64,000 bases of DNA from a bacterium (GTDB lineage: Bacteria > Bacillota > Clostridia > Oscillospirales > Acutalibacteraceae), in the NCBI GenBank assembly GCA_020624805.1, contig JAHKVW010000017.1:6185-70184 (forward strand), in the 5' to 3' direction. Positions 1 through 64,000 of this stretch are shown here, piece by piece (the first letter of the stretch is position 1; each line of letters opens with the position of its first letter). The position numbers and the translations under genes are program-made. The notes below the pieces were generated by a model. That model was not told where the DNA came from. It saw nothing but the letters and a program-made list of their open reading frames with translations, and did not search any database.

Positions 1-68
1 ACACAAAGGTCGCCGTCACGATAAACGGTTTTAGCGGTTCTTACCGCGATTACTCTGTCAAGTGTCAT
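1..68 (-). CDS. 5' end of a gene running off the window (MTLDRVIAVRTAKTVYRDGDLC...), possibly phosphotransferase/kinase-like
   Basis: GGGAGG RBS then ATG at 68, 16 nt after the adhE stop; frame open to the window edge. Family guess is from recall of the N-terminus only. Confidence 0.45.
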   Translation of the reverse strand, partial: MTLDRVIAVRTAKTVYRDGDLC

Positions 69-83
69 CTTTTTGTTCCTCCC

Positions 84-2807
84 TTACAGATTTTTATGGA
101 TGCCGTTCTTTGCTCTGCGAAACGACTGCTTGATGTCTTTTTTATCGAGCTTTCCGCCGAGTTGTTTTTCGTCGGGTGTATCGGTCTCCTCAAAGGTCTT
201 GCCGTAATACGCGTTCAGATACATCTGCTTGATCTCGCTCATCAGCGGATAGCGGGGGTTAGCGCCCGTGCACTGATCGTCAAACGCCTGTACGGTCATA
301 TCGTCCAGTCTGTCGAGGAAGTCCTGTTCGTCGGGAACATATTCCTTGATGGTGGATTTGATGCCGATCTTAGCCTTGAGCTCGTCGATCTTAGCGATCA
401 GGTTCGTGAGCTTCTCGCTGTCGTCCTTGCCGCCTACGCCGAGATAATCGGCGACCTCCGCGTAACGCGCGAGGGTATGCGGATGATCGTACTGCGGGAA
501 CGTACCCATCTTTGCGGGAACCTCAGCCGCGTTGAAGCGCAGCACCTCGTCGATCATCAGGGCGTTTGCCACGCCGTGAGGCAGGTGGTGGAAGGCGCCG
601 AGCTTATGCGCCATAGAGTGGCATACGCCGAGGAAGGCGTTGGCAAACGCCATACCCGCCATTGTGGCGGCATTCGCCATCTTCTCTCTGGCTTCGGCGT
701 CGTTCAGACCGTTGTCATAGGCTCTGGGCAGATATTCAAAGATCACCTTCAAGGCTCTGAGCGCTAAGCCGTCGGTATAATCCGTCGCCAGCATGGAAGC
801 ATAAGCCTCAAGCGCGTGGGTAACGGCGTCGATACCGGAGGCGGCGGTCAGTCCCTTGGGAGCGGTCATATGGAAATCGGTGTCGACGATCGCCATATTC
901 GGCAGCAGCTCGTAATCCGCGAGCGGATACTTAACGCCGGTCTTTTCGTCGGTGATAACGGCAAAGGGAGTGACCTCGGAGCCGGTGCCGGCAGAGGTCG
1001 GAATCGCGATAAAGTAAGCCTTTTCGCCCATCTTCGGGAAGGTGTAGATCCTCTTGCGGATATCGGAGAAGCGCATCGCCATATCCATAAAGTTGACTTC
1101 GGGATGCTCATAGAGCACCCACATGATTTTTGCCGCGTCCATCGCGGAGCCGCCGCCGAGAGCAATGATGGTATCCGGCTCAAAGGACTTCATCTGCTCG
1201 GCGCCTCTGATCGCGCAGGCGAGGGTGGGATCGGGCTCAACATCCGCGAAGGAGGTGTACTGGATCCCCAGCTCGTTGAGCTTATCGGTGATGGGCTTTG
1301 TATAGCCGTTCTTATACAGGAAGCTGTCGGTTACAAGGAACACGCGCTTCTTATTCATGACATTTTTCAATTCATCGAGGGCAACAGGCATGCAGCCCTT
1401 CTTGATATAGATCTTTTCGGGTGCTCTGAACCAAAGCATATTCTCTCTCCTTTCGGCAACTGTTTTGATGTTGATCAGGTGCTTGACGCCGACATTTTCG
1501 CTGACGGAGTTTCCGCCCCACGAGCCGCAGCCGAGGGTGAGCGAAGGCGCGAGCTTAAAGTTATACAGGTCGCCGATACCGCCCTGTGAGGACGGGGTAT
1601 TTACCAGGATACGGCAGGTCTTCATGCGTGCCGCAAATTCATCGAGCTTGTCCTTTTCGTTGACAGCGTCAATATAAATGGAGGAGGTATGACCGTAGCC
1701 GCCGTCCGCGACAAGCTGCTCCGCCTTGCCGAACGCGTCCTGAATGTTCTTTGCGCGGTACATGGCGAGAACGGGGCTGAGCTTTTCGTGAGCGAATTCC
1801 TCGCTGAGATCAACGGATTCTACCTCGCCGATCAGGATCTTCGTGCCGGCGGGAACCTTTACGCCCGACAGCTCGGCGATCTTAGCCGCCTTTTGTCCTA
1901 CGATCTTCGCGTTGAGAGAGCCGTTGATGATGATGGTTTTGCGAACCTTATCCAGTTCGTCGCCCTTTAAGAAGTAACAGCCGCGCGCCGCGAATTCCTG
2001 TTTGACGGCGTCGTAGATGCTGTCGAGTACGATCGTGGACTGCTCGGAAGCACAGATCATACCGTTGTCAAAGGTTTTGGAGTGGATGATCGAGTTGACG
2101 GCAAGGGTGACGTCAGCGCTCTCGTCGATGATCGCGGGAGTGTTGCCCGCGCCGACGCCGAGTGCCGGCTTACCGCTGGAATAAGCTGCTTTGACCATGC
2201 CGGGACCGCCGGTAGCCAGAATGATGTCAACTTCCTTCATCAAAAGGTTCGTCATATCCAGTGAGGGAACGTCGATCCACGCAATGATATCTTCGGGAGC
2301 GCCTGCCGCTATCGCAGCCTCCAAGACGACCTTTGCGGCTTCGATTGTGCTTTTCTTCGCGCGGGGATGCGGGCTGATGATGATCGCGTTTCTGGTTTTC
2401 AGACAGATCAGCGCTTTAAAAATAGCGGTAGAAGTGGGGTTGGTCGTAGGAATGACCGCGCCTACTACGCCGATCGGCTCGGCGATCTTCTTTGTGCCGA
2501 ACGCCTTGTCCTCTTCTATCACGCCGCAGGTCTTGGTGTCGCGGTACTGATTGTAGATATATTCGCTGGCGTAGTGGTTCTTGATGACCTTGTCCTCTAC
2601 GATACCCATACCGGTTTCTTCCACCGCCATTTGGGCGAGAGGGATCCTTGCCTGGTTTGCCGCGGTAGCAGCCGCTAAGAAGATGGCGTCAACCTGCTCC
2701 TGCGTGTAGCCGGCAAAGATCTTCTGTGCCGCTCTGGCTCTGTCGAGCGCGGCTTCCAGTTTTTCTACGCCGTCAACGATCTCATAATTTTTCTTTTTTG
2801 TTTCCAT
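84..2807 (-). CDS. adhE: bifunctional acetaldehyde-CoA/alcohol dehydrogenase
   Basis: 907 aa; ALDH half (PTTNPTST, ATGGPGMV, GMICASEQ) plus Fe-ADH half (GGGSAMD, PTSAGTGSE, GVCHSMAHKLG). Confidence 0.97.
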   Translation of the reverse strand: METKKKNYEIVDGVEKLEAALDRARAAQKIFAGYTQEQVDAIFLAAATAANQARIPLAQMAVEETGMGIVEDKVIKNHYASEYIYNQYRDTKTCGVIEEDKAFGTKKIAEPIGVVGAVIPTTNPTSTAIFKALICLKTRNAIIISPHPRAKKSTIEAAKVVLEAAIAAGAPEDIIAWIDVPSLDMTNLLMKEVDIILATGGPGMVKAAYSSGKPALGVGAGNTPAIIDESADVTLAVNSIIHSKTFDNGMICASEQSTIVLDSIYDAVKQEFAARGCYFLKGDELDKVRKTIIINGSLNAKIVGQKAAKIAELSGVKVPAGTKILIGEVESVDLSEEFAHEKLSPVLAMYRAKNIQDAFGKAEQLVADGGYGHTSSIYIDAVNEKDKLDEFAARMKTCRILVNTPSSQGGIGDLYNFKLAPSLTLGCGSWGGNSVSENVGVKHLINIKTVAERRENMLWFRAPEKIYIKKGCMPVALDELKNVMNKKRVFLVTDSFLYKNGYTKPITDKLNELGIQYTSFADVEPDPTLACAIRGAEQMKSFEPDTIIALGGGSAMDAAKIMWVLYEHPEVNFMDMAMRFSDIRKRIYTFPKMGEKAYFIAIPTSAGTGSEVTPFAVITDEKTGVKYPLADYELLPNMAIVDTDFHMTAPKGLTAASGIDAVTHALEAYASMLATDYTDGLALRALKVIFEYLPRAYDNGLNDAEAREKMANAATMAGMAFANAFLGVCHSMAHKLGAFHHLPHGVANALMIDEVLRFNAAEVPAKMGTFPQYDHPHTLARYAEVADYLGVGGKDDSEKLTNLIAKIDELKAKIGIKSTIKEYVPDEQDFLDRLDDMTVQAFDDQCTGANPRYPLMSEIKQMYLNAYYGKTFEETDTPDEKQLGGKLDKKDIKQSFRRAKNGIHKNL

Positions 2808-2822
2808 TGTTCTCCTCCTGAT

Positions 2823-3431
2823 TTAATCAATTTGCATACTGTGCAGATGTGCTAAGGATAATGCCAGGTTTTCGTTTTGCAGCGCGATGCCCTGCGGGAC
2901 CTTCAGCATAACGGGCGAAAAATTCCATATCGCCTCGATCCCGCTTGCGATCAGCTGATCGCAAACCGATTGCGCCGCGCTTGCCGGAACGGTGATGATG
3001 CCGATTTTGACGTCCTGGATCTGACAAAACCGCCGCAGCTGCTCCATGGGATAAACGGGCTTGCCGGACGTATTCCGGCTTTTCTCCGCATCCTTGTCAA
3101 ACGCCGCTATGATCTCCATCCCGTAATCACGGAAGCCGCTGTAATCCATCAAAGCGGCTCCGAGCTTGCCCGCGCCGACTAAAACAGCCGGCGTGACTTT
3201 GTTGACGCCCAGCGCTGCTTTCAGCGAAGCCGTCAGCGCGTCGGTATCATAGCCAGTTTTGGGCTTTCCTTTTCCGCACACAAGGCTCAGATCCTTGCGC
3301 ACCAAAACCTCACCCAAGTCGAGTGCTCTTGCGATTGCCGGCGCCGAAACATGTTCGGTTGTTACGTTTTCCACATAATGCAGATAAGCCGGCAGCCGAC
3401 CGAGCGTTGCTTTTGAAATTGCGGACTGCAA
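2823..3431 (-). CDS. rex: redox-sensing transcriptional repressor Rex
   Basis: wHTH (RLPAYL...VRKDL) plus Rossmann fold (LVGAGKLG, GIEAIWNFSP); directly upstream of adhE. Confidence 0.92.
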   Translation of the reverse strand: MQSAISKATLGRLPAYLHYVENVTTEHVSAPAIARALDLGEVLVRKDLSLVCGKGKPKTGYDTDALTASLKAALGVNKVTPAVLVGAGKLGAALMDYSGFRDYGMEIIAAFDKDAEKSRNTSGKPVYPMEQLRRFCQIQDVKIGIITVPASAAQSVCDQLIASGIEAIWNFSPVMLKVPQGIALQNENLALSLAHLHSMQID

Positions 3432-3704
3432 AGACTCACCTCCTGTTTGCTGTTTATCATTATACCGATAATTTCTTCCTATTTGAATAACGAAAAAGGT
3501 ATATCGGTAATATACTTATCGATATACCATATCTCGATTGACGGAATCTGATCCTCACGCAGTCATTTTGAGCGGCTGCAAAGGGTTTCTTTCAGCGAAA
3601 TACCGCGCGTTTTGCCTGCGGTGAACGCATAGGAATAGCGCTCTGCTTCGTTCCCGTCGCAGAAAAAAACAGCAGCCGCTCCCGGAAGGGAAGGGCTGCC
3701 GCGT

Positions 3705-4628
3705 TTATTGCAGACATTTGCTTTTGGAGTTGTACAGCTCGGTCATGAATTCCCGGTCGAGCTTGCTGAGCCGGTAATCCTTGCGGCATATTAGCATATC
3801 CCGGTAGAGCTTTTGGTTATCGGGACACGGCTTTTGCACCAGACCAAAGCCCGAAATGATATCGTCGGGCAGGGGAGAGACCCACATGAACGTATCCGGA
3901 TTATGAGCGAGCAGATGGAACTGACCGCCGCGCTCAAAAACATAGATGTTGCGGGAGCAGTTGACAGTATGTTCATCCTTTTGCACCGCTGCCGCGGGCA
4001 AAGAGGGAACATACGGGTCGGCGTGTGAGATCTTGATATACGGCTCCAGATCCAAATAGCGGATTTCCTCTTTTTGCGCGAGCGGATTCTTTGCGTTTAT
4101 CACCAACACATATCGGAACTCCGCGACCAATTCATACCGCAAGCCCTTTTCATCCAGCAGTGCCTTAAAATAATGATCAAAATGGGAGGCGTAACGGATG
4201 ATCCCCAAATGATAATTGTGCTCCAGTATGTTTTTGATCGCGCTGCTGGAGTTGGTTTCCTGATAATAGATCTCCGCTGAGCCCTTGTCGATACAGTTGG
4301 TGAATTTTGAGAAAGCGTCGGCGATATAGCTGGCACGGGGAACGGAAACAGAAAAGGTCTGTTTGGCGGGCAATTCCGCTTTATACATCGTTTCCAGCTC
4401 ATCGAGCTGTCTTAAGATGTTTTGGGCGTACCCGATGAATTCTTCGCCCTTGGGCGTCAGGATCATTCCCTTCGACGTGCGCAAAAAGATCGTGATCCCC
4501 AGATCGGCTTCAAGCTCCTTGATCGAACGGCTCAGATTCGGCTGTGCCACAAGCAGTGTTTCGCTTGCCTTGTTGATCGAACCGGCTTTCGCGACCTCGA
4601 CCGCGTATTTCATATGGATTACGTTCAT
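3705..4628 (-). CDS. LysR-family transcriptional regulator
   Basis: GSINKASETLLVAQPNLSRSIKELEADLGITIFLRTSKG LysR HTH; ATG at 4628 after a GAGGGTG RBS. Confidence 0.93.
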   Translation of the reverse strand: MNVIHMKYAVEVAKAGSINKASETLLVAQPNLSRSIKELEADLGITIFLRTSKGMILTPKGEEFIGYAQNILRQLDELETMYKAELPAKQTFSVSVPRASYIADAFSKFTNCIDKGSAEIYYQETNSSSAIKNILEHNYHLGIIRYASHFDHYFKALLDEKGLRYELVAEFRYVLVINAKNPLAQKEEIRYLDLEPYIKISHADPYVPSLPAAAVQKDEHTVNCSRNIYVFERGGQFHLLAHNPDTFMWVSPLPDDIISGFGLVQKPCPDNQKLYRDMLICRKDYRLSKLDREFMTELYNSKSKCLQ

Positions 4629-4898
4629 ACCGACACCCTCTTTTTGAACTGATAAAAGAATAGCATACTTCGTATCGAATTGCAATAACAATCAAGGGTT
4701 GTCGTCAAAAAAGCGACTGCTGAGTATTTTCGCAGAATGAAGATGTTCAGTATGGAGAAAACAGAGATCATTCCAATAGCGACAAACATCACCCGCCTGT
4801 CCACACAAATGTGAGCAGGCGGGTGACTGTTTTTATAAATGATGATCGGATCAATCGAAAATCAGCGTTATGTGAAGATCTGGATGGTATCAGATTCG

Positions 4899-5345
4899 CT
4901 AATTCTTTTTCCGGTAAAAGACGAATCCATCCTCAATCTTTATGATACGATAGCCTAATCTTTTGTAAAAAGCATTTGTCCGCTCATTCCAACAGGGGGT
5001 ATCCAGATCAAACTCAGTTGCATAGGGGAATTTCTTTTCTATGCATTCCATCAAACGGATTCCGTAGCCTTTTCTATGATAGACGCTGTCAATGAATATT
5101 CTGCCGATGTATATCCTGCTGTTTGTTTCATCCGGGAATATAATGGCAGCCCCGACCAAATCGTTTTCGATCATTGCCTGATACAAATGTCCCTCCCGCG
5201 CCATTTGTTGATGCCATTCCATCGAATCAAATCCGGGCGGACAGTCACCTTTTGCTCCGCCGACATTTACATCTGTTTCAAAAGCTCTGATAGACATAGC
5301 CACGATTTTTTCTACTTGATTAACATCTGCTTTGACAAGATACAT
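4899..5345 (-). CDS. GNAT-family N-acetyltransferase
   Basis: IFIDSVYHRKGYGIRLM (motif A) and NAFYKRLGY (motif B). Confidence 0.85.
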   Translation of the reverse strand: MYLVKADVNQVEKIVAMSIRAFETDVNVGGAKGDCPPGFDSMEWHQQMAREGHLYQAMIENDLVGAAIIFPDETNSRIYIGRIFIDSVYHRKGYGIRLMECIEKKFPYATEFDLDTPCWNERTNAFYKRLGYRIIKIEDGFVFYRKKN

Positions 5346-5723
5346 TTCATTTCTCCCCACTGTCTTACCACTTCCGTTTTATTATACCAAATTGATCAAT
5401 TCATTTCAAATCGTCAACGATCAGGTTTCCCAAAAGTGAGATAAGCAACCCTTTTGTAAAAAAGGTTTCCGAAAAGTAAGCCGTATCAATCGGCGGATAT
5501 CCGTCGGCTGATACGGCAGACTGCTGATTGTTTTTGTGTCACAGCGACATTTTACGGCTGCGGACAGCGGCGTAACGATCCATATCGCCGTGCCGTAATG
5601 AGGACAAGCAAAAACCGACTCGCTCCCGGTGATTTTGGAATATGTGAAAGGAAACTACTAAAACTGCTCTCAAATGCTGAGGGCAGTTTCTGTGTATTAT
5701 GGGCAAAAAAAGAACCTGTTATT

Positions 5724-5762
5724 TTGATATAACAGGTTCTGTGTTTTTGATGCGATACCGCC
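5724..5762. terminator. hairpin cluster including a likely terminator downstream of the M50-like gene (main stem ~5711-5740)
   Basis: AGAACCTGTTAT/ATAACAGGTTCT 12-bp stem with an A-tract on + (U-tract on -); further stems nearby. Confidence 0.5.
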
Positions 5763-5812
5763 CTGACACATTATCATCAAAGCGGTATCAGAACCATAAT
5801 GATGATCTTTGA

Positions 5813-6700
5813 TCAGAACCAAATTCCCGGGCAGAGGACGAAGGCGTCGAACAGGATGACTGCGATCGCGGCGATCCACAGCACCGGTTTTTTCTCATCA
5901 CAAATAGAGAAGTAATAGACGTTGTCCTTGCGCGGCTTTACGATATGCGCAACAAACATATAACCCCAGAAGAATCCGATCATGCCGAAGATGTTGATGA
6001 TCGGGCTGATGATCAGAAAGCTCTCCATGCTCGCTTTCGCGACCGGACCTCTGAGCTCGACAAGCGTGAACACAACAGCATTACACAGATACGGAAACAG
6101 ATAGAGCGCCGAAGCGACTCGATTGCGTTCCTTTTTATCGTTGTTGTCGCTGATGAAGTGATATGCCTGCCGCCACGCGATGTAGAATACAAAGAGGATG
6201 CCGAGACTTCCGACGATCAGCATGGCGACCCGCAGCACGATATTACCGTTGAAATTTTCAAGCACCTTTGCCCAGTCGCCCTGTTCAACATTGGGGGCGG
6301 GGTCGGGATCATACAGGAAGAAGTCCCTGAGAAAATAGCCGAAGCCCATACTGTAGTGCATGAGGGTCGTCATCAGGACGAGCGGTCTGCTCAACGCTCC
6401 CAGCCTTGCCTTTTTGAGTACGATCAACAGGACGGTTCCGATCAGGATATTCATCAGCGCCGCGGAACCGGAGAACATCACTTTCCAGAAGACCGAGTCA
6501 AGGTTTGCTGTCGCCGTTCCGTCAACGGTGCCCGCACAGCCGAACGCTAATAGCTCCGGCTTTGCGCCTGCGAACATCTGGGTCAGCAGATGGGTCGCCT
6601 CGTGCACGGGAGCGGTCAGGTTCATCGCGATGATCCCTAGCGCCAGGCAGTTGAGGATCATAAAAAGTCTTTTGTGTTGTTTCGCTTTATCCATGATCAT
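5813..6700 (-). CDS. multi-pass membrane protein, putative M50-like zinc metalloprotease
   Basis: HExxH (VHEATH) after TM1, later GD motif (EQGDW), several hydrophobic helices; overlaps the upstream gene's stop. Confidence 0.6.
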   Translation of the reverse strand: MIMDKAKQHKRLFMILNCLALGIIAMNLTAPVHEATHLLTQMFAGAKPELLAFGCAGTVDGTATANLDSVFWKVMFSGSAALMNILIGTVLLIVLKKARLGALSRPLVLMTTLMHYSMGFGYFLRDFFLYDPDPAPNVEQGDWAKVLENFNGNIVLRVAMLIVGSLGILFVFYIAWRQAYHFISDNNDKKERNRVASALYLFPYLCNAVVFTLVELRGPVAKASMESFLIISPIINIFGMIGFFWGYMFVAHIVKPRKDNVYYFSICDEKKPVLWIAAIAVILFDAFVLCPGIWF

Positions 6701-7176
6701 TTCCTCTTATAGATCGTATCGTTTCCCAGTGAGTCTTTTACGTTTAAGGTATCGCCGTCGATTGTGTATTCGAGTTCCGTCGGCACATCAACGCCTTCAT
6801 CTGTATATGTGATCTTCAAGGTGGAACCGTCGGCTTCATAGGTGAATCTCATCGCCTCTCCGAACATATCATATGAACCGGTGCCGTCCGCGTTAAAGGT
6901 ATAAACCATACCGCTCAGCTCGGCAAAATCCCAGGAACCGACAAGACCGGTATCGGCAGAGGCTTTCGCTTCTGTTTCGATTACAGCCTCGGTTTTTGCA
7001 GGCGCGGGGGCTTCGGTTGTTGCAGGCGCGGGAGCTTCGGTGGCTGTTGAGACTGTCGCCGATTCAGTCGGTGCCGTTGTTTCCTTCGTGTCGTTCTTCG
7101 CGCCGCAGGACGCCAAAGAGACCATAAGGAATAACGCGCAAATCAGCGAGATGATTTTGATGATGATAGCTTTCAA
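6697..7176 (-). CDS. lipoprotein with Thr/Ala/Pro-rich linker and small C-terminal beta domain
   Basis: TTG start after GGAGGAG; lipobox LASC; repeated TEAPAP linker; GSWDF...YTFNADGTG domain. Confidence 0.8.
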   Translation of the reverse strand: MKAIIIKIISLICALFLMVSLASCGAKNDTKETTAPTESATVSTATEAPAPATTEAPAPAKTEAVIETEAKASADTGLVGSWDFAELSGMVYTFNADGTGSYDMFGEAMRFTYEADGSTLKITYTDEGVDVPTELEYTIDGDTLNVKDSLGNDTIYKRK

Positions 7177-7209
7177 GATGATACTCCTCCCTTTCATTTT
7201 TTCACCGTC

Positions 7210-7278
7210 ATTATACGATAGCCGAAATGTGTTTTCAATAAAATGGGAACAAGCGGTAGGATATTCGGCGTGAACGGT
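7210..7278 (-). promoter_or_regulatory. LytTR-type direct repeats plus sigma70 promoter of the lipoprotein/M50 operon
   Basis: Minus strand: ACCGTTCAC-N12-ACCGCTTGT, 10 nt, TTGAAA-N17-TATAAT. Confidence 0.75.
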
Positions 7279-7299
7279 TCTTTTCAAAAAAAGCAGAGC

Positions 7300-7368
7300 G
7301 CCGTTTGTTCCCTGATAACTACCGCCTGTGCCGAATCGCTTGATTTACTTTGTCACTTTTACTATAAT
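7300..7368 (+). promoter_or_regulatory. LytTR-type direct repeats plus sigma70 promoter of the LytTR/DUF3021 operon
   Basis: GCCGTTTGT-N12-ACCGCCTGT, 10 nt, TTGATT-N17-TATAAT; same geometry as the divergent promoter. Confidence 0.7.
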
Positions 7369-7438
7369 CATCACATACCATAATAATATTCTGTTCAAAA
7401 AGCAGATGAAAGAATGATAACAGGGAGGAGCTGTCGGT

Positions 7439-7666
7439 ATGAAAACAGATCATGTCATACACGGAAGCTGCTCCCGTTTTGTTTGCCGATACTGTCGGAC
7501 AAAGTTCGGCTGGCGGCATCAGGCTTGGTGTGAGATTTCCGGCAGGACAGAACCCCTGTGTCAGGACTGCGGTTATTATCATCCGCCGTCGGAAGAATGT
7601 CGGCATCCGGCGATCAAACAAGAAAGGAGGGAGTTGCCGTATGAAGAAGATGAACATCCGCTTTGA
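7439..7666 (+). CDS. small Cys-rich protein (75 aa, 7 Cys)
   Basis: GGAGGAG RBS; CxxC x2; first ORF after the promoter; 3' end overlaps the LytTR start. Confidence 0.55.
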   Translation: MKTDHVIHGSCSRFVCRYCRTKFGWRHQAWCEISGRTEPLCQDCGYYHPPSEECRHPAIKQERRELPYEEDEHPL

Positions 7667-8108
7667 GCGCGATAAAACGCAAAAGGATATTGATATCGTC
7701 ATTCGAGCGAGTGAACAGGACGCGCAGGTCAGCGCTCTGATCAAGAGCCTGACACAGCACGATTCGCAAAAGCTCACGGTACTCGACCGCGATAACTGCT
7801 CCTGCGTGATCGACGAAGAAGAGATCATCTTTGTATCCGCGGACGGCAAAAACGTCCGTATCACGGCAGCAAGCGGCATTTACCGCGCGAAGCAAAGCCT
7901 ACAAAGTATCGAGGAGATCCTCAGCCGAAAATTCCTGCGCGTATCGCGCTTTGAGTTGATCAACCTCAGTATGGTACAAAAATACGACTTCACCATTGTC
8001 GGCACCCTGCGTATCGAATTCAACAACGGCATGGAAACATGGGCGTCGCGGCGGTATATCCCGCTGATCAGACAGCGACTCTCCGGAGAGGAGGGATACC
8101 TATGTTAA
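7641..8108 (+). CDS. stand-alone LytTR-family DNA-binding regulator
   Basis: AAAGGAGG RBS; LytTR signature FLRVSRFELINL...SRRY; no receiver domain. Confidence 0.9.
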   Translation: MKKMNIRFERDKTQKDIDIVIRASEQDAQVSALIKSLTQHDSQKLTVLDRDNCSCVIDEEEIIFVSADGKNVRITAASGIYRAKQSLQSIEEILSRKFLRVSRFELINLSMVQKYDFTIVGTLRIEFNNGMETWASRRYIPLIRQRLSGEEGYLC

Positions 8109-8566
8109 TGAAAACCTTAAAGGCGGCGGGGATCGGCTTTTTGATCGGTATGGTCGTCGGTAATCTGATCGCGATCCTGACCGGAAACTCGGATACGGGC
8201 GGCGTCACCTTTGCCTCGCAGAAGCTGCTCGATATGGCGGGCGGCAACGGTACGGTCGCCATGCTTCTCCAGAGCCTTTTCTCCGGACTCTACGGCGCGG
8301 TTTGCTTTGCCGGTATGTCCTTCTATGAGATCGAGCGAATGCCGCTGGCGGCGGCTACGGCGCTGCACTGCGCGCTGATCGTCCTGCTGTTCATCCCGAT
8401 CGCGCTCCTGCTCGGATGGGTGAGCGATATCGGTACCCTGCTGATCATATCCGGTATGCAGCTCGTCGGCTTCTTCATCATCTGGCTGATCATGTATTTC
8501 GGGTATAAAAAGCAGATACGAGAGCTTAACGAGATGCAAAAAGGCTTCAACAAAAAAGACAAGTAG
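8102..8566 (+). CDS. DUF3021-like membrane protein (LRS inhibitor type)
   Basis: 4 TM helices; FYEIERMPLAAATALH and FFIIWLIMY...KKQIRELNE motifs; coupled to LytTR. Confidence 0.8.
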   Translation: MLMKTLKAAGIGFLIGMVVGNLIAILTGNSDTGGVTFASQKLLDMAGGNGTVAMLLQSLFSGLYGAVCFAGMSFYEIERMPLAAATALHCALIVLLFIPIALLLGWVSDIGTLLIISGMQLVGFFIIWLIMYFGYKKQIRELNEMQKGFNKKDK

Positions 8567-8604
8567 GTTCGTAATTGTATTGATCACCGAAAGGAGTAAT
8601 CCAA

Positions 8605-11600
8605 ATGAAAAAACGCATTTTATCCATCCTGTTGGCGCTGTGTCTGTGCCTGAGCATCATCCCCATGAGTTCGTTGAGCACGGCTGCAAAGACGGTCGAT
8701 GACGACCTTGTTGAAACCGGCTTCAGCCCGGACAACTTCAAGGCGCAGATCAAAAAGGTTTCTATCGGTGCGCCGATCACCGGCACTGATGGTAAGAAGT
8801 ATCTGCCCGTCGACGTCCATTTTTTTGCCGCAGAGAACCTCAGCGACAGCGATATGGTATATTTCTTAGAGGGCTATTTGAAGGCGCAGCTCAAGGGCGG
8901 CGGGCTCGCCGAGAGTATCAGAGGTCTCGGCATGACGCTGATGGGTCCCCTGAAGACCGACGTTCCGCTCGAAAGCAATATGTGGAACTGGGACTGGACA
9001 CCCTATGAGACCGGCGGCGGTCAGGGCGTGATCAAATATAACGTCCCGCTGCTCGAGGAAAGTGAGACTCAGAGTGTCGAGCAAAGTCAGGCGACCGGCA
9101 TGACCGAAGTCAACGGTGTCAAGGTCGGTGATGAAATCACCCTGCAAAACGAAACGGTCGTGAATACGAACAACATCCCGGAGCAGATCGTTCAGGAGCT
9201 GTTTCCTGACGGTCCGAGCGTATTCTCCGATCCGGTGACCTTTACCGTTGAGGAAGCAAGCAAATACCCCAAGGAGATCACGATCAGTACGGACGACAAG
9301 ACCGTCGCGCCTCCCCAAGAGGTCGTGCTGCCCTATACCGGTCATCCGCAGGAGTGTCCCTATAAGGCTACATCTGGCTATACGGTTTCATTAAACGATC
9401 CCCAGACCGACGCGGGTATCTATACCGCTGCTCTGATCCTTAATTCCGGCTGGAAATGGACGGACGGCACCACCGAGGCAAAGCCGGCGGTATGGGCGAT
9501 CAACAAGGCGACGATCACCTCGGTCACGCTGTCGGCAAACCAACTGACCTATAACGGCAATGATCAAACGCCCCGGATCACTTCCGTCAAGGCGGGCGAT
9601 CTCACCGTACCCGCGGGCGGTTACACCGCGACCTTCCCCGAGCCTTCAAAGTTCAGCGGCAACTACACCGTGACCGTTAAAGGTAAGGGCAACTTCACCG
9701 GCTCCGCGAGCGCGGATTATTCGATCGTTGCGATCTACGCGGACACCTGCAATCACATCGAATACCCCAGAGAATATGTGGACAACAAGGATAACGCGAC
9801 GCACAAGGCGTTTTGCACACATTGCGGCGGCTGTCTTGCCAACGCCGAGAAGCATGATCTCAAAAACGAGCCGGTCAACGATCCCGAGACCGGAAAGCCC
9901 GCCGGAAAGTATCGCACAGTCTGCACCAAGTGCGGTTACGCGGTCGACGGCGACTGTGACCACAGCGTGCCGCGTGAATATGTGGATAACGGCAACGGCA
10001 CCCATGACGAGCGCTGCAGCCGCTGTCATGTCGTTTTCAAAACAAATGAAGCGCACGACCTCAAGGCGACTGCTGTCCTGTCCAATGTCAGCGGCTATGA
10101 GATCTATAACGGCGAGGTCTCCGTCGACTGCACCAAGTGCAGCTATCACGAGGATCAGCTCTGTTCCCATGCGGGCACCGGCAGGGACGATTATGTCCCC
10201 GCCAAAGGCTCTTATCCCAACTTTACCCACAGAAGCCACTGCGCGAGATGCAAGAAGCTGATGTTTGAAGAAGAGGAAGCCTGTATCCCCGGCGAATGGG
10301 AGCCGAAAGGCTTAGCTGCTCACCACACGCATTGCACCAAATGCGGACAGGAGATGACGGGATATCACGATTTCAAGGGAACGCGTAAGATCACCAAGTT
10401 CGAAGCGACTCCCTATAAGGGCGGTCTGTTCAATCTGTTCACCCGCTACAACTACCGCTGTTATTACACCGAGACCTGTAAGGACTGCCAAGGTGTGCGG
10501 CAAGGTTACTTTGATTATCCTATTATTGACGTCGAGCGTTGGGCGGACTACCGAGCCGCGTTCGAATCGATCGTCAAAATGAACCCCGAGGAGCTGCAGA
10601 GCTTCAGCGAGCACGATTACCTGGAGGGCTATAAATACTACTTGATGATCCCTTCATGGTTTATCAGCTCCGTCTATGAAGCGACAGGAACGAATGAGAT
10701 GAATTTCGCCAATCTGCAGTCCGGCTGGCTGACCAAGCTGACGAATACCAATGAAGCCGGAAGCTGTAAGATGTTCGACAAGAACGGCAAGGAGATCGCA
10801 AGCTACAAGCCTAAGGATAAGAAATCTACCGCTCCAACCGGGAGCGACGGAATTGCCGCGACAGGCGACGATGAGGGTATCTCCGAGGACGAGATCGAGA
10901 CATGGCGCTTCACCGAGGACGACGGCGCTGTGGTCGCGCTCAGCACCGACTATCTGATGTCGCTCGATGACGGCGAATACAGCTATACCGCCTGCTTCTC
11001 CAATGAGAACGGGGATAAAGCGGCGATCACGATGGTGTTCAACATCGTAAGCGACGAGCACGGCAAGAAGGTGACGAATCTTCATCCGCTCGGCACAATG
11101 GTCAACGCCGACGGCGGTATCGTCAGCATGAATCTTTCCGATCAGTATGTTCCGTATACCGGCGAGCCGATCACCCCGCCCGCCGTTACCCTGACGAGCG
11201 AGATGGGCGTCGAATACGCTGAGGGCGAGGACTACACCCTGACCTACTATCAGGTCGTCGACGGAGTGGAAGGCGAGCCGGTCGAGGTCGAGATCGCAAA
11301 AGAGGAACTCAAGGATATCGGTACCTATAACGTTGTGGCGACTCCCACACGAAACGGTGTGCTCTCCGGCGAAGCATGGGCGCAGTTCTGCGTTGCAGAA
11401 AACCTACCCGCCATCTTAGGCGACGTTGACGGCGACGGAGAGGTTACGATCCTTGACGCGACAGTTATCCAACGTCATTTAGCGGATATCCCGATCCCGT
11501 TTGAATTCAATGAAGCTGTCGCGGATGTCGACGGCGAGGACGGCGTGACGATCGTTGACACGACGTATATCCAGCGTTGGCTCGCATTCATGAACGCGCC

Positions 11601-11631
11601 GAAGGGCATCGGACAGCCGTTGTCGATATAG
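8605..11631 (+). CDS. secreted 1008-aa protein with Ig-like segments, Cys/His-rich repeats and C-terminal dockerin
   Basis: Signal peptide MKKRILSILLALCLCLS; 7 CxxC motifs; duplicated dockerin loops GDVDGDGEVTILDAT and ADVDGEDGVTIVDTT. Confidence 0.88.
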   Translation: MKKRILSILLALCLCLSIIPMSSLSTAAKTVDDDLVETGFSPDNFKAQIKKVSIGAPITGTDGKKYLPVDVHFFAAENLSDSDMVYFLEGYLKAQLKGGGLAESIRGLGMTLMGPLKTDVPLESNMWNWDWTPYETGGGQGVIKYNVPLLEESETQSVEQSQATGMTEVNGVKVGDEITLQNETVVNTNNIPEQIVQELFPDGPSVFSDPVTFTVEEASKYPKEITISTDDKTVAPPQEVVLPYTGHPQECPYKATSGYTVSLNDPQTDAGIYTAALILNSGWKWTDGTTEAKPAVWAINKATITSVTLSANQLTYNGNDQTPRITSVKAGDLTVPAGGYTATFPEPSKFSGNYTVTVKGKGNFTGSASADYSIVAIYADTCNHIEYPREYVDNKDNATHKAFCTHCGGCLANAEKHDLKNEPVNDPETGKPAGKYRTVCTKCGYAVDGDCDHSVPREYVDNGNGTHDERCSRCHVVFKTNEAHDLKATAVLSNVSGYEIYNGEVSVDCTKCSYHEDQLCSHAGTGRDDYVPAKGSYPNFTHRSHCARCKKLMFEEEEACIPGEWEPKGLAAHHTHCTKCGQEMTGYHDFKGTRKITKFEATPYKGGLFNLFTRYNYRCYYTETCKDCQGVRQGYFDYPIIDVERWADYRAAFESIVKMNPEELQSFSEHDYLEGYKYYLMIPSWFISSVYEATGTNEMNFANLQSGWLTKLTNTNEAGSCKMFDKNGKEIASYKPKDKKSTAPTGSDGIAATGDDEGISEDEIETWRFTEDDGAVVALSTDYLMSLDDGEYSYTACFSNENGDKAAITMVFNIVSDEHGKKVTNLHPLGTMVNADGGIVSMNLSDQYVPYTGEPITPPAVTLTSEMGVEYAEGEDYTLTYYQVVDGVEGEPVEVEIAKEELKDIGTYNVVATPTRNGVLSGEAWAQFCVAENLPAILGDVDGDGEVTILDATVIQRHLADIPIPFEFNEAVADVDGEDGVTIVDTTYIQRWLAFMNAPKGIGQPLSI

Positions 11632-12057
11632 CCGGAGCTTTCTCTATGCAAAACCGCCCCCAATATTTATGGGTACTTTCCAAAAACTGCCGTCCCTTCA
11701 TTGTTCCATCACATAAGTGCATTGGCGGGATAAAATAGTTTCAAATAAACAAAAAGCCGCAAGTCCGAAATGTCGGGCTTGCGCCTTCAAGTTACTCACA
11801 TTGTTTTGGATTGTTTCGCATTTATACTCTTAAATCATCCGCTCAAGTCCACTCTTTTTCTCTGCTTTTGATATCCTTGCGGAACAAAAGCGTGAAGATC
11901 TTTCTGACAAGCGGCCGCATAAACAGGTGTTGCGATAAAACCCATCGCAGGGCACATGATCGCAACCGTTACGGTGATGATTGCGCTCTCAAAGATAACA
12001 GGACTTGTCATTTCTCGAAATGTCATTGAGCGATAAAAAAATCACGGAATGGATTAA

Positions 12058-12150
12058 CATATAAAAAGAAGCCTGACAACAAAAGCAACTCGGAAGGGAC
12101 TTTGCGACAAGGCACAAAATCGGACTCATACTTTTGCTGTCAGGCTGAAC
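12058..12150 (-). terminator. long-stem terminator downstream of pyrG
   Basis: AGCCTGACAGCAAAAG ... CTTTTGTTGTCAGGCT followed by TCTTTTT on the minus strand. Confidence 0.6.
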
Positions 12151-12192
12151 GGAAGACGGCCGGAGAGTTAACGACCGTCGTACCGACAAAAA

Positions 12193-12238
12193 GGTTGATT
12201 GCCACGGGATGACAAGTGTGTCATTCCCTCGCAACGAC
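12193..12238. repeat. REP-like palindromic unit, family 1 (GATTGCCACG...CCTCGCAAYGAC)
   Basis: Matches the units at 13854, 20008, 26431 and 36780. Confidence 0.7.
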
Positions 12239-13831
<1,593 letters not shown>

Positions 13832-13853
13832 ACGTACACCTTCTTCTATGAAT

Positions 13854-13943
13854 GTCATTGCGAAGCCGCAAAGCGGCTGTGGCAATCTCAACCGATTATC
13901 AAACAGGGAGATTCCCACGTCGGCAAAGCCTCCTCGGAATGAC
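13854..13943. repeat. two REP-like family 1 units in inverted arrangement
   Basis: GTCATTGCGAAG...GTGGCAATCTC and GAGATTCCCACGTCG...CTCGGAATGAC. Confidence 0.8.
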
Positions 13944-13950
13944 TGTTTAT

Positions 13951-15435
13951 TTATAGATTTGTATATCCCATCAGGCTTTCATCCACCTCGCGGGCACAAT
14001 CTCTGCCCTCGCGGATCGCCCATACCACCAGCGACTGTCCGCGGTGCATGTCGCCCGCCGTGAATACTCTGTCGACTGAGGTCTGATGACTGCCTGTTTC
14101 TGTCTGCACATTCGTCCTGCCGTCGACCGCTACGCCGAACGCTTCGGTGACATAGCTCTCACTGCCCAAGAAGCCTGCCGCAATCAGCAGGAGATCGGCG
14201 TCTACCGTGTATTCACTGTCCTCGATCGTTACCATCCGCAGTCTGCCGGTCGCTTCATCCTTCTCGGCGTTCAGCTTCACGAGCACCGCCTGTTTGAGCT
14301 TTCCGTTTTCATCGCTGATCAGTTTTTTCACGGTCGTCTGATACACTCTCGGATCACTTCCGTAGACCGCCGCCGCTTCCTCCTGACCGTAATCGGTTTT
14401 GCAGACACGCGGCCATTCCGGCCACGGATTGTTCTCGGTACGGGTATCGGGGAGCTTGGGCATCATCTCGAGCTGGATGACGCTTTTCGCGCCGTGACGA
14501 ACACAGGTGCCGACGCAGTCGTTGCCTGTATCACCGCCTCCGACGATCAGGACGTTCTTGTCTTTTGCGGAGATATACGTATCTTCCTGCAAGCCGTTGT
14601 CGAGCAGCGCCTTGGTAGTGGATCGCAAAAAGTCGACCGCAAAGTACACGCCGTCCGCTTCTCGTCCTTCGACCGCGATATCGCGCGGATGTGAAGCGCC
14701 GCACGCGAGGATCACACGGTCATACTCGGCGAGCAGTTCTTCGGCAGATACATCGACGCCGACGTTGACATTTGTTTTGAATGCAACTCCCTCGGCTTTC
14801 ATCACGTTGATCTTGCGCTCTATGATGTGCTTTTCGAGCTTCATATTCGGGATGCCGTACATCAGCAGTCCGCCGACACGGTCGCTTCGCTCATACACCG
14901 TGACAGAATGACCGCGGCGGTTGAGCTGATCGGCGGCGGCAAGTCCCGAAGGACCCGAGCCGATGACGGCGATCTTTTTCCCTGTCCGCTGTTTCGGCGG
15001 TTGCGGAGCAGCCCAGCCTTCTTGATATGCCGTTTCGATGATATCATATTCATTGGCGCGGACCGTGACAGGATCGCCGTTTGCGCCGCAGGTACACGCC
15101 TTTTCACATAAGGCAGGACACACGCGTGAGGTGAACTCGGGAAAGCTGTTGGTCATTTTCAGCCGATGGTACGCCTGTTTCCATGCGCCGAGACTGACAA
15201 GATTGTTCCACTCGGGGATCAAGTTGTTCAGCGGACAGCCCGACACCATCCCGCTGATCGGCACGCCTGCCTGACAGAACGGCACGCCGCAGTGCATACA
15301 ACGCTCGCCCTGGCGTTTGCGATCCGCTTCACTGATCGGGGTGTGGAACTCGTTATAGTTTTTGATACGTTCTTCCACAGTCGACGCGGGATTATCCTGT
15401 CGTGTATATTCCATAAATCCGTTGGGATTTCCCAT
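13951..15435 (-). CDS. gltD: glutamate synthase small subunit (acidic residue in QLE suggests NADH; inference)
   Basis: [10 protein letters not shown]...[28 protein letters not shown]. Confidence 0.95.
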
Positions 15436-15448
15436 ACTGCACTCCTCC

Positions 15449-18400
15449 TTATCTCGAGTGGATCAGCTGATAGAAGGCTTCGATCTTGGCGCTGTCCTCG
15501 TCAAGACCGCTTCTCTTGCCTTCCTCGATCGCTTCGGTGATGATCCTGTAATCGTGGGGGATGATCCTTTTGAACTTCGGCAGATACGCGTCAAAGTCAC
15601 TGAGGATCCGTTTGCCCTTTTCGGAGCCTGTCGCCTCCACGTGCTCCGTGATCAGCGCTCTGAGCTCGTCGATATCCTTCTGCTCACTCAGCTCGGAGCA
15701 CTCGACCAGTTCCTTGTTCAGCCGCTTGTACAGGTGATGATGCTCGTCCAGTACATAGGCGACGCCGCCCGACATACCGGCGGCAAAATTCTTGCCCGTA
15801 CTGCCGAGGATGACGACCTTGCCGCCTGTCATATATTCGCATCCATGCTCGCCGACGCCCTCGACGACGGCTGTCGCGCCAGAATTGCGCACACAAAAGC
15901 GCTCGCCCGCGATACCGTTGATAAAAGCCTTGCCGCTTGTCGCGCCATAGAGAGCGACGTTGCCTATAATGATGTTCTCCTCCGCTTTGAAGCGGCTGTT
16001 TTCATCGGGATAAACGATCAGCTTACCGCCCGATAAGCCTTTTCCGAAATAGTCGTTGCTGTCGCCTCTGAGCGCCATCGTCAAGCCCTTGGGGATAAAC
16101 GCGCCGAAGCTCTGACCGCCCGAGCCGTTACAGATGATCCGATAGGTATCGTCATTGAGATCCTCGCCGTACTTTTTGGTGATCTCGGAGCCGAACGCCG
16201 TACCGAGGGAGCGATCGGTATTGCGGACGTCGATCTCGATCTTTGCCGGCTTACCCTCGCGGAATGCCTTTTTGAACCCTTTGATGATGACCTTTTCATC
16301 CAATGTATCGGAGAGCTTGAAGTCATATGGGTCTTTCTCATCATATCTGATCGATGATTCATCAAGATGATGGTCGAGAATCGCGGACACATCGATCTGC
16401 TGTTCGCGTTCAGAGAGATCGGCTCGCTTCTTCAAAAGATCCTTTCGACCGATCAGCTCGTCGATGGTACGCACGCCCAGCCGCGCCATATACTCGCGCA
16501 GTTCTTCGGCGATGAAGCGCATGAAATTGACGACATATTCCGGCTTACCCATGAAGCGTTTTCTCAGTTCGGGATTCTGCGTCGCCACACCGAAGGGGCA
16601 GGTGTCGAGGTTGCAGACGCGCATCATCGCGCAGCCTAAGGTAACCAGCGGCGCGGTCGCAAAGCCGAATTCCTCCGCGCCGAGGATCGCCGCGATCGCG
16701 ACGTCACGGCCTGTCATCAGCTTGCCGTCCGTTTCGATGACGACCTTGTTCCTCAGCCCGTTGAGCAGGAGCGTTTGGTGCGCTTCGGCAAGACCGAGCT
16801 CCCACGGCAGTCCCGCGTTATAGATCGAGCTGCGCGGCGCGGCGCCTGTACCGCCGTCATAGCCTGAGATCAGGATGACCTGCGCTCCTGCCTTCGCTAC
16901 GCCCGCGGCTACGGTTCCTACGCCCGCTTCGGATACGAGCTTGACGGAGATACGCGCCTTTTTATTCGCGCTTTTCAGATCGTAGATCAGCTGAGCCAGA
17001 TCCTCGATCGAATAGATATCGTGATGCGGCGGCGGTGAGATCAGCGACACGCCCGGGGTGGAATGGCGGGTTTTCGCGATCCACGGATAGACCTTCATCC
17101 CCGGCAGATGGCCGCCCTCGCCGGGCTTTGCGCCCTGTGCCATTTTGATCTGGAGCTCGTCGGCGGAGTTGAGATAGGTCGAGGTCACGCCGAAGCGGCC
17201 GGACGCCACCTGTTTGATCGCCGAGCAACGGTTGTGCTTGGTGCCCTTTGTCGCTAACCGCTCGGGGCTTTCACCGCCCTCGCCGGAGTTGCTTTTGCCG
17301 CCCAGCATATTCATCGCGAGCGCCAGCGCTTCATGCGCCTCCTGAGAGATCGAGCCGTAGGACATGGCGCCCGTTTTGAAGCGCTTCACGATACTGTCGA
17401 CGCTTTCGACCTCGTCGAGCGGGATCGGCGAATCGACGTAATTGAAATCAAATAATCCGCGGATACTGACCGGCTGCATTTCTTCATCAAGCATACGGGA
17501 GTATTCCTTGAACAGTCTGTAATCGCTGTTCCTTGTCGCCGCCTGTAACGCGTGGATCGTCTGCGGATTGTAGAGGTGCTGTTCCTTACCGCTGCGGCTC
17601 TTATGACTGCCGCGCGATTCAAGTTCCTCGCTCACCGCCAGTCCGAGCGGATCGAATGCCGCCGAATGCAGACGGTCGACATTCCGCTCGATATCCTCGA
17701 GCGTGATACCGCCGATACGGCTGACCGTACCGGTAAAGTATTCATCGATCAGCTTGTCGCTCAGTCCCAGCGCCTCAAAGTTCTTGGAGCCCTGATAGGA
17801 TTGCAGGGTCGAGATACCCATTTTGGACGCGATCTTGACGATACCGTGCAGCACGGCGTTGTTGTAATCCTCGATCGCCGCGTAGTAATCCTTGTCCAGC
17901 AAATCGTCGTGGATCAGTTCATGGATCGTTTCGAGCGCCAGATACGGATTGACCGCGCTCGCGCCGTAGGCGAGCAGGGTCGCGAAGTGATGCACCTCTC
18001 TCGGTTCACCGCTTTCGAGCACGATGGAGAGGGCGGTTCTGCGCTTTGTGGCAACCAAATGCTGGTGCAGCGCCGATACCGCGAGCAGTGACGGGATCGC
18101 CAGATGATTTTCATCCACGCCCCTGTCGGAAAGGATCAGGATATTCGCGCCCGCGGCGCTTGCCTTATCCGCCTCGACATACAGCCGCCTGATCGCCTTG
18201 CTCAGCTTGGTGTTCTTATAATACAGGATAGGGATCTCCGCGACCTTGAAGCCCGGCAGGTTCATCCTTTTTAGCTTGAGCAGTCCGGTGGAGGTCAGGA
18301 TCGGGTTGACGACCTTGATGACCTTGCAGTTATCCGGCTTTTCCTCCAGCAGATTGCCGTCCTTACCGATATAGATCGTGGTAGAGGTGACGATCTTTTC

Positions 18401-19978
18401 ACGCAGCGCGTCGATCGGCGGATTGGTCACCTGCGCGAAATTCTGCTTGAAATAATCGAACAGCGGCTGCGGTTGGTCGGACAAGACCGCGAGCGGCTTA
18501 TCAGATCCCATCGCGGCGATCGGCTCCGCGCCGTTCTGCGCCATCGGCAGGATGGACGTCATCACATCCTCATAGGTGTAGCCGAACGCCTTTTGCAGGC
18601 GGCGGCGTTCCTCTCTGTGATGCTCCTCCACCTTTGCGTTAGGCACCTTCAGGTATTTCAGACGCGTCAGGTTGCTGTCGAGCCATTCACCGTAGGGCGC
18701 TTTTGAGGCGTAATGCCGCTTGACTTCTTCATCGCTTAATAATATTCCCTGTACGGTGTCCACGAGCAGCATCTTGCCCGGATGGAGGCGCTCCTTCTTC
18801 ACGATTCTTTCAGAGGGGATCGGAAGGGCTCCGACCTCAGAGCTCAGGATCAGATGATCGTCGTCGGTGATATAGTATCTGGACGGCCTCAGACCGTTTC
18901 TGTCGAGCACCGCGCCCATCATATCGCCGTCGGAGAACAGGATCGACGCGGGGCCGTCCCACGGCTCCATCATCGTGGCGTAGTACTGATAAAAATCGCG
19001 TTCCTTCTGCGAGATCGCGTCGTTGTGATCCCACGGTTCGGGAATGGTGATCATCACGGCGAGCGGCAGATCCATTCCGCTCATCACCAAAAATTCCAAG
19101 GTATTATCCAGCCGCGCGGAATCCGAGCCGTCGGGGTTCACGACCGGCAGCACCTTATCCATATCACCCATCAGGTATTGCGACGCCATGTTTTCTTCAC
19201 GCGCGAGCATCTTATCGCTGTTGCCGCGGATGGTGTTGATCTCGCCGTTATGCACGATCATGCGGTTGGGATGCGCCTTCTGCCAGCTCGGAAATGTGTT
19301 GGTCGAGAAGCGCGAGTGTACCAGCGCGATCGCGCTCTCATAATCTTCATCCTCTAAATCGAGGTAAAACCGCCTGAGATCGCCGACGAGGAACATGCCT
19401 TTGTACACGATCGTTCTCGATGACAGTGACACGACATAAGTATCCTCGTTGCTCTGTTCAAAGGATCGCCGTACCACATACAGCTTGCGGTCAAAATCGA
19501 TCCCGCGCTTGATATCCTGCGGGCGGTTAATGAAGCACTGCTCGATATCAGGCATACACGCGAGCGCTTTGCTGCCGATCGCGTTCGGATCACAGGGAAC
19601 TTCACGCCAGCCCAAAACGGATAAGCCTTCTTTTTCGGCGATGATCTCAAACATCTTCTTTGCCTGATTGCGTCTGAGCTCATTTTGCGGGAAGAAGAAC
19701 ATTCCGACCGCGTAATCACGCTTTGCGCCGATCGGGATATTCTGTTCCTTTGCGGCTTTTTGAAAAAAGCGATCCGAGATCTGGAGCAGGATGCCGACGC
19801 CGTCGCCTGTCTTGCCCTCTGCGTCCTTACCGGCACGGTGCTCTAAGGTCTCGACGATCGTCAGGGCGTTGTCGACCGTTGTATGGGATGGGTTGCCCTT
19901 GATATTGACGACTGCGCCGATACCGCAGTTATCGTGTTCAAATTCACTTCGATAGAGCGAGTTTTCGTTTGTTTTCAT
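15449..19978 (-). CDS. gltB: glutamate synthase large subunit
   Basis: 1509 aa; EHDNCGIG N-terminal Cys, HSRFSTNT, IKMAQGAKPGEGG, CAMMRVCNLDTC. Confidence 0.97.
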   Translation of the reverse strand: MKTNENSLYRSEFEHDNCGIGAVVNIKGNPSHTTVDNALTIVETLEHRAGKDAEGKTGDGVGILLQISDRFFQKAAKEQNIPIGAKRDYAVGMFFFPQNELRRNQAKKMFEIIAEKEGLSVLGWREVPCDPNAIGSKALACMPDIEQCFINRPQDIKRGIDFDRKLYVVRRSFEQSNEDTYVVSLSSRTIVYKGMFLVGDLRRFYLDLEDEDYESAIALVHSRFSTNTFPSWQKAHPNRMIVHNGEINTIRGNSDKMLAREENMASQYLMGDMDKVLPVVNPDGSDSARLDNTLEFLVMSGMDLPLAVMITIPEPWDHNDAISQKERDFYQYYATMMEPWDGPASILFSDGDMMGAVLDRNGLRPSRYYITDDDHLILSSEVGALPIPSERIVKKERLHPGKMLLVDTVQGILLSDEEVKRHYASKAPYGEWLDSNLTRLKYLKVPNAKVEEHHREERRRLQKAFGYTYEDVMTSILPMAQNGAEPIAAMGSDKPLAVLSDQPQPLFDYFKQNFAQVTNPPIDALREKIVTSTTIYIGKDGNLLEEKPDNCKVIKVVNPILTSTGLLKLKRMNLPGFKVAEIPILYYKNTKLSKAIRRLYVEADKASAAGANILILSDRGVDENHLAIPSLLAVSALHQHLVATKRRTALSIVLESGEPREVHHFATLLAYGASAVNPYLALETIHELIHDDLLDKDYYAAIEDYNNAVLHGIVKIASKMGISTLQSYQGSKNFEALGLSDKLIDEYFTGTVSRIGGITLEDIERNVDRLHSAAFDPLGLAVSEELESRGSHKSRSGKEQHLYNPQTIHALQAATRNSDYRLFKEYSRMLDEEMQPVSIRGLFDFNYVDSPIPLDEVESVDSIVKRFKTGAMSYGSISQEAHEALALAMNMLGGKSNSGEGGESPERLATKGTKHNRCSAIKQVASGRFGVTSTYLNSADELQIKMAQGAKPGEGGHLPGMKVYPWIAKTRHSTPGVSLISPPPHHDIYSIEDLAQLIYDLKSANKKARISVKLVSEAGVGTVAAGVAKAGAQVILISGYDGGTGAAPRSSIYNAGLPWELGLAEAHQTLLLNGLRNKVVIETDGKLMTGRDVAIAAILGAEEFGFATAPLVTLGCAMMRVCNLDTCPFGVATQNPELRKRFMGKPEYVVNFMRFIAEELREYMARLGVRTIDELIGRKDLLKKRADLSEREQQIDVSAILDHHLDESSIRYDEKDPYDFKLSDTLDEKVIIKGFKKAFREGKPAKIEIDVRNTDRSLGTAFGSEITKKYGEDLNDDTYRIICNGSGGQSFGAFIPKGLTMALRGDSNDYFGKGLSGGKLIVYPDENSRFKAEENIIIGNVALYGATSGKAFINGIAGERFCVRNSGATAVVEGVGEHGCEYMTGGKVVILGSTGKNFAAGMSGGVAYVLDEHHHLYKRLNKELVECSELSEQKDIDELRALITEHVEATGSEKGKRILSDFDAYLPKFKRIIPHDYRIITEAIEEGKRSGLDEDSAKIEAFYQLIHSR

Positions 19979-20007
19979 ACTATCCTTCCCTTCCGAAATA
20001 ATAATAT

Positions 20008-20154
20008 GTCATTGCGAGGAGTCGGTAAATTTGACTCCGCGGCAATCTCAACCGAATATAAATAGTTAATGCGAAAAAAGACGCACGCGTCCAATCTCAA
20101 CCGAATCAAAGGTTGAGATTCCCACGTCGGAGCGTTGCTCCTCCTCGGAATGAC
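20008..20154. repeat. two or three REP-like family 1 units upstream of gltB
   Basis: GTCATTGCGAGG...GCGGCAATCTCAACC and GGTTGAGATTCCCACGTCGG...CTCGGAATGAC; a third partial ...CCAATCTCAACC. Confidence 0.8.
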
Positions 20155-20160
20155 GAAAAC

Positions 20161-20203
20161 TAAAAAGACAGGCTGCCTCACCTGATCGGTGAGACAGCCT
20201 CGG
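20161..20203 (-). terminator. intrinsic terminator after the Stn-like operon
   Basis: AGGCTGTCTCACC/GGTGAGGCAGCCT stem then GTCTTTTT on the minus strand. Confidence 0.7.
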
Positions 20204-20210
20204 TCGTTTG

Positions 20211-22412
20211 TTATTGCAACTTTGCAAGGAGCTGCTCGCGAGTTAGGTTCGCGTTGCGTGAAATCTCGTCATTGGGAATCACTCTGAGGATCTTGCCGTT
20301 ATATCTGGATACCAGCAGGCTCGCCTGTTGATCATCTATCTCGACTTTGACCTCTGTGTACTCTTCGTTGAGGGGTACCTGCTTTTTGAGGTTGGCTTTT
20401 TCTGTTAAAGCGCCGGTCGGACAGAGCTGTACGCACAGTCCGCAGTTGTTGCACTTGGTCTGATCGAGCGGTAACGCGAACGCGGGGGAGGGTTCGGTGG
20501 TGAAGCCTCTGCCCATCAAGCCGAGCGCGTGGATGTCCATGACCTCGCGGCAGGAGCGCACGCACAGTCCGCACAAAATACATTTTGCCGTGTTGCGCTC
20601 GATGAAGGCGTTTGCGTCATGTGTATACTGCTGCGGCATCTCGCCTTGGAAACGGCTCGGATCGATGTCATAGCGTTGCGCGACATTCAAGAGCTTGCAC
20701 TTGTAATACTCGCGGCAACCGCACTCTAAGCATCGTGATGCTTCTTCTTTGGCTTCTTCTTCGGTGAAGCCGAGAGATACCTCGTCGAAGTTCTTATTCC
20801 TGACTTCGGGAGCTAAAACGCGCGGCGTTTTTCTCGCTTCTTTTTTACGATCCGAATAATCGATCGTCGCTTCATCACGTTTGGAGATATAGGGGACACG
20901 TGTGTCCATTTTCTGATTATTCAGATAAGCATCAACAGCTTTTGCGCAGCGGTCAGCCTCGCCGATCGCCTCGATCGCGATACTTGCGCCGCGATTTGTC
21001 GCGTCACCGATCGCAAAAACGCCGTCCATGTTGGTGGTGAACCAATCGGGATCTGCCTCAATGTTGCCGCGCTCATTCAGCTGTAATTCGCTAACGTCAC
21101 CCTGCACGAGCTTCTGACCAATCGCGAGGATGACGGAATCAAGCGGGATCTCCTCGGTCTTGCCCTCGACGGGAACAGGTCTGCGCCTGCCCGAAGCGTC
21201 GGGTTCGCCGAGCTCCATGATCTGGAGCGTGACAGATTTGAGCTTGCCATTCTCACCGTTGAAGGAGATCGGATTGGTCAGGAACTTGTAGATCACGCCC
21301 TCTTCTTCCGCTTCGTCGATCTCCAAAGCGTCGGCGGGCATTTCCGCGCGGGTGCGGCGATAGATCACATAGACTTCCTTTGCACCCAGCCTTACCGCCG
21401 TTCTGCAAGCATCCATCGCGGTGTTGCCGCCGCCGCAGATCGCGACGCGCTCACCTATTTCGGGAGGATTGCCCTTGATGACCGCGCGCAGGAAGTCGAT
21501 ACCGCCGTATACGCCCTCTAAATCTTCGCCGGGAGTGCGCATGGAGCTTGATTGCCACGCGCCGACAGCGACGATGACCGCGTCATTCTCGGTTTTCAGC
21601 GATTCGATGGTAAAGTCTTTTCCTAACTTTACATTGTTGACGAGCTTCACACCGCTCTTTTCGATGATGGCGATCTCTTTGTCGAGCACCTCTTTCGGCA
21701 GTCGGTACTGCGGGATGCCGTAACGGAGCATACCGCCCATCTTCTCCATCATATCATAAACGGTCACGCTGTGACCCATGATGTTCAGGTAGTACGCGGC
21801 TGTCAGACCGGCAGGGCCGCCGCCAATGATCGCGACCTTTTTACCCGTGCGCACCATAACGTCCGGTAAATAACTGTCTTTATTGAGGTCAATATCTGCC
21901 GCGAACGCTTTGAGTTGGGCGATATTGATGGGCTCTTCCACGTTCTTGCGTCGGCATGCCTTCTCGCACGGATGCGGGCACACTCTGCCGATGGACGCGG
22001 GGAGCGGGATCTTGTTTTTAATGAGCTTGATCGCACTGTCATACTCGCCGTTCGCGATCAGTCCGACGTAGCCTTGACAGTCGGTGCGAGCAGGGCAGTT
22101 GAGCTGACACGGCGCGACGCAGTCGCCGTCATGCGCGGACATCAGGAGTTCCATCGCGATCTTGCGGGATTGCACCACTCTGTCACTTTCGGTATTGATG
22201 ACCATGCCCTCGGTGCATTTCGCGGAGCAGGATCGGAGCAGCTTCGGGATACCTTCGGCTTCTACCACGCACAGTCCGCACGCGCCGTAGATCTCGACAG
22301 CCTTGTCATAGCAAAGGGTGGGGATGTCGATACCGTTCGCTCTCGCGGCTTCTAAGATTGTCGCGCCCTCGGGGGCTTGAATCGCTTTTCCGTTGATTGT
22401 CAGATTAATCAT
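20211..22412 (-). CDS. Fe-S flavoprotein: NuoG-like [2Fe-2S] + GltD-like NADPH module + [4Fe-4S] clusters (StnC-like)
   Basis: PTLC...GACGLC...C; CQLNCP/RVCPHPCE; GGGPAG; GGGNTA...YRR; RCLECGC; two CxxCxxCxxxC motifs; no H-cluster or Mo domain. Confidence 0.85.
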   Translation of the reverse strand: MINLTINGKAIQAPEGATILEAARANGIDIPTLCYDKAVEIYGACGLCVVEAEGIPKLLRSCSAKCTEGMVINTESDRVVQSRKIAMELLMSAHDGDCVAPCQLNCPARTDCQGYVGLIANGEYDSAIKLIKNKIPLPASIGRVCPHPCEKACRRKNVEEPINIAQLKAFAADIDLNKDSYLPDVMVRTGKKVAIIGGGPAGLTAAYYLNIMGHSVTVYDMMEKMGGMLRYGIPQYRLPKEVLDKEIAIIEKSGVKLVNNVKLGKDFTIESLKTENDAVIVAVGAWQSSSMRTPGEDLEGVYGGIDFLRAVIKGNPPEIGERVAICGGGNTAMDACRTAVRLGAKEVYVIYRRTRAEMPADALEIDEAEEEGVIYKFLTNPISFNGENGKLKSVTLQIMELGEPDASGRRRPVPVEGKTEEIPLDSVILAIGQKLVQGDVSELQLNERGNIEADPDWFTTNMDGVFAIGDATNRGASIAIEAIGEADRCAKAVDAYLNNQKMDTRVPYISKRDEATIDYSDRKKEARKTPRVLAPEVRNKNFDEVSLGFTEEEAKEEASRCLECGCREYYKCKLLNVAQRYDIDPSRFQGEMPQQYTHDANAFIERNTAKCILCGLCVRSCREVMDIHALGLMGRGFTTEPSPAFALPLDQTKCNNCGLCVQLCPTGALTEKANLKKQVPLNEEYTEVKVEIDDQQASLLVSRYNGKILRVIPNDEISRNANLTREQLLAKLQ

Positions 22413-22425
22413 TCTTACCCCTCCT

Positions 22426-24159
22426 TTACGCTTTTACTACCGCGTCAAAGCGGCAGATGGAATAGCACTTGCCGCACTTGATGCACTTGTCGATGTTGAT
22501 GACATGGGGATTCTTTACTGTACCAGAAATAGCCTCAACAGGGCAATTTCTCGCGCATAAGGTACAGCCCTTACATTTCTCAGCATTGATGCTGTATTCA
22601 ATGAGGTCGGAGCATTCGCCCGCGGGACACTTTTTGTCCTTGATGTGAGCTTCATACTCGTCACGGAAATATTTGATGGTGGTGAGAACGGGGTTCGGCG
22701 CCGTCTGACCGAGACCGCAGAGCGCGCCGTCCTTGATGGCGTAGCACAGTTCTTCGAGCAGTTCGATATCTCCTTCTTTGCCCTCGCCCTTGGTGATGCG
22801 CTCGAGCATCTCGAGCATCCTCTTGGTGCCGATCCTGCAATGCACGCATTTGCCGCAGCTCTCTTTCGCGGTGAAATCGAGGAAGAACTTCGCCATCCCG
22901 ACCATGCAGGTGCTTTCATCCATGACGACCATACCGCCCGATCCCATGATCGCGCCGGTAGCGCCGAGCGCCTTGTAGTCGATCACGGTGTCGATGAGCG
23001 AAGCCGGGATACATCCTCCGGAGGGACCGCCCATCTGGACAGCTTTAAAGGGCTTGTCGGATTTCATGCCGCCGCCGATGTCGAAGATGACGTCACGCAG
23101 GGTTTTACCCATCGGGATCTCGACCAGACCGCTTCTCTTGACCTTGCCGGTAACGGCGAATACCTTGGTGCCTTTACTGCCCTCGGTACCCATTGCGGCG
23201 AAGGCTTCTCCGCCGTTGTTGATGATCCACGCGACATTAGCGAAGGTCTCGACGTTGTTGATATTACTGGGCTTTCTCCAAAAACCGCTTTGTGCAGGGA
23301 ACGGAGGCTTCAATCTCGGCATACCGCGATGACCCTCTAAGGATTCGATCAGCGCGGTTTCCTCACCGCAGACGAACGCGCCCGCGCCCGCCTTGATCAT
23401 GAAGTCGCAGGAGAAGTCGGTGCCGAAAATGTTGTTGCCGATGATGCCCTTTTCACGCGCTTGTTCCAGTGCGTTCTTTAAACGCTTGATCGCGAGCGGA
23501 TACTCCGCTCTGACGTAAACGACCGCGTGCTTTGCGCCGATAGCGTACGCGCCGATGAGCATACCCTCGATCAGGTTGTGCGGATCGGATTCGATGACCG
23601 CGCGATCCATGAACGCGCCGGGGTCGCCCTCGTCGGCGTTACAGATCAGATACTTTTCCTCGCCCTCGCTCTGTCGCGCCGCGTTCCACTTGAACCATGT
23701 CGGGAAGCCCGCGCCGCCGCGACCCGCTAAGCCTGAGGTCTTGATGATCTCGATGACCTCCTCGGGTGTTTTTTCTGTAAGGCAGGATTTCAGCGCGGTG
23801 TAGCCGTCTTTTTCAATATATTCTTCGATCTTCTCAGGGTTGATGATACCGCAATTGCGTAACGCAATACGAGTCTGCTTGTTGAGAAACTCGCTGTCCT
23901 CGTCCGAAACTACCAAATTCTCGATCTTGGAACGATCGCCTGTGTTGATGTACTCCGCGATCGCGGGAGCGTCGCTCTCGGAAACCTTGACCAATCTGGT
24001 GAGCTTATCCTCGTCATAGATATCCACGATCGGCTCTAAGTAGCACATACCGATACAACCTGCAACGCTGGCGTTGATGTTTTCTTTTAGGAGTGCCTGA
24101 CGTACTTTTTCCGCGCCCGCGGCGATACCGCAGGAGCCCTGTCCGATGACGATCCTCAT
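22426..24159 (-). CDS. NuoF/HydB-like NADH-binding flavoprotein subunit
   Basis: GRGGAGFPT, CNADEGDPGAFMDR, FVCGEETAL, ESCGKCVHCRIG, C-terminal 2x[4Fe-4S]. Confidence 0.92.
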   Translation of the reverse strand: MRIVIGQGSCGIAAGAEKVRQALLKENINASVAGCIGMCYLEPIVDIYDEDKLTRLVKVSESDAPAIAEYINTGDRSKIENLVVSDEDSEFLNKQTRIALRNCGIINPEKIEEYIEKDGYTALKSCLTEKTPEEVIEIIKTSGLAGRGGAGFPTWFKWNAARQSEGEEKYLICNADEGDPGAFMDRAVIESDPHNLIEGMLIGAYAIGAKHAVVYVRAEYPLAIKRLKNALEQAREKGIIGNNIFGTDFSCDFMIKAGAGAFVCGEETALIESLEGHRGMPRLKPPFPAQSGFWRKPSNINNVETFANVAWIINNGGEAFAAMGTEGSKGTKVFAVTGKVKRSGLVEIPMGKTLRDVIFDIGGGMKSDKPFKAVQMGGPSGGCIPASLIDTVIDYKALGATGAIMGSGGMVVMDESTCMVGMAKFFLDFTAKESCGKCVHCRIGTKRMLEMLERITKGEGKEGDIELLEELCYAIKDGALCGLGQTAPNPVLTTIKYFRDEYEAHIKDKKCPAGECSDLIEYSINAEKCKGCTLCARNCPVEAISGTVKNPHVINIDKCIKCGKCYSICRFDAVVKA

Positions 24160-24632
24160 ACTGCCGCCTCCCTTAATTCTTTCAAAATCTTCTTGGTCTT
24201 GTCGGGGGTCAGCGAGCCGTAGGTGTCCTCATTTACCATCATGACAGGGGAGAGGGAACAGCAACCCAGACACGCCACGCATTTGAGTGAGAACAAGCCG
24301 TCCTCGGTGGTCTGACCGTCGTCGATGCCCAGCTCATCCTTGATGGTCTGTAAGATCAGCTCACTGCCGTTGACATGGCACGCCGTACCCTGACACAGCA
24401 TGATCAGGTACTTGCCGACAGGCTCAAAGCGGAACTGGGTGTAGAAGGTGCCGACGCCCATGATCTCACTCGTCGCGATGCCCGTTCTCTCCGAGATCAG
24501 CTCGATCGCTTCCTTCGGCAGATAGCCGTAGATGTCCTGCGTGTGCTGTAAAATAGTGATCAGACTGCCCTTGACCGCGGCGTATTCATCGAGCACGCCG
24601 CTAAGCAGGGAAAGGTCGATATTATCATTCAT
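24156..24632 (-). CDS. NuoE/HydC-like [2Fe-2S] subunit
   Basis: CQGTACHVNG...CVACLGCCSLSP; GGAGGA RBS before ATG 24632. Confidence 0.92.
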   Translation of the reverse strand: MNDNIDLSLLSGVLDEYAAVKGSLITILQHTQDIYGYLPKEAIELISERTGIATSEIMGVGTFYTQFRFEPVGKYLIMLCQGTACHVNGSELILQTIKDELGIDDGQTTEDGLFSLKCVACLGCCSLSPVMMVNEDTYGSLTPDKTKKILKELREAAV

Positions 24633-24748
24633 AAAGTTCCTCCAAATGCTGATTCCGCATGATCGAATCAGCCCATAATAATACGCCAAAAGCGCACTCT
24701 CACATGTTCGGAGAGCGCGCTTATTGTTCTGTCAAAAATCGCTTACGA

Positions 24749-26113
<1,365 letters not shown>

Positions 26114-26129
26114 TTATATGTTGCACTGC

Positions 26130-26227
26130 AAAAAAAACGCAAAAAAATAAAGGCACCTCGGACTATGTGTCCGAGACGCCTTTGTCTCAACAGCACGAAT
26201 TATACGCCCAAATTGTTCGTTTGTCAA
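26130..26227 (-). promoter_or_regulatory. gdhA promoter plus ANTAR-type hairpin/terminator
   Basis: TTGACA-N17-TATAAT, then GAGAC[AAAGGC]GTCTC inside the terminator 5' arm (...GGTGCCTTT ATTTTTTT). Confidence 0.85.
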
Positions 26228-26328
26228 GCAATTGAATGAAATTTAACAAAACTTACTAATTGGTTTTGCAGGATTTCCGTTCTTTTCTTGCAAAATGTGA
26301 AAAGATCGGGCTCACTCAAAATGAGGGA

Positions 26329-26420
26329 TTGACATCAAAAAATAATTATGTTAAAGTGTTAGCGGAACAAAGGCGTTCATTTGAGGCAGTATTCTGCGCT
26401 GCCCCAAATGGCGCTTTTTT
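26329..26420 (+). promoter_or_regulatory. GS-like 1 promoter plus ANTAR-type attenuator, copy 1
   Basis: TTGACA-N17-TAAAGT; GAAC[AAAGGC]GTTC; terminator ending GGCGCTTTTTT. Confidence 0.85.
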
Positions 26421-26430
26421 ATCTTTCATA

Positions 26431-26474
26431 ATCATTGCGAGGGCTCGGCACGATTGTCGGCTCGCGGCAATCAC
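26431..26474. repeat. REP-like family 1 unit between the tandem attenuators
   Basis: ATCATTGCGAGG...CGCGGCAATCAC. Confidence 0.75.
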
Positions 26475-26489
26475 AACTGATCTCGATAT

Positions 26490-26539
26490 GAACAAAGGCG
26501 TTCATCTAGACTGTTCCGGGTCTAAGTGTCGCCTTTTTT
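26490..26539 (+). promoter_or_regulatory. ANTAR-type attenuator, copy 2, before GS-like 1
   Basis: GAAC[AAAGGC]GTTC; terminator ending TCGCCTTTTTT. Confidence 0.85.
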
Positions 26540-26591
26540 ATATTTATATGTTTTTATATGGCATTACCTCTGAAAAGGAGCGAGTGAGAGC

Positions 26592-27800
26592 ATGAATCAT
26601 ACAGAGCAGGAATTGATGAAGCAGATCGAAGAAGAGGACGTCAAATTCATCCGTCTTTCCTTCTGTGATATCTACGGCGTTCAAAAGAATATTTCGATCC
26701 AGCGCAGCGAACTGCCCAGAGCCTTTGAGAAAGGCATCGGGATCGACGCTTCCTACATCAACGGCTTCGGCGGCGATTACGGCAAGGATATCTGGCTCCA
26801 TCCCGAGACGGATACGATCACGGTTCTGCCGTGGAGACCCGAGCACGGCAAGGTCGTCAGGATGTTCTGTACGCTGACCTACGAGGACGGTACTCCTGTC
26901 GAGACCGACACCCGCGCGGTATTAAAGGACGCTGTCAAATACGCCCAATCAAAGGGCTATCGCTTCCACTTCAAGTCCGAGCTGCAGTTCTATCTGTTCA
27001 AGACGGACGGCGACTCGGAGAATACCGGCGTTCCCTATGACAACGCAGGGTATATGGACATTGCGCCTCTCGACAAGGGCGAGAACGTGCGCCGTGAGAT
27101 CTGTCTGACGCTCGAACAGATGGGGATCGATCCCGAAAGCTCCCACCATGAGGCAGGACCCGGACAGAACGAGATCGACTTCCGCTATTCCGATCCGATC
27201 ACTGCCGCGGACAATACCGTGACTTTTCTCAGCGTCGTGCGCACTATCGCCGCACGCAACGGGCTTTATGCCGACTTCTCCCCAAAGCCGATCAAGGATA
27301 AGACCGGCTCGGCGCTGCATATTTCCGTATCGACAAAGGCAAAATCAGGAGAGGATGTGACCGACGCCGCGATCGCGGGCATCCTGCATAATATCGCCGG
27401 TATGACGGTATTCCTCAACCCGAAGGCGGAATCCTTTGAGCGCTTCGGCAAGCACAAAGCTCCGAAGTATATCACATGGTCACAGACGAATCGTTCTCAG
27501 CTTGTATTCTCGCGGCATACCGAAAGCGGCAGCCGCTGTGCTCAGCTGCGTTCACCCGACCCTCAGGCGAATCCGTATCTGGCATACGCCCTGATGATCT
27601 ACGCGATCATGGACGGTATCGAAAACGGCAGAACGTTACCGCAGCCCACGGATGAAAACGTCTTACAGCTCATCACCGATTCAGCAGAACCCCAAAAGCT
27701 GCCCGACAGTCTGGAGAAGGCGCGTATCGAAGCAACAAATTCACCGCTTGTACAGCGGTTCATCCCCTCGGCAGTGACCATGGTTTACTGTGCAGATTAA
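26592..27800 (+). CDS. glutamine synthetase type I-like protein, catalytically degenerate (paralog 1)
   Basis: GS fold motifs (VKFIRL.FCDI.G, HHEAGPGQNEIDF, RSPDP.ANPY), but ELQF, HKAP, LVFS and QLRS replace EPEF, YEAP, IRIP and EVRS; 402 aa. Confidence 0.85.
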   Translation: MNHTEQELMKQIEEEDVKFIRLSFCDIYGVQKNISIQRSELPRAFEKGIGIDASYINGFGGDYGKDIWLHPETDTITVLPWRPEHGKVVRMFCTLTYEDGTPVETDTRAVLKDAVKYAQSKGYRFHFKSELQFYLFKTDGDSENTGVPYDNAGYMDIAPLDKGENVRREICLTLEQMGIDPESSHHEAGPGQNEIDFRYSDPITAADNTVTFLSVVRTIAARNGLYADFSPKPIKDKTGSALHISVSTKAKSGEDVTDAAIAGILHNIAGMTVFLNPKAESFERFGKHKAPKYITWSQTNRSQLVFSRHTESGSRCAQLRSPDPQANPYLAYALMIYAIMDGIENGRTLPQPTDENVLQLITDSAEPQKLPDSLEKARIEATNSPLVQRFIPSAVTMVYCAD

Positions 27801-27874
27801 CAGCGTAGTAACCACTGCATTTTACCATATTATTGTTTACCTGATAACAAAAATCATCGAAAGGAGAGCGCACC

Positions 27875-28456
27875 TTGGACTTTACAGAGCACCGGTACAG
27901 AATACTGATCGTATCCTCGGACGACAGGTTCGGCAGAGAAGTCAGCACTCTCCTGCAGGGCGACCAATTTCAGCAGGATTTTTCCCGCAGCGCGTCGGAC
28001 GCCCGCTGTAAGCTGCTCGAAAACCAATACGATTTTGTGATCGTCAACGCGCCGTTGAGGGATGAGTTCGGCTCCCGTCTGTGTATCGATATCAGCCGCA
28101 ACAACGGCACCATCGCCGCGATCTTTGCGGCAACCGATACCTATGACGAGATCTACGCGAAGGTGTCCGTGCACGGCGTTTTCGCGCTCCATAAGCCGAC
28201 CTCCAAAACACTGGTCTCTCAGGCGGTGTCGCTGATGGTGTGCGCCAGAGAACGTCTGCGGTCGTTGGAAAAGAAGGTCGGCAACACCGAGAGCAAGCTC
28301 GACGAGATCCGCATCGTCAACAAAGCCAAATGGCTGTTGATCGATCAGGAAGGGCTGAGCGAGGCGGACGCGCATAAGTATATCGAGAAGTCCGCGATGG
28401 ATGCCGGTATCACCAAACGGCTTGCCGCTCAAATGATCATTGACAAATACCTGTAA
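27875..28456 (+). CDS. ANTAR antiterminator with pseudo-receiver domain (paralog 1)
   Basis: C-terminal RIVNKAKWLLI...SEADAHKYIEKSAMD ANTAR domain; phospho-Asp position is Asn (FVIVNAP). Confidence 0.9.
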   Translation: MDFTEHRYRILIVSSDDRFGREVSTLLQGDQFQQDFSRSASDARCKLLENQYDFVIVNAPLRDEFGSRLCIDISRNNGTIAAIFAATDTYDEIYAKVSVHGVFALHKPTSKTLVSQAVSLMVCARERLRSLEKKVGNTESKLDEIRIVNKAKWLLIDQEGLSEADAHKYIEKSAMDAGITKRLAAQMIIDKYL

Positions 28457-28497
28457 TAGGCGTATTTTCTAAGAGAGAATACGTCTTTGTCTTTTTC
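28453..28497 (+). terminator. terminator between ANTAR1 and glmS resembling a degenerate ANTAR element
   Basis: AGGCGTATTTTCT/AGAGAATACGTCT stem plus TTTTT; 3' arm ACGTCTTTGTC is complementary to GACAAAGACGT. Confidence 0.6.
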
Positions 28498-28535
28498 GGG
28501 CAGTTGACATATTATATTAGTAAAGGAGAACACTT

Positions 28536-30362
28536 ATGTGCGGAATAGTAGGATATGTCGGACCGCGTGACTGCGCGGATGTGCTGGTATCGGCTCTGAC
28601 AAAGCTGGAATATCGCGGATATGACTCCGCCGGTATCGCCGTGTTTGAAAACGGAAAGATCGAAGTCGCCAAAACCAAGGGCAGACTGGCTGATCTGACC
28701 GAGAAGATGGAGAAAGAAGGCAAGCCGCAGGGTCACGCCGGAATCGGCCATACGCGCTGGGCGACCCACGGCGAGCCGCGCGATATCAACTCTCACCCCC
28801 ACTCGGGGCGCAGGGTCACCATCGTCCATAACGGCATCATCGAGAACTACAAACAGCTCAAGCAATTCCTGATCGAAAACGACCGCACCGAGTTCCTCTC
28901 CGATACCGACACCGAGGTCGTGGCGCAGCTGCTTGACTTCTACTATGAGGGCGATCCCATTCGCTGTATCCGCCGTACGCTCCACGAGCTGCGCGGTTCC
29001 TTTGCGCTGGGGATCGTTTTCGCCGACCGTCCCGAGACCGTTTACGCGGTACGGTGTGAAAGCCCGCTGATCGTCGGTCAGGGTCAGGACGAGGTGTTCA
29101 TCGCCTCCGATGTGCCCGCCATCATCAAATATACCAAGGAATACTATCTGCTGGAGCAGGGCGAGATCGCGATCCTGAAAAACGGCAGTGTAGATTTTTG
29201 CACCCTGCACGGCAGAAAACTGAAGAAGGAACTGCTCTTTGCCGACTGGGATGAGGACAGCGCCGAAAAGGGCGGTTATCCGCACTTTATGCTCAAGGAG
29301 ATCCATGAGCAGCCCACCGCCGTCAAAACGACGGTCACGCCGCGCATCGAGGACGGTCTGCCCGATCTGTCCGAGTGCGGCATCATTTTCGGCACGCTGA
29401 GAAATCTGAAAAACATCTTCATCGTCGCCTGCGGTACCGCTATGCACGCCGGTATGGTGGGCAAATATGTCATCGAAAAGCTCGCGCGTGTACCCGTAAC
29501 AGTCGATATCGCCTCCGAGTTCCGCTATCGCGATCCGCTGTTGACGCACGACGACCTGATCATCATTATCAGCCAGAGCGGTGAGACCGCCGACAGTAAG
29601 GCAGTACTGAGTCTCGCCAAGTCGCGCGGCGCCAAAACGCTCGCGATCGTCAACGTCAAGGGCAGCTCCATTGCCAGAGAAGCCGATATGGTCATCTACA
29701 CCCACGCGGGTCCCGAGATCGCCGTCGCCTCCACCAAGGCGTATATGGTCCAGCTCGCGGTCATGTATCTGTTCGCCTTTGAAACAGCGCTCGCCAAGGG
29801 TAAGCTCGAGGAGAAGGAGTGCCGCAGACTGACTGCCGCGCTGCTCAAAATGCCCGATGTGATCGAGAAAACCATCGACAAGGTCATGGATATGTGCCAG
29901 TATGTTTCCACCAAGCTGATCACCGCCGACAGCCTGCTGTATATCGGCAGGGGGCTTGATTACGCGCTGTCGATGGAGGGCTCCTTAAAGCTCAAGGAGA
30001 TCAGCTATATTCATTCCGAAAGCTACGCCGCGGGTGAGCTCAAGCACGGTACGATCTCGCTGATCACCGAGGGGATGCCCGTGATCGCTGTCGCGACGCA
30101 GAACACCCTGCTCGAAAAGACCGTCAGCAACATCAAAGAGGTCAAGGCGCGCGGCGCGATGACCATCGTGATCTGTGACGAAGAAGCGGATATCGACGCG
30201 GACGCGGTCGACTACATGATCCGCATCCCGAAGATCAATGAGACGCTGATGCCGATGGTCGCCACAGTGCCCATGCAGCTCCTCGCGTACTACACCTCGG
30301 TCAACAAAGGCAACGACGTCGATAAGCCCCGCAATCTCGCCAAATCCGTCACGGTTGAGTAA
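28536..30362 (+). CDS. glmS: glutamine--fructose-6-phosphate aminotransferase
   Basis: MCGIVG, EYRGYDSAG, GHTRWATHG, SQSGETAD, ELKHG, PRNLAKSVTVE. Confidence 0.97.
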   Translation: MCGIVGYVGPRDCADVLVSALTKLEYRGYDSAGIAVFENGKIEVAKTKGRLADLTEKMEKEGKPQGHAGIGHTRWATHGEPRDINSHPHSGRRVTIVHNGIIENYKQLKQFLIENDRTEFLSDTDTEVVAQLLDFYYEGDPIRCIRRTLHELRGSFALGIVFADRPETVYAVRCESPLIVGQGQDEVFIASDVPAIIKYTKEYYLLEQGEIAILKNGSVDFCTLHGRKLKKELLFADWDEDSAEKGGYPHFMLKEIHEQPTAVKTTVTPRIEDGLPDLSECGIIFGTLRNLKNIFIVACGTAMHAGMVGKYVIEKLARVPVTVDIASEFRYRDPLLTHDDLIIIISQSGETADSKAVLSLAKSRGAKTLAIVNVKGSSIAREADMVIYTHAGPEIAVASTKAYMVQLAVMYLFAFETALAKGKLEEKECRRLTAALLKMPDVIEKTIDKVMDMCQYVSTKLITADSLLYIGRGLDYALSMEGSLKLKEISYIHSESYAAGELKHGTISLITEGMPVIAVATQNTLLEKTVSNIKEVKARGAMTIVICDEEADIDADAVDYMIRIPKINETLMPMVATVPMQLLAYYTSVNKGNDVDKPRNLAKSVTVE

Positions 30363-30556
30363 AGGCCCCCTTTCCTAAGGAGATTCCCCTGTTAGGGGAA
30401 ATGTCCGCAAAGCGGACAAAAGGGTCTGCAGCCTCCGCTGAGGAGTGCTGGCGCCGATAGGCGACTGGGGGTTGATACTTTTTAAGTCATATATTTCAAT
30501 AAAGATTGCAGGCAACCCTCCGCCCCTGCGGGGCACCTCCCTTAGAAAAGGGAGGC
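30363..30556. repeat. REP-like family 2 cluster (CCCCT...AGGGG hairpins)
   Basis: Short GC hairpins (TGTCCGCAAAGCGGACA, CCTCCCCTTAGAAAAGGGAGG) similar to 32192-32460 and 33777-33802. Confidence 0.6.
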
Positions 30557-30800
30557 AAAAAAGTACAGACCCCGTCGCAAGGCGGAGTCTGTAAACCAAA
30601 GGGGAGTGTGTGCAATTTTCTTTTGGCAATAAATAATGTTGATGAAGTATATATTGTTATAAGAAATCTCCCCTAAAGTCCGTTTTTGATCCTGATTTGA
30701 ATAGATCAAGATCACGAAAAAAGAAGGGTTTTGGGATTCCAAAACAGCAAAAAAGCGCCTTGAACCCCCTTGGGGGATTCAAGACGCCTTTGTCTTTACT
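30557..30800 (-). ncRNA. candidate ANTAR-controlled small RNA (~245 nt)
   Basis: Strong promoter plus attenuator with no RBS-led ORF downstream; two internal hairpins; ends at a hairpin plus U6 at 30557-30592. Confidence 0.5.
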
Positions 30801-30835
30801 GAGTGCATTATACGCTCCGATAACCAAATTGTCAA
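30749..30835 (-). promoter_or_regulatory. orphan promoter plus ANTAR-type attenuator
   Basis: TTGACA-N17-TATAAT; AGAC[AAAGGC]GTCT; terminator ...GGGGGTTCAAGGCGCTTTTTT. Confidence 0.85.
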
Positions 30836-30874
30836 GTGTTTTCAAAATATTTTAACGCTTTGATGTGCGAAAGA

Positions 30875-30903
30875 TTGACACGGCACGCCGATAATGATAT
30901 GAT
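30875..30903 (+). promoter_or_regulatory. sigma70 promoter of GS-like 2 (no ANTAR hairpin in the leader)
   Basis: TTGACA-N17-TATGAT. Confidence 0.65.
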
Positions 30904-30941
30904 ACAGAAGAAGATTTCACTTCTGAAAAGAGGGTGTCACC

Positions 30942-32150
30942 GTGACAACGGAAGAAAACCAGATCATGCAGTATATCGAGGAAGAGGACGTCAAGTTCAT
31001 CCGTCTTGCTTTCTGCGATATTTTCGGCGCGCAAAAGAATATCTCCGTCCAGCCCACCGAGCTGCAAAGGGCATTTGAAAGGGGCTATCCGATCGACGCT
31101 TCTTATGTGTCGGGCTTCGGCGGCGATTACGGCGTCGACGTTTGGCTGCGTCCCGAAGCGGATACCGTTTCCGTTCTCCCGTGGCGGCCGGAGCACGGCA
31201 AGGTGATCCGGATGTTCTGCGCACTGTGCTACTCAGACGGCAGACCGATCGAGGCGGATACGCGCTCTTTGTTGCGCGGCGCTGTGGAATATGCCCGCCA
31301 AAAGGGCTATCGCTTCCACTTCAAGTCCGAGATGCAGTTCTATCTTTTCAAGACCGATGAAAACGGAAACCGAACCGCTATTCCCTACGATCACGCGGGT
31401 TATATGGATATCGCGCCGCTGGATAAGGGCGAGAATATCCGCCGCGAGGTATGCCTGACGCTCGAGCAGATGGGCGTCATGCCCGAAAGCTCGCATCATG
31501 AAGCGGGACCCGGTCAGAATGAGATCGACTTCAAGTATGCTCAAGCTCTCCCTGCCGCCGATAATACAAGCACCTTTATCTCCGTCGTCCGCACGATCGC
31601 CGCGCAAAGCGGCTTGTATGCCGATTTTTCGCCGAAGCCGATCTCCGATAAGCCCGGCTCGGCGCTCCATATCCGTATGTCTGTCAAAGCAAAGGACGGC
31701 GAGGACGTCACCGAACGCGCTATCGCGGGTATCCTGAAGAACATCGCGGACATGACCATTTTTCTCAATCCGACCGAAAAATCCTTCAAGCGATTCAACA
31801 AGATGAAAGCGCCTAAATTTATCACATGGTCGGACAAAAACCGCGCTCAGCTGATTTTTGCGACCCGTACCGAGAGCGGCGGCAGATGCTTACAGCTTCG
31901 CTCTCCCGACCCCAACGCCAATCCCTATCTCGCGTTCGCGCTGATGATATACGCGGCGGTCGACGGCATCCAAAACGACTATCCGCTTTCTCCTTCGATC
32001 GATACAGAGCTGCAATACCTCTCCTCATCCGAGCAAAACGAGATAGAGCTTTTGCCCGATACTATCGTCAGGGCGCAGAACGCGGCTCTGAACAGCGACT
32101 TCATCAAGCGGTTTGTCCCCGACAGCATCATCAAAGCATATTGTAACTGA
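30942..32150 (+). CDS. glutamine synthetase type I-like protein, catalytically degenerate (paralog 2)
   Basis: Same length (402 aa) and the same substitutions as paralog 1 (EMQF, MKAP, LIFA, QLRS). Confidence 0.85.
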   Translation: MTTEENQIMQYIEEEDVKFIRLAFCDIFGAQKNISVQPTELQRAFERGYPIDASYVSGFGGDYGVDVWLRPEADTVSVLPWRPEHGKVIRMFCALCYSDGRPIEADTRSLLRGAVEYARQKGYRFHFKSEMQFYLFKTDENGNRTAIPYDHAGYMDIAPLDKGENIRREVCLTLEQMGVMPESSHHEAGPGQNEIDFKYAQALPAADNTSTFISVVRTIAAQSGLYADFSPKPISDKPGSALHIRMSVKAKDGEDVTERAIAGILKNIADMTIFLNPTEKSFKRFNKMKAPKFITWSDKNRAQLIFATRTESGGRCLQLRSPDPNANPYLAFALMIYAAVDGIQNDYPLSPSIDTELQYLSSSEQNEIELLPDTIVRAQNAALNSDFIKRFVPDSIIKAYCN

Positions 32151-32191
32151 TAATACGAAAGGCAGTCTGTTTTCGTGACCGATAGAGCACC

Positions 32192-32460
32192 AAGCCTTCC
32201 CCTCGGGGGGAAGGTGGGCAATTTGCTCTGTGCAAATTGGTCGGATGAGGGGCTGACTTATCCGACTGTTCTTCTTAACAAAGAGAGTAATGTTTTTCCT
32301 TTATTCTCGGTATACTTTTCGCCTCACCGAGTCCGACATCACCGGGAAAGGCTATCCCCCTCATCCGTCACCCTACGGGCGACACCTTCTCCTCGCCGGA
32401 AGCGGCTCCCCCCTTGTCCTTCGGACATTCCCCCAACGGGGGTACCCCGAGGGGAAGGCT
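32192..32460. repeat. REP/MITE-like family 2 cluster between convergent genes
   Basis: Termini AAGCCTTCCCC...GGGGAAGGCT; internal CCCCTCATCCG/CGGATGAGGGG inverted copies. Confidence 0.65.
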
Positions 32461-32559
32461 TTTTGGCGACATATGACAATAAAAGATTTATCTTTTGGAC
32501 GAAAGTTCAAGGGACTGTGGAAACAAAGCATGACGCTTTATTTCCACAGTCCCTTCATT

Positions 32560-33738
32560 TTATCTCAATAACTTTTTGATTCTCTCTACCGCTTCTACGG
32601 TGTTCTCTCTGTCGCCGAAGGAGGTCAGTCGAAAATAGCCTTTTCCCTGACTGCCGAAGCCCTCGCCGGGGGTTCCGACCACCTGCGCGTTTTCGAGAAG
32701 GTAATCGAAGAACTCCCAGCTTCCCATGCCTTTGGGGCACTCCAGCCAGATATACGGTGAGTTTTTACCGCCCGTATAGAATATCCCCAGCTCGTCGAGC
32801 GCCGCGGAGATAATCCGCGCGTTCTCTTTATAGTATTCGATATTTGCTTTGAATTCTTTTTGTCCCTCTTCGGAGAATACGGCGGCCGCGGCGCACTGCA
32901 CGGGATAGGACACGCCGTTGAATTTGGTCGCCTGACGGCGGTACCAAAGGGCATGGATATTGTGACCGTCGCGGACAAGCTCCTTCGGGATCACCGTATA
33001 GCCGCAGCGCACACCGGTAAAGCCCGCTGTCTTTGACAGAGAGCAGAATTCGATCGCACATTCTCTTGCCCCGTCGATCGCAAAGATCGAGCGCGGACAA
33101 TCATCCTCGATAAACGCCTCATATGCCGCGTCGTACAGGATGACCGCGTCATTTTTAATGGCGTAATCCACCCACGCCTTGAGCTGATCGGTACTGTAAG
33201 CCGCGCCGGTGGGATTATTCGGCGAGCAAAGATAGATGATATCCGCATGGATGCTCTCGTCGGGCATGGGCAGAAAACGATTCTCCCGCGTACCCGGCGC
33301 GTATACGATCTTCCTGCCCGCCATGATGTTCGCGTCGACATAGACGGGATAGACGGGATCGGGCACCATCACGGTGTTATCGGCGCCGAAAATATCGCCG
33401 ATATTGCCCGTGTCGGACTTTGCGCCGTCGCTGATAAAGACCTCATTCGCTTCGATCTTAACGCCGAAGCCGTCATAGTATCGGGCGACCGCCTCACGTA
33501 CAAAATCATAGCCCTCATATTCGGGATAACCCTTGAAGGTCTCTTTGAAGCTCAGCTCTCCCGCGCCGACCTTCATCGCCTGTACGGCAGTGCGCGGCAG
33601 CGGGAGCGTAACGTCGCCGATGCCGAGCCGGATGAGCTTTTGCTCAGGATGCGCGGCGGCATACGCCGAAGTCTTTTTCGCTATCTCGGCAAAGAGATAG
33701 TTTGGGACTAAATTATCAAAATTTCGGTTGATCTTCAT
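32560..33738 (-). CDS. dapL: LL-diaminopimelate aminotransferase
   Basis: NYLFAEIAKK, LGIGDVT, SDGAKSD, CSPNNPTG, SLSKTAGFTGVRCG, FRLTSFG. Confidence 0.95.
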   Translation of the reverse strand: MKINRNFDNLVPNYLFAEIAKKTSAYAAAHPEQKLIRLGIGDVTLPLPRTAVQAMKVGAGELSFKETFKGYPEYEGYDFVREAVARYYDGFGVKIEANEVFISDGAKSDTGNIGDIFGADNTVMVPDPVYPVYVDANIMAGRKIVYAPGTRENRFLPMPDESIHADIIYLCSPNNPTGAAYSTDQLKAWVDYAIKNDAVILYDAAYEAFIEDDCPRSIFAIDGARECAIEFCSLSKTAGFTGVRCGYTVIPKELVRDGHNIHALWYRRQATKFNGVSYPVQCAAAAVFSEEGQKEFKANIEYYKENARIISAALDELGIFYTGGKNSPYIWLECPKGMGSWEFFDYLLENAQVVGTPGEGFGSQGKGYFRLTSFGDRENTVEAVERIKKLLR

Positions 33739-33800
33739 ATCGTTTCCTTCCTTGGCAGGTTGAGATACAGTTATTCAAGGCTCCCTTTGGTAAAGGGGAG

Positions 33801-34382
33801 CTATAGATATCTGTCGATCACGATCTGAGCCGCCTGACGCTTGGTGATCCCCGCCGCCATCGCCTGCTGTTCGATATACCGATGAGCATCGATCTCGCTC
33901 ATATCCTCATTATCGATCAAAAACCATTTTGCTTTGTTGACGATGCGGATCTCCTGCAGTTTATCCTCGGCTTTGCCCGCCTTTTTCTCTACGGTTCTCA
34001 ACATCTCGCGCGCGGAGATCAAGAGAGATAACGCCTGTATGATCGTCTGCTGTGAGGACGGCTTGCGAATGACAAAAACGCCGTAAGACACGGTTCTTTG
34101 CATGATGTCCTCGTACACATCCGAGGGCGCGAAGATGACCGCCAGCGTGCCGACATGATCCGTCACGTCGATGCACAGGTGCGAGCCGAACTCGTCGCTG
34201 AGCGGCGCGTTGACGATCACAAAATCATAGCTCTTTTCCGTCAGAACGCGTCTTGCCTCGCCCGCGTTCGTCACATGATCGGTGTGAAAATGTCTTTCGC
34301 GCAGAAGGGAGCTTATCTCTTGCATGAACCTTTCAGACAGCGAGACCACCAACGCATGATAGCGAACCTGTTCTAAAGTCAT
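33801..34382 (-). CDS. ANTAR antiterminator with pseudo-receiver domain (paralog 2)
   Basis: YDFVIVNAPL (Asn at the phospho-site); RIVNKAKWFLI...SEIDAHRYIEQQAM. Confidence 0.9.
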   Translation of the reverse strand: MTLEQVRYHALVVSLSERFMQEISSLLRERHFHTDHVTNAGEARRVLTEKSYDFVIVNAPLSDEFGSHLCIDVTDHVGTLAVIFAPSDVYEDIMQRTVSYGVFVIRKPSSQQTIIQALSLLISAREMLRTVEKKAGKAEDKLQEIRIVNKAKWFLIDNEDMSEIDAHRYIEQQAMAAGITKRQAAQIVIDRYL

Positions 34383-34431
34383 ATTCTCCCTTCACCTCTT
34401 TTCGATCCGTACACGGAAGTACGATCAACGT

Positions 34432-34516
34432 AAAAAGGCGCTATTCGGGCACAAGCTCCCAAATAAACGCCTTTGTTTATCGAGGCTATTATAGCATTAT
34501 TCGCATATTATGTCAA
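34432..34516 (-). promoter_or_regulatory. ANTAR2 promoter plus ANTAR-type attenuator (autoregulation)
   Basis: TTGACA-N17-TATAAT; AAAC[AAAGGC]GTTT; terminator ...CCCGAATAGCGCCTTTTT. Confidence 0.85.
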
Positions 34517-34570
34517 TCGTTTAAAACGTCAAAGCGTTAAATTTTTTTGATAATTTTTTCACGATTACCC

Positions 34571-34663
34571 TTGACAAATGAAAATTCGCGTCGTATAATG
34601 CGTGCTGTAAAGACAAAGGCGTTTTGAACCTGCGTGGTTTGAAACGCCTTTGTCTATTTCTTT
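34571..34663 (+). promoter_or_regulatory. glnN promoter plus ANTAR-type attenuator
   Basis: TTGACA-N17-TATAAT; AGAC[AAAGGC]GTTT; 3' arm AAACGCCTTTGTCT then ATTTCTTT. Confidence 0.88.
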
Positions 34664-34682
34664 ACGAAAAGGAGAAGGTATT

Positions 34683-36776
34683 ATGGCAAACGTAGCAGAA
34701 TATTTCGGAAGTCTGGTATTTGACGACAAGACGATGAAAGAGCGGCTGGATCCCAAAATCTACAAGCAGCTCCGCAAAACGATCGACGACGGCGAGCAGC
34801 TGAATATTCAGGTAGCGAACGCCGTAGCCGCCGCGTTAAAGGAATGGGCGGTAGAAAAGGGCGCGACCCACTATACCCACTGGTTCCAACCGCTGACCGG
34901 TATCACCGCCGAAAAGCATGACAGCTTTATCACTCCCTCGCCCGACGGCAGAGTGATCATGGAATTCTCCGGCAAGGAGCTGATCAAGGGCGAGCCTGAC
35001 GCGTCCTCGTTCCCCTCGGGCGGTCTGCGCGCGACCTTTGAAGCAAGAGGCTATACCGCGTGGGACCCCACCTCCTACGCTTTCATCAAGGGCAAGACCC
35101 TTTGTATCCCCACCGCGTTCGCTTCCTACAGCGCCGACGCGCTGGATAAAAAGACGCCGCTTTTGCGCTCCATGCAGGCGCTGAACATTCAGGCAACGCG
35201 CGTCTTGAAGCTCTTCGGCAACGAGGACGTCAAGCGTGTCGTCACCTCTGTCGGACCCGAGCAGGAATACTTTTTGGTTCCCAAGGAGCTGTACGCGAAG
35301 CGCAAGGATCTGATCTATACGGGACGAACCCTCTTCGGCGCGCGTCCTCCCAAGGGTCAGGAGCTCGACGATCACTATTTCGGTACCATCAAGCCGCGTG
35401 TGCTCGCCTATATGGAGGATCTCAACGACGAGCTGTGGAAGCTCGGCATCCTCGCGAAAACCCAGCATAACGAGGTCGCGCCCGCTCAGCATGAGCTGGC
35501 TCCCATCTACACGACGACCAATGTCGCGACCGATCACAACCAGCTGACGATGGAGATCATGCAGAAGGTCGCGGAGCGTCACGGTCTGGTATGTCTGCTG
35601 CACGAAAAGCCCTTTAAGGGCGTGAACGGCTCGGGCAAGCACAACAACTGGTCGATCGGCACGGATACCGGCGTCAACCTGCTCACTCCCGGTGAGACGC
35701 CGTTTGAGAACGTCCAGTTCCTGCTGTTCCTCGTAGCGGTCATCAAGGCGGTCGACGAGTATCAGGATCTGCTGAGACTGTCCGTCGCGACCGCCGGTAA
35801 CGATCACCGTCTGGGCGCGAATGAAGCGCCGCCCGCCGTCATCTCCATCTTCCTCGGCGACGAGCTGACTGCCGTTCTGGACGCGATCGAGAACGATACC
35901 GAGTATGAGGGCACCAAGAAGAAATATATGAAGCTCGGCGTTGACGTTCTGCCGCGTTTCAGACGCGACACCACCGACCGCAACCGTACCTCGCCCTTTG
36001 CGTTCACGGGCAACAAGTTCGAGTTCCGTATGCTCGGTTCCTCCAACTCCATCGCCTGCTGCAATATGATGCTCAACTCCGCTGTCGCGGAAGTCTTGAA
36101 GCAGTTTGCGGATGTGCTGGAGAATTCCGAGAACTTTGAAAATGATGTTCACAACCTGATCCGCAAGACGATCAAGGATCACAAGCGGATCATCTTCAAC
36201 GGCAACGGTTATGACGACGCTTGGATCGAAGAAGCCGAAAAGCGCGGACTCTCCAATCTCAGAACCACCGCCGACGCGATGCCGCATCTGCTGGATGAAA
36301 AGAACGTCGCGATGCTGACCTCTCATAAGGTGTTCACCAAAGCGGAGCTGGAAAGCCGCATGGAGATCATGTTGGAAAACTACGTCAAGCAGGTCAACAT
36401 CGAAGCACTGACGATGGTGGATATGACCGGCAAACAGATCATCCCCGCGATCGAAACCTATCTGATGAAGCTTTTGAAGAATGTTTCTATGAAGAAGGCG
36501 ATCTCGCCCGATATCAGCTGCGCCTATGAGACCGCGAACATCGAGAAGCTCTCCGCTGCCTGTGACGAGATGAGCGCCAACGCGGGTATCCTCGAGCGCT
36601 TGGCGGAGCACCTCGCTCATATCGATGATATCGTGGAGCAGGCGAACTTCGTCCGCGACGAGCTCCTGCCGCAGATGGATACGCTGCGCAGCTATGCCGA
36701 CGCCGCGGAAGCGGTCGTTGACGCGGAGATCTGGCCGCTGCCGACCTACGGCGAGCTGCTCTTCGGCGTAAGATAA
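34683..36776 (+). CDS. glnN: glutamine synthetase type III
   Basis: [75 protein letters not shown]; catalytic motifs intact. Confidence 0.96.
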
Positions 36777-36779
36777 ATA

Positions 36780-36825
36780 GGTTGAGATTGCCACAGCATT
36801 GACAGATCAATGCTTCGCAATGACG
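36780..36825. repeat. REP-like family 1 unit
   Basis: GGTTGAGATTGCCACAGC...GCTTCGCAATGAC. Confidence 0.8.
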
Positions 36826-36835
36826 ATTGATAAAA

Positions 36836-36876
36836 GTACAAAGGCGTACTCTGCTTTCGCGGGGTACGCCTTTATT
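36836..36876 (+). promoter_or_regulatory. intercistronic ANTAR-type attenuator before amt
   Basis: GTAC[AAAGGC]GTAC inside the AAAGGCGTACTCTGC/GCGGGGTACGCCTTT stem. Confidence 0.82.
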
Positions 36877-36900
36877 AGTGGTCAGTGGTTAGTGGTCAGT
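36877..36900 (+). repeat. heptamer tandem repeat AGTGGTY x3
   Basis: AGTGGTC AGTGGTT AGTGGTC AGT. Confidence 0.8.
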
Positions 36901-36979
36901 TAACCGATGACCGAAACAAAATAAACAATGCTAATGACCGGCAATATGCAGCCGGTTACTCAATTTGGAAGGTGAAACT

Positions 36980-38707
36980 ATGACTATGACAGTAGAATTC
37001 TGGTTCCTGATCGGAGCCGCGCTGGTGTTCTGGATGCAGGCAGGCTTTGCCATGGTAGAGGCGGGCTTTACCCGCGCCAAGAACGCCGGAAACATCATCA
37101 TGAAAAACCTGATGGACTTTTGTATCGGCACGGTCGTGTTCGCTCTCTTGGGCTACACGATCATGATGGGCGAGGATACCCTGTTCGGACTGATCGGTAT
37201 CCCGAACATGGACTTGTTCGGTCACTTCAAGGAGTTCATCGCGTCTCCCGGGAACGGCGACTTTACCGCCGCTTCCACATTCGTATTCAACCTCGTTTTC
37301 TGCGCCACCACCGCGACCATCGTATCCGGCGCGATGGCGGAAAGAACGAAATTCTCCGCTTACTGTATCTACTCGGGCGTTATCTCGCTGTTCATCTACC
37401 CGATCGAAGCGCACTGGATCTGGGGCGGCGGCTGGCTCTCTCAGCTGGGCTTCCATGACTACGCAGGTTCCTGCGCGATCCACATGGTCGGCGGCATCGC
37501 GGCATTGATCGGCGCGGCGGTGCTCGGACCCCGTCTCGGAAAATACGAGCGTGATGAAAACGGCAAGGTCGTCAAGGTCAACGCATTCCCCGGTCACAAC
37601 ATCGTCATCGGCGCGTTGGGCGTATTCATCCTGTGGCTCGGTTGGTACGGCTTCAACGGCGCGGCGGCGACTACTCCGAGTGAGCTTGCTTCTATCTTTT
37701 TGACTACCACCATCGCTCCCGCGGTCGCCACCTGCGTCACGATGGCATTCACATGGATTAAAAACGGCAAGCCCGATGTATCCATGTGCCTGAACGCATC
37801 CTTGGCAGGCTTGGTCGGAATCACCGCAGGCTGCGACGCGCTTGACGCGATCGGCGCGACCGTCGTCGGCGTTGTCAGCGGTATTCTGGTTGTCGTCGTG
37901 GTCGAGGTGCTTGACATGAAGCTGCACATCGACGATCCCGTCGGCGCGGTCGGCGTTCACATGGCAAACGGTATCTGGGGCACGATCGCGGTCGGTCTGC
38001 TCGCGAATCCCGACGCTCCCGCAGGGCTCAGCGGCTTGCTGTATACAGGAGATTTCCGTCAGCTCGGCTTACAGCTCTTAGGCTTCGGCTCCGTTGCGGT
38101 ATACGCGGCGATCATGATGGTCATCACCTTTGTGATCATCAAAAAGACGATCGGACTGCGCGCAACGGCTGAGGAAGAGATCATGGGTCTCGACATCACC
38201 GAGCACGGCCTGCCGTCGGCATACGCGGGCTTTGCGGCGACATCGGAGGACTATTCCGTATACGGCGAGGACGTCGCCGTCGTCGCGGGTGAAACGCCCG
38301 TGGCAGAAGCTGTCGAGGTCAAGAGCGTTCCGTCCTTTGATAACGGCGAGCAACGGTTCACAAAGATCGAGATCATCTGTAAGGAAGCTCGGTTTGAAAA
38401 GCTCAAGAGAGCGATGGCACAACTCGGCATCACCGGCATGACCGTTACCCATGTCATGGGCTACGGCTCACAGAAGGGCAAGCCCGAGTATTACCGCGGT
38501 GTTTTGGTCGATACCAACCTGCTGCCGAAGATCCAGGTCGAGATGGTCGTATCCGCGATCCCTGTCCGCGACGTGATCGAAGCGGCAAAGAGAGCGCTCT
38601 ATACCGGACACATCGGCGACGGCAAGATCTTCGTTTACAACGTAGATAATATTGTCAAGGTGCGCACCGGAGAAGAAGGCTATGCCGCCTTGCAGGATGT
38701 GGAATAA
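36980..38707 (+). CDS. amtB: ammonium transporter fused to a C-terminal P-II (GlnK-like) domain
   Basis: MQAGFAMVEAG, HWIWGGGWL, DYAGSCAIH, WLGWYGFNG, DDPVGAVGVH; P-II GITGMTV...YRG...TGHIGDGKIFV...VRTGE. Confidence 0.95.
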   Translation: MTMTVEFWFLIGAALVFWMQAGFAMVEAGFTRAKNAGNIIMKNLMDFCIGTVVFALLGYTIMMGEDTLFGLIGIPNMDLFGHFKEFIASPGNGDFTAASTFVFNLVFCATTATIVSGAMAERTKFSAYCIYSGVISLFIYPIEAHWIWGGGWLSQLGFHDYAGSCAIHMVGGIAALIGAAVLGPRLGKYERDENGKVVKVNAFPGHNIVIGALGVFILWLGWYGFNGAAATTPSELASIFLTTTIAPAVATCVTMAFTWIKNGKPDVSMCLNASLAGLVGITAGCDALDAIGATVVGVVSGILVVVVVEVLDMKLHIDDPVGAVGVHMANGIWGTIAVGLLANPDAPAGLSGLLYTGDFRQLGLQLLGFGSVAVYAAIMMVITFVIIKKTIGLRATAEEEIMGLDITEHGLPSAYAGFAATSEDYSVYGEDVAVVAGETPVAEAVEVKSVPSFDNGEQRFTKIEIICKEARFEKLKRAMAQLGITGMTVTHVMGYGSQKGKPEYYRGVLVDTNLLPKIQVEMVVSAIPVRDVIEAAKRALYTGHIGDGKIFVYNVDNIVKVRTGEEGYAALQDVE

Positions 38708-38802
38708 CAGATTTATGAGGAGCCGCAGTTCCCTTCAAATAGTCAAAAACCCTGAATAACAACTCTCATTAAGTTGCCAAAAAGACAGGCTCCCCTAAGT
38801 CA

Positions 38803-38835
38803 CAGACCCCGAGGACATATTCCCCGGGGTCTGCA
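38803..38835 (+). terminator. terminator after amt-PII
   Basis: CAGACCCCG...CCGGGGTCTG hairpin then CATTTT. Confidence 0.6.
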
Positions 38836-38842
38836 TTTTATC

Positions 38843-39136
38843 TTATATACTGTTTTCCAAATCTCTCTTGCCGTACATTACTCTCAGGATAGAAACAGTT
38901 CCGGCGCTCTCTTCTACCGAATAGAACACAAGATAATTGTCAACAGGCATCAATCGAATATCATTTTTATAGACAGGAAACCGCTTTGGCAGTTGATCGA
39001 GATTTTCGATCCTGTTCTCCAATCGGGATAACTGTGCTTCGGCGTTTTCCGGTGACAGCAATGACAAGGCGATATACTCATAGATTGCGCGGATATCTTT
39101 ATCTGCCTGTGAAGAGATGTTTACCGAATAATTCAC
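38843..39136 (-). CDS. type II toxin, RelE/ParE family
   Basis: YSVNISSQADKDIRAIYEYIA...VDNYLVFY...ILRVMYGKRD. Confidence 0.88.
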   Translation of the reverse strand: MNYSVNISSQADKDIRAIYEYIALSLLSPENAEAQLSRLENRIENLDQLPKRFPVYKNDIRLMPVDNYLVFYSVEESAGTVSILRVMYGKRDLENSI

Positions 39137-39438
39137 AGTTTATAATCCTTTCTGATATCGGCAAACGCTTGCTTTGACTCTTTGACCTTGCCGCTCTTGA
39201 CGTCATCGATCCCCTTTTGCAGTTCAAGGTCGATCTCCTGCTCGGTGAGCTGATTGAAGTTCAATACACTTTGTTCAGGCAATTTCAGTTCAAACGGCAT
39301 TCCTCTTTGCAATATGATCTGTTTGTAAAACATATTGATCGCATTGGATGCGGGGATTCCGAGTGCGGATAGTATACTTTCTGCTTGCTCTTTTAATTCC
39401 GGTTCGATCCTCACATAAAGATTTGCGGTTTTTGACAT
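39133..39438 (-). CDS. type II antitoxin, RelB/DinJ family
   Basis: LYVRIEPELKEQAESILSALGIPASNAINMFYKQIILQRGMPF; GTGA overlap with the toxin. Confidence 0.9.
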   Translation of the reverse strand: MSKTANLYVRIEPELKEQAESILSALGIPASNAINMFYKQIILQRGMPFELKLPEQSVLNFNQLTEQEIDLELQKGIDDVKSGKVKESKQAFADIRKDYKL

Positions 39439-39531
39439 TTTCAATGCTCCTTTCCGTGTGTTCTGTATCTATTATACACAATTGTAAGCACAAACGCAAT
39501 ACATCTGACCGAAATAGTACCGGATCATTTC

Positions 39532-39609
39532 TTGACAAACATCATGACAAGTAATATAATACTTGATGGCAAAGACGCCTTGAATCTCCAAAGCGTCTTT
39601 GCCTTTTTT
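39532..39609 (+). promoter_or_regulatory. purF-carAB promoter plus ANTAR-type attenuator (AAAGAC loop variant)
   Basis: TTGACA-N17-TATAAT; GGC[AAAGAC]GCC; 3' arm GCGTCTTTGCC then TTTTTT. Confidence 0.8.
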
Positions 39610-39627
39610 ATGTAAAAAAGAGGTTTT

Positions 39628-41061
39628 ATGATGAACAATATCCATGAAGAATGCGGCGTGTTCGGCATCTACAGCACGGATGATGACGATTTAGCGGCGT
39701 TGACCTATTACGGGCTGTATGCCTTACAGCACCGCGGACAGGAAAGCGCCGGTATTGCCGTGAACGATGACGGCGTGTTCCGCTGTATCAAAGGCGAAGG
39801 CTTGGTCAGCGAGGTGTTCAGCGGCGACAAGCTCCGATCCCTCGGGACGGGTCATATCGCTGTCGGTCATGTGCGTTATGCCACCACCGGCAGCAACGCC
39901 GCCCAGAATATCCAGCCGCTCTTGGTCAACCACCACAAGGGCAGGATGGCGCTGTGCCATAACGGCAATCTGTCCAATTCCTATCTGCTGAGAACAAGGC
40001 TGGAGGAAAACGGCGCGATCTTCCATACCACCACCGATTCCGAGGTTATCTCCTATATGATCGTACAGGAGCGACTGCGGCAGGGCTCGATCGAAAAGGC
40101 TGTCAGCTCGGCGATGGATACGATCGAGGGTGCGTATTCCCTCGTGATCTGCTCCCCGCAAAAGCTGATCGCCGTTCGTGATCCGCACGGTTTTCGTCCG
40201 CTGTGCTACGGCGTGACCGACAGCGGCAGTGTGGTATTCGCCTCGGAATCCTGCGCGCTGGACGCGGTCGGCGCCAAGCTCGTCAGAGATTTGATGCCGG
40301 GGGAGATGGCGATCGTCGACAAAAACGGTCTGCGATTCGATACGACGCACTGCGGCAAAGTGCCGAAACACTTTTGCGTGTTTGAATACATTTATTTTGC
40401 GCGTCCCGATTCGGTGATCGACGGCGCGTCTGTCAGTCTATGCCGCCAGCGAGCGGGCAGATTTCTGGCAAAAGAACACCCTGTGGACGCGGACATCGTG
40501 ATCGGTGTTCCCGATTCGGGGTTAGAGGCGGCGATCGGGTACTCGTATGAATCGGGGATACCATACGCTATCGGCTTCACCAAGAACAAATATATCGCCC
40601 GCACGTTTATCACTCCGGGACAGGGCTCGCGTGAAGCGGGCGTGGGGATCAAGCTCAATCCGATCCGTGAGATCGTCAGGGATAAGCGCGTCGTGCTGAT
40701 CGATGATTCGATCGTGCGTGGCACCACCTGCCGCCGTATCGCCGATCTCTTGTGGCAGGCGGGGGTCAAAGAGATCCATATGCGCGTCAGCGCCCCGCCC
40801 TTTGTCGCGCCGTGCTACTACGGTACCGACATCGACTCCGCCGATGTGCTGATCGCCAATCGAATGAGCACAGATGAGATCGCAAAGGAGATCGGCGTGA
40901 CTTCGCTCGGTTACCTCAGTATTGAAAATGTCAGACTGCTGACGGGAACGGACAGCGGCTTTTGTACCGCTTGTTTCGGCGGCAATTATCCGACCGCGAT
41001 CCCCGACAAAACAGCGAAGAATCGCTTTGAAACCAAAATCAGTGAACAGCAAAAGGGATGA
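39628..41061 (+). CDS. purF: amidophosphoribosyltransferase
   Basis: EECGVFG, LQHRGQESAG, VGHVRYAT, VLIDDSIVRGTT. Confidence 0.96.
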   Translation: MMNNIHEECGVFGIYSTDDDDLAALTYYGLYALQHRGQESAGIAVNDDGVFRCIKGEGLVSEVFSGDKLRSLGTGHIAVGHVRYATTGSNAAQNIQPLLVNHHKGRMALCHNGNLSNSYLLRTRLEENGAIFHTTTDSEVISYMIVQERLRQGSIEKAVSSAMDTIEGAYSLVICSPQKLIAVRDPHGFRPLCYGVTDSGSVVFASESCALDAVGAKLVRDLMPGEMAIVDKNGLRFDTTHCGKVPKHFCVFEYIYFARPDSVIDGASVSLCRQRAGRFLAKEHPVDADIVIGVPDSGLEAAIGYSYESGIPYAIGFTKNKYIARTFITPGQGSREAGVGIKLNPIREIVRDKRVVLIDDSIVRGTTCRRIADLLWQAGVKEIHMRVSAPPFVAPCYYGTDIDSADVLIANRMSTDEIAKEIGVTSLGYLSIENVRLLTGTDSGFCTACFGGNYPTAIPDKTAKNRFETKISEQQKG

Positions 41062-42170
41062 ATGGAATGAATGACAATTCACAATTCGATCGCAAATTGA
41101 TTTTAGAAAACGGCGCCTTGTTCTACGGAAAAGGGTTCGGCTGTACGGACGATAAGGTCGTTGAGATCGTGTTCAATACTTCGCCTGTCGGTTATCAGGA
41201 GATCCTCTCCGACCCGTCCTATACCGATCAGGGCGTCGTGATGGCGTATCCGCTCATCGGCAACTACGGCATGGCGGAGGATGACTACGAGTGCGACACG
41301 CCGACGATCGGCGCGCTGATCGTGCGCGAATATAACGGCGAGCCGTCCAACTTCCGCAGTAAGGAGCCCTTGGAGGATGTGATGAAGCGTTACGGTATCG
41401 TCGGCGTCAGCGAGATCGATACCAGACGGTTGATCCGACATATCCGTGATTACGGCTCATGCAAGGCGCTGATCACCTCCGCAAATACTCCGGCAGAGGT
41501 TGCCGAAAAAGCGATAAAAGAAGCCTCGCTCCCGCATGACGCTGTCAGCCGCGTCAGCAGGAATCGCTTTCAAAAATACGATTCAACCGAGCATTTGTAT
41601 CATGTCGTCGCGATCGACTGCGGCATGAAAATGAACATCGTGCGCTCACTCACACAAAGAGGCTGTGATGTGATGGTCGTTCCGTGGGACGCACGCGTGC
41701 GTGATATCCTTTCGCTCGATCCGGACGGTATCTTTTTATCTAACGGCCCCGGCAACCCGGAGGATGTTCCCGAGGTGATCGACGCTGTGAAGGAGCTGAT
41801 CGGCACTGTTCCGATTTTCGGTATCTGTCTGGGACATCAGATCCTGTCACTCGCCTACGGAGCGAAAACCTATAAGCTGAAATTCGGTCATCGCGGCGGC
41901 AATCATCCCGTCAAAAATCTGCTGACAAATCAAATCGAGATCACCTCGCAAAATCATTCTTACGCGGTCGACGCGGAAAGTCTGAAAAAAACGCCGCTCA
42001 CCGCGACGCATATCAATCTTCTGGACAACACGGTCGAAGGCGTCGAGTGCGCGAAAGACGCCGTCTTTGGTGTGCAGTATCATCCCGAATCCGCTCCGGG
42101 GCCGCAGGACAGCTCCTATCTGTTTGACCGGTTTATCGATTGGATGAAGGAGGCGAAAGACAATGCCTAA
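41058..42170 (+). CDS. carA: carbamoyl-phosphate synthase small subunit
   Basis: [43 protein letters not shown]. Confidence 0.96.
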
Positions 42171-45100
42171 GAGAACGGATATACACAGGATCATGGTCAT
42201 CGGCTCGGGCCCGATCGTCATCGGTCAGGCGGCGGAGTTCGACTACGCGGGCACACAGGCTTGCTTAGCGCTCAGAGAAGAGGGCTACGAGGTCATCCTG
42301 TGCAACAGTAATCCCGCGACCATCATGACGGATACCATGATCGCGGACAAGGTCTATATGGAGCCGCTGACCCTTGAATATATCGCGAAGATCATCCGCA
42401 AGGAGCGTCCCGACGCGATCCTGCCCGGCATCGGCGGTCAGACGGGGCTGAACCTCGCGATGGAATTGGAACGCAAAGGCGTTCTGAAAGAATGTCAGGT
42501 CGAGCTGCTCGGCACATCCTCCGAGAGCATCGAGCGTGCCGAGGACAGAGAGCTGTTCAAGGAGATGTGTGAGAGTATCGGTGAGCCCGTCATCCCGTCA
42601 CAGATCACCTATAACCTGGAAGAAGCAAAAGAAGCTGCCGCGGCGGTCGGATATCCCGTTGTACTCCGTCCGGCGTTTACCCTCGGCGGTACAGGCGGCG
42701 GGTTCGCGGACAATGAAGCGGAACTCTCGGAGATCGGCAGACAGGCGTTTGCCCTGAGTCCCGTTCATCAGGTGCTGATCGAAAAGTCCGTTAAGGGCTA
42801 TAAGGAGATCGAGTATGAGGTCATCCGTGACGCGAACGATACCGCGATCACCGTCTGCAATATGGAAAACCTCGACCCGGTCGGTGTGCATACCGGCGAC
42901 AGCATCGTTGTCTGTCCGTCCCAGACTTTGACTAACAAGGAATACCATATGCTGCGTGACAGCGCGTTGAAAATTATCCGCACCTTGAAGATCGAGGGCG
43001 GTTGTAATGTGCAGTTCGCGCTTGATCCGCAGTCCTTTCAATACTATGTGATCGAGGTCAACCCTCGTGTGTCGCGTTCCTCAGCGCTCGCCAGTAAAGC
43101 CTCAGGCTATCCGATCGCCCGCGTCAGTGCGAAGATCGGCGTCGGACTGCGGCTCGAGGAGATCCCCCTCGCCAATACGCCCGCGTCATTCGAGCCCGCA
43201 CTCGACTATGTCGTGACGAAGCTGCCGCGCTTTCCGTTTGACAAATTTGCCTCCGCTCCCAACACCCTCGGCACCCAGATGAAGGCGACAGGCGAGATCA
43301 TGAGCGTCGGCAGGACGCTGGAAGAAAGCCTGCTCAAAGGCATCCGCTCACTGGAAACAGGCGTGGATCATCTGTATCTCGAGAAGTTCGATGGTATGGC
43401 GACAGATGAACTCCTCTGCTATATTCGACAGGGCACCGACGACCGCATCTTCGCGATCGCCGAACTGCTCAGGAAAAATATCGACATAGACACGATTTTT
43501 GAGCAGACGGAGATCGACCGCTTCTTTCTCCGCAAGCTAAAAAATATTATCGATACAGAGCGTGAGTTGAGCGCTCATATTAATGATAAAGCCGCGTTGT
43601 ATCACGCAAAACGGATGGGCTTTTCAGACAAAGCGATCGCGCGCTTGTGGAGCACCGATGAACTGACGATCTATCATACCCGAAAGGAAAACGGGATCGT
43701 TCCGATCTTCAAGATGATCGACACCTGCGCCTCCGAGTTCAAGAGCTATGTGCCGTACTTTTACTCCACATATGAGGAAGAGAATGAGAGTGTCCGCACC
43801 GATAAGAAAAAGATCATCGTGCTCGGCGCGGGTCCGATCCGTATCGGTCAGGGCGTAGAGTTCGACTACAGTACCGTCCACGCGGTACAGACCATTCGTC
43901 GCGCGGGTTATGAGGCGATCATCATCAACAACAACCCCGAGACCGTTTCCACAGACTACACCACCGCCGATAAGCTCTACTTTGAGCCCCTCACTCCCGA
44001 GGACGTCATGGCGATCATCGACTTTGAACAGCCCGAGGGCGTTATCGCTTCCTTAGGCGGTCAGACTGCGATCAACCTTGCTCAGCCGCTGATGGACAGA
44101 GGCGTGAAGATTATCGGCACCGACTGTGCCGCGATCGAAAGAGCGGAGAATCGCGACAGCTTCAACGCGATCATCAAGGAGCTCGGCATCCCGCAGCCCG
44201 CGGGTCAGGCGGTCACCTCGATCGAGGAAGGCGTGAAAGCCGCTGCTGAGATCGGCTACCCCGTGCTCGTCCGCCCGTCCTTCGTACTCGGCGGCAGAGC
44301 GATGCAGATCGTCAGCAAAGAGGAAGACCTCAGACATTATTTAAAGACTGCGGTTGAGATCGACGAGGATAAGCCTGTACTGGTCGATAAATACATCATG
44401 GGTAAAGAGGTCGAGGTCGACGCCATCTGCGACGGCGTAGACGTATTCGTGCCCGGTATCATGGAGCTGGTCGAGCGTACAGGCGTTCATTCGGGCGACT
44501 CTATCTCCGTTTATCCGTCCTTCTCCATCTCCGATAAGGTCAAGGGTATCATCCTGCAATACGCGAAGAAGCTCGGTAAAGCGATCGGCATCATCGGTCT
44601 GTACAACATCCAGTTCATCGTTGACGAAAACGACGATGTTTACATTATCGAAGTCAATCCCCGTTCTTCCAGAACCGTTCCGTTCCTGTCTAAATCCACA
44701 GGTTATTCATTGGCGGATATCGCGACCGAGGTCATCCTCGGCAAGTCGCTCAAGGAGCAGGGCATCTTCCAGCTCTATCCCGAGGAGAAGAAGCGTTACT
44801 ACGTCAAGGTTCCGGTATTCTCGTTCCAGAAGATCAAGGGTCTGGATGCTTACCTTTCTCCCGAAATGAAGTCGACCGGTGAAGCCATCGGTTATGATAA
44901 GAAGCTGTCGCGCGCCATGTATAAGGCGCTCGTCGCGGCAGGCACCAAGGTGCAGAACTACGGCACCGTCATCGTCACCCTCGCCGACGAGGACAAGGAA
45001 GAGGCTGTTCCGCTGGTACGCCGCTTCTACAACCTCGGCTTCAACATCGAGGCGACCGACCTGACCGCAAAGGTCATGCGCGCGAACGGCATCAAGACCC

Positions 45101-45342
45101 GCAAGCTGGGTAAGATCAGCGAGGGCAGCACCGAGATACTCGACGCGATCCGCGCAGGCTACGTCAGCTATGTTATCAACACCCGCGCCATCATGTCGGG
45201 CGTCCACTATGAGGACGGCACTGCCATCCGTCAGACGGCTGTCGAGAACGGCGTGACCATCTTCACATCATTAGATACCGTTCGTGTTCTGCTCGATGTA
45301 CTCGAAGAAACCACGCTGACGATCTCGACGATAGATGCGTGA
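42163..45342 (+). CDS. carB: carbamoyl-phosphate synthase large subunit
   Basis: [22 protein letters not shown], duplicated ATP-grasp domains. Confidence 0.97.
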
Positions 45343-45490
45343 CGCACGCGTCAGAGTAAATCCGGTGTAAACAGTGAAGTGATAAATAATAAAAAGCGTC
45401 GGGCAAAGGTGGTTTGTGCCATCTTTGCCCGACGCTGATATATTTGACTAATATGTCATCTTTATCTCGTAACGCATAAGAATACGTTCG

Positions 45491-46261
45491 TTATCTGATC
45501 GCATCCTTCATGGATTTCACATATTCTCCTACGTATTCGGACGCGTTTTTGCCGTGCTTTTCGAGCAGCTTGACGATCGCGGAGCCGACGATCGCGCCGT
45601 CGGAGAGATCCGCCATCTTCTTCGCTTGTTCAGGTGTGGAAATGCCGAACCCGATCGCGCAGGGTGTGTCTGTGTTCTCCCGAATGACCTTGATAATGGA
45701 TGTAAGATCGGTTTTGATCTCACTGCGCATACCCGTCACGCCTAAGCTGGATACAACATAGATGAATCCCTCCGCTTCTTTGGCGATCATTGCGATACGA
45801 TTTTCGGAGGTGGGCGCGATCAGAGAGATCAGATCAACATCGTATTGAAGACAAATCGGGAGAAATTCATCTTTTTCTTCAAACGGAAGATCGGGCAGGA
45901 TCAGTCCGTCGATCCCGATCTCGTGACAGGTCGAGATGAATCTTTCTGCGCCGTAGGAGAATACGACGTTCGAGTAGGTCATGAACACCATCGGCACGCT
46001 GACGTCGCGGCGCAGCTCCTTGACGAGTGAAAAGACCTTGTCGGTCGTGACGCCGCCGGAAAGCGCTCTGAGATTTGCTCCTTGGATCACGGGTCCTTCC
46101 GCGGTAGGATCGGAGAAGGGGATACCCAGCTCGATCAGGTCGGCGCCGTTTTCCACCGCGGAACGCACGACCGCCGCTGTCGTTTCCAAATCGGGATCGC
46201 CGCAGGTGATGAAGGCGATGAAGGCTTTTCCGTTAGTAAAAGCTTTGCGGATATTACTCAT
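45491..46261 (-). CDS. trpA: tryptophan synthase alpha
   Basis: [33 protein letters not shown]. Confidence 0.95.
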
Positions 46262-47447
46262 AGATATCCTCCCCTCTGTAGCGCGCGATAGCGGCACAGT
46301 CCTTATCTCCTCTGCCGGAGATCGTGATCACGATGATTTTGTCCCGATCCATCGTCGGCGCAAGCTTGATCGCGTGCGCAACGGCGTGCGCCGATTCGAT
46401 CGCGGGGATGATCCCCTCTGTTTTCGCGAGGTATTCAAAGGCGCATACCGCCTCTTCGTCGGTGATCGGCACATACTCCGCTCTGCCGATATCATGCAGA
46501 TGAGCGTGCTCGGGTCCCACACCGGGATAATCCAATCCGGCTGAGATCGAATAGACGGGGGCGATCTGGCCGTATTCATCCTGACAGAAATAGGATTTCA
46601 TGCCGTGGAAGATGCCGAGCTTGCCGGTAGCGATGGTCGCGGCTGTCTCAAAGGTGTCGACGCCTCTGCCTGCCGCCTCACAGCCGATCAAGCGAACCTC
46701 CTCATCATCGATGAAATGATAAAAGCTGCCGATCGCGTTGGAGCCGCCGCCGACGCACGCGATCACGGCGTCGGGCAGTCTGCCTTCCTTTTGCAGCATT
46801 TGTTCCTTGATCTCCTTGGAGATGACCGCCTGAAAATCGCGGACGATGGTCGGGAACGGATGCGGCCCCATCACCGAACCGAGGCAGTAGTGGGTGTCGC
46901 TGATGCGTGACGTCCACTCGCGCATGGCTTCGGATACCGCGTCCTTGAGGGTCGCGGTACCGCTTTTGACAGGGATGACCTCTGCGCCTAAAAGCCGCAT
47001 ACGGTAGACGTTCAGCGCCTGTCTTATCGTATCCTCTTCGCCCATAAAAACCACACACTCCATCCCCATCAGGGCGGCGGCTGTCGCGGTGGCGACGCCG
47101 TGCTGACCGGCTCCCGTCTCGGCGATCAGGCGAGTCTTGCCCATCTTTTTCGCAAGGAGCGCCTGTCCGAGAACGTTGTTGATCTTATGCGCGCCGGTGT
47201 GATTCAGATCCTCGCGCTTGAGATAGATCTTCGCGCCTCCGAGGTCGTTCGTCATCTTCTCTGCAAAATAGAGCCTTGACGGTCTGCCGGCGTATTCGTT
47301 GAACAACTCCCCGAGTTCTCTGTTGAATTCGGGGTCGTTTTTATAGTGATCGTACGCTTTTTCCAGCTCGATCACGGCGTTCATCAGCGTTTCGGGGATA
47401 TACTGACCGCCGTGGATGCCGAAGCGTTCGTTTGGATTCGTCATCAT
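46254..47447 (-). CDS. trpB: tryptophan synthase beta
   Basis: [40 protein letters not shown]. Confidence 0.97.
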
Positions 47448-48049
47448 TTCTCTTCCTTTCTGACGGCGGCGATAAATGCCGCCGCTTTTTCTTCGTCTTT
47501 ACGTCCGTCCGTTTCGATGCCGGAGCTGACGTCTACCGCGTATGGATGCAGTCGCTTTACTGCTTCTCTGACGTTATCGGGTGACAGCCCTCCTGCAAGA
47601 AAATACGGTCTTTTGACCTCCCGCAATACCGACCAATCGAATACATTACCTGTTCCCGCGCCGGAGTCCAGCAGGATATGATCGGCGGTGCAGGCTTTTG
47701 CCTCGGCGAGATCATGAGGGGATTTGATCTGAAACGCCTTGATGATCGGCTGATCGGTACGCTGTCTTAACCTTTGTATATAGGCTTCATCCTCGCCGCC
47801 GTGAAGCTGAGCGATATCAATGATACCGCTGTTCAGAAGCGCGGCAACCGTATCGGGCGCTTCATCGACAAACACGCCGACCGCCCGGATATCGGACGAC
47901 AGCAGTTCTTTTAACTGAGCCGCTTTTTGCGGATCGATATACCGCTTGCTTTTCGGTGCAAACACAAAGCCGATATATTCCGGCATTAATTCATTTGCCG
48001 TTTGGATATCGCACGGACGTGACAGCCCGCACAGCTTGATCTTTGTCAT
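47444..48049 (-). CDS. trpF: phosphoribosylanthranilate isomerase
   Basis: [23 protein letters not shown]. Confidence 0.94.
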
Positions 48050-48828
48050 AGCATACTCCGTAATTCCGCGAGCTTCGCCTTTTTGTCGGGCGCTTTCATC
48101 AGCGCTTCGCCGATCAGTACCGCGTCCGCCCCGAACTCACACAGACGCTTGACGTCCTCTGCGTCTTTGACGCCGCTTTCGGAGACGAAAAGGATATCCT
48201 GCGGGATCAGCTCTCTGAGCCTTGCGCTGTTATCGGTATCAACCGAAAAATCCTTCAGATTGCGGTTGTTGACGCCGATGATCCGTGCACCGGAGCGGAT
48301 TGCCGCGTTGACCTCCTGCTCATCATGTGCCTCTACCAGCGCCGACAGTCCGAGTTCGTCACAGACAGCGATGTATTCTTTGATCTGCGTTTCGCTCAGG
48401 ATGGAGCAAATCAGCAGCACCGCGGACGCGCCGAGGAGCTTTGCCTCATAGATCATGTATTCGTCAACGGTGAAATCCTTGCGCAGGCAGGGGATCGAAA
48501 CAGTGTTCGCGATCTCTCTGAGATAGTCATCACTGCCCAAAAACCACTTCGGCTCGGTCAGCACGGAGATGCAGTCCGCACCCGCCGCCTCATAATCCAT
48601 CGCGATCCGCGCATACGGAAAATCCGGAGCGATCAAGCCCTTGGAGGGAGAGGCCTTTTTGCATTCGCAGATAAAGGAGATCCCCGGCTTTTTCAGCGCG
48701 GTTTCAAAAGCGAAAGCTCCCCTCGGCAGATTCTCCGCCTGTCGCCGAATGGCGGATAAAGACGTCGCCTTTTTGGCTTCACATACCCGTTCCTTCGCGT
48801 GTTCCGCGAGACGGTCGAGGATCGTCAT
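48046..48828 (-). CDS. trpC: indole-3-glycerol phosphate synthase
   Basis: [35 protein letters not shown]. Confidence 0.95.
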
Positions 48829-49859
48829 GCTTCCACCTCGGGACGGTTGCTGACCTCGATCAGCTTTTCCAGCGTCGCGAGCGCCTTACCGGAGTCGATG
48901 ATCTGAGCGGCAAGTGCAATGCCGTCCTTCATGCTGTCCGCTTTGCCGCCGATATACAGCGCCGCGCCGGCATTCATCAGCACGGCGTTGCGCTTATGGC
49001 CCTTTTCTCCGTTCAGGATCGCAAGGGTGATCTGCGCGTTTTCTTCGGGTGTACCGCCTCTCAGATCGTCCTTAGTACAGCGCTCAAAGCCGAACTTTTC
49101 GGGCGTGATCACCGAGGATTTGAACCATCCGTCCTTGATCTCACAGATCGTGGTCGGTGCGCTCAAGGAGATCTCGTCCAGCTTTTCCTGACCGTACACG
49201 ACCATACCGCGGCGGATGCCGAGGTTGACGAGCACCTGTGCCAATGGCTCCACCAGATAGTCGTCATACACGCCTAAGAGCTGCATGGTCGGCGAGCCGG
49301 GATTGGTGAGCGGTCCGAGGATATTGAAGACGGTCCTGAAGCCGAGCTCTCTGCGGATCCCGCCGACATATTTCATCGAGGTATGATACTTTTGCGCGAA
49401 GAAGAAGCACATACCGACCTCGTTCAACAACTCGACACATCTTGCGGGACTTTGGTTGATGTTCACGCCGAGCGCCTCCAGACAATCCGCCGTACCGCAA
49501 AGGGAAGACGCGGCGCGGTTGCCGTGCTTCGCGACCTTCATACCGCCTGCCGCCGCGACAAGCGCGGTGGTGGTGGAGATGTTGAAGCTGTGGGCGTTGT
49601 CGCCGCCCGTGCCGACAACCTCAAAGAGCTCCATGCCGGTATCGACCTTGGTAGCGTGATCACGCATCGCCGCGGCACATCCCGCGATCTCATCCGTTGT
49701 TTCCGCTCTGGCGCTCTTCGTGGACAGTGCCGCCAAAAAAGCGGCGTTTTGGGTCGCTGATGTTTCTCCGCTCATGATCTCGTTCATGACGGCATATGCC
49801 TCGTCATAGGTGAGATCCTCCTTACTGACTATTTTTTCGATTGCTTCTTTGATCATCAT
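48825..49859 (-). CDS. trpD: anthranilate phosphoribosyltransferase
   Basis: [20 protein letters not shown]; ATG at 49859 after AAGGAAGG. Confidence 0.95.
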
Positions 49860-49891
49860 AAACCTTCCTTTGTATCTGAATGACGACTGTA

Positions 49892-50458
49892 TCAGCCGAC
49901 TAAAAAGTTTTTCAATATGGTTTTTCCGTCCGGCGTCAAAATGGATTCGGGGTGGAACTGGACGCCGTAAACAGGAAAGATCTTGTGCTGTACCGCCATG
50001 ACCTCGCCGTCCTTTGTCGTCGCGGTAACGCGCAGACAGTCGGGCATGGTGTCGGGATCGGCGGCAAGTGAATGGTAACGCGCAACGAGGGAGTTCTCGG
50101 GGCAGCGGCTGAACAGCGGACAGGCGGCGTCGAAATGCACCTCGCTTTGCTTGCCGTGCATGAGCTGCTTGGCATAGGTGATCGTCGCGCCGTACACGGC
50201 ACAGATCGCCTGATGACCGAGACATACGCCGAGGATCGGGATCTCTATGCCGAGCTTTCGGACGACCTCGATGATGTTGCCGGCGTCCTCCGGCCTGCCC
50301 GGTCCCGGAGAAAGGATGATACGGTCGGGCGCCAGCGCGCGGATCTCCTCGACGGTCAGTTCATCGTTGCGGATGACCTTGATATCGGGATCGATCTCTC
50401 CGATGTACTGGTAAAGATTGTAGGAAAAGCTGTCGTAATTGTCGATCAATAATACCAT
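49892..50458 (-). CDS. trpG: anthranilate synthase component II (glutamine amidotransferase)
   Basis: [35 protein letters not shown]; TAATG coupling to trpE. Confidence 0.95.
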
Positions 50459-51921
50459 TATTCCACCTCCTGCGCGATCCGGAGCGCCGCGAGCGAGGCT
50501 TTCGCTTTGTTCAGGCACTCCTCATATTCCTTTTCGGGGTCGGAGTCGGCGACGATCCCCGCGCCGCTGCGGACAAACACCTTTCCGTTCTTCTTATAGG
50601 CGATACGGATGGCGATGCAGGTGTCCATGTTGCCGGTGAAATCGATGTAGCCGATCGCGCCGCCGTAGATGCCGCGCTTGTTGTTCTCTAACTCTCCGAT
50701 CAACTGACAGGCTCGTATCTTCGGCGCTCCGGACAGCGTTCCCGCGGGCAGTACCGCTTCGATCGCGTCCAGCGCATCCTTATCGTCGCGTATTTCGCCG
50801 CGTACCGTTGAGCCGATATGCATGACGTGGGAGAACCGTTCGACGGAGTGCAGCTTTTCGACCGCTACGGTGCCGAATTTGCTGATCTTGCCCAGGTCGT
50901 TGCGTCCGAGATCGACCAGCATATTGTGCTCGGCAAGCTCCTTTTCATCACACAGCAGCTCCGCTTCCAGCGCCCTGTCCTCCTCTTCTGTTTTTCCTCT
51001 GGGTCTGGTGCCGGCGAGCGGAAAGGTATGGAGCACACCGTCCTCCAGCTTGACCAAGGTTTCCGGTGAAGCGCCCGCGACCTCAACATCCGTGCCGGAG
51101 AAATAGAACATATACGGCGAGGGATTGATGGTTCTGAGCACGCGGTAGGTATTGAACAGGCTGCCTTCAAACGGAGCGGATAAACGATTTGACAGCACGA
51201 TCTGGAAGATATCGCCCTCACGGATATGGTGCTTTGCCTTTTCCACCATCGCGCAGAACTTCTTTTGATCAAACAGGGGTGTGACCTCACCTGTCAGCTT
51301 TCCGGCGGGTTCACTCTTCTTAGCGCCGTTTTTCAGAAGATCGCTGAGCTGGGAAAGCTCCATGACCGCCTTGTTGTAGCCGACCTCTACGTCATTGAGA
51401 GGCATATTGACGATGAGGATGATCTTTTGTTTCAGGTGATCAAAGGCGATCACCTTGTCAAACAGCATCAGATCAACGTCCTTGAAGTTCTCTGTATCCT
51501 CCGTGTCACGTTTTACGCTCGGCTCGCTGTAGGTAAGATAATCATAGGAAAAATAGCCGACCAGACCGCCCGTGAAGGGAGGCAGATAATCAAAACGAGG
51601 ACTCTTGTATTCGCTGAGGATCTGCCGCAGATATGCAGAAGGATCATCGGTACGGACCTTGAGGTTTCCGAGCTTCATTTCCCCTTCTATGCAGGTGATC
51701 TCCATCTTCGGCTCAAAGCCGAGAAAGGTATACCGCCCCCATGTTTCGTTTGATTGCGCGGATTCCAGCATATAGCAATGTGTCGAAACATTTTTCAGGA
51801 TCCTCATGGCCTCGATGGGCGTGGTGAAATCCGACAGGATCTCCGTGCTCACCGGAAGTACATTGTATTGAGCCGATGCCGCGATCTCTTTGACCCGAGA
51901 ATAGTCCGGCAGTATTTTCAT
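50458..51921 (-). CDS. trpE: anthranilate synthase component I
   Basis: GDIFQIVLS, GASPE, KELAEHNMLVDLGRND, PAGTLSGAPK. Confidence 0.96.
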   Translation of the reverse strand: MKILPDYSRVKEIAASAQYNVLPVSTEILSDFTTPIEAMRILKNVSTHCYMLESAQSNETWGRYTFLGFEPKMEITCIEGEMKLGNLKVRTDDPSAYLRQILSEYKSPRFDYLPPFTGGLVGYFSYDYLTYSEPSVKRDTEDTENFKDVDLMLFDKVIAFDHLKQKIILIVNMPLNDVEVGYNKAVMELSQLSDLLKNGAKKSEPAGKLTGEVTPLFDQKKFCAMVEKAKHHIREGDIFQIVLSNRLSAPFEGSLFNTYRVLRTINPSPYMFYFSGTDVEVAGASPETLVKLEDGVLHTFPLAGTRPRGKTEEEDRALEAELLCDEKELAEHNMLVDLGRNDLGKISKFGTVAVEKLHSVERFSHVMHIGSTVRGEIRDDKDALDAIEAVLPAGTLSGAPKIRACQLIGELENNKRGIYGGAIGYIDFTGNMDTCIAIRIAYKKNGKVFVRSGAGIVADSDPEKEYEECLNKAKASLAALRIAQEVE

Positions 51922-51949
51922 ATTTGACCCTCCGTTTATAAAAATTAAA

Positions 51950-52240
51950 AATAAAAACGCCATCGGCAGAATTGACTTCTGCCAAGGACGAATAACAGCT
52001 TATCCGCGGTGCCACCTTGATTTCACAGCATGACCTGTGCGCTTAGCGGGATACCAGCATATCCCCGGCAAATGACGTCTGCCTGCAACGTCGCAGAATA
52101 CTCTGTGACAAAAGCCACATTTGACTGCGCCCTCCGCGGTCCATTTGACGACTTGTTTCTGACCCGACTCTCAGCAATGCGGGTTCTCTGTACAGGCATC
52201 ATCGCCGTTATCTCCGCTTCAACGGTTTGATGTGTTAAAT
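51950..52240 (-). ncRNA. T-box riboswitch (Trp specifier)
   Basis: Minus strand: AGAGA box, GCTGAGA, specifier UGG (52141-52143), T-box AAGGTGGCACCGCG (52005-52018), terminator GGCAGAA/TTCTGCC; promoter TTGACA-N17-TATAGT at 52277-52249. Confidence 0.93.
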
Positions 52241-52319
52241 TATTTCATACTATAGCATAACAAAAAACCATTGTCAATAGTTTTTTGCATAATCATCTGA
52301 ACAACGTATATAATTTCAC

Positions 52320-52603
52320 TGTTGTAATCGGCGGCATCATAAAGCGGTTTAGTCCTGCCTCGTTTCTAACCGCCTCGAATTGCACACGGTCAAATTCGGA
52401 TTGTGGAGTTCTTCCCGGACTCCCGGATATTCTATTGTATTTCTGTTTCTCATCTAGTTTTGAATGACAAACCGAGGGTCGTCTGAATTTCGATAATTGG
52501 CAATATCGGTTAATGAGATGAACTCAGTTTCAAAGTCAGTTGTGTAGATTCCGATAGCAATACCTTTAGCGCGAATAGTTTCTTTTACTGTTTTCTTTGG
52601 CAT
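52320..52603 (-). pseudogene. KilA-N domain protein remnant
   Basis: MPKKTVKETIRAKGIAIGIYTTDFETEFISLTDIANYRNSDDPRFVIQN*MRNRNTIEY...HNPN, then a frameshift to DRVQFEAVRNEAGLNRF; truncated. Confidence 0.75.
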
Positions 52604-52777
52604 AAATCCCACCTCATTATGGAGGAAACAAAGAATATTCCGATTACGGCATATAATTAACTCGCCTGTTCACAATGAGCAGGCGGTTCTTTATGTTGCT
52701 ATATTATCTTGTAAATGTAAAGATTCTGCCATCGATTATCGACAAACACAAAAAATAATGTTCCCTCCGTGTGAATG

Positions 52778-53398
52778 CTATTTTTTCGTTAGTATGCGCA
52801 TTTTTATGAATTGATAAACAGCCTCGTACAAAGCCCGGTGACCGCTTTCTGTCAAATGCTCCCCGTCGATCCTGCTCGCCTTGGCAACCTCCGACGCCGC
52901 CAGAAAGCCGACGCCGTAAAGCTTAGCCGGCTGTTGATACGCTTGGCTGAGCTCTCTGCTGACCGCAAGAGAGCGATCGTTATAGGAAGTCCCGAGAGCG
53001 ACTTCTTCCAGACAAATCGGAGAGATGAGCAAGATGTTTTCCGCCTTCACATATTCCGAGATTTCGGCAAGGCAAAGCGCCATCCCCGCCGCGATTTCTT
53101 GTGATGACGCGCCGAACACCTGTTTGCAGTCGTTGGTACCCAGCATGATGATCGCCGCGTCGAGCGGCTCGCTCCTTCTCAGTACGGAGGGCAGGGCGGC
53201 AAGACCGTTCCTTCCGACGCGGTCGGTATCTTCAAAAACGGTCGTCCTTCCGCACAGCCCTTCCTCGAGGATCAGCGCTTGTCCCCTGAGCGCTTTTTGC
53301 AGCAAGCCTGTCCAGCGGATAGTTTCGTCATAACGTTGTCCTGTCGCGGGATCATAACCCCATGTGTTGGAATCGCCAAAGGCGAGGATTCTTTTCAT
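52778..53398 (-). CDS. SGNH/GDSL hydrolase
   Basis: FGDSNTWG, EEGLCGRTT, MLGTND, DGEHL. Confidence 0.92.
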   Translation of the reverse strand: MKRILAFGDSNTWGYDPATGQRYDETIRWTGLLQKALRGQALILEEGLCGRTTVFEDTDRVGRNGLAALPSVLRRSEPLDAAIIMLGTNDCKQVFGASSQEIAAGMALCLAEISEYVKAENILLISPICLEEVALGTSYNDRSLAVSRELSQAYQQPAKLYGVGFLAASEVAKASRIDGEHLTESGHRALYEAVYQFIKMRILTKK

Positions 53399-53407
53399 TT
53401 CGCTTCC

Positions 53408-54628
53408 TCACTTTATCACATCATCATATTTTTCGGAAAAATCCTTGATCACCCTTTCGGCGTATCGTCTGCCGGGGGGGTTCAGCTTGTCGTGCTGGTA
53501 TTGCAGCAAAGCGGCCGCCCTTTGATCCTCGCCGTAGTAGGTCAGCATTTCATCGAGAACACGATTGCCTGCTTCTCTGACGGTCAGGCGTTCCCCCTGC
53601 GGGGTGAGCACGGTCGCGCTGTCGATGTCCAACAGCGCGGCTGTTTTGAAATTCCCGACCGCACGGCGTTGGTTTTCTTCGGATAAGGCGTCGGCGTATG
53701 TATGATAAACCCAAAGGCACAGCAGTTCAATAAATTCCAGATCGCGCACATCGACCCCTGATTCGGCAAACGGATTGACGTCGATGTTGCGCAGCTCAAT
53801 ATGATTCACGCCGTATTGCGTGAGGAGCTCCAGCCGGTTTTCTCCCCTGGGCTTGAGACGGATCGGGTAATACAGCTCGCTGACGCCGGCAAGCACATCG
53901 TCATCGAGGTACTTCTGGATGCTTTGCGCGTAAGCTTGTACGCTGTCGTAGCAAAGGATCGGCGTAAAATCATTCCAGTAGCCGTCCTTGCCGCAGCGCA
54001 GCGAGGCATAGTCTGTCACAATCGTCTCACCAGATCGTGCGGGATCAAAGTAGGAGCCGTCACAGATCGGGGAGGCAGACAAAAGGAGGTTGAGTAAAAA
54101 GCCGTATTCCGTCATTCCCTGCGCCAAGCGAAGATAAGCGGCGTTTTTATATTCGGAATACTCCATTGCGGCGGAGGAAGCAAACTGCGCCCGGAGCAGC
54201 TCTTCGGGCAGGGAATAATTGACATGGATACCCGAAAGCGTCATGATGTATTTTCCGTATTTTTCGGCAAGGTATAAGCGGTAATCATACTTGCTTTTCT
54301 GTTCGCCGTGAAAGACGGCTACGGGGATATCGTCAGCGTTTTTTATTTTCGGAGGGTTGGAATACAGCCAGAGCCGTTCTCCGCGCCCACGGATCGCCGC
54401 GCATAAGCGCTCCGACTGCTCAAGAAGCTCATCGACCGCGCCCTGTGCCGCAGCATGGACGCCGGTGTTGATCTCCGCCTGATTCTCGCAAAAATCCTTG
54501 ACGATATGCGCGTCCTCAGGGAAAGGATGCGGCGTATGCGCCATCCTTCCGTCAGAGGTGACGCGGAGCGTTTCGCGTTCAATCCCGAAGGTACCGCCCG
54601 ATGATGGAATATGGGTTGCGTTGTTCAT
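53408..54628 (-). CDS. glutamate--cysteine ligase (GshA)-like protein
   Basis: GIERETLRV, DFCENQAEI, SGIHVNYS, SELYYPIRLKP, HIELRNIDVNP. Confidence 0.8.
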   Translation of the reverse strand: MNNATHIPSSGGTFGIERETLRVTSDGRMAHTPHPFPEDAHIVKDFCENQAEINTGVHAAAQGAVDELLEQSERLCAAIRGRGERLWLYSNPPKIKNADDIPVAVFHGEQKSKYDYRLYLAEKYGKYIMTLSGIHVNYSLPEELLRAQFASSAAMEYSEYKNAAYLRLAQGMTEYGFLLNLLLSASPICDGSYFDPARSGETIVTDYASLRCGKDGYWNDFTPILCYDSVQAYAQSIQKYLDDDVLAGVSELYYPIRLKPRGENRLELLTQYGVNHIELRNIDVNPFAESGVDVRDLEFIELLCLWVYHTYADALSEENQRRAVGNFKTAALLDIDSATVLTPQGERLTVREAGNRVLDEMLTYYGEDQRAAALLQYQHDKLNPPGRRYAERVIKDFSEKYDDVIK

Positions 54629-54644
54629 GATCGTCGTCCTTTCC

Positions 54645-56021
54645 CTACAGCGCGGCATATTCTCGGATCACGCTGTCGAGGTCGCCGCCGTGCCGCAGCA
54701 GGCGCAGCGACGGAGAGGTCAGCGTTTTAGCGCGTTCAAATAAGGGCTCCAAATAGAGTTCCTCCGCATAGCCGCGTTCGCGTAAGCCCTCGGCACACAG
54801 TGTCAGCACGTTGAGAAGCAAGACCTTTAATGCTTCCGGCTCGACAGCGGACAGATAATCCACGCGGTTCATTTTGCGGCGCAGCAGATCGGGATCTCCG
54901 CCCTCACGATACAGGAAGGAGCGTGACAGCAGCTCCGTCAACGCTTCGATCCGGTTCATCAGTCCGAGGTGGAACGCCGCCACAGTCATCGCCTGATGCA
55001 GCGGCTGGGTACAGGCGGAGCGGAATTCCAGCGTGCCGCGCGCGGTCAGGTCGATCTGCTTGTAGGTTCTGAGATACGCGACGTCCTCCGCCTCGGGAGA
55101 AAAGCGGAAGGGATGATATGCGCCGTCATAATACTCTCCCTCGATCCTGTCGCGATTCAGATATTCATCAAAGGGGATAGGGTAGAAGAACAGGTATTTA
55201 CCGTCCCGTTCGGCACAGAAGATGCTCGCCTTGCTCAGATAGTCCGTGATCTCACCGATCGATTTCGGAAAAGGCTTAAAGAACCCGACATTTCTCGGAT
55301 TGATCCCGTGAGCCGACCGCTCCCAAAAGTAATCCCGTACACACAGCAGCTCCGGCAGCTCGGGCAGCGTAGAGTTGGCGAACAGCACCGACTTCAGCGG
55401 CTCGACCAGCGAAAATGCCTCGATGGCTTGACAGACATTTTCTTCATTCACATCAAGCTGTACCTGAGAGGCGCTCGAGAATGTACCGAAGCCGTAGTAG
55501 GGATGAAAGTCGCTGCCTGCCGGGGAGATGCTTCGCCACACCTCCGCCTTTTTTAAGTAGCCCGCCAGCATCCTGTAGCGCGGCGAGGGTACGAAGTTGA
55601 AGTCGTTGATCAGGTAGTTCGGATTAACGCCCAACCCTGTCAGCGTATGCTGATTTTGATACAGCTCGGCGTTGATGAAGCTCACATAATCTCTGAACCG
55701 CGCCTGTGCTTCGTGAAGTGTACGAACGCGCCCGAGGGCGATCTCGAAGTTGTTGTAGGAGCAGTCAAAGGAAAATATATCGCAGGTATCGGGGCAGACG
55801 GCTTCATGACAGACGCCGTCGTCATCGAACTTTTGCGGCGTGAAGCCAAAGTGCTCGATCGCCTTTTTCATGGCGGCGATACCGGCCGTCTTATCGGTCT
55901 TTTCGCCGTTCAAATTGACGATGGGCATTTCAATTTCAATGCCGATGTAATTGGCGCGGGGCTTTTGCAGGGGCGCGATAAAGCGATCGAAGATCAGTTC
56001 TTTTGCAGTTTTCATATTCAT
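54645..56021 (-). CDS. GCS2-family carboxylate-amine ligase (EgtA-like)
   Basis: IGIEIEMP, SASQVQL, LFANS, RGTLEFRSAC. Confidence 0.75.
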   Translation of the reverse strand: MNMKTAKELIFDRFIAPLQKPRANYIGIEIEMPIVNLNGEKTDKTAGIAAMKKAIEHFGFTPQKFDDDGVCHEAVCPDTCDIFSFDCSYNNFEIALGRVRTLHEAQARFRDYVSFINAELYQNQHTLTGLGVNPNYLINDFNFVPSPRYRMLAGYLKKAEVWRSISPAGSDFHPYYGFGTFSSASQVQLDVNEENVCQAIEAFSLVEPLKSVLFANSTLPELPELLCVRDYFWERSAHGINPRNVGFFKPFPKSIGEITDYLSKASIFCAERDGKYLFFYPIPFDEYLNRDRIEGEYYDGAYHPFRFSPEAEDVAYLRTYKQIDLTARGTLEFRSACTQPLHQAMTVAAFHLGLMNRIEALTELLSRSFLYREGGDPDLLRRKMNRVDYLSAVEPEALKVLLLNVLTLCAEGLRERGYAEELYLEPLFERAKTLTSPSLRLLRHGGDLDSVIREYAAL

Positions 56022-56045
56022 TCTCCCTTTTGTCCGGATATGAGT

Positions 56046-56819
56046 CTACAGTCCTGAGTAAGCCATAAACAGCGGCTTGTAGCTCTCGGCGTTGAAGAAA
56101 TACTCGTTGTGATGAACATATCCCGTGAACGCAAGCTCCCCCGCGCGCCAGCCTGTCAGCGTTGTGAACGGAGCAGGCTCCCAGTTGCCTTCTGACAGCG
56201 GTTGTGTCGAAAAGGTCACACCGGCATTGTCCCGACGCAGATACAGCGAACCGCGAAAGTTGGTATGCGCATACAGCAGCTCTCCATCGTCAATAAGCAG
56301 ATTCAGCTTGTTCTTCGGTGAGCTGTCGCTGACAAACCGATCCAATATGCTGAACCGTTCCTGCGCGTTCAGCGAACGTCCGCGTTTTTCGGTCAATTCA
56401 TTCACACAGTCGAGGAGGTGCAAAAGGATCCGTTCGCTGTCGGTCTCGCCTTTTTGTACATAGATATATTTGTTCAGCCTGTCGTTTTCAAAGACTGTAC
56501 CGTTATGGATCAGCGTCCAGCGTCTGCCGCTGTGATCCGTCCCGAAAAAGGGGTGGCAGTTCTCGTACTCCACATGACCGATCGTCGCCAAACGGATATG
56601 CGCCAGGGCGTGTTTTGCGATGATCGGCTCATTCAACAGACCTTTGAGCGTGTCGCTTTGATCGGCGCGAACAGCCTCACGGCAGAGGCGTATGTTATCC
56701 GGATCAAGAAGCGCCAGCCCCCAGCCGTTGGGGTGTTCCTCGGCGTGAGAATAGAATTCACGCAGATCGGTATTCAGTTCTCTTTTTCGGCAGCCCGAGA
56801 AGCCGTATATTTCACACAT
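56046..56819 (-). CDS. class II glutamine amidotransferase / Ntn hydrolase (EgtC/YafJ-like)
   Basis: N-terminal MCE (Cys nucleophile), HPNGWG, AHIRLAT, NCHPF, HNG, GETDSE. Confidence 0.88.
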   Translation of the reverse strand: MCEIYGFSGCRKRELNTDLREFYSHAEEHPNGWGLALLDPDNIRLCREAVRADQSDTLKGLLNEPIIAKHALAHIRLATIGHVEYENCHPFFGTDHSGRRWTLIHNGTVFENDRLNKYIYVQKGETDSERILLHLLDCVNELTEKRGRSLNAQERFSILDRFVSDSSPKNKLNLLIDDGELLYAHTNFRGSLYLRRDNAGVTFSTQPLSEGNWEPAPFTTLTGWRAGELAFTGYVHHNEYFFNAESYKPLFMAYSGL

Positions 56820-56971
56820 CTGTTATCACCGCAGTCACTTAACCCTATTAACATAGTAGGTTGATTATATAATATACATCACATTTTGTCAAGTGCCTGA
56901 TCTGAATCTCGGATGAAAAGCGGATAATCGGTAAGGATGGCTTTTGCCCTCGGCGTTCGTTACGTGCTTTT

Positions 56972-57171
56972 GCGCAATTAAAAATCCACCGACTTAGCCG
57001 GTGGATTTTTAATTGCGCCTTAAAGGCTATTGTATTAGCCGCGCCTCAAGGCGCATTGCGGTCCGACACTTGCGTTTGTTACTTGCTACCTGTAAACGGG
57101 TCGTCCCACCCTCGTATCGTCGTTTGATCGTTGATTTGATCTTTTTTGAGTTGGTTTTGGATATACTCTGC
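56972..57171 (-). mobile_element. IS200/IS605-family remnant: TnpA C-terminus plus terminal hairpin
   Basis: AEYIQNQLKKDQINDQTTIRGWDDPFTGSK* resembles Firmicute IS200 TnpA tails (recalled, not searched); perfect 20-bp inverted repeat at 56972-57018. Confidence 0.65.
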
Positions 57172-57321
57172 TACCAAGCATAGAGCCCAACGACATGGGT
57201 TGCGAAGATGAACAACATCCATAATTTGGCAACAGAAATCGCCAACAATGAAATCATCTATCAATAAGCACAGCCTGCTGATCAAATCGGTCAGCAGGCT
57301 GTTGTCAAATGAGCAATTCAA

Positions 57322-58608
57322 TTAATGCTTCGGAAAGGTACAGATGATTTGCAATTTATCGTCATCAACGATCTTCGCCTTGATGGTTCCGTTGTGCTTT
57401 TCGGTGATGGCGCGAGCTACGGACAGTCCGATTCCGAAGCCGCTGTTCTCTTCCTTGGAGCGGGATTCGTCACCGCGGTAGAAGCGGTCGAACAGGTGCG
57501 TCAGCGCCTCCTCGCTCAAAGGCTCTTTCATGGTGTTTTCTGTTTGGAAAATAATGTTCTTTCCCGATTGACGGAGCGATACATGGATATCGCAGTCCTC
57601 GGGTGCGTATTTGACGGCATTGTCGCACAGGATACCGATGAGCCTTCTGACAGCAGCCTCGTCGCCGTTGAATATCAGTTTATCTTCCGCGTTGACGATC
57701 AGGTTTTTGCCGTTGAATTCTGCCATGCCGACGAACGGATCGACGGTATCACGCACGGCGTTTGAAAGGTTGAATTCATGCATTTCCAAAGCGGAATCCG
57801 CTTCATCCATGCGCGAGAGGTAGACCAGCTCGTTCACAAGCTTGCGCATATTGGCCGCCTGTTTTTGAGTGCTCTGTATCCACTCGTTTGGCCCGATATC
57901 CATCGACAGCACATCCATGTTAGTGGAGATGACCGTCAGCGGTGTTTTCAGCTCATGTCCCGCGTCGGTGATGAATCGCTTTTGCCGTTCGATGTTATCC
58001 ATCATCGGCTGTATCGCTCTTTTGCTGAGCAGCGATACCAACAGCAACGACAGCAAAATACCGACCGCGCAGGCGATCAGCGAGATCACGGCGAGCGACA
58101 CGATCTCTGAACGCTTGGATTCGATGTTGAGGAACATTGCGGACTTTGAACCATCAGTATTCTGTGTCACCTGATACAGATAGTTGTCGACATAACCCGA
58201 GGCTTTGCCCGAAGCAAAAATGTTTTCCGCGATCAACAAAAGATCCTCTTTCGCGTACTCGGTTTCCTTAGTGCCTGTACCGAGAAAGGCTTCACCGTCC
58301 GCACTTTGGATCGCGATAAAATACCGTGATTCTTCAAGTTTGGTATTCATGCGGTGATCGCTGCCCTTGTGACGATACAGCTGTGCACTGTCGTCGGTCG
58401 AGAGAGCCTCTTCTTTTTCAATATCAAATTTCCCCTGCTTTTTCTGTGTATTGTTGTTCTCGCTTTCGACAAGGTAGTTCAGCGTTTCTTTTAATTCACT
58501 TGTCGTGTTGACATAATGAACAGCATTGATGACGCCTGCCACTAACAGCATAGCAAGCGCCAGCGCGAGTAACGCAATCTTGATAAAGCGTTGTCTGATC
58601 TGTTTCAT
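57322..58608 (-). CDS. sensor histidine kinase
   Basis: 2 TM; FITDAGHELKTPL; DNAVKY; FDRFYRGD; GFGIGLS. Confidence 0.94.
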   Translation of the reverse strand: MKQIRQRFIKIALLALALAMLLVAGVINAVHYVNTTSELKETLNYLVESENNNTQKKQGKFDIEKEEALSTDDSAQLYRHKGSDHRMNTKLEESRYFIAIQSADGEAFLGTGTKETEYAKEDLLLIAENIFASGKASGYVDNYLYQVTQNTDGSKSAMFLNIESKRSEIVSLAVISLIACAVGILLSLLLVSLLSKRAIQPMMDNIERQKRFITDAGHELKTPLTVISTNMDVLSMDIGPNEWIQSTQKQAANMRKLVNELVYLSRMDEADSALEMHEFNLSNAVRDTVDPFVGMAEFNGKNLIVNAEDKLIFNGDEAAVRRLIGILCDNAVKYAPEDCDIHVSLRQSGKNIIFQTENTMKEPLSEEALTHLFDRFYRGDESRSKEENSGFGIGLSVARAITEKHNGTIKAKIVDDDKLQIICTFPKH

Positions 58609-59282
58609 AACGTACTCTCCAAAGAATAACCGACTCCGCGGACTGCCTTGATCTTAACATGCGCGCCCAGCTCCGATAGCTTCTTGCGTAAAAAAGAGAT
58701 GTTCACCCATACGACGTTGACCTCTGCGTCGCTGTCCCAGCCCCAGACGCGTTCCATGATCTGCGAGATGCTCAGCACCGCTCCGGGATGTTCAACGAGC
58801 ATTTCCATCAGCTGAAACGCCTTGTTGGTCAGACTGACACTTTTGTGATCACAGCGGATGGCCATCGCCGATTTGTCCAGTTCGATGTCGGCGAATTTGA
58901 TTACATCATGTTTATAATCCTCCTTACGCCGCAGCATGGCGCGAATACGGGCGAGCAGCTCTGAGGCGGCGAAGGGCTTGGGCAGATAATCGTCTGCACC
59001 GGTATCCAGCCCCTCCACTCTGTCCTCGATCGCGTCTCGGGCGGTGAGCATGAGTACGGGCGTTGTGATCCCATTGGAGCGCATTTGCGCGAGCACCTCG
59101 ATACCGCTGAGCCCCGGCATCATCCAGTCGAGGATCACGCCGTCGTAGCCGCCCTGTTCGATATAGTCGATCGCGTCCCGACCGTTATAGACCGTGTCAA
59201 CGGAATAGCCCGAACGCGTGAGAAGTGTTTGCACCGCTTTGGAGATATCGCGGTCATCTTCCGCAAAGAGTATACGCATCAT
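58605..59282 (-). CDS. OmpR-family response regulator
   Basis: ILFAEDD, ILDWMMP, GADDYLPKPF, VRGVGYSL. Confidence 0.95.
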   Translation of the reverse strand: MMRILFAEDDRDISKAVQTLLTRSGYSVDTVYNGRDAIDYIEQGGYDGVILDWMMPGLSGIEVLAQMRSNGITTPVLMLTARDAIEDRVEGLDTGADDYLPKPFAASELLARIRAMLRRKEDYKHDVIKFADIELDKSAMAIRCDHKSVSLTNKAFQLMEMLVEHPGAVLSISQIMERVWGWDSDAEVNVVWVNISFLRKKLSELGAHVKIKAVRGVGYSLESTL

Positions 59283-59302
59283 AAACACCTCCGGTGTTTT
59301 TT

Positions 59303-59337
59303 AGTGGTTAGTGGTCAGTGGTTAGTAGTTAGTGGTT
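59303..59337. repeat. heptamer tandem repeat AGTRGTY x5
   Basis: AGTGGTT AGTGGTC AGTGGTT AGTAGTT AGTGGTT. Confidence 0.85.
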
Positions 59338-59997
59338 TTAATTATACCAAAACAGCGATACGACTGCAAGGATCAAAAACAGGATATATACCGTTAACTG
59401 CACATACGGCATCGCCTTGCCGAGCTGTTTGTTGATCTTGCCGCTGAGCGCTCCCGATAAGCCGAAAACAACCAGCATGGGCGTCAGGGAGCTTGCCAGT
59501 GCAAACGCGGCGCCGAGCAGAACAGCCGCAGGCAGCGACAACAGCATCGCGTAACCGGCTACCATCGTCAGCGGAACACACGGATAAGCGCCGTAGGCCA
59601 GCCCGACAGAGAAGGATGGGATCAGGCGAGTCTTGTGCTTTGCAGAGCACTTGCCGCCGCATTTTTTGCAGTCGGGTTTGCGATTGCGAAACCACCGATA
59701 GATCAAAAACAGTGCCGATACGATCATCACCCAAGACACCAGATGATGCAGGTTGAAGCCGCCGACCATGCCGTTATCGTCGATGAATACCTTGCCGATC
59801 GCAGATGTCAGCGCGCAGATCGCACAGACCGCGAGGATCTTGCCGAGAAAGTAACTGCCGACATGTTTCATCGAGCTTTTGAAGCCGCCGCCCTCGGTAA
59901 GTATGTAGACAGCCAGAAAGGATGACGCCGACGAGCCGCAGCAGGTACCGCAGCCCAAGCCCACCGATACCGACGCCGCCAATGCTTCCATCAACAT
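59338..59997 (-). CDS. Cys-containing multi-pass membrane protein (TauE/DsbD_2-like)
   Basis: GLGCGTCCG, YGAYPCVPL, about 6 TM helices, internal CKKCGGKC. Confidence 0.65.
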   Translation of the reverse strand: MLMEALAASVSVGLGCGTCCGSSASSFLAVYILTEGGGFKSSMKHVGSYFLGKILAVCAICALTSAIGKVFIDDNGMVGGFNLHHLVSWVMIVSALFLIYRWFRNRKPDCKKCGGKCSAKHKTRLIPSFSVGLAYGAYPCVPLTMVAGYAMLLSLPAAVLLGAAFALASSLTPMLVVFGLSGALSGKINKQLGKAMPYVQLTVYILFLILAVVSLFWYN

Positions 59998-60001
59998 ACG
60001 C

Positions 60002-60781
60002 TCAACCCCTTTCGCTTGCGAGCAGCGCCGCACCGATCGCTCCGTTGAACTGCGGATGATTCGCGACAAAGATATCGCGCATCAGCTCATCCTCAAACGC
60101 CTTGCGCAGTCCGATATTCAATGCGCCGCCGCCCGTCATCAGAACGTCGCCGTTCTTCTCGCTCTTTTTCATCATCTTGATGATGCGCTTCGCCATCGAC
60201 AGGTGCATGCCGGAGAGGATGTCGCGGCGGTCGAATTTGCGCGCGATCAGAGAAATGACCTCCGACTGCGCAAACACCACGCAGGTGCTGTTGATATCGC
60301 AGGGCGCGGTGCTTTCCAGCGAAAGCGGCCCGACTTGGTCGATGGTGGTTTCCAAAATCTGCGCGATGACCTCCATAAACTTGCCGGTTCCCGCCGCGCA
60401 TTTATCATTCATGCTGAAATTCTTAACGGAATAGTTGGCGTCCAGATAGATAATCTTGCTGTCCTGACCGCCGATATCGACGATCATGCCGGGACGATAA
60501 TCGCGCGGAGCCGTCACGCGCACACCATAGGCGTGAGCGGTGATCTCGCTGACGTCGTCGTCCGCTACCTCCAGTATCTTGCGGCTGTAGCCTGTTGCCA
60601 TCGTATAGTCGACGCGGGAAACACCGACCTCACCCATCAGCTTTGCAAGCAGCTTTTGTGCCGCGCCGTTGTTGTCGATACCGGTATTGGTAACGCCGGT
60701 GCGCAGCACCCTGCCGCGTTCGTCCAATAAAGCGGCTTTCAGATAGGTGGAGCCGCCGTCTAATCCTGCATATATTTTCAT
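60002..60781 (-). CDS. ATP-dependent [4Fe-4S] activase (HgdC/BcrAD family)
   Basis: GLDGGSTYLK, ATGYSR, DIGGQDSK, MNDKCAAGTG, STCVVFAQSE. Confidence 0.93.
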   Translation of the reverse strand: MKIYAGLDGGSTYLKAALLDERGRVLRTGVTNTGIDNNGAAQKLLAKLMGEVGVSRVDYTMATGYSRKILEVADDDVSEITAHAYGVRVTAPRDYRPGMIVDIGGQDSKIIYLDANYSVKNFSMNDKCAAGTGKFMEVIAQILETTIDQVGPLSLESTAPCDINSTCVVFAQSEVISLIARKFDRRDILSGMHLSMAKRIIKMMKKSEKNGDVLMTGGGALNIGLRKAFEDELMRDIFVANHPQFNGAIGAALLASERG

Positions 60782-60874
60782 GGTTGTTACTCCTTCTCGT
60801 TTTCAGAAAAATGCTGCGTTATAGCCCGCCGTTAATCAGGCTATTTAATTATTGTTAACTTTCCAGAAGGCGGA

Positions 60875-62167
60875 TTACTTGTCGCCGCGGCGACCGTATT
60901 TGATCAGCTCTATAAACGCTTCCACGCGGATGCGGAGCTGTTCGACGTCCTCTTCGTTATAATCGCTCTCGACGCGGATAATAGGAATACCGAGCTTTCC
61001 GAGCTCTTCCTCCATCACCTGATACTCATAGTCATAGACGAGGCATCCGCGCAGAACGTGATAGATCACGCCCTGCACCTTGTAATCCTCCAGCATCTGC
61101 ATGATCCTGTAAAGACGACGTTTGTTATCCACAAAGGTCGGACAGGTGCAGGGACGGGTGCTTTTGTTCGCCAGTGCCCGCATGATCCCGTCGGTGCTTT
61201 GATCGACGATGGCGGGCGGATCATATGCGCCGCGCTCACCCATGCAGGTCTCGTCTGCCACCAACGCGCCGCCCCTTTCTTCGCTCAGCAGCGGCAGCTT
61301 GAAGTTAGGGAATACGATCGGTGAGCCTGTGATCAGGATGCGCGGACGATTTTCTTTGGAAGCCATCTCGCCGTGCTTTGCTTTTTGCTCTATTTCATCG
61401 CATAGGTCGTGCATATATTTCGTCCATAGCGTGATGTGGGTGTAGCTGATCGCGTTCATCGCCGCCATGTAGTGCGTTCCCTTGATGGCGAGCGGATATT
61501 TGCGTCTGAGCTCGATGAAGCGGGACAGCTCATACTGCGCCGCAGCGGTCATGCCGCAAGCCCATGACAGACGCTCATAGCTGAGTTCGATTCCTGTTAC
61601 TTCTGTCAGCTTTTGGCTGAACAGATACAGCTCTCTGACGTACTGCTCCATATCCTCGTCGCGGTCGCGTCCGGAGGGGACATGCAGTGTAACGGTCTTG
61701 CGGTGTTCGGCAAGGTAGCCGGCGAGCTTCTTTTTGCAGTCACAGGTGATCGGCACCGCCATCAACTGACACTCCTGATACACCGGCATCACGCCGATGC
61801 TCTCAAAGCCCATGATCGCCTTGACCAGCGGACAGGCGTCGCGCGGCGCGATATCGTCGCCGACGTTGAACGCGGTATAACTGCCGCCGCAGAGCTTGAC
61901 GGGCATCGCGCCCGCCGCGTAGATCAGCTCGGGCGGTACCATCACGCAGTAGGTGCCGACGGACGGGACGCCCTTGGGCTTCACCGCGCCCTGCATATCG
62001 ACGAAAACGTGTTTTAAAACATCCGTGAACGGCTTCAGCGCTTCCGGCTTATGCGGAAGATCTTCGATTTTTCTGAGATACTTGATCGCGGTCGCGGAAG
62101 ATTTATTGAGAAAACGCGCTTTCCTGCGCTCCTCCGGGGTACCCTGTCGGGTGTAAATCTCACTCAT
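60875..62167 (-). CDS. HgdAB-family protein, double-cubane-cluster reductase type
   Basis: GTYC, KLCGG, ACPLVK, ITCDCKKK, ETCMG, CTC, RGCLVY, RVESDY...QLRIRVEAFIE; ATG at 62167. Confidence 0.8.
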   Translation of the reverse strand: MSEIYTRQGTPEERRKARFLNKSSATAIKYLRKIEDLPHKPEALKPFTDVLKHVFVDMQGAVKPKGVPSVGTYCVMVPPELIYAAGAMPVKLCGGSYTAFNVGDDIAPRDACPLVKAIMGFESIGVMPVYQECQLMAVPITCDCKKKLAGYLAEHRKTVTLHVPSGRDRDEDMEQYVRELYLFSQKLTEVTGIELSYERLSWACGMTAAAQYELSRFIELRRKYPLAIKGTHYMAAMNAISYTHITLWTKYMHDLCDEIEQKAKHGEMASKENRPRILITGSPIVFPNFKLPLLSEERGGALVADETCMGERGAYDPPAIVDQSTDGIMRALANKSTRPCTCPTFVDNKRRLYRIMQMLEDYKVQGVIYHVLRGCLVYDYEYQVMEEELGKLGIPIIRVESDYNEEDVEQLRIRVEAFIELIKYGRRGDK

Positions 62168-62312
62168 TCTTATCACTCTTTTCTCGTCCTCATCGGCTGA
62201 ACTCGGTAGGCGTATCCGGTAGGTACGCCTTGACCTCGTATCGCCGTTCGTCCTCTCCCCAACACGCAGGCGTGTCGGGGACCCCATATTGACCTCGCAA
62301 CAACTGCGATAG

Positions 62313-63998
62313 TTATCGGTGCTTTTCATTATCATAAAACGATGCGTATTTGTCGGGTTTCGGTGCGTATTGTTTCATGAACTTCATGCGGTCTGCGTTG
62401 TAGACCTTCTTTCCGCAGAAGGTAATAGCTAGAGCGTTGTTTTCCGGGCATCGGCGCACACATTCGCCGCACATAATGCAGTCGGCGGTGGTAACGTCTA
62501 CCCGGCGAACGTCCTTGCCCTTGCGCTCGGTAAAGATCGACTTGATCCCCATCGGGCAAGCCTCATAGCACGCGCCGCACTCGGTACAGGCAACCGCGTC
62601 CTTTTTGAGCTTAAACAGCGACGCCTTATGCGTCATCCCGATGATATAGCCCAGCGGACAGATATTGCAGAAAGCTCTGCGCTTGAAAAAGCCCGCGACG
62701 ATCACGACGATCATGAAGAAGCCACCGAGACCCAGACTCAATTTAAAGCCCGCCAGTGCCGGTGAGATCGCCGCCGCGGGACAGAAGTCGCAAAAATTGC
62801 CGCCGATAAAGCCGATCGCGAGGAAGATGATCAGCATGATCCACTTGACCAGCCTGAGGACGGCGTACATCTTCTCGTTGAGGGAGATCCCCTCGATATG
62901 TAACGCCTGTCTTGCTTCATGCGCGACGTCCTGCACAAATCCCAGCGGACAGATAAAGCCGCACAGAACGCGTCCGAGCAGGACGGCGCAGATGATGAAG
63001 CTGCCGAAGAAGGAGAGGATCTCCTGCCAGCCTTCGCTGAATAACACGTCGAGATGGCTGAAATAGTAGCAACCGGCGCTTGTCAGCTGATCGAGGTTGT
63101 ACGGACAGGCGAGCACCGGGAGCTGGACGTTGGTGAACACCGTTCCCGTCAGTCTGCTGCCGAAGATCAACAGCGCGAAGCTGAGAATCATGATGATCCA
63201 TCTGACCGTCTGAAATCCGAATACAAATCGCTTTTTGCGTGTATCTTTGGAAGTGATCGCTGTTTTGCCGATCGGCATCTTTTCCTTTTTGTACAACAGC
63301 TTTCTCAGCAACACATCCAGCGCGATACAGATGATTGAAATCAGAATGATGATACCGAACGGCAGCATCGCCGACAGCCATCGCGCGGTGAAGATCGTAT
63401 CCGCCTCCACCTGATAGCGGAGTGTATAGGTGTTGTGCGCATCGGGTATATAGGTAAAGGTAAGACCGTTGCGTACATCGTTAAGGTTCAGTTCGTTGAT
63501 GTTTCCGTTTTCGTCGGTCGTGACCTGCTTTGTCGTGCCGTCCGCAAGCGTTACGGTGATGGTTGCGTCAGGTATGGTTTCGCCTTCGAGATAGACGGTG
63601 AAATGATCTCTGTCGACATATGCGACTTCAAAGGGTATCTCGTCGCTGAGGAACACGTTTGCCGAGGTAGTATATCCCTGCGTGTACTCCATATCGGTCT
63701 TGGCGATATGGTAAAACTTCTCGATGATCACATCACCGTCATCGTTCGACTCATCGACCCGTACAGCGGCAAAGCTGCCGAGGAAATCAGACGGTAAGGA
63801 TTCCGTATAAGCTCCCTCAACGGTTTTGACACCCTCGACCGTCAACGCGTAAACGGTCGAATCCTCCGCACCGTGCAGGGTGATCGCGTCGTTATCATAG
63901 GTGAAAGATAAATCTTTGTCGTCGTTTTCAACGGTCAGGGAGGCGCGTGCTAAGGGATCGTCATATTGAAAGAACGCCAGATCTGCCGCAAAGTATGC
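62313..63998 (-). CDS. membrane 4Fe-4S-binding protein (NapH/MauN-like) with large N-terminal domain; 5' end beyond the window
   Basis: GRVLCGFICPLG, FCNICPLG, CTECGACYEAC, CIMCGECVRRC; frame open to the window edge. Confidence 0.85.
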   Translation of the reverse strand, partial: AYFAADLAFFQYDDPLARASLTVENDDKDLSFTYDNDAITLHGAEDSTVYALTVEGVKTVEGAYTESLPSDFLGSFAAVRVDESNDDGDVIIEKFYHIAKTDMEYTQGYTTSANVFLSDEIPFEVAYVDRDHFTVYLEGETIPDATITVTLADGTTKQVTTDENGNINELNLNDVRNGLTFTYIPDAHNTYTLRYQVEADTIFTARWLSAMLPFGIIILISIICIALDVLLRKLLYKKEKMPIGKTAITSKDTRKKRFVFGFQTVRWIIMILSFALLIFGSRLTGTVFTNVQLPVLACPYNLDQLTSAGCYYFSHLDVLFSEGWQEILSFFGSFIICAVLLGRVLCGFICPLGFVQDVAHEARQALHIEGISLNEKMYAVLRLVKWIMLIIFLAIGFIGGNFCDFCPAAAISPALAGFKLSLGLGGFFMIVVIVAGFFKRRAFCNICPLGYIIGMTHKASLFKLKKDAVACTECGACYEACPMGIKSIFTERKGKDVRRVDVTTADCIMCGECVRRCPENNALAITFCGKKVYNADRMKFMKQYAPKPDKYASFYDNEKHR

Positions 63999-64000
63999 TG

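Follow-up and report, generated by a model that had tools for sequence, protein, structure and literature searches.

ANTAR regulators are widespread and tied to nitrogen metabolism. To our knowledge, the known ANTAR outputs are operons, and the sole known RNA partner of the family, EutX/Rli55, is a sponge. Nitrogen-stress small RNAs (sRNAs) such as NsiR4 in cyanobacteria, NrsZ and sRNA154 in Methanosarcina are expressed with the nitrogen-assimilation regulon; they are controlled at initiation (by NtcA, NtrC or NrpR) or by processing, not by an antiterminator protein, and their targets are known. The RNA described here is unrelated to these sRNAs in sequence and structure. It lies in a 64-kb stretch of DNA, the whole of which was analysed and is called the window below. 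The initial annotation of this stretch had reported an orphan attenuator of the ANTAR type that is followed by no gene and whose read-through gives a non-coding RNA of ~245 nt ending at a terminator, and the related genomes upheld this description.

ANTAR leader attenuators include those of EutV/eutP in Enterococcus faecalis, NasR/nasF and AmiR/amiE as well as the predicted Desulfotomaculum nitrogen regulons, and ANTAR regulons covering nitrogen genes are already known (PMC3369931, PMC8934654). The target consensus is a loop of six nucleotides, the first of which is A and the fourth G (PMC3369931, PMC8934654). An ANTAR target also has a stem of at least 3 bp in which pairing is kept rather than sequence. 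The orphan locus is like these systems in its A1/G4 hexaloop on a short stem, in the exclusion between hairpin and terminator, in the nearby ANTAR regulator genes and in the nitrogen-assimilation regulon around it (PMC3369931, PMC8934654). Unlike these attenuators, which have a P1-P2 pair, the orphan has a single hexaloop at the 5' end of its transcript, the loop itself is part of the 5' arm of the terminator, and the output is a structured non-coding RNA with no protein-coding gene downstream. It has been proposed that ANTAR binding requires no more than one hexaloop (PMC8934654).

EutX/Rli55 from Enterococcus and Listeria is similar in being a stand-alone non-coding RNA with an ANTAR-type hairpin in an ANTAR circuit, and its gene may face any direction with respect to the regulon (PMC5821096). 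An AdoCbl riboswitch controls EutX, which sequesters EutV via a non-terminator site (PMC5821096), whereas here the ANTAR site would gate synthesis of the RNA. EutX also displays its ANTAR site in the mature RNA, whereas the hexaloop studied here is buried after release according to the predicted fold. No riboswitch was detected at the orphan locus in Rfam searches, and no sequence similarity to EutX/Rli55 was seen. GlnZ, from the glnA 3' UTR of enterobacteria (PMC9731577), is likewise a nitrogen-regulon sRNA beside GS-type genes, with unrelated sequence and structure. RsaE/RoxS (RF01820) resembles the orphan RNA in its length of ~110 nt, the C-rich CUCCCC, the terminal intrinsic terminator and the Firmicutes host. 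However, the C-rich motif is displayed in a loop in RsaE/RoxS and is predicted to be paired here, and the weak full-length RsaE alignment at 30562-30672 scored 17.7 bits (E = 2.6) against a gathering threshold of 79, so far below it that the orphan RNA is not a member. A literature search, limited in extent and not establishing absence, found no description of an ANTAR-gated stand-alone sRNA. The orphan RNA probably serves as a regulatory RNA under nitrogen control, a kind of RNA hitherto undescribed for the ANTAR family.

Gene setting and the orphan attenuator

The host of the window is a rumen Ruminococcus-like bacterium, and the orphan attenuator sits between two of its nitrogen-metabolism genes. 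The nitrogen-assimilation cluster occupies 13.9 to 38.7 kb of the window. It contains gltD (13951-15435), gltB (15449-19978) and gdhA (24749-26095) on the minus strand, followed on the plus strand by a first GS-like gene (GSL1, 402 aa, 26592-27800), a first REC-ANTAR regulator (ANTAR1, 27875-28456), glmS (28536-30362) and a second GS-like gene (GSL2, 402 aa, 30942-32150). An LL-diaminopimelate aminotransferase (32560-33738) and a second REC-ANTAR regulator (ANTAR2, 33801-34382) are encoded on the minus strand, and the type III GS gene glnN (ATG at 34683, to 36776) and an Amt-PII fusion (36965-38707) on the plus strand. The two REC-ANTAR proteins of the cluster matched PF03861 with E = 2.6e-13 and 4.2e-11. 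The 579-nt spacer that separates glmS from GSL2 contains both the orphan attenuator and an RNA block. Since these two genes are on the plus strand, a minus-strand transcript from the spacer converges on the 3' end of glmS and diverges from GSL2. The transcript had been described as stopping before glmS; the terminator was confirmed, and the orientation had to be corrected to convergence on the 3' end of a plus-strand glmS.

The nearest genomes are uncultured rumen "Ruminococcus"/Clostridia metagenome-assembled genomes with GSL2 identity up to 99%, and six of them (L002, L003, L004, L006, L007 and L014; GSL2 identity 91-99%) were used for comparison. The gene order GSL1, ANTAR1, glmS, spacer, GSL2, aminotransferase, ANTAR2, glnN is kept in all six, and the synteny check proposed with the initial annotation revealed no gene at the position of the orphan in these relatives.

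The consensus minus-strand promoter recognised in the initial annotation proved to be a perfect sigma-70-type match at 30807-30835 (TTGACA 30835-30830, 17 nt, TATAAT 30812-30807; 12/12). It is one of six perfect promoters in the window, compared with 0 expected by chance; the same type of leader lies downstream of four of the six, and both hexamers of the orphan promoter are invariant across 8 related sequences. Transcription is predicted to start at ~30800. About 4 nt past this predicted start begins the stem of the hexaloop hairpin AAGAC[AAAGGC]GUCUU (30781-30796, minus strand), a putative ANTAR binding site with A1 and G4 in its loop. The hairpin overlaps an attenuator at 30749-30791 on the same strand, which is an intrinsic terminator with a 19-pair stem (30791-30751) followed by a U-run, as had been claimed. 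The hexaloop together with the hairpin's 3' arm supplies the 5' arm of this terminator, and the two folds are mutually exclusive. The attenuator is conserved in 8 sequences, and promoter, hexaloop hairpin and terminator are present in all six relatives. The likeness to the glnN leader was also confirmed, the two leaders being identical over CGTATAATGC and over GTAAAGACAAAGGCGT. On the plus strand, a divergent partner at 30852-30903 comprises a shared upstream element, TTAACGCTTTGATG (30852-30865), and the GSL2 promoter, which extends from TTGACA at 30875 to TATGAT at 30903 and scored 11/12 in the promoter scan.

The AAAGGC hexaloop is not confined to the orphan. Seven such leaders were found in the window, belonging to gdhA, GSL1 (twice in tandem), the orphan, ANTAR2, glnN and the gap between glnN and amt. 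All seven consist of a stem, the AAAGGC loop and a closing stem directly before or inside an intrinsic terminator, and all seven share the closing AC/GU. The stems occur as GAGAC/GUCUC, AAGAC/GUCUU, AUAAAC/GUUUAU, GAAC/GUUC, AUGAAC/GUUCAU and AGUAC/GUACU, and they covary: 88% of cells were paired versus 36-50% in slid controls, double-sided changes were seen in 4 of the 6 stem pairs, and the observed score was reached by 1 of 500 shuffles. Among all fetched loci, at least three further flanking pairs were present at 22 of 67 distinct CAAAGGCG sites, for which the expectation is ~3.5 at 0.375 per pair by our own estimate. The AAAGGC loop has the A1 and G4 of the ANTAR consensus. A second hexaloop forming a P1/P2 pair was sought in the leaders of the window and none was found, the rest of the orphan leader being terminator with non-hexaloop tops. 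Judged by sequence, these leaders would be ANTAR-type attenuators of the single-hexaloop kind, which either REC-ANTAR protein may bind.

In protein-free RNA, the terminator fold was stabler by 7-23 kcal/mol than the best open-loop fold found, and for the orphan the difference from the best fold found with the hexaloop forced unpaired was 13.8 kcal/mol. This bears on the possibility, raised in the initial annotation, that the orphan is an ANTAR decoy, in which the hexaloop, exposed on the terminated short transcript or on the full-length RNA, would titrate the regulator in the way EutX/Rli55 titrates EutV. ANTAR-sponging sRNAs do exist (PMC5821096), and the leader carries the hexaloop hairpin of the regulated genes behind a perfect promoter. 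However, the released RNA buries the hexaloop in the stabler terminator fold, the binding site of EutX is not terminator-associated (PMC5821096), and the conserved 3' block described below is left unexplained by a decoy. The decoy explanation is weakened by these results, and we regard it as highly improbable.

A conserved non-coding RNA block on the minus strand

Beyond the attenuator, the minus strand consists of a variable spacer (30684-30748) and a conserved RNA block (30557-30683) of ~125 nt, with a mean column identity of 89% in alignment A2. The spacer carries the two hairpins listed in the initial annotation, GTTTTGG/CCAAAAC at 30745-30728, which is weakly terminator-like, and GATCTTGAT/ATCAGGATC at 30713-30688. 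Both are present in the fold predicted for the minus-strand RNA of the window. Among the relatives, the spacer is unalignable in L004 and L006 and is interrupted in L007 by a 158-nt MITE (a small transposon-like insertion). The non-conserved stretch past the attenuator measures 60-220 nt in the relatives, and with this variation the transcript length changes from ~245 nt here to 248-404 nt there. Because the spacer has turned over among relatives, the two hairpins are dispensable, and the functional role implied for them was not borne out by conservation. The weak terminator-like hairpin at 30745-30728 and the MITE of L007 both stand between attenuator and block, an observation that counts against the best reading given in the last section.

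Conservation restarts 12 nt before GGGGAG and extends to the U-tract. As predicted on the minus strand, the block forms an outer stem GGGGAG/CUCCCC (30673-30668 with 30606-30601), an inner stem AUUUCUU/AAGAAAAU (30667-30661 with 30622-30615), an internal loop UUGCACACA (within 30557-30683) and an invariant 20-nt apical loop CAAUAUAUACUUCAUCAACA (30656-30637). It ends in a terminator hairpin at 30593-30564 (11 pairs, 6 G-C) followed by U6 at 30562-30557, so the terminator with U6 claimed earlier was found in place. The invariant segments of the block are CGGACUUUAGGGGAGA, the 20-nt loop, UUAUUGCCA and UUGCACACACUCCCCUUUGGUUU, and neither the apical loop nor the stems vary among 7 genomes and L080. 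Two other details of the initial annotation had to be revised: the GGGGAG segment, described as exposed, is predicted to pair with CUCCCC in all homologues, and the AU-rich stretch, which does exist, is the invariant apical loop of the block structure. Identity of the block to the window sequence was 86-98%, compared with 74-92% at the third codon positions of glmS/GSL2. The 248-nt minus-strand RNA folded with -87.7 kcal/mol, giving z = -8.4 versus shuffled sequence. In the consensus structure of 33 pairs there is a single compensatory change, U-A to A-U in the inner stem of L004; with this one compensatory pair the structure of the body is weakly supported by covariation, because the homologues are too alike.

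Rfam families were searched over the whole window at gathering level without a match, and a search of 30300-31000 at E up to 10 gave nothing credible, with best scores of at most 22.4 bits. A riboswitch-like arrangement of block and terminator was considered and rejected, since by inspection no alternative pairing of more than 4 bp competes with the terminator.

The element is non-coding and lies on the minus strand. The hairpin with U6 is present on the minus strand only. All 231 of 231 stem cells were paired in the minus sense (23 as G·U) versus 208 in the plus sense, a count that leans to the minus sense because the structure was predicted on it. The unbiased consensus energies were -36.5 kcal/mol for minus versus -30.4 kcal/mol for plus, with the gap mainly in the terminator, and variants in metagenome contigs at 30586-30588 likewise keep the pairing in the minus sense only. 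No conserved ORF was found on either strand among the seven genomes, the frame, length or presence of the ORFs being different between them. Inspection of the ORFs downstream of the attenuator in the window found none with a plausible ribosome-binding site, in line with what had been noted at first. The 66-aa TTG ORF (30742-30542, minus strand) is interrupted in L014, L003, L006 and L004, where two relatives show net indels of +1 and +2, and a 41-aa ORF beginning inside the attenuator is not kept in relatives.

We also considered whether the block is a gene for a small protein, either the 66-aa minus-strand TTG ORF or a plus-strand ORF of 16-23 aa (GTG at 30608, 'MC..VDEVYIV'). All seven genomes keep the plus-strand ORF open, and it is located after AAAGGGGAG; in L004 an in-frame ATG occurs 8 nt past AAAGGGGAG. 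However, only 1 nt separates GGGGAG from the plus-strand GTG start, the middle of this ORF is in differing frames across genomes despite conserved nucleotides, and its stop position varies; the minus-strand ORF is broken by the interruptions and indels just given, and the minus strand is favoured by the G·U pairs and by the direction of the terminator. A small protein gene is thus extremely unlikely, and a conserved non-coding element is well supported.

Distribution and origin of the RNA

The RNA block was found in seven species-level genomes and one metagenome contig, all belonging to one clade. A covariance model of the block run against the window and 83 loci returned only these seven orthologues and the one contig, and it detected no paralogue or copy of the block near 71 other GS-like loci. 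A pattern scan of metagenomes for the block gave 5 matches, 1 of which was real. The divergent control region at 30735-30945 (210 nt) and the ANTAR2/glnN control region at 34380-34665 are paralogous in inverted orientation. The paralogy spans both promoters and the shared upstream element; in this match the glnN side is the counterpart of the orphan, and the attenuator that is present on the ANTAR2 side has been lost from the GSL2 side. Both GSL2 and the RNA are missing from L017, which is more distantly related and has one GS-like gene. Taken together, the narrow distribution, the paralogy and the lack of the RNA in L017 make it look recently evolved and clade-specific. The idea that the 5' end of a GS-like gene, copied in inverted orientation, gave rise to the block was rejected, as local alignment scores were no better than those of shuffles.

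The initial annotation had also offered that the locus is a relic. In this explanation, the control region of ANTAR2/glnN was duplicated in inverted orientation with the second GS-like/ANTAR pair, leaving a promoter and an attenuator that aim at nothing, and the block was kept as a terminator shielding glmS from antisense transcription and by close kinship. The inverted paralogy of the two control regions, the absence of both GSL2 and the RNA from L017 and the narrow distribution are in favour of it, as are the near absence of covariation in the block, a target search without significant match and zero block coverage in four metatranscriptomes covering GSL2 (the last two described below). On the other hand, the spacer was wholly replaced in L004 and L006 while the 20-nt loop and both stems, which are needless for a terminator, stayed invariant. 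The conservation of the block also exceeds that of third codon positions, and the perfect promoter and attenuator are retained in all eight sequences. Since the 3' block is conserved while the adjoining spacer is replaced, the relic explanation is weakened, and we judge it, with both of its parts together, unlikely.

Proposed regulation and transcription of the locus

The best reading of the locus, which we hold with somewhat better than even confidence, is a clade-specific minus-strand ANTAR-gated non-coding RNA gene. The constitutive consensus promoter would start transcription at ~30800, and the first 50 nt could then form either the long intrinsic terminator, giving a product of ~52 nt, or the captured hexaloop hairpin. 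One of the ANTAR regulators of the cluster (27875-28456 or 33801-34382) would capture the nascent hairpin and block termination at 30749. Capture leaves a shortened upper hairpin 7 nt from the U-tract, so RNA polymerase would be expected to read on. The read-through transcript would cross the fast-evolving spacer into the conserved 3' module (30683-30557), so that leader and block would be parts of one RNA, and end at the strong terminator. As the orphan leader is paralogous to the glnN leader, the RNA is expected under the nitrogen signal of glnN, amt-PII, gdhA and the GS-like/ANTAR genes. The RNA would most likely act in trans through its invariant loop. A trans-acting sRNA was one of the three options in the initial annotation, and it is the one favoured here.

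Candidate targets were searched in the window by exact complementarity and RNAduplex; gdhA ranked first and GSL1 third, and the ranking was not significant. The best site covers gdhA codons 3-8, with 13/14 complementary positions and -13.4 kcal/mol, a result equalled by 36 of 200 shuffled seeds. This site is uninformative on co-evolution, because an equal or better match is present in relatives that lack the RNA. Whole-body duplex folding was also tried for target finding and discarded, as it gave meaningless long-loop structures.

A more ambitious proposal is that this is the first ANTAR antiterminator switching on a stand-alone regulatory RNA, born by inverted duplication of the glnN control region, with a loop feeding back on the 5' coding regions of gdhA/GS-like genes or on the convergent glmS; we put it forward tentatively, with clearly less than even confidence. 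If true, protein-dependent antitermination can drive trans-acting riboregulation, and the ANTAR nitrogen regulon would gain a riboregulator arm and the rumen Ruminococcus-like fibre degraders a candidate post-transcriptional layer of nitrogen control. It would also be a dated case of sRNA gene birth via a duplicated regulated leader. The locus would further add working single-hexaloop ANTAR sites, which were proposed from structural work and are rarely documented in genomes.

Transcription was assessed in unstranded Logan assembly contigs with a depth of 2-14x, from eight runs picked with the region's own sequence. The block was covered in 7 of these 8 metatranscriptome runs, which were chosen for the region and are unstranded and of low depth. 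One contig, X40 (189 nt, 30601-30788), links the block to the attenuator through the spacer and stops 12 nt before the start site predicted for the transcript. Most RNA contigs have right-hand ends at 30700-30731 rather than at 30800, three pass through part of the promoter gap, which was expected to be silent, and several continue beyond the 3' terminator. In four further RNA runs, retrieved via GSL2, no coverage of the block was seen while GSL2 and glmS were covered. DNA runs showed even coverage of the whole region including the promoter gap. The RNA contigs fit a conditionally made or poorly captured small RNA, without proving it.

The right-hand ends at 30700-30731 are what would be expected of an independent small RNA, in which the block is transcribed from a separate non-consensus promoter or made by processing and the ANTAR leader is unrelated to it. 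A spacer that is variable and can host a MITE and a weak terminator also agrees with this. However, neither a promoter-like site in the promoter scan nor conserved sequence was found between 30745 and 30684, one RNA contig links 30601 to 30788, and attenuator and block always occur together, in constant order and orientation. These findings make an independent small RNA very unlikely.

The contigs that span the 3' terminator boundary bear on a last explanation, cis-antisense control of glmS, in which the transcript pairs with a long glmS 3' UTR extending across the block or leaks through its own terminator into glmS, and thereby lowers GlmS, an enzyme that consumes glutamine, when ANTAR is active. 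In the window, no plus-strand terminator was detected between the glmS stop and 31000 and there is no glmS ribozyme upstream of glmS; each of the seven genomes has the RNA next to the 3' end of glmS, and in one variant genome without a 193-nt insert the glmS stop is directly beside the terminator. However, the contigs are unstranded, 11 pairs (6 of them G-C) and U6 make a strong terminator, and in some relatives, whose flanks were read by eye, an apparent separate hairpin with a T-run lies between the glmS stop and the block. Cis-antisense control is therefore quite unlikely in our judgement; simple antisense overlap also leaves the invariant apical loop unexplained.

Promoters and attenuators of the regulon

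Six perfect promoters (TTGACA-N17-TATAAT) were found in the 64 kb, and four of the six, at 26199-26227, 30807-30835, 34488-34516 and 34571-34599, lie directly 5' of hexaloop attenuators, the leader hairpins with an AAAGGC loop that overlap an intrinsic terminator and are putative ANTAR sites. Control in this regulon seems to be exerted almost wholly at termination. On the plus strand, two attenuators stand in tandem upstream of GS-like gene 1 (26330-26560, with cores at 26367 and 26492) and one more lies in the gap that separates glnN from the amt-PII fusion gene (36830-36880), suggesting graded or inter-cistronic control. The promoters of GS-like gene 2 and of ANTAR2, a REC-ANTAR regulator gene, share an element, TTAACGCTTTGA(C/T)G, located some 10 nt 5' of the -35 box (30852-30865 and 34520-34545), and its ANTAR2/glnN copy is partly palindromic. 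Another regulator may bind DNA at this element.

GS-like genes, REC-ANTAR genes and glmS

A 402-aa glutamine-synthetase-like gene with a REC-ANTAR gene immediately 3' (26592-28456 in the window) is the common arrangement in many Clostridia loci (L008-L022), in which the ANTAR regulator may have the GS-like protein as its sensor partner. A second such pair is present in the clade of the window, but it is split and inverted. When GS-like gene 2 was compared across seven genomes, its longest invariant run, 65 nt versus 33 nt for the next, covered the ribosome-binding site and the first 50 nt of the gene (30928-30991), which hints at a constraint at the RNA level, such as a fold around the GTG start codon or a site that serves as a regulatory target.

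The ANTAR1 terminator lies closely 5' of glmS, and the region upstream of this gene (28457-28535) gave no hit to the glmS ribozyme or to any other family in Rfam. Transcription of glmS may rely on polymerase reading through from the operon GSL1-ANTAR1 (GS-like gene 1 and REC-ANTAR regulator 1).

Repeats and insertions around the predicted sRNA

Two dispersed hairpin-rich repeats were identified between glmS and the predicted sRNA (30370-30437 and 30506-30556). Their metagenome depth was 118-417, compared with about 10 in the flanks, and they occurred with many different flanks in metagenomes, RNA runs included. One variant genome lacks all of 30363-30555, so that the glmS stop adjoins the sRNA terminator. 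A MITE-like element, about 158 nt long and with terminal inverted repeats, is inserted within the sRNA spacer in one relative (L007 3600-3757) and within the divergent promoter region in another (L005 ~195-370). In the nitrogen cluster, several intergenic regions (20040-20110, 36778-36826 and 13876-13893) contain short GGTTGAGATTGCC...CGCAATGAC repeats.
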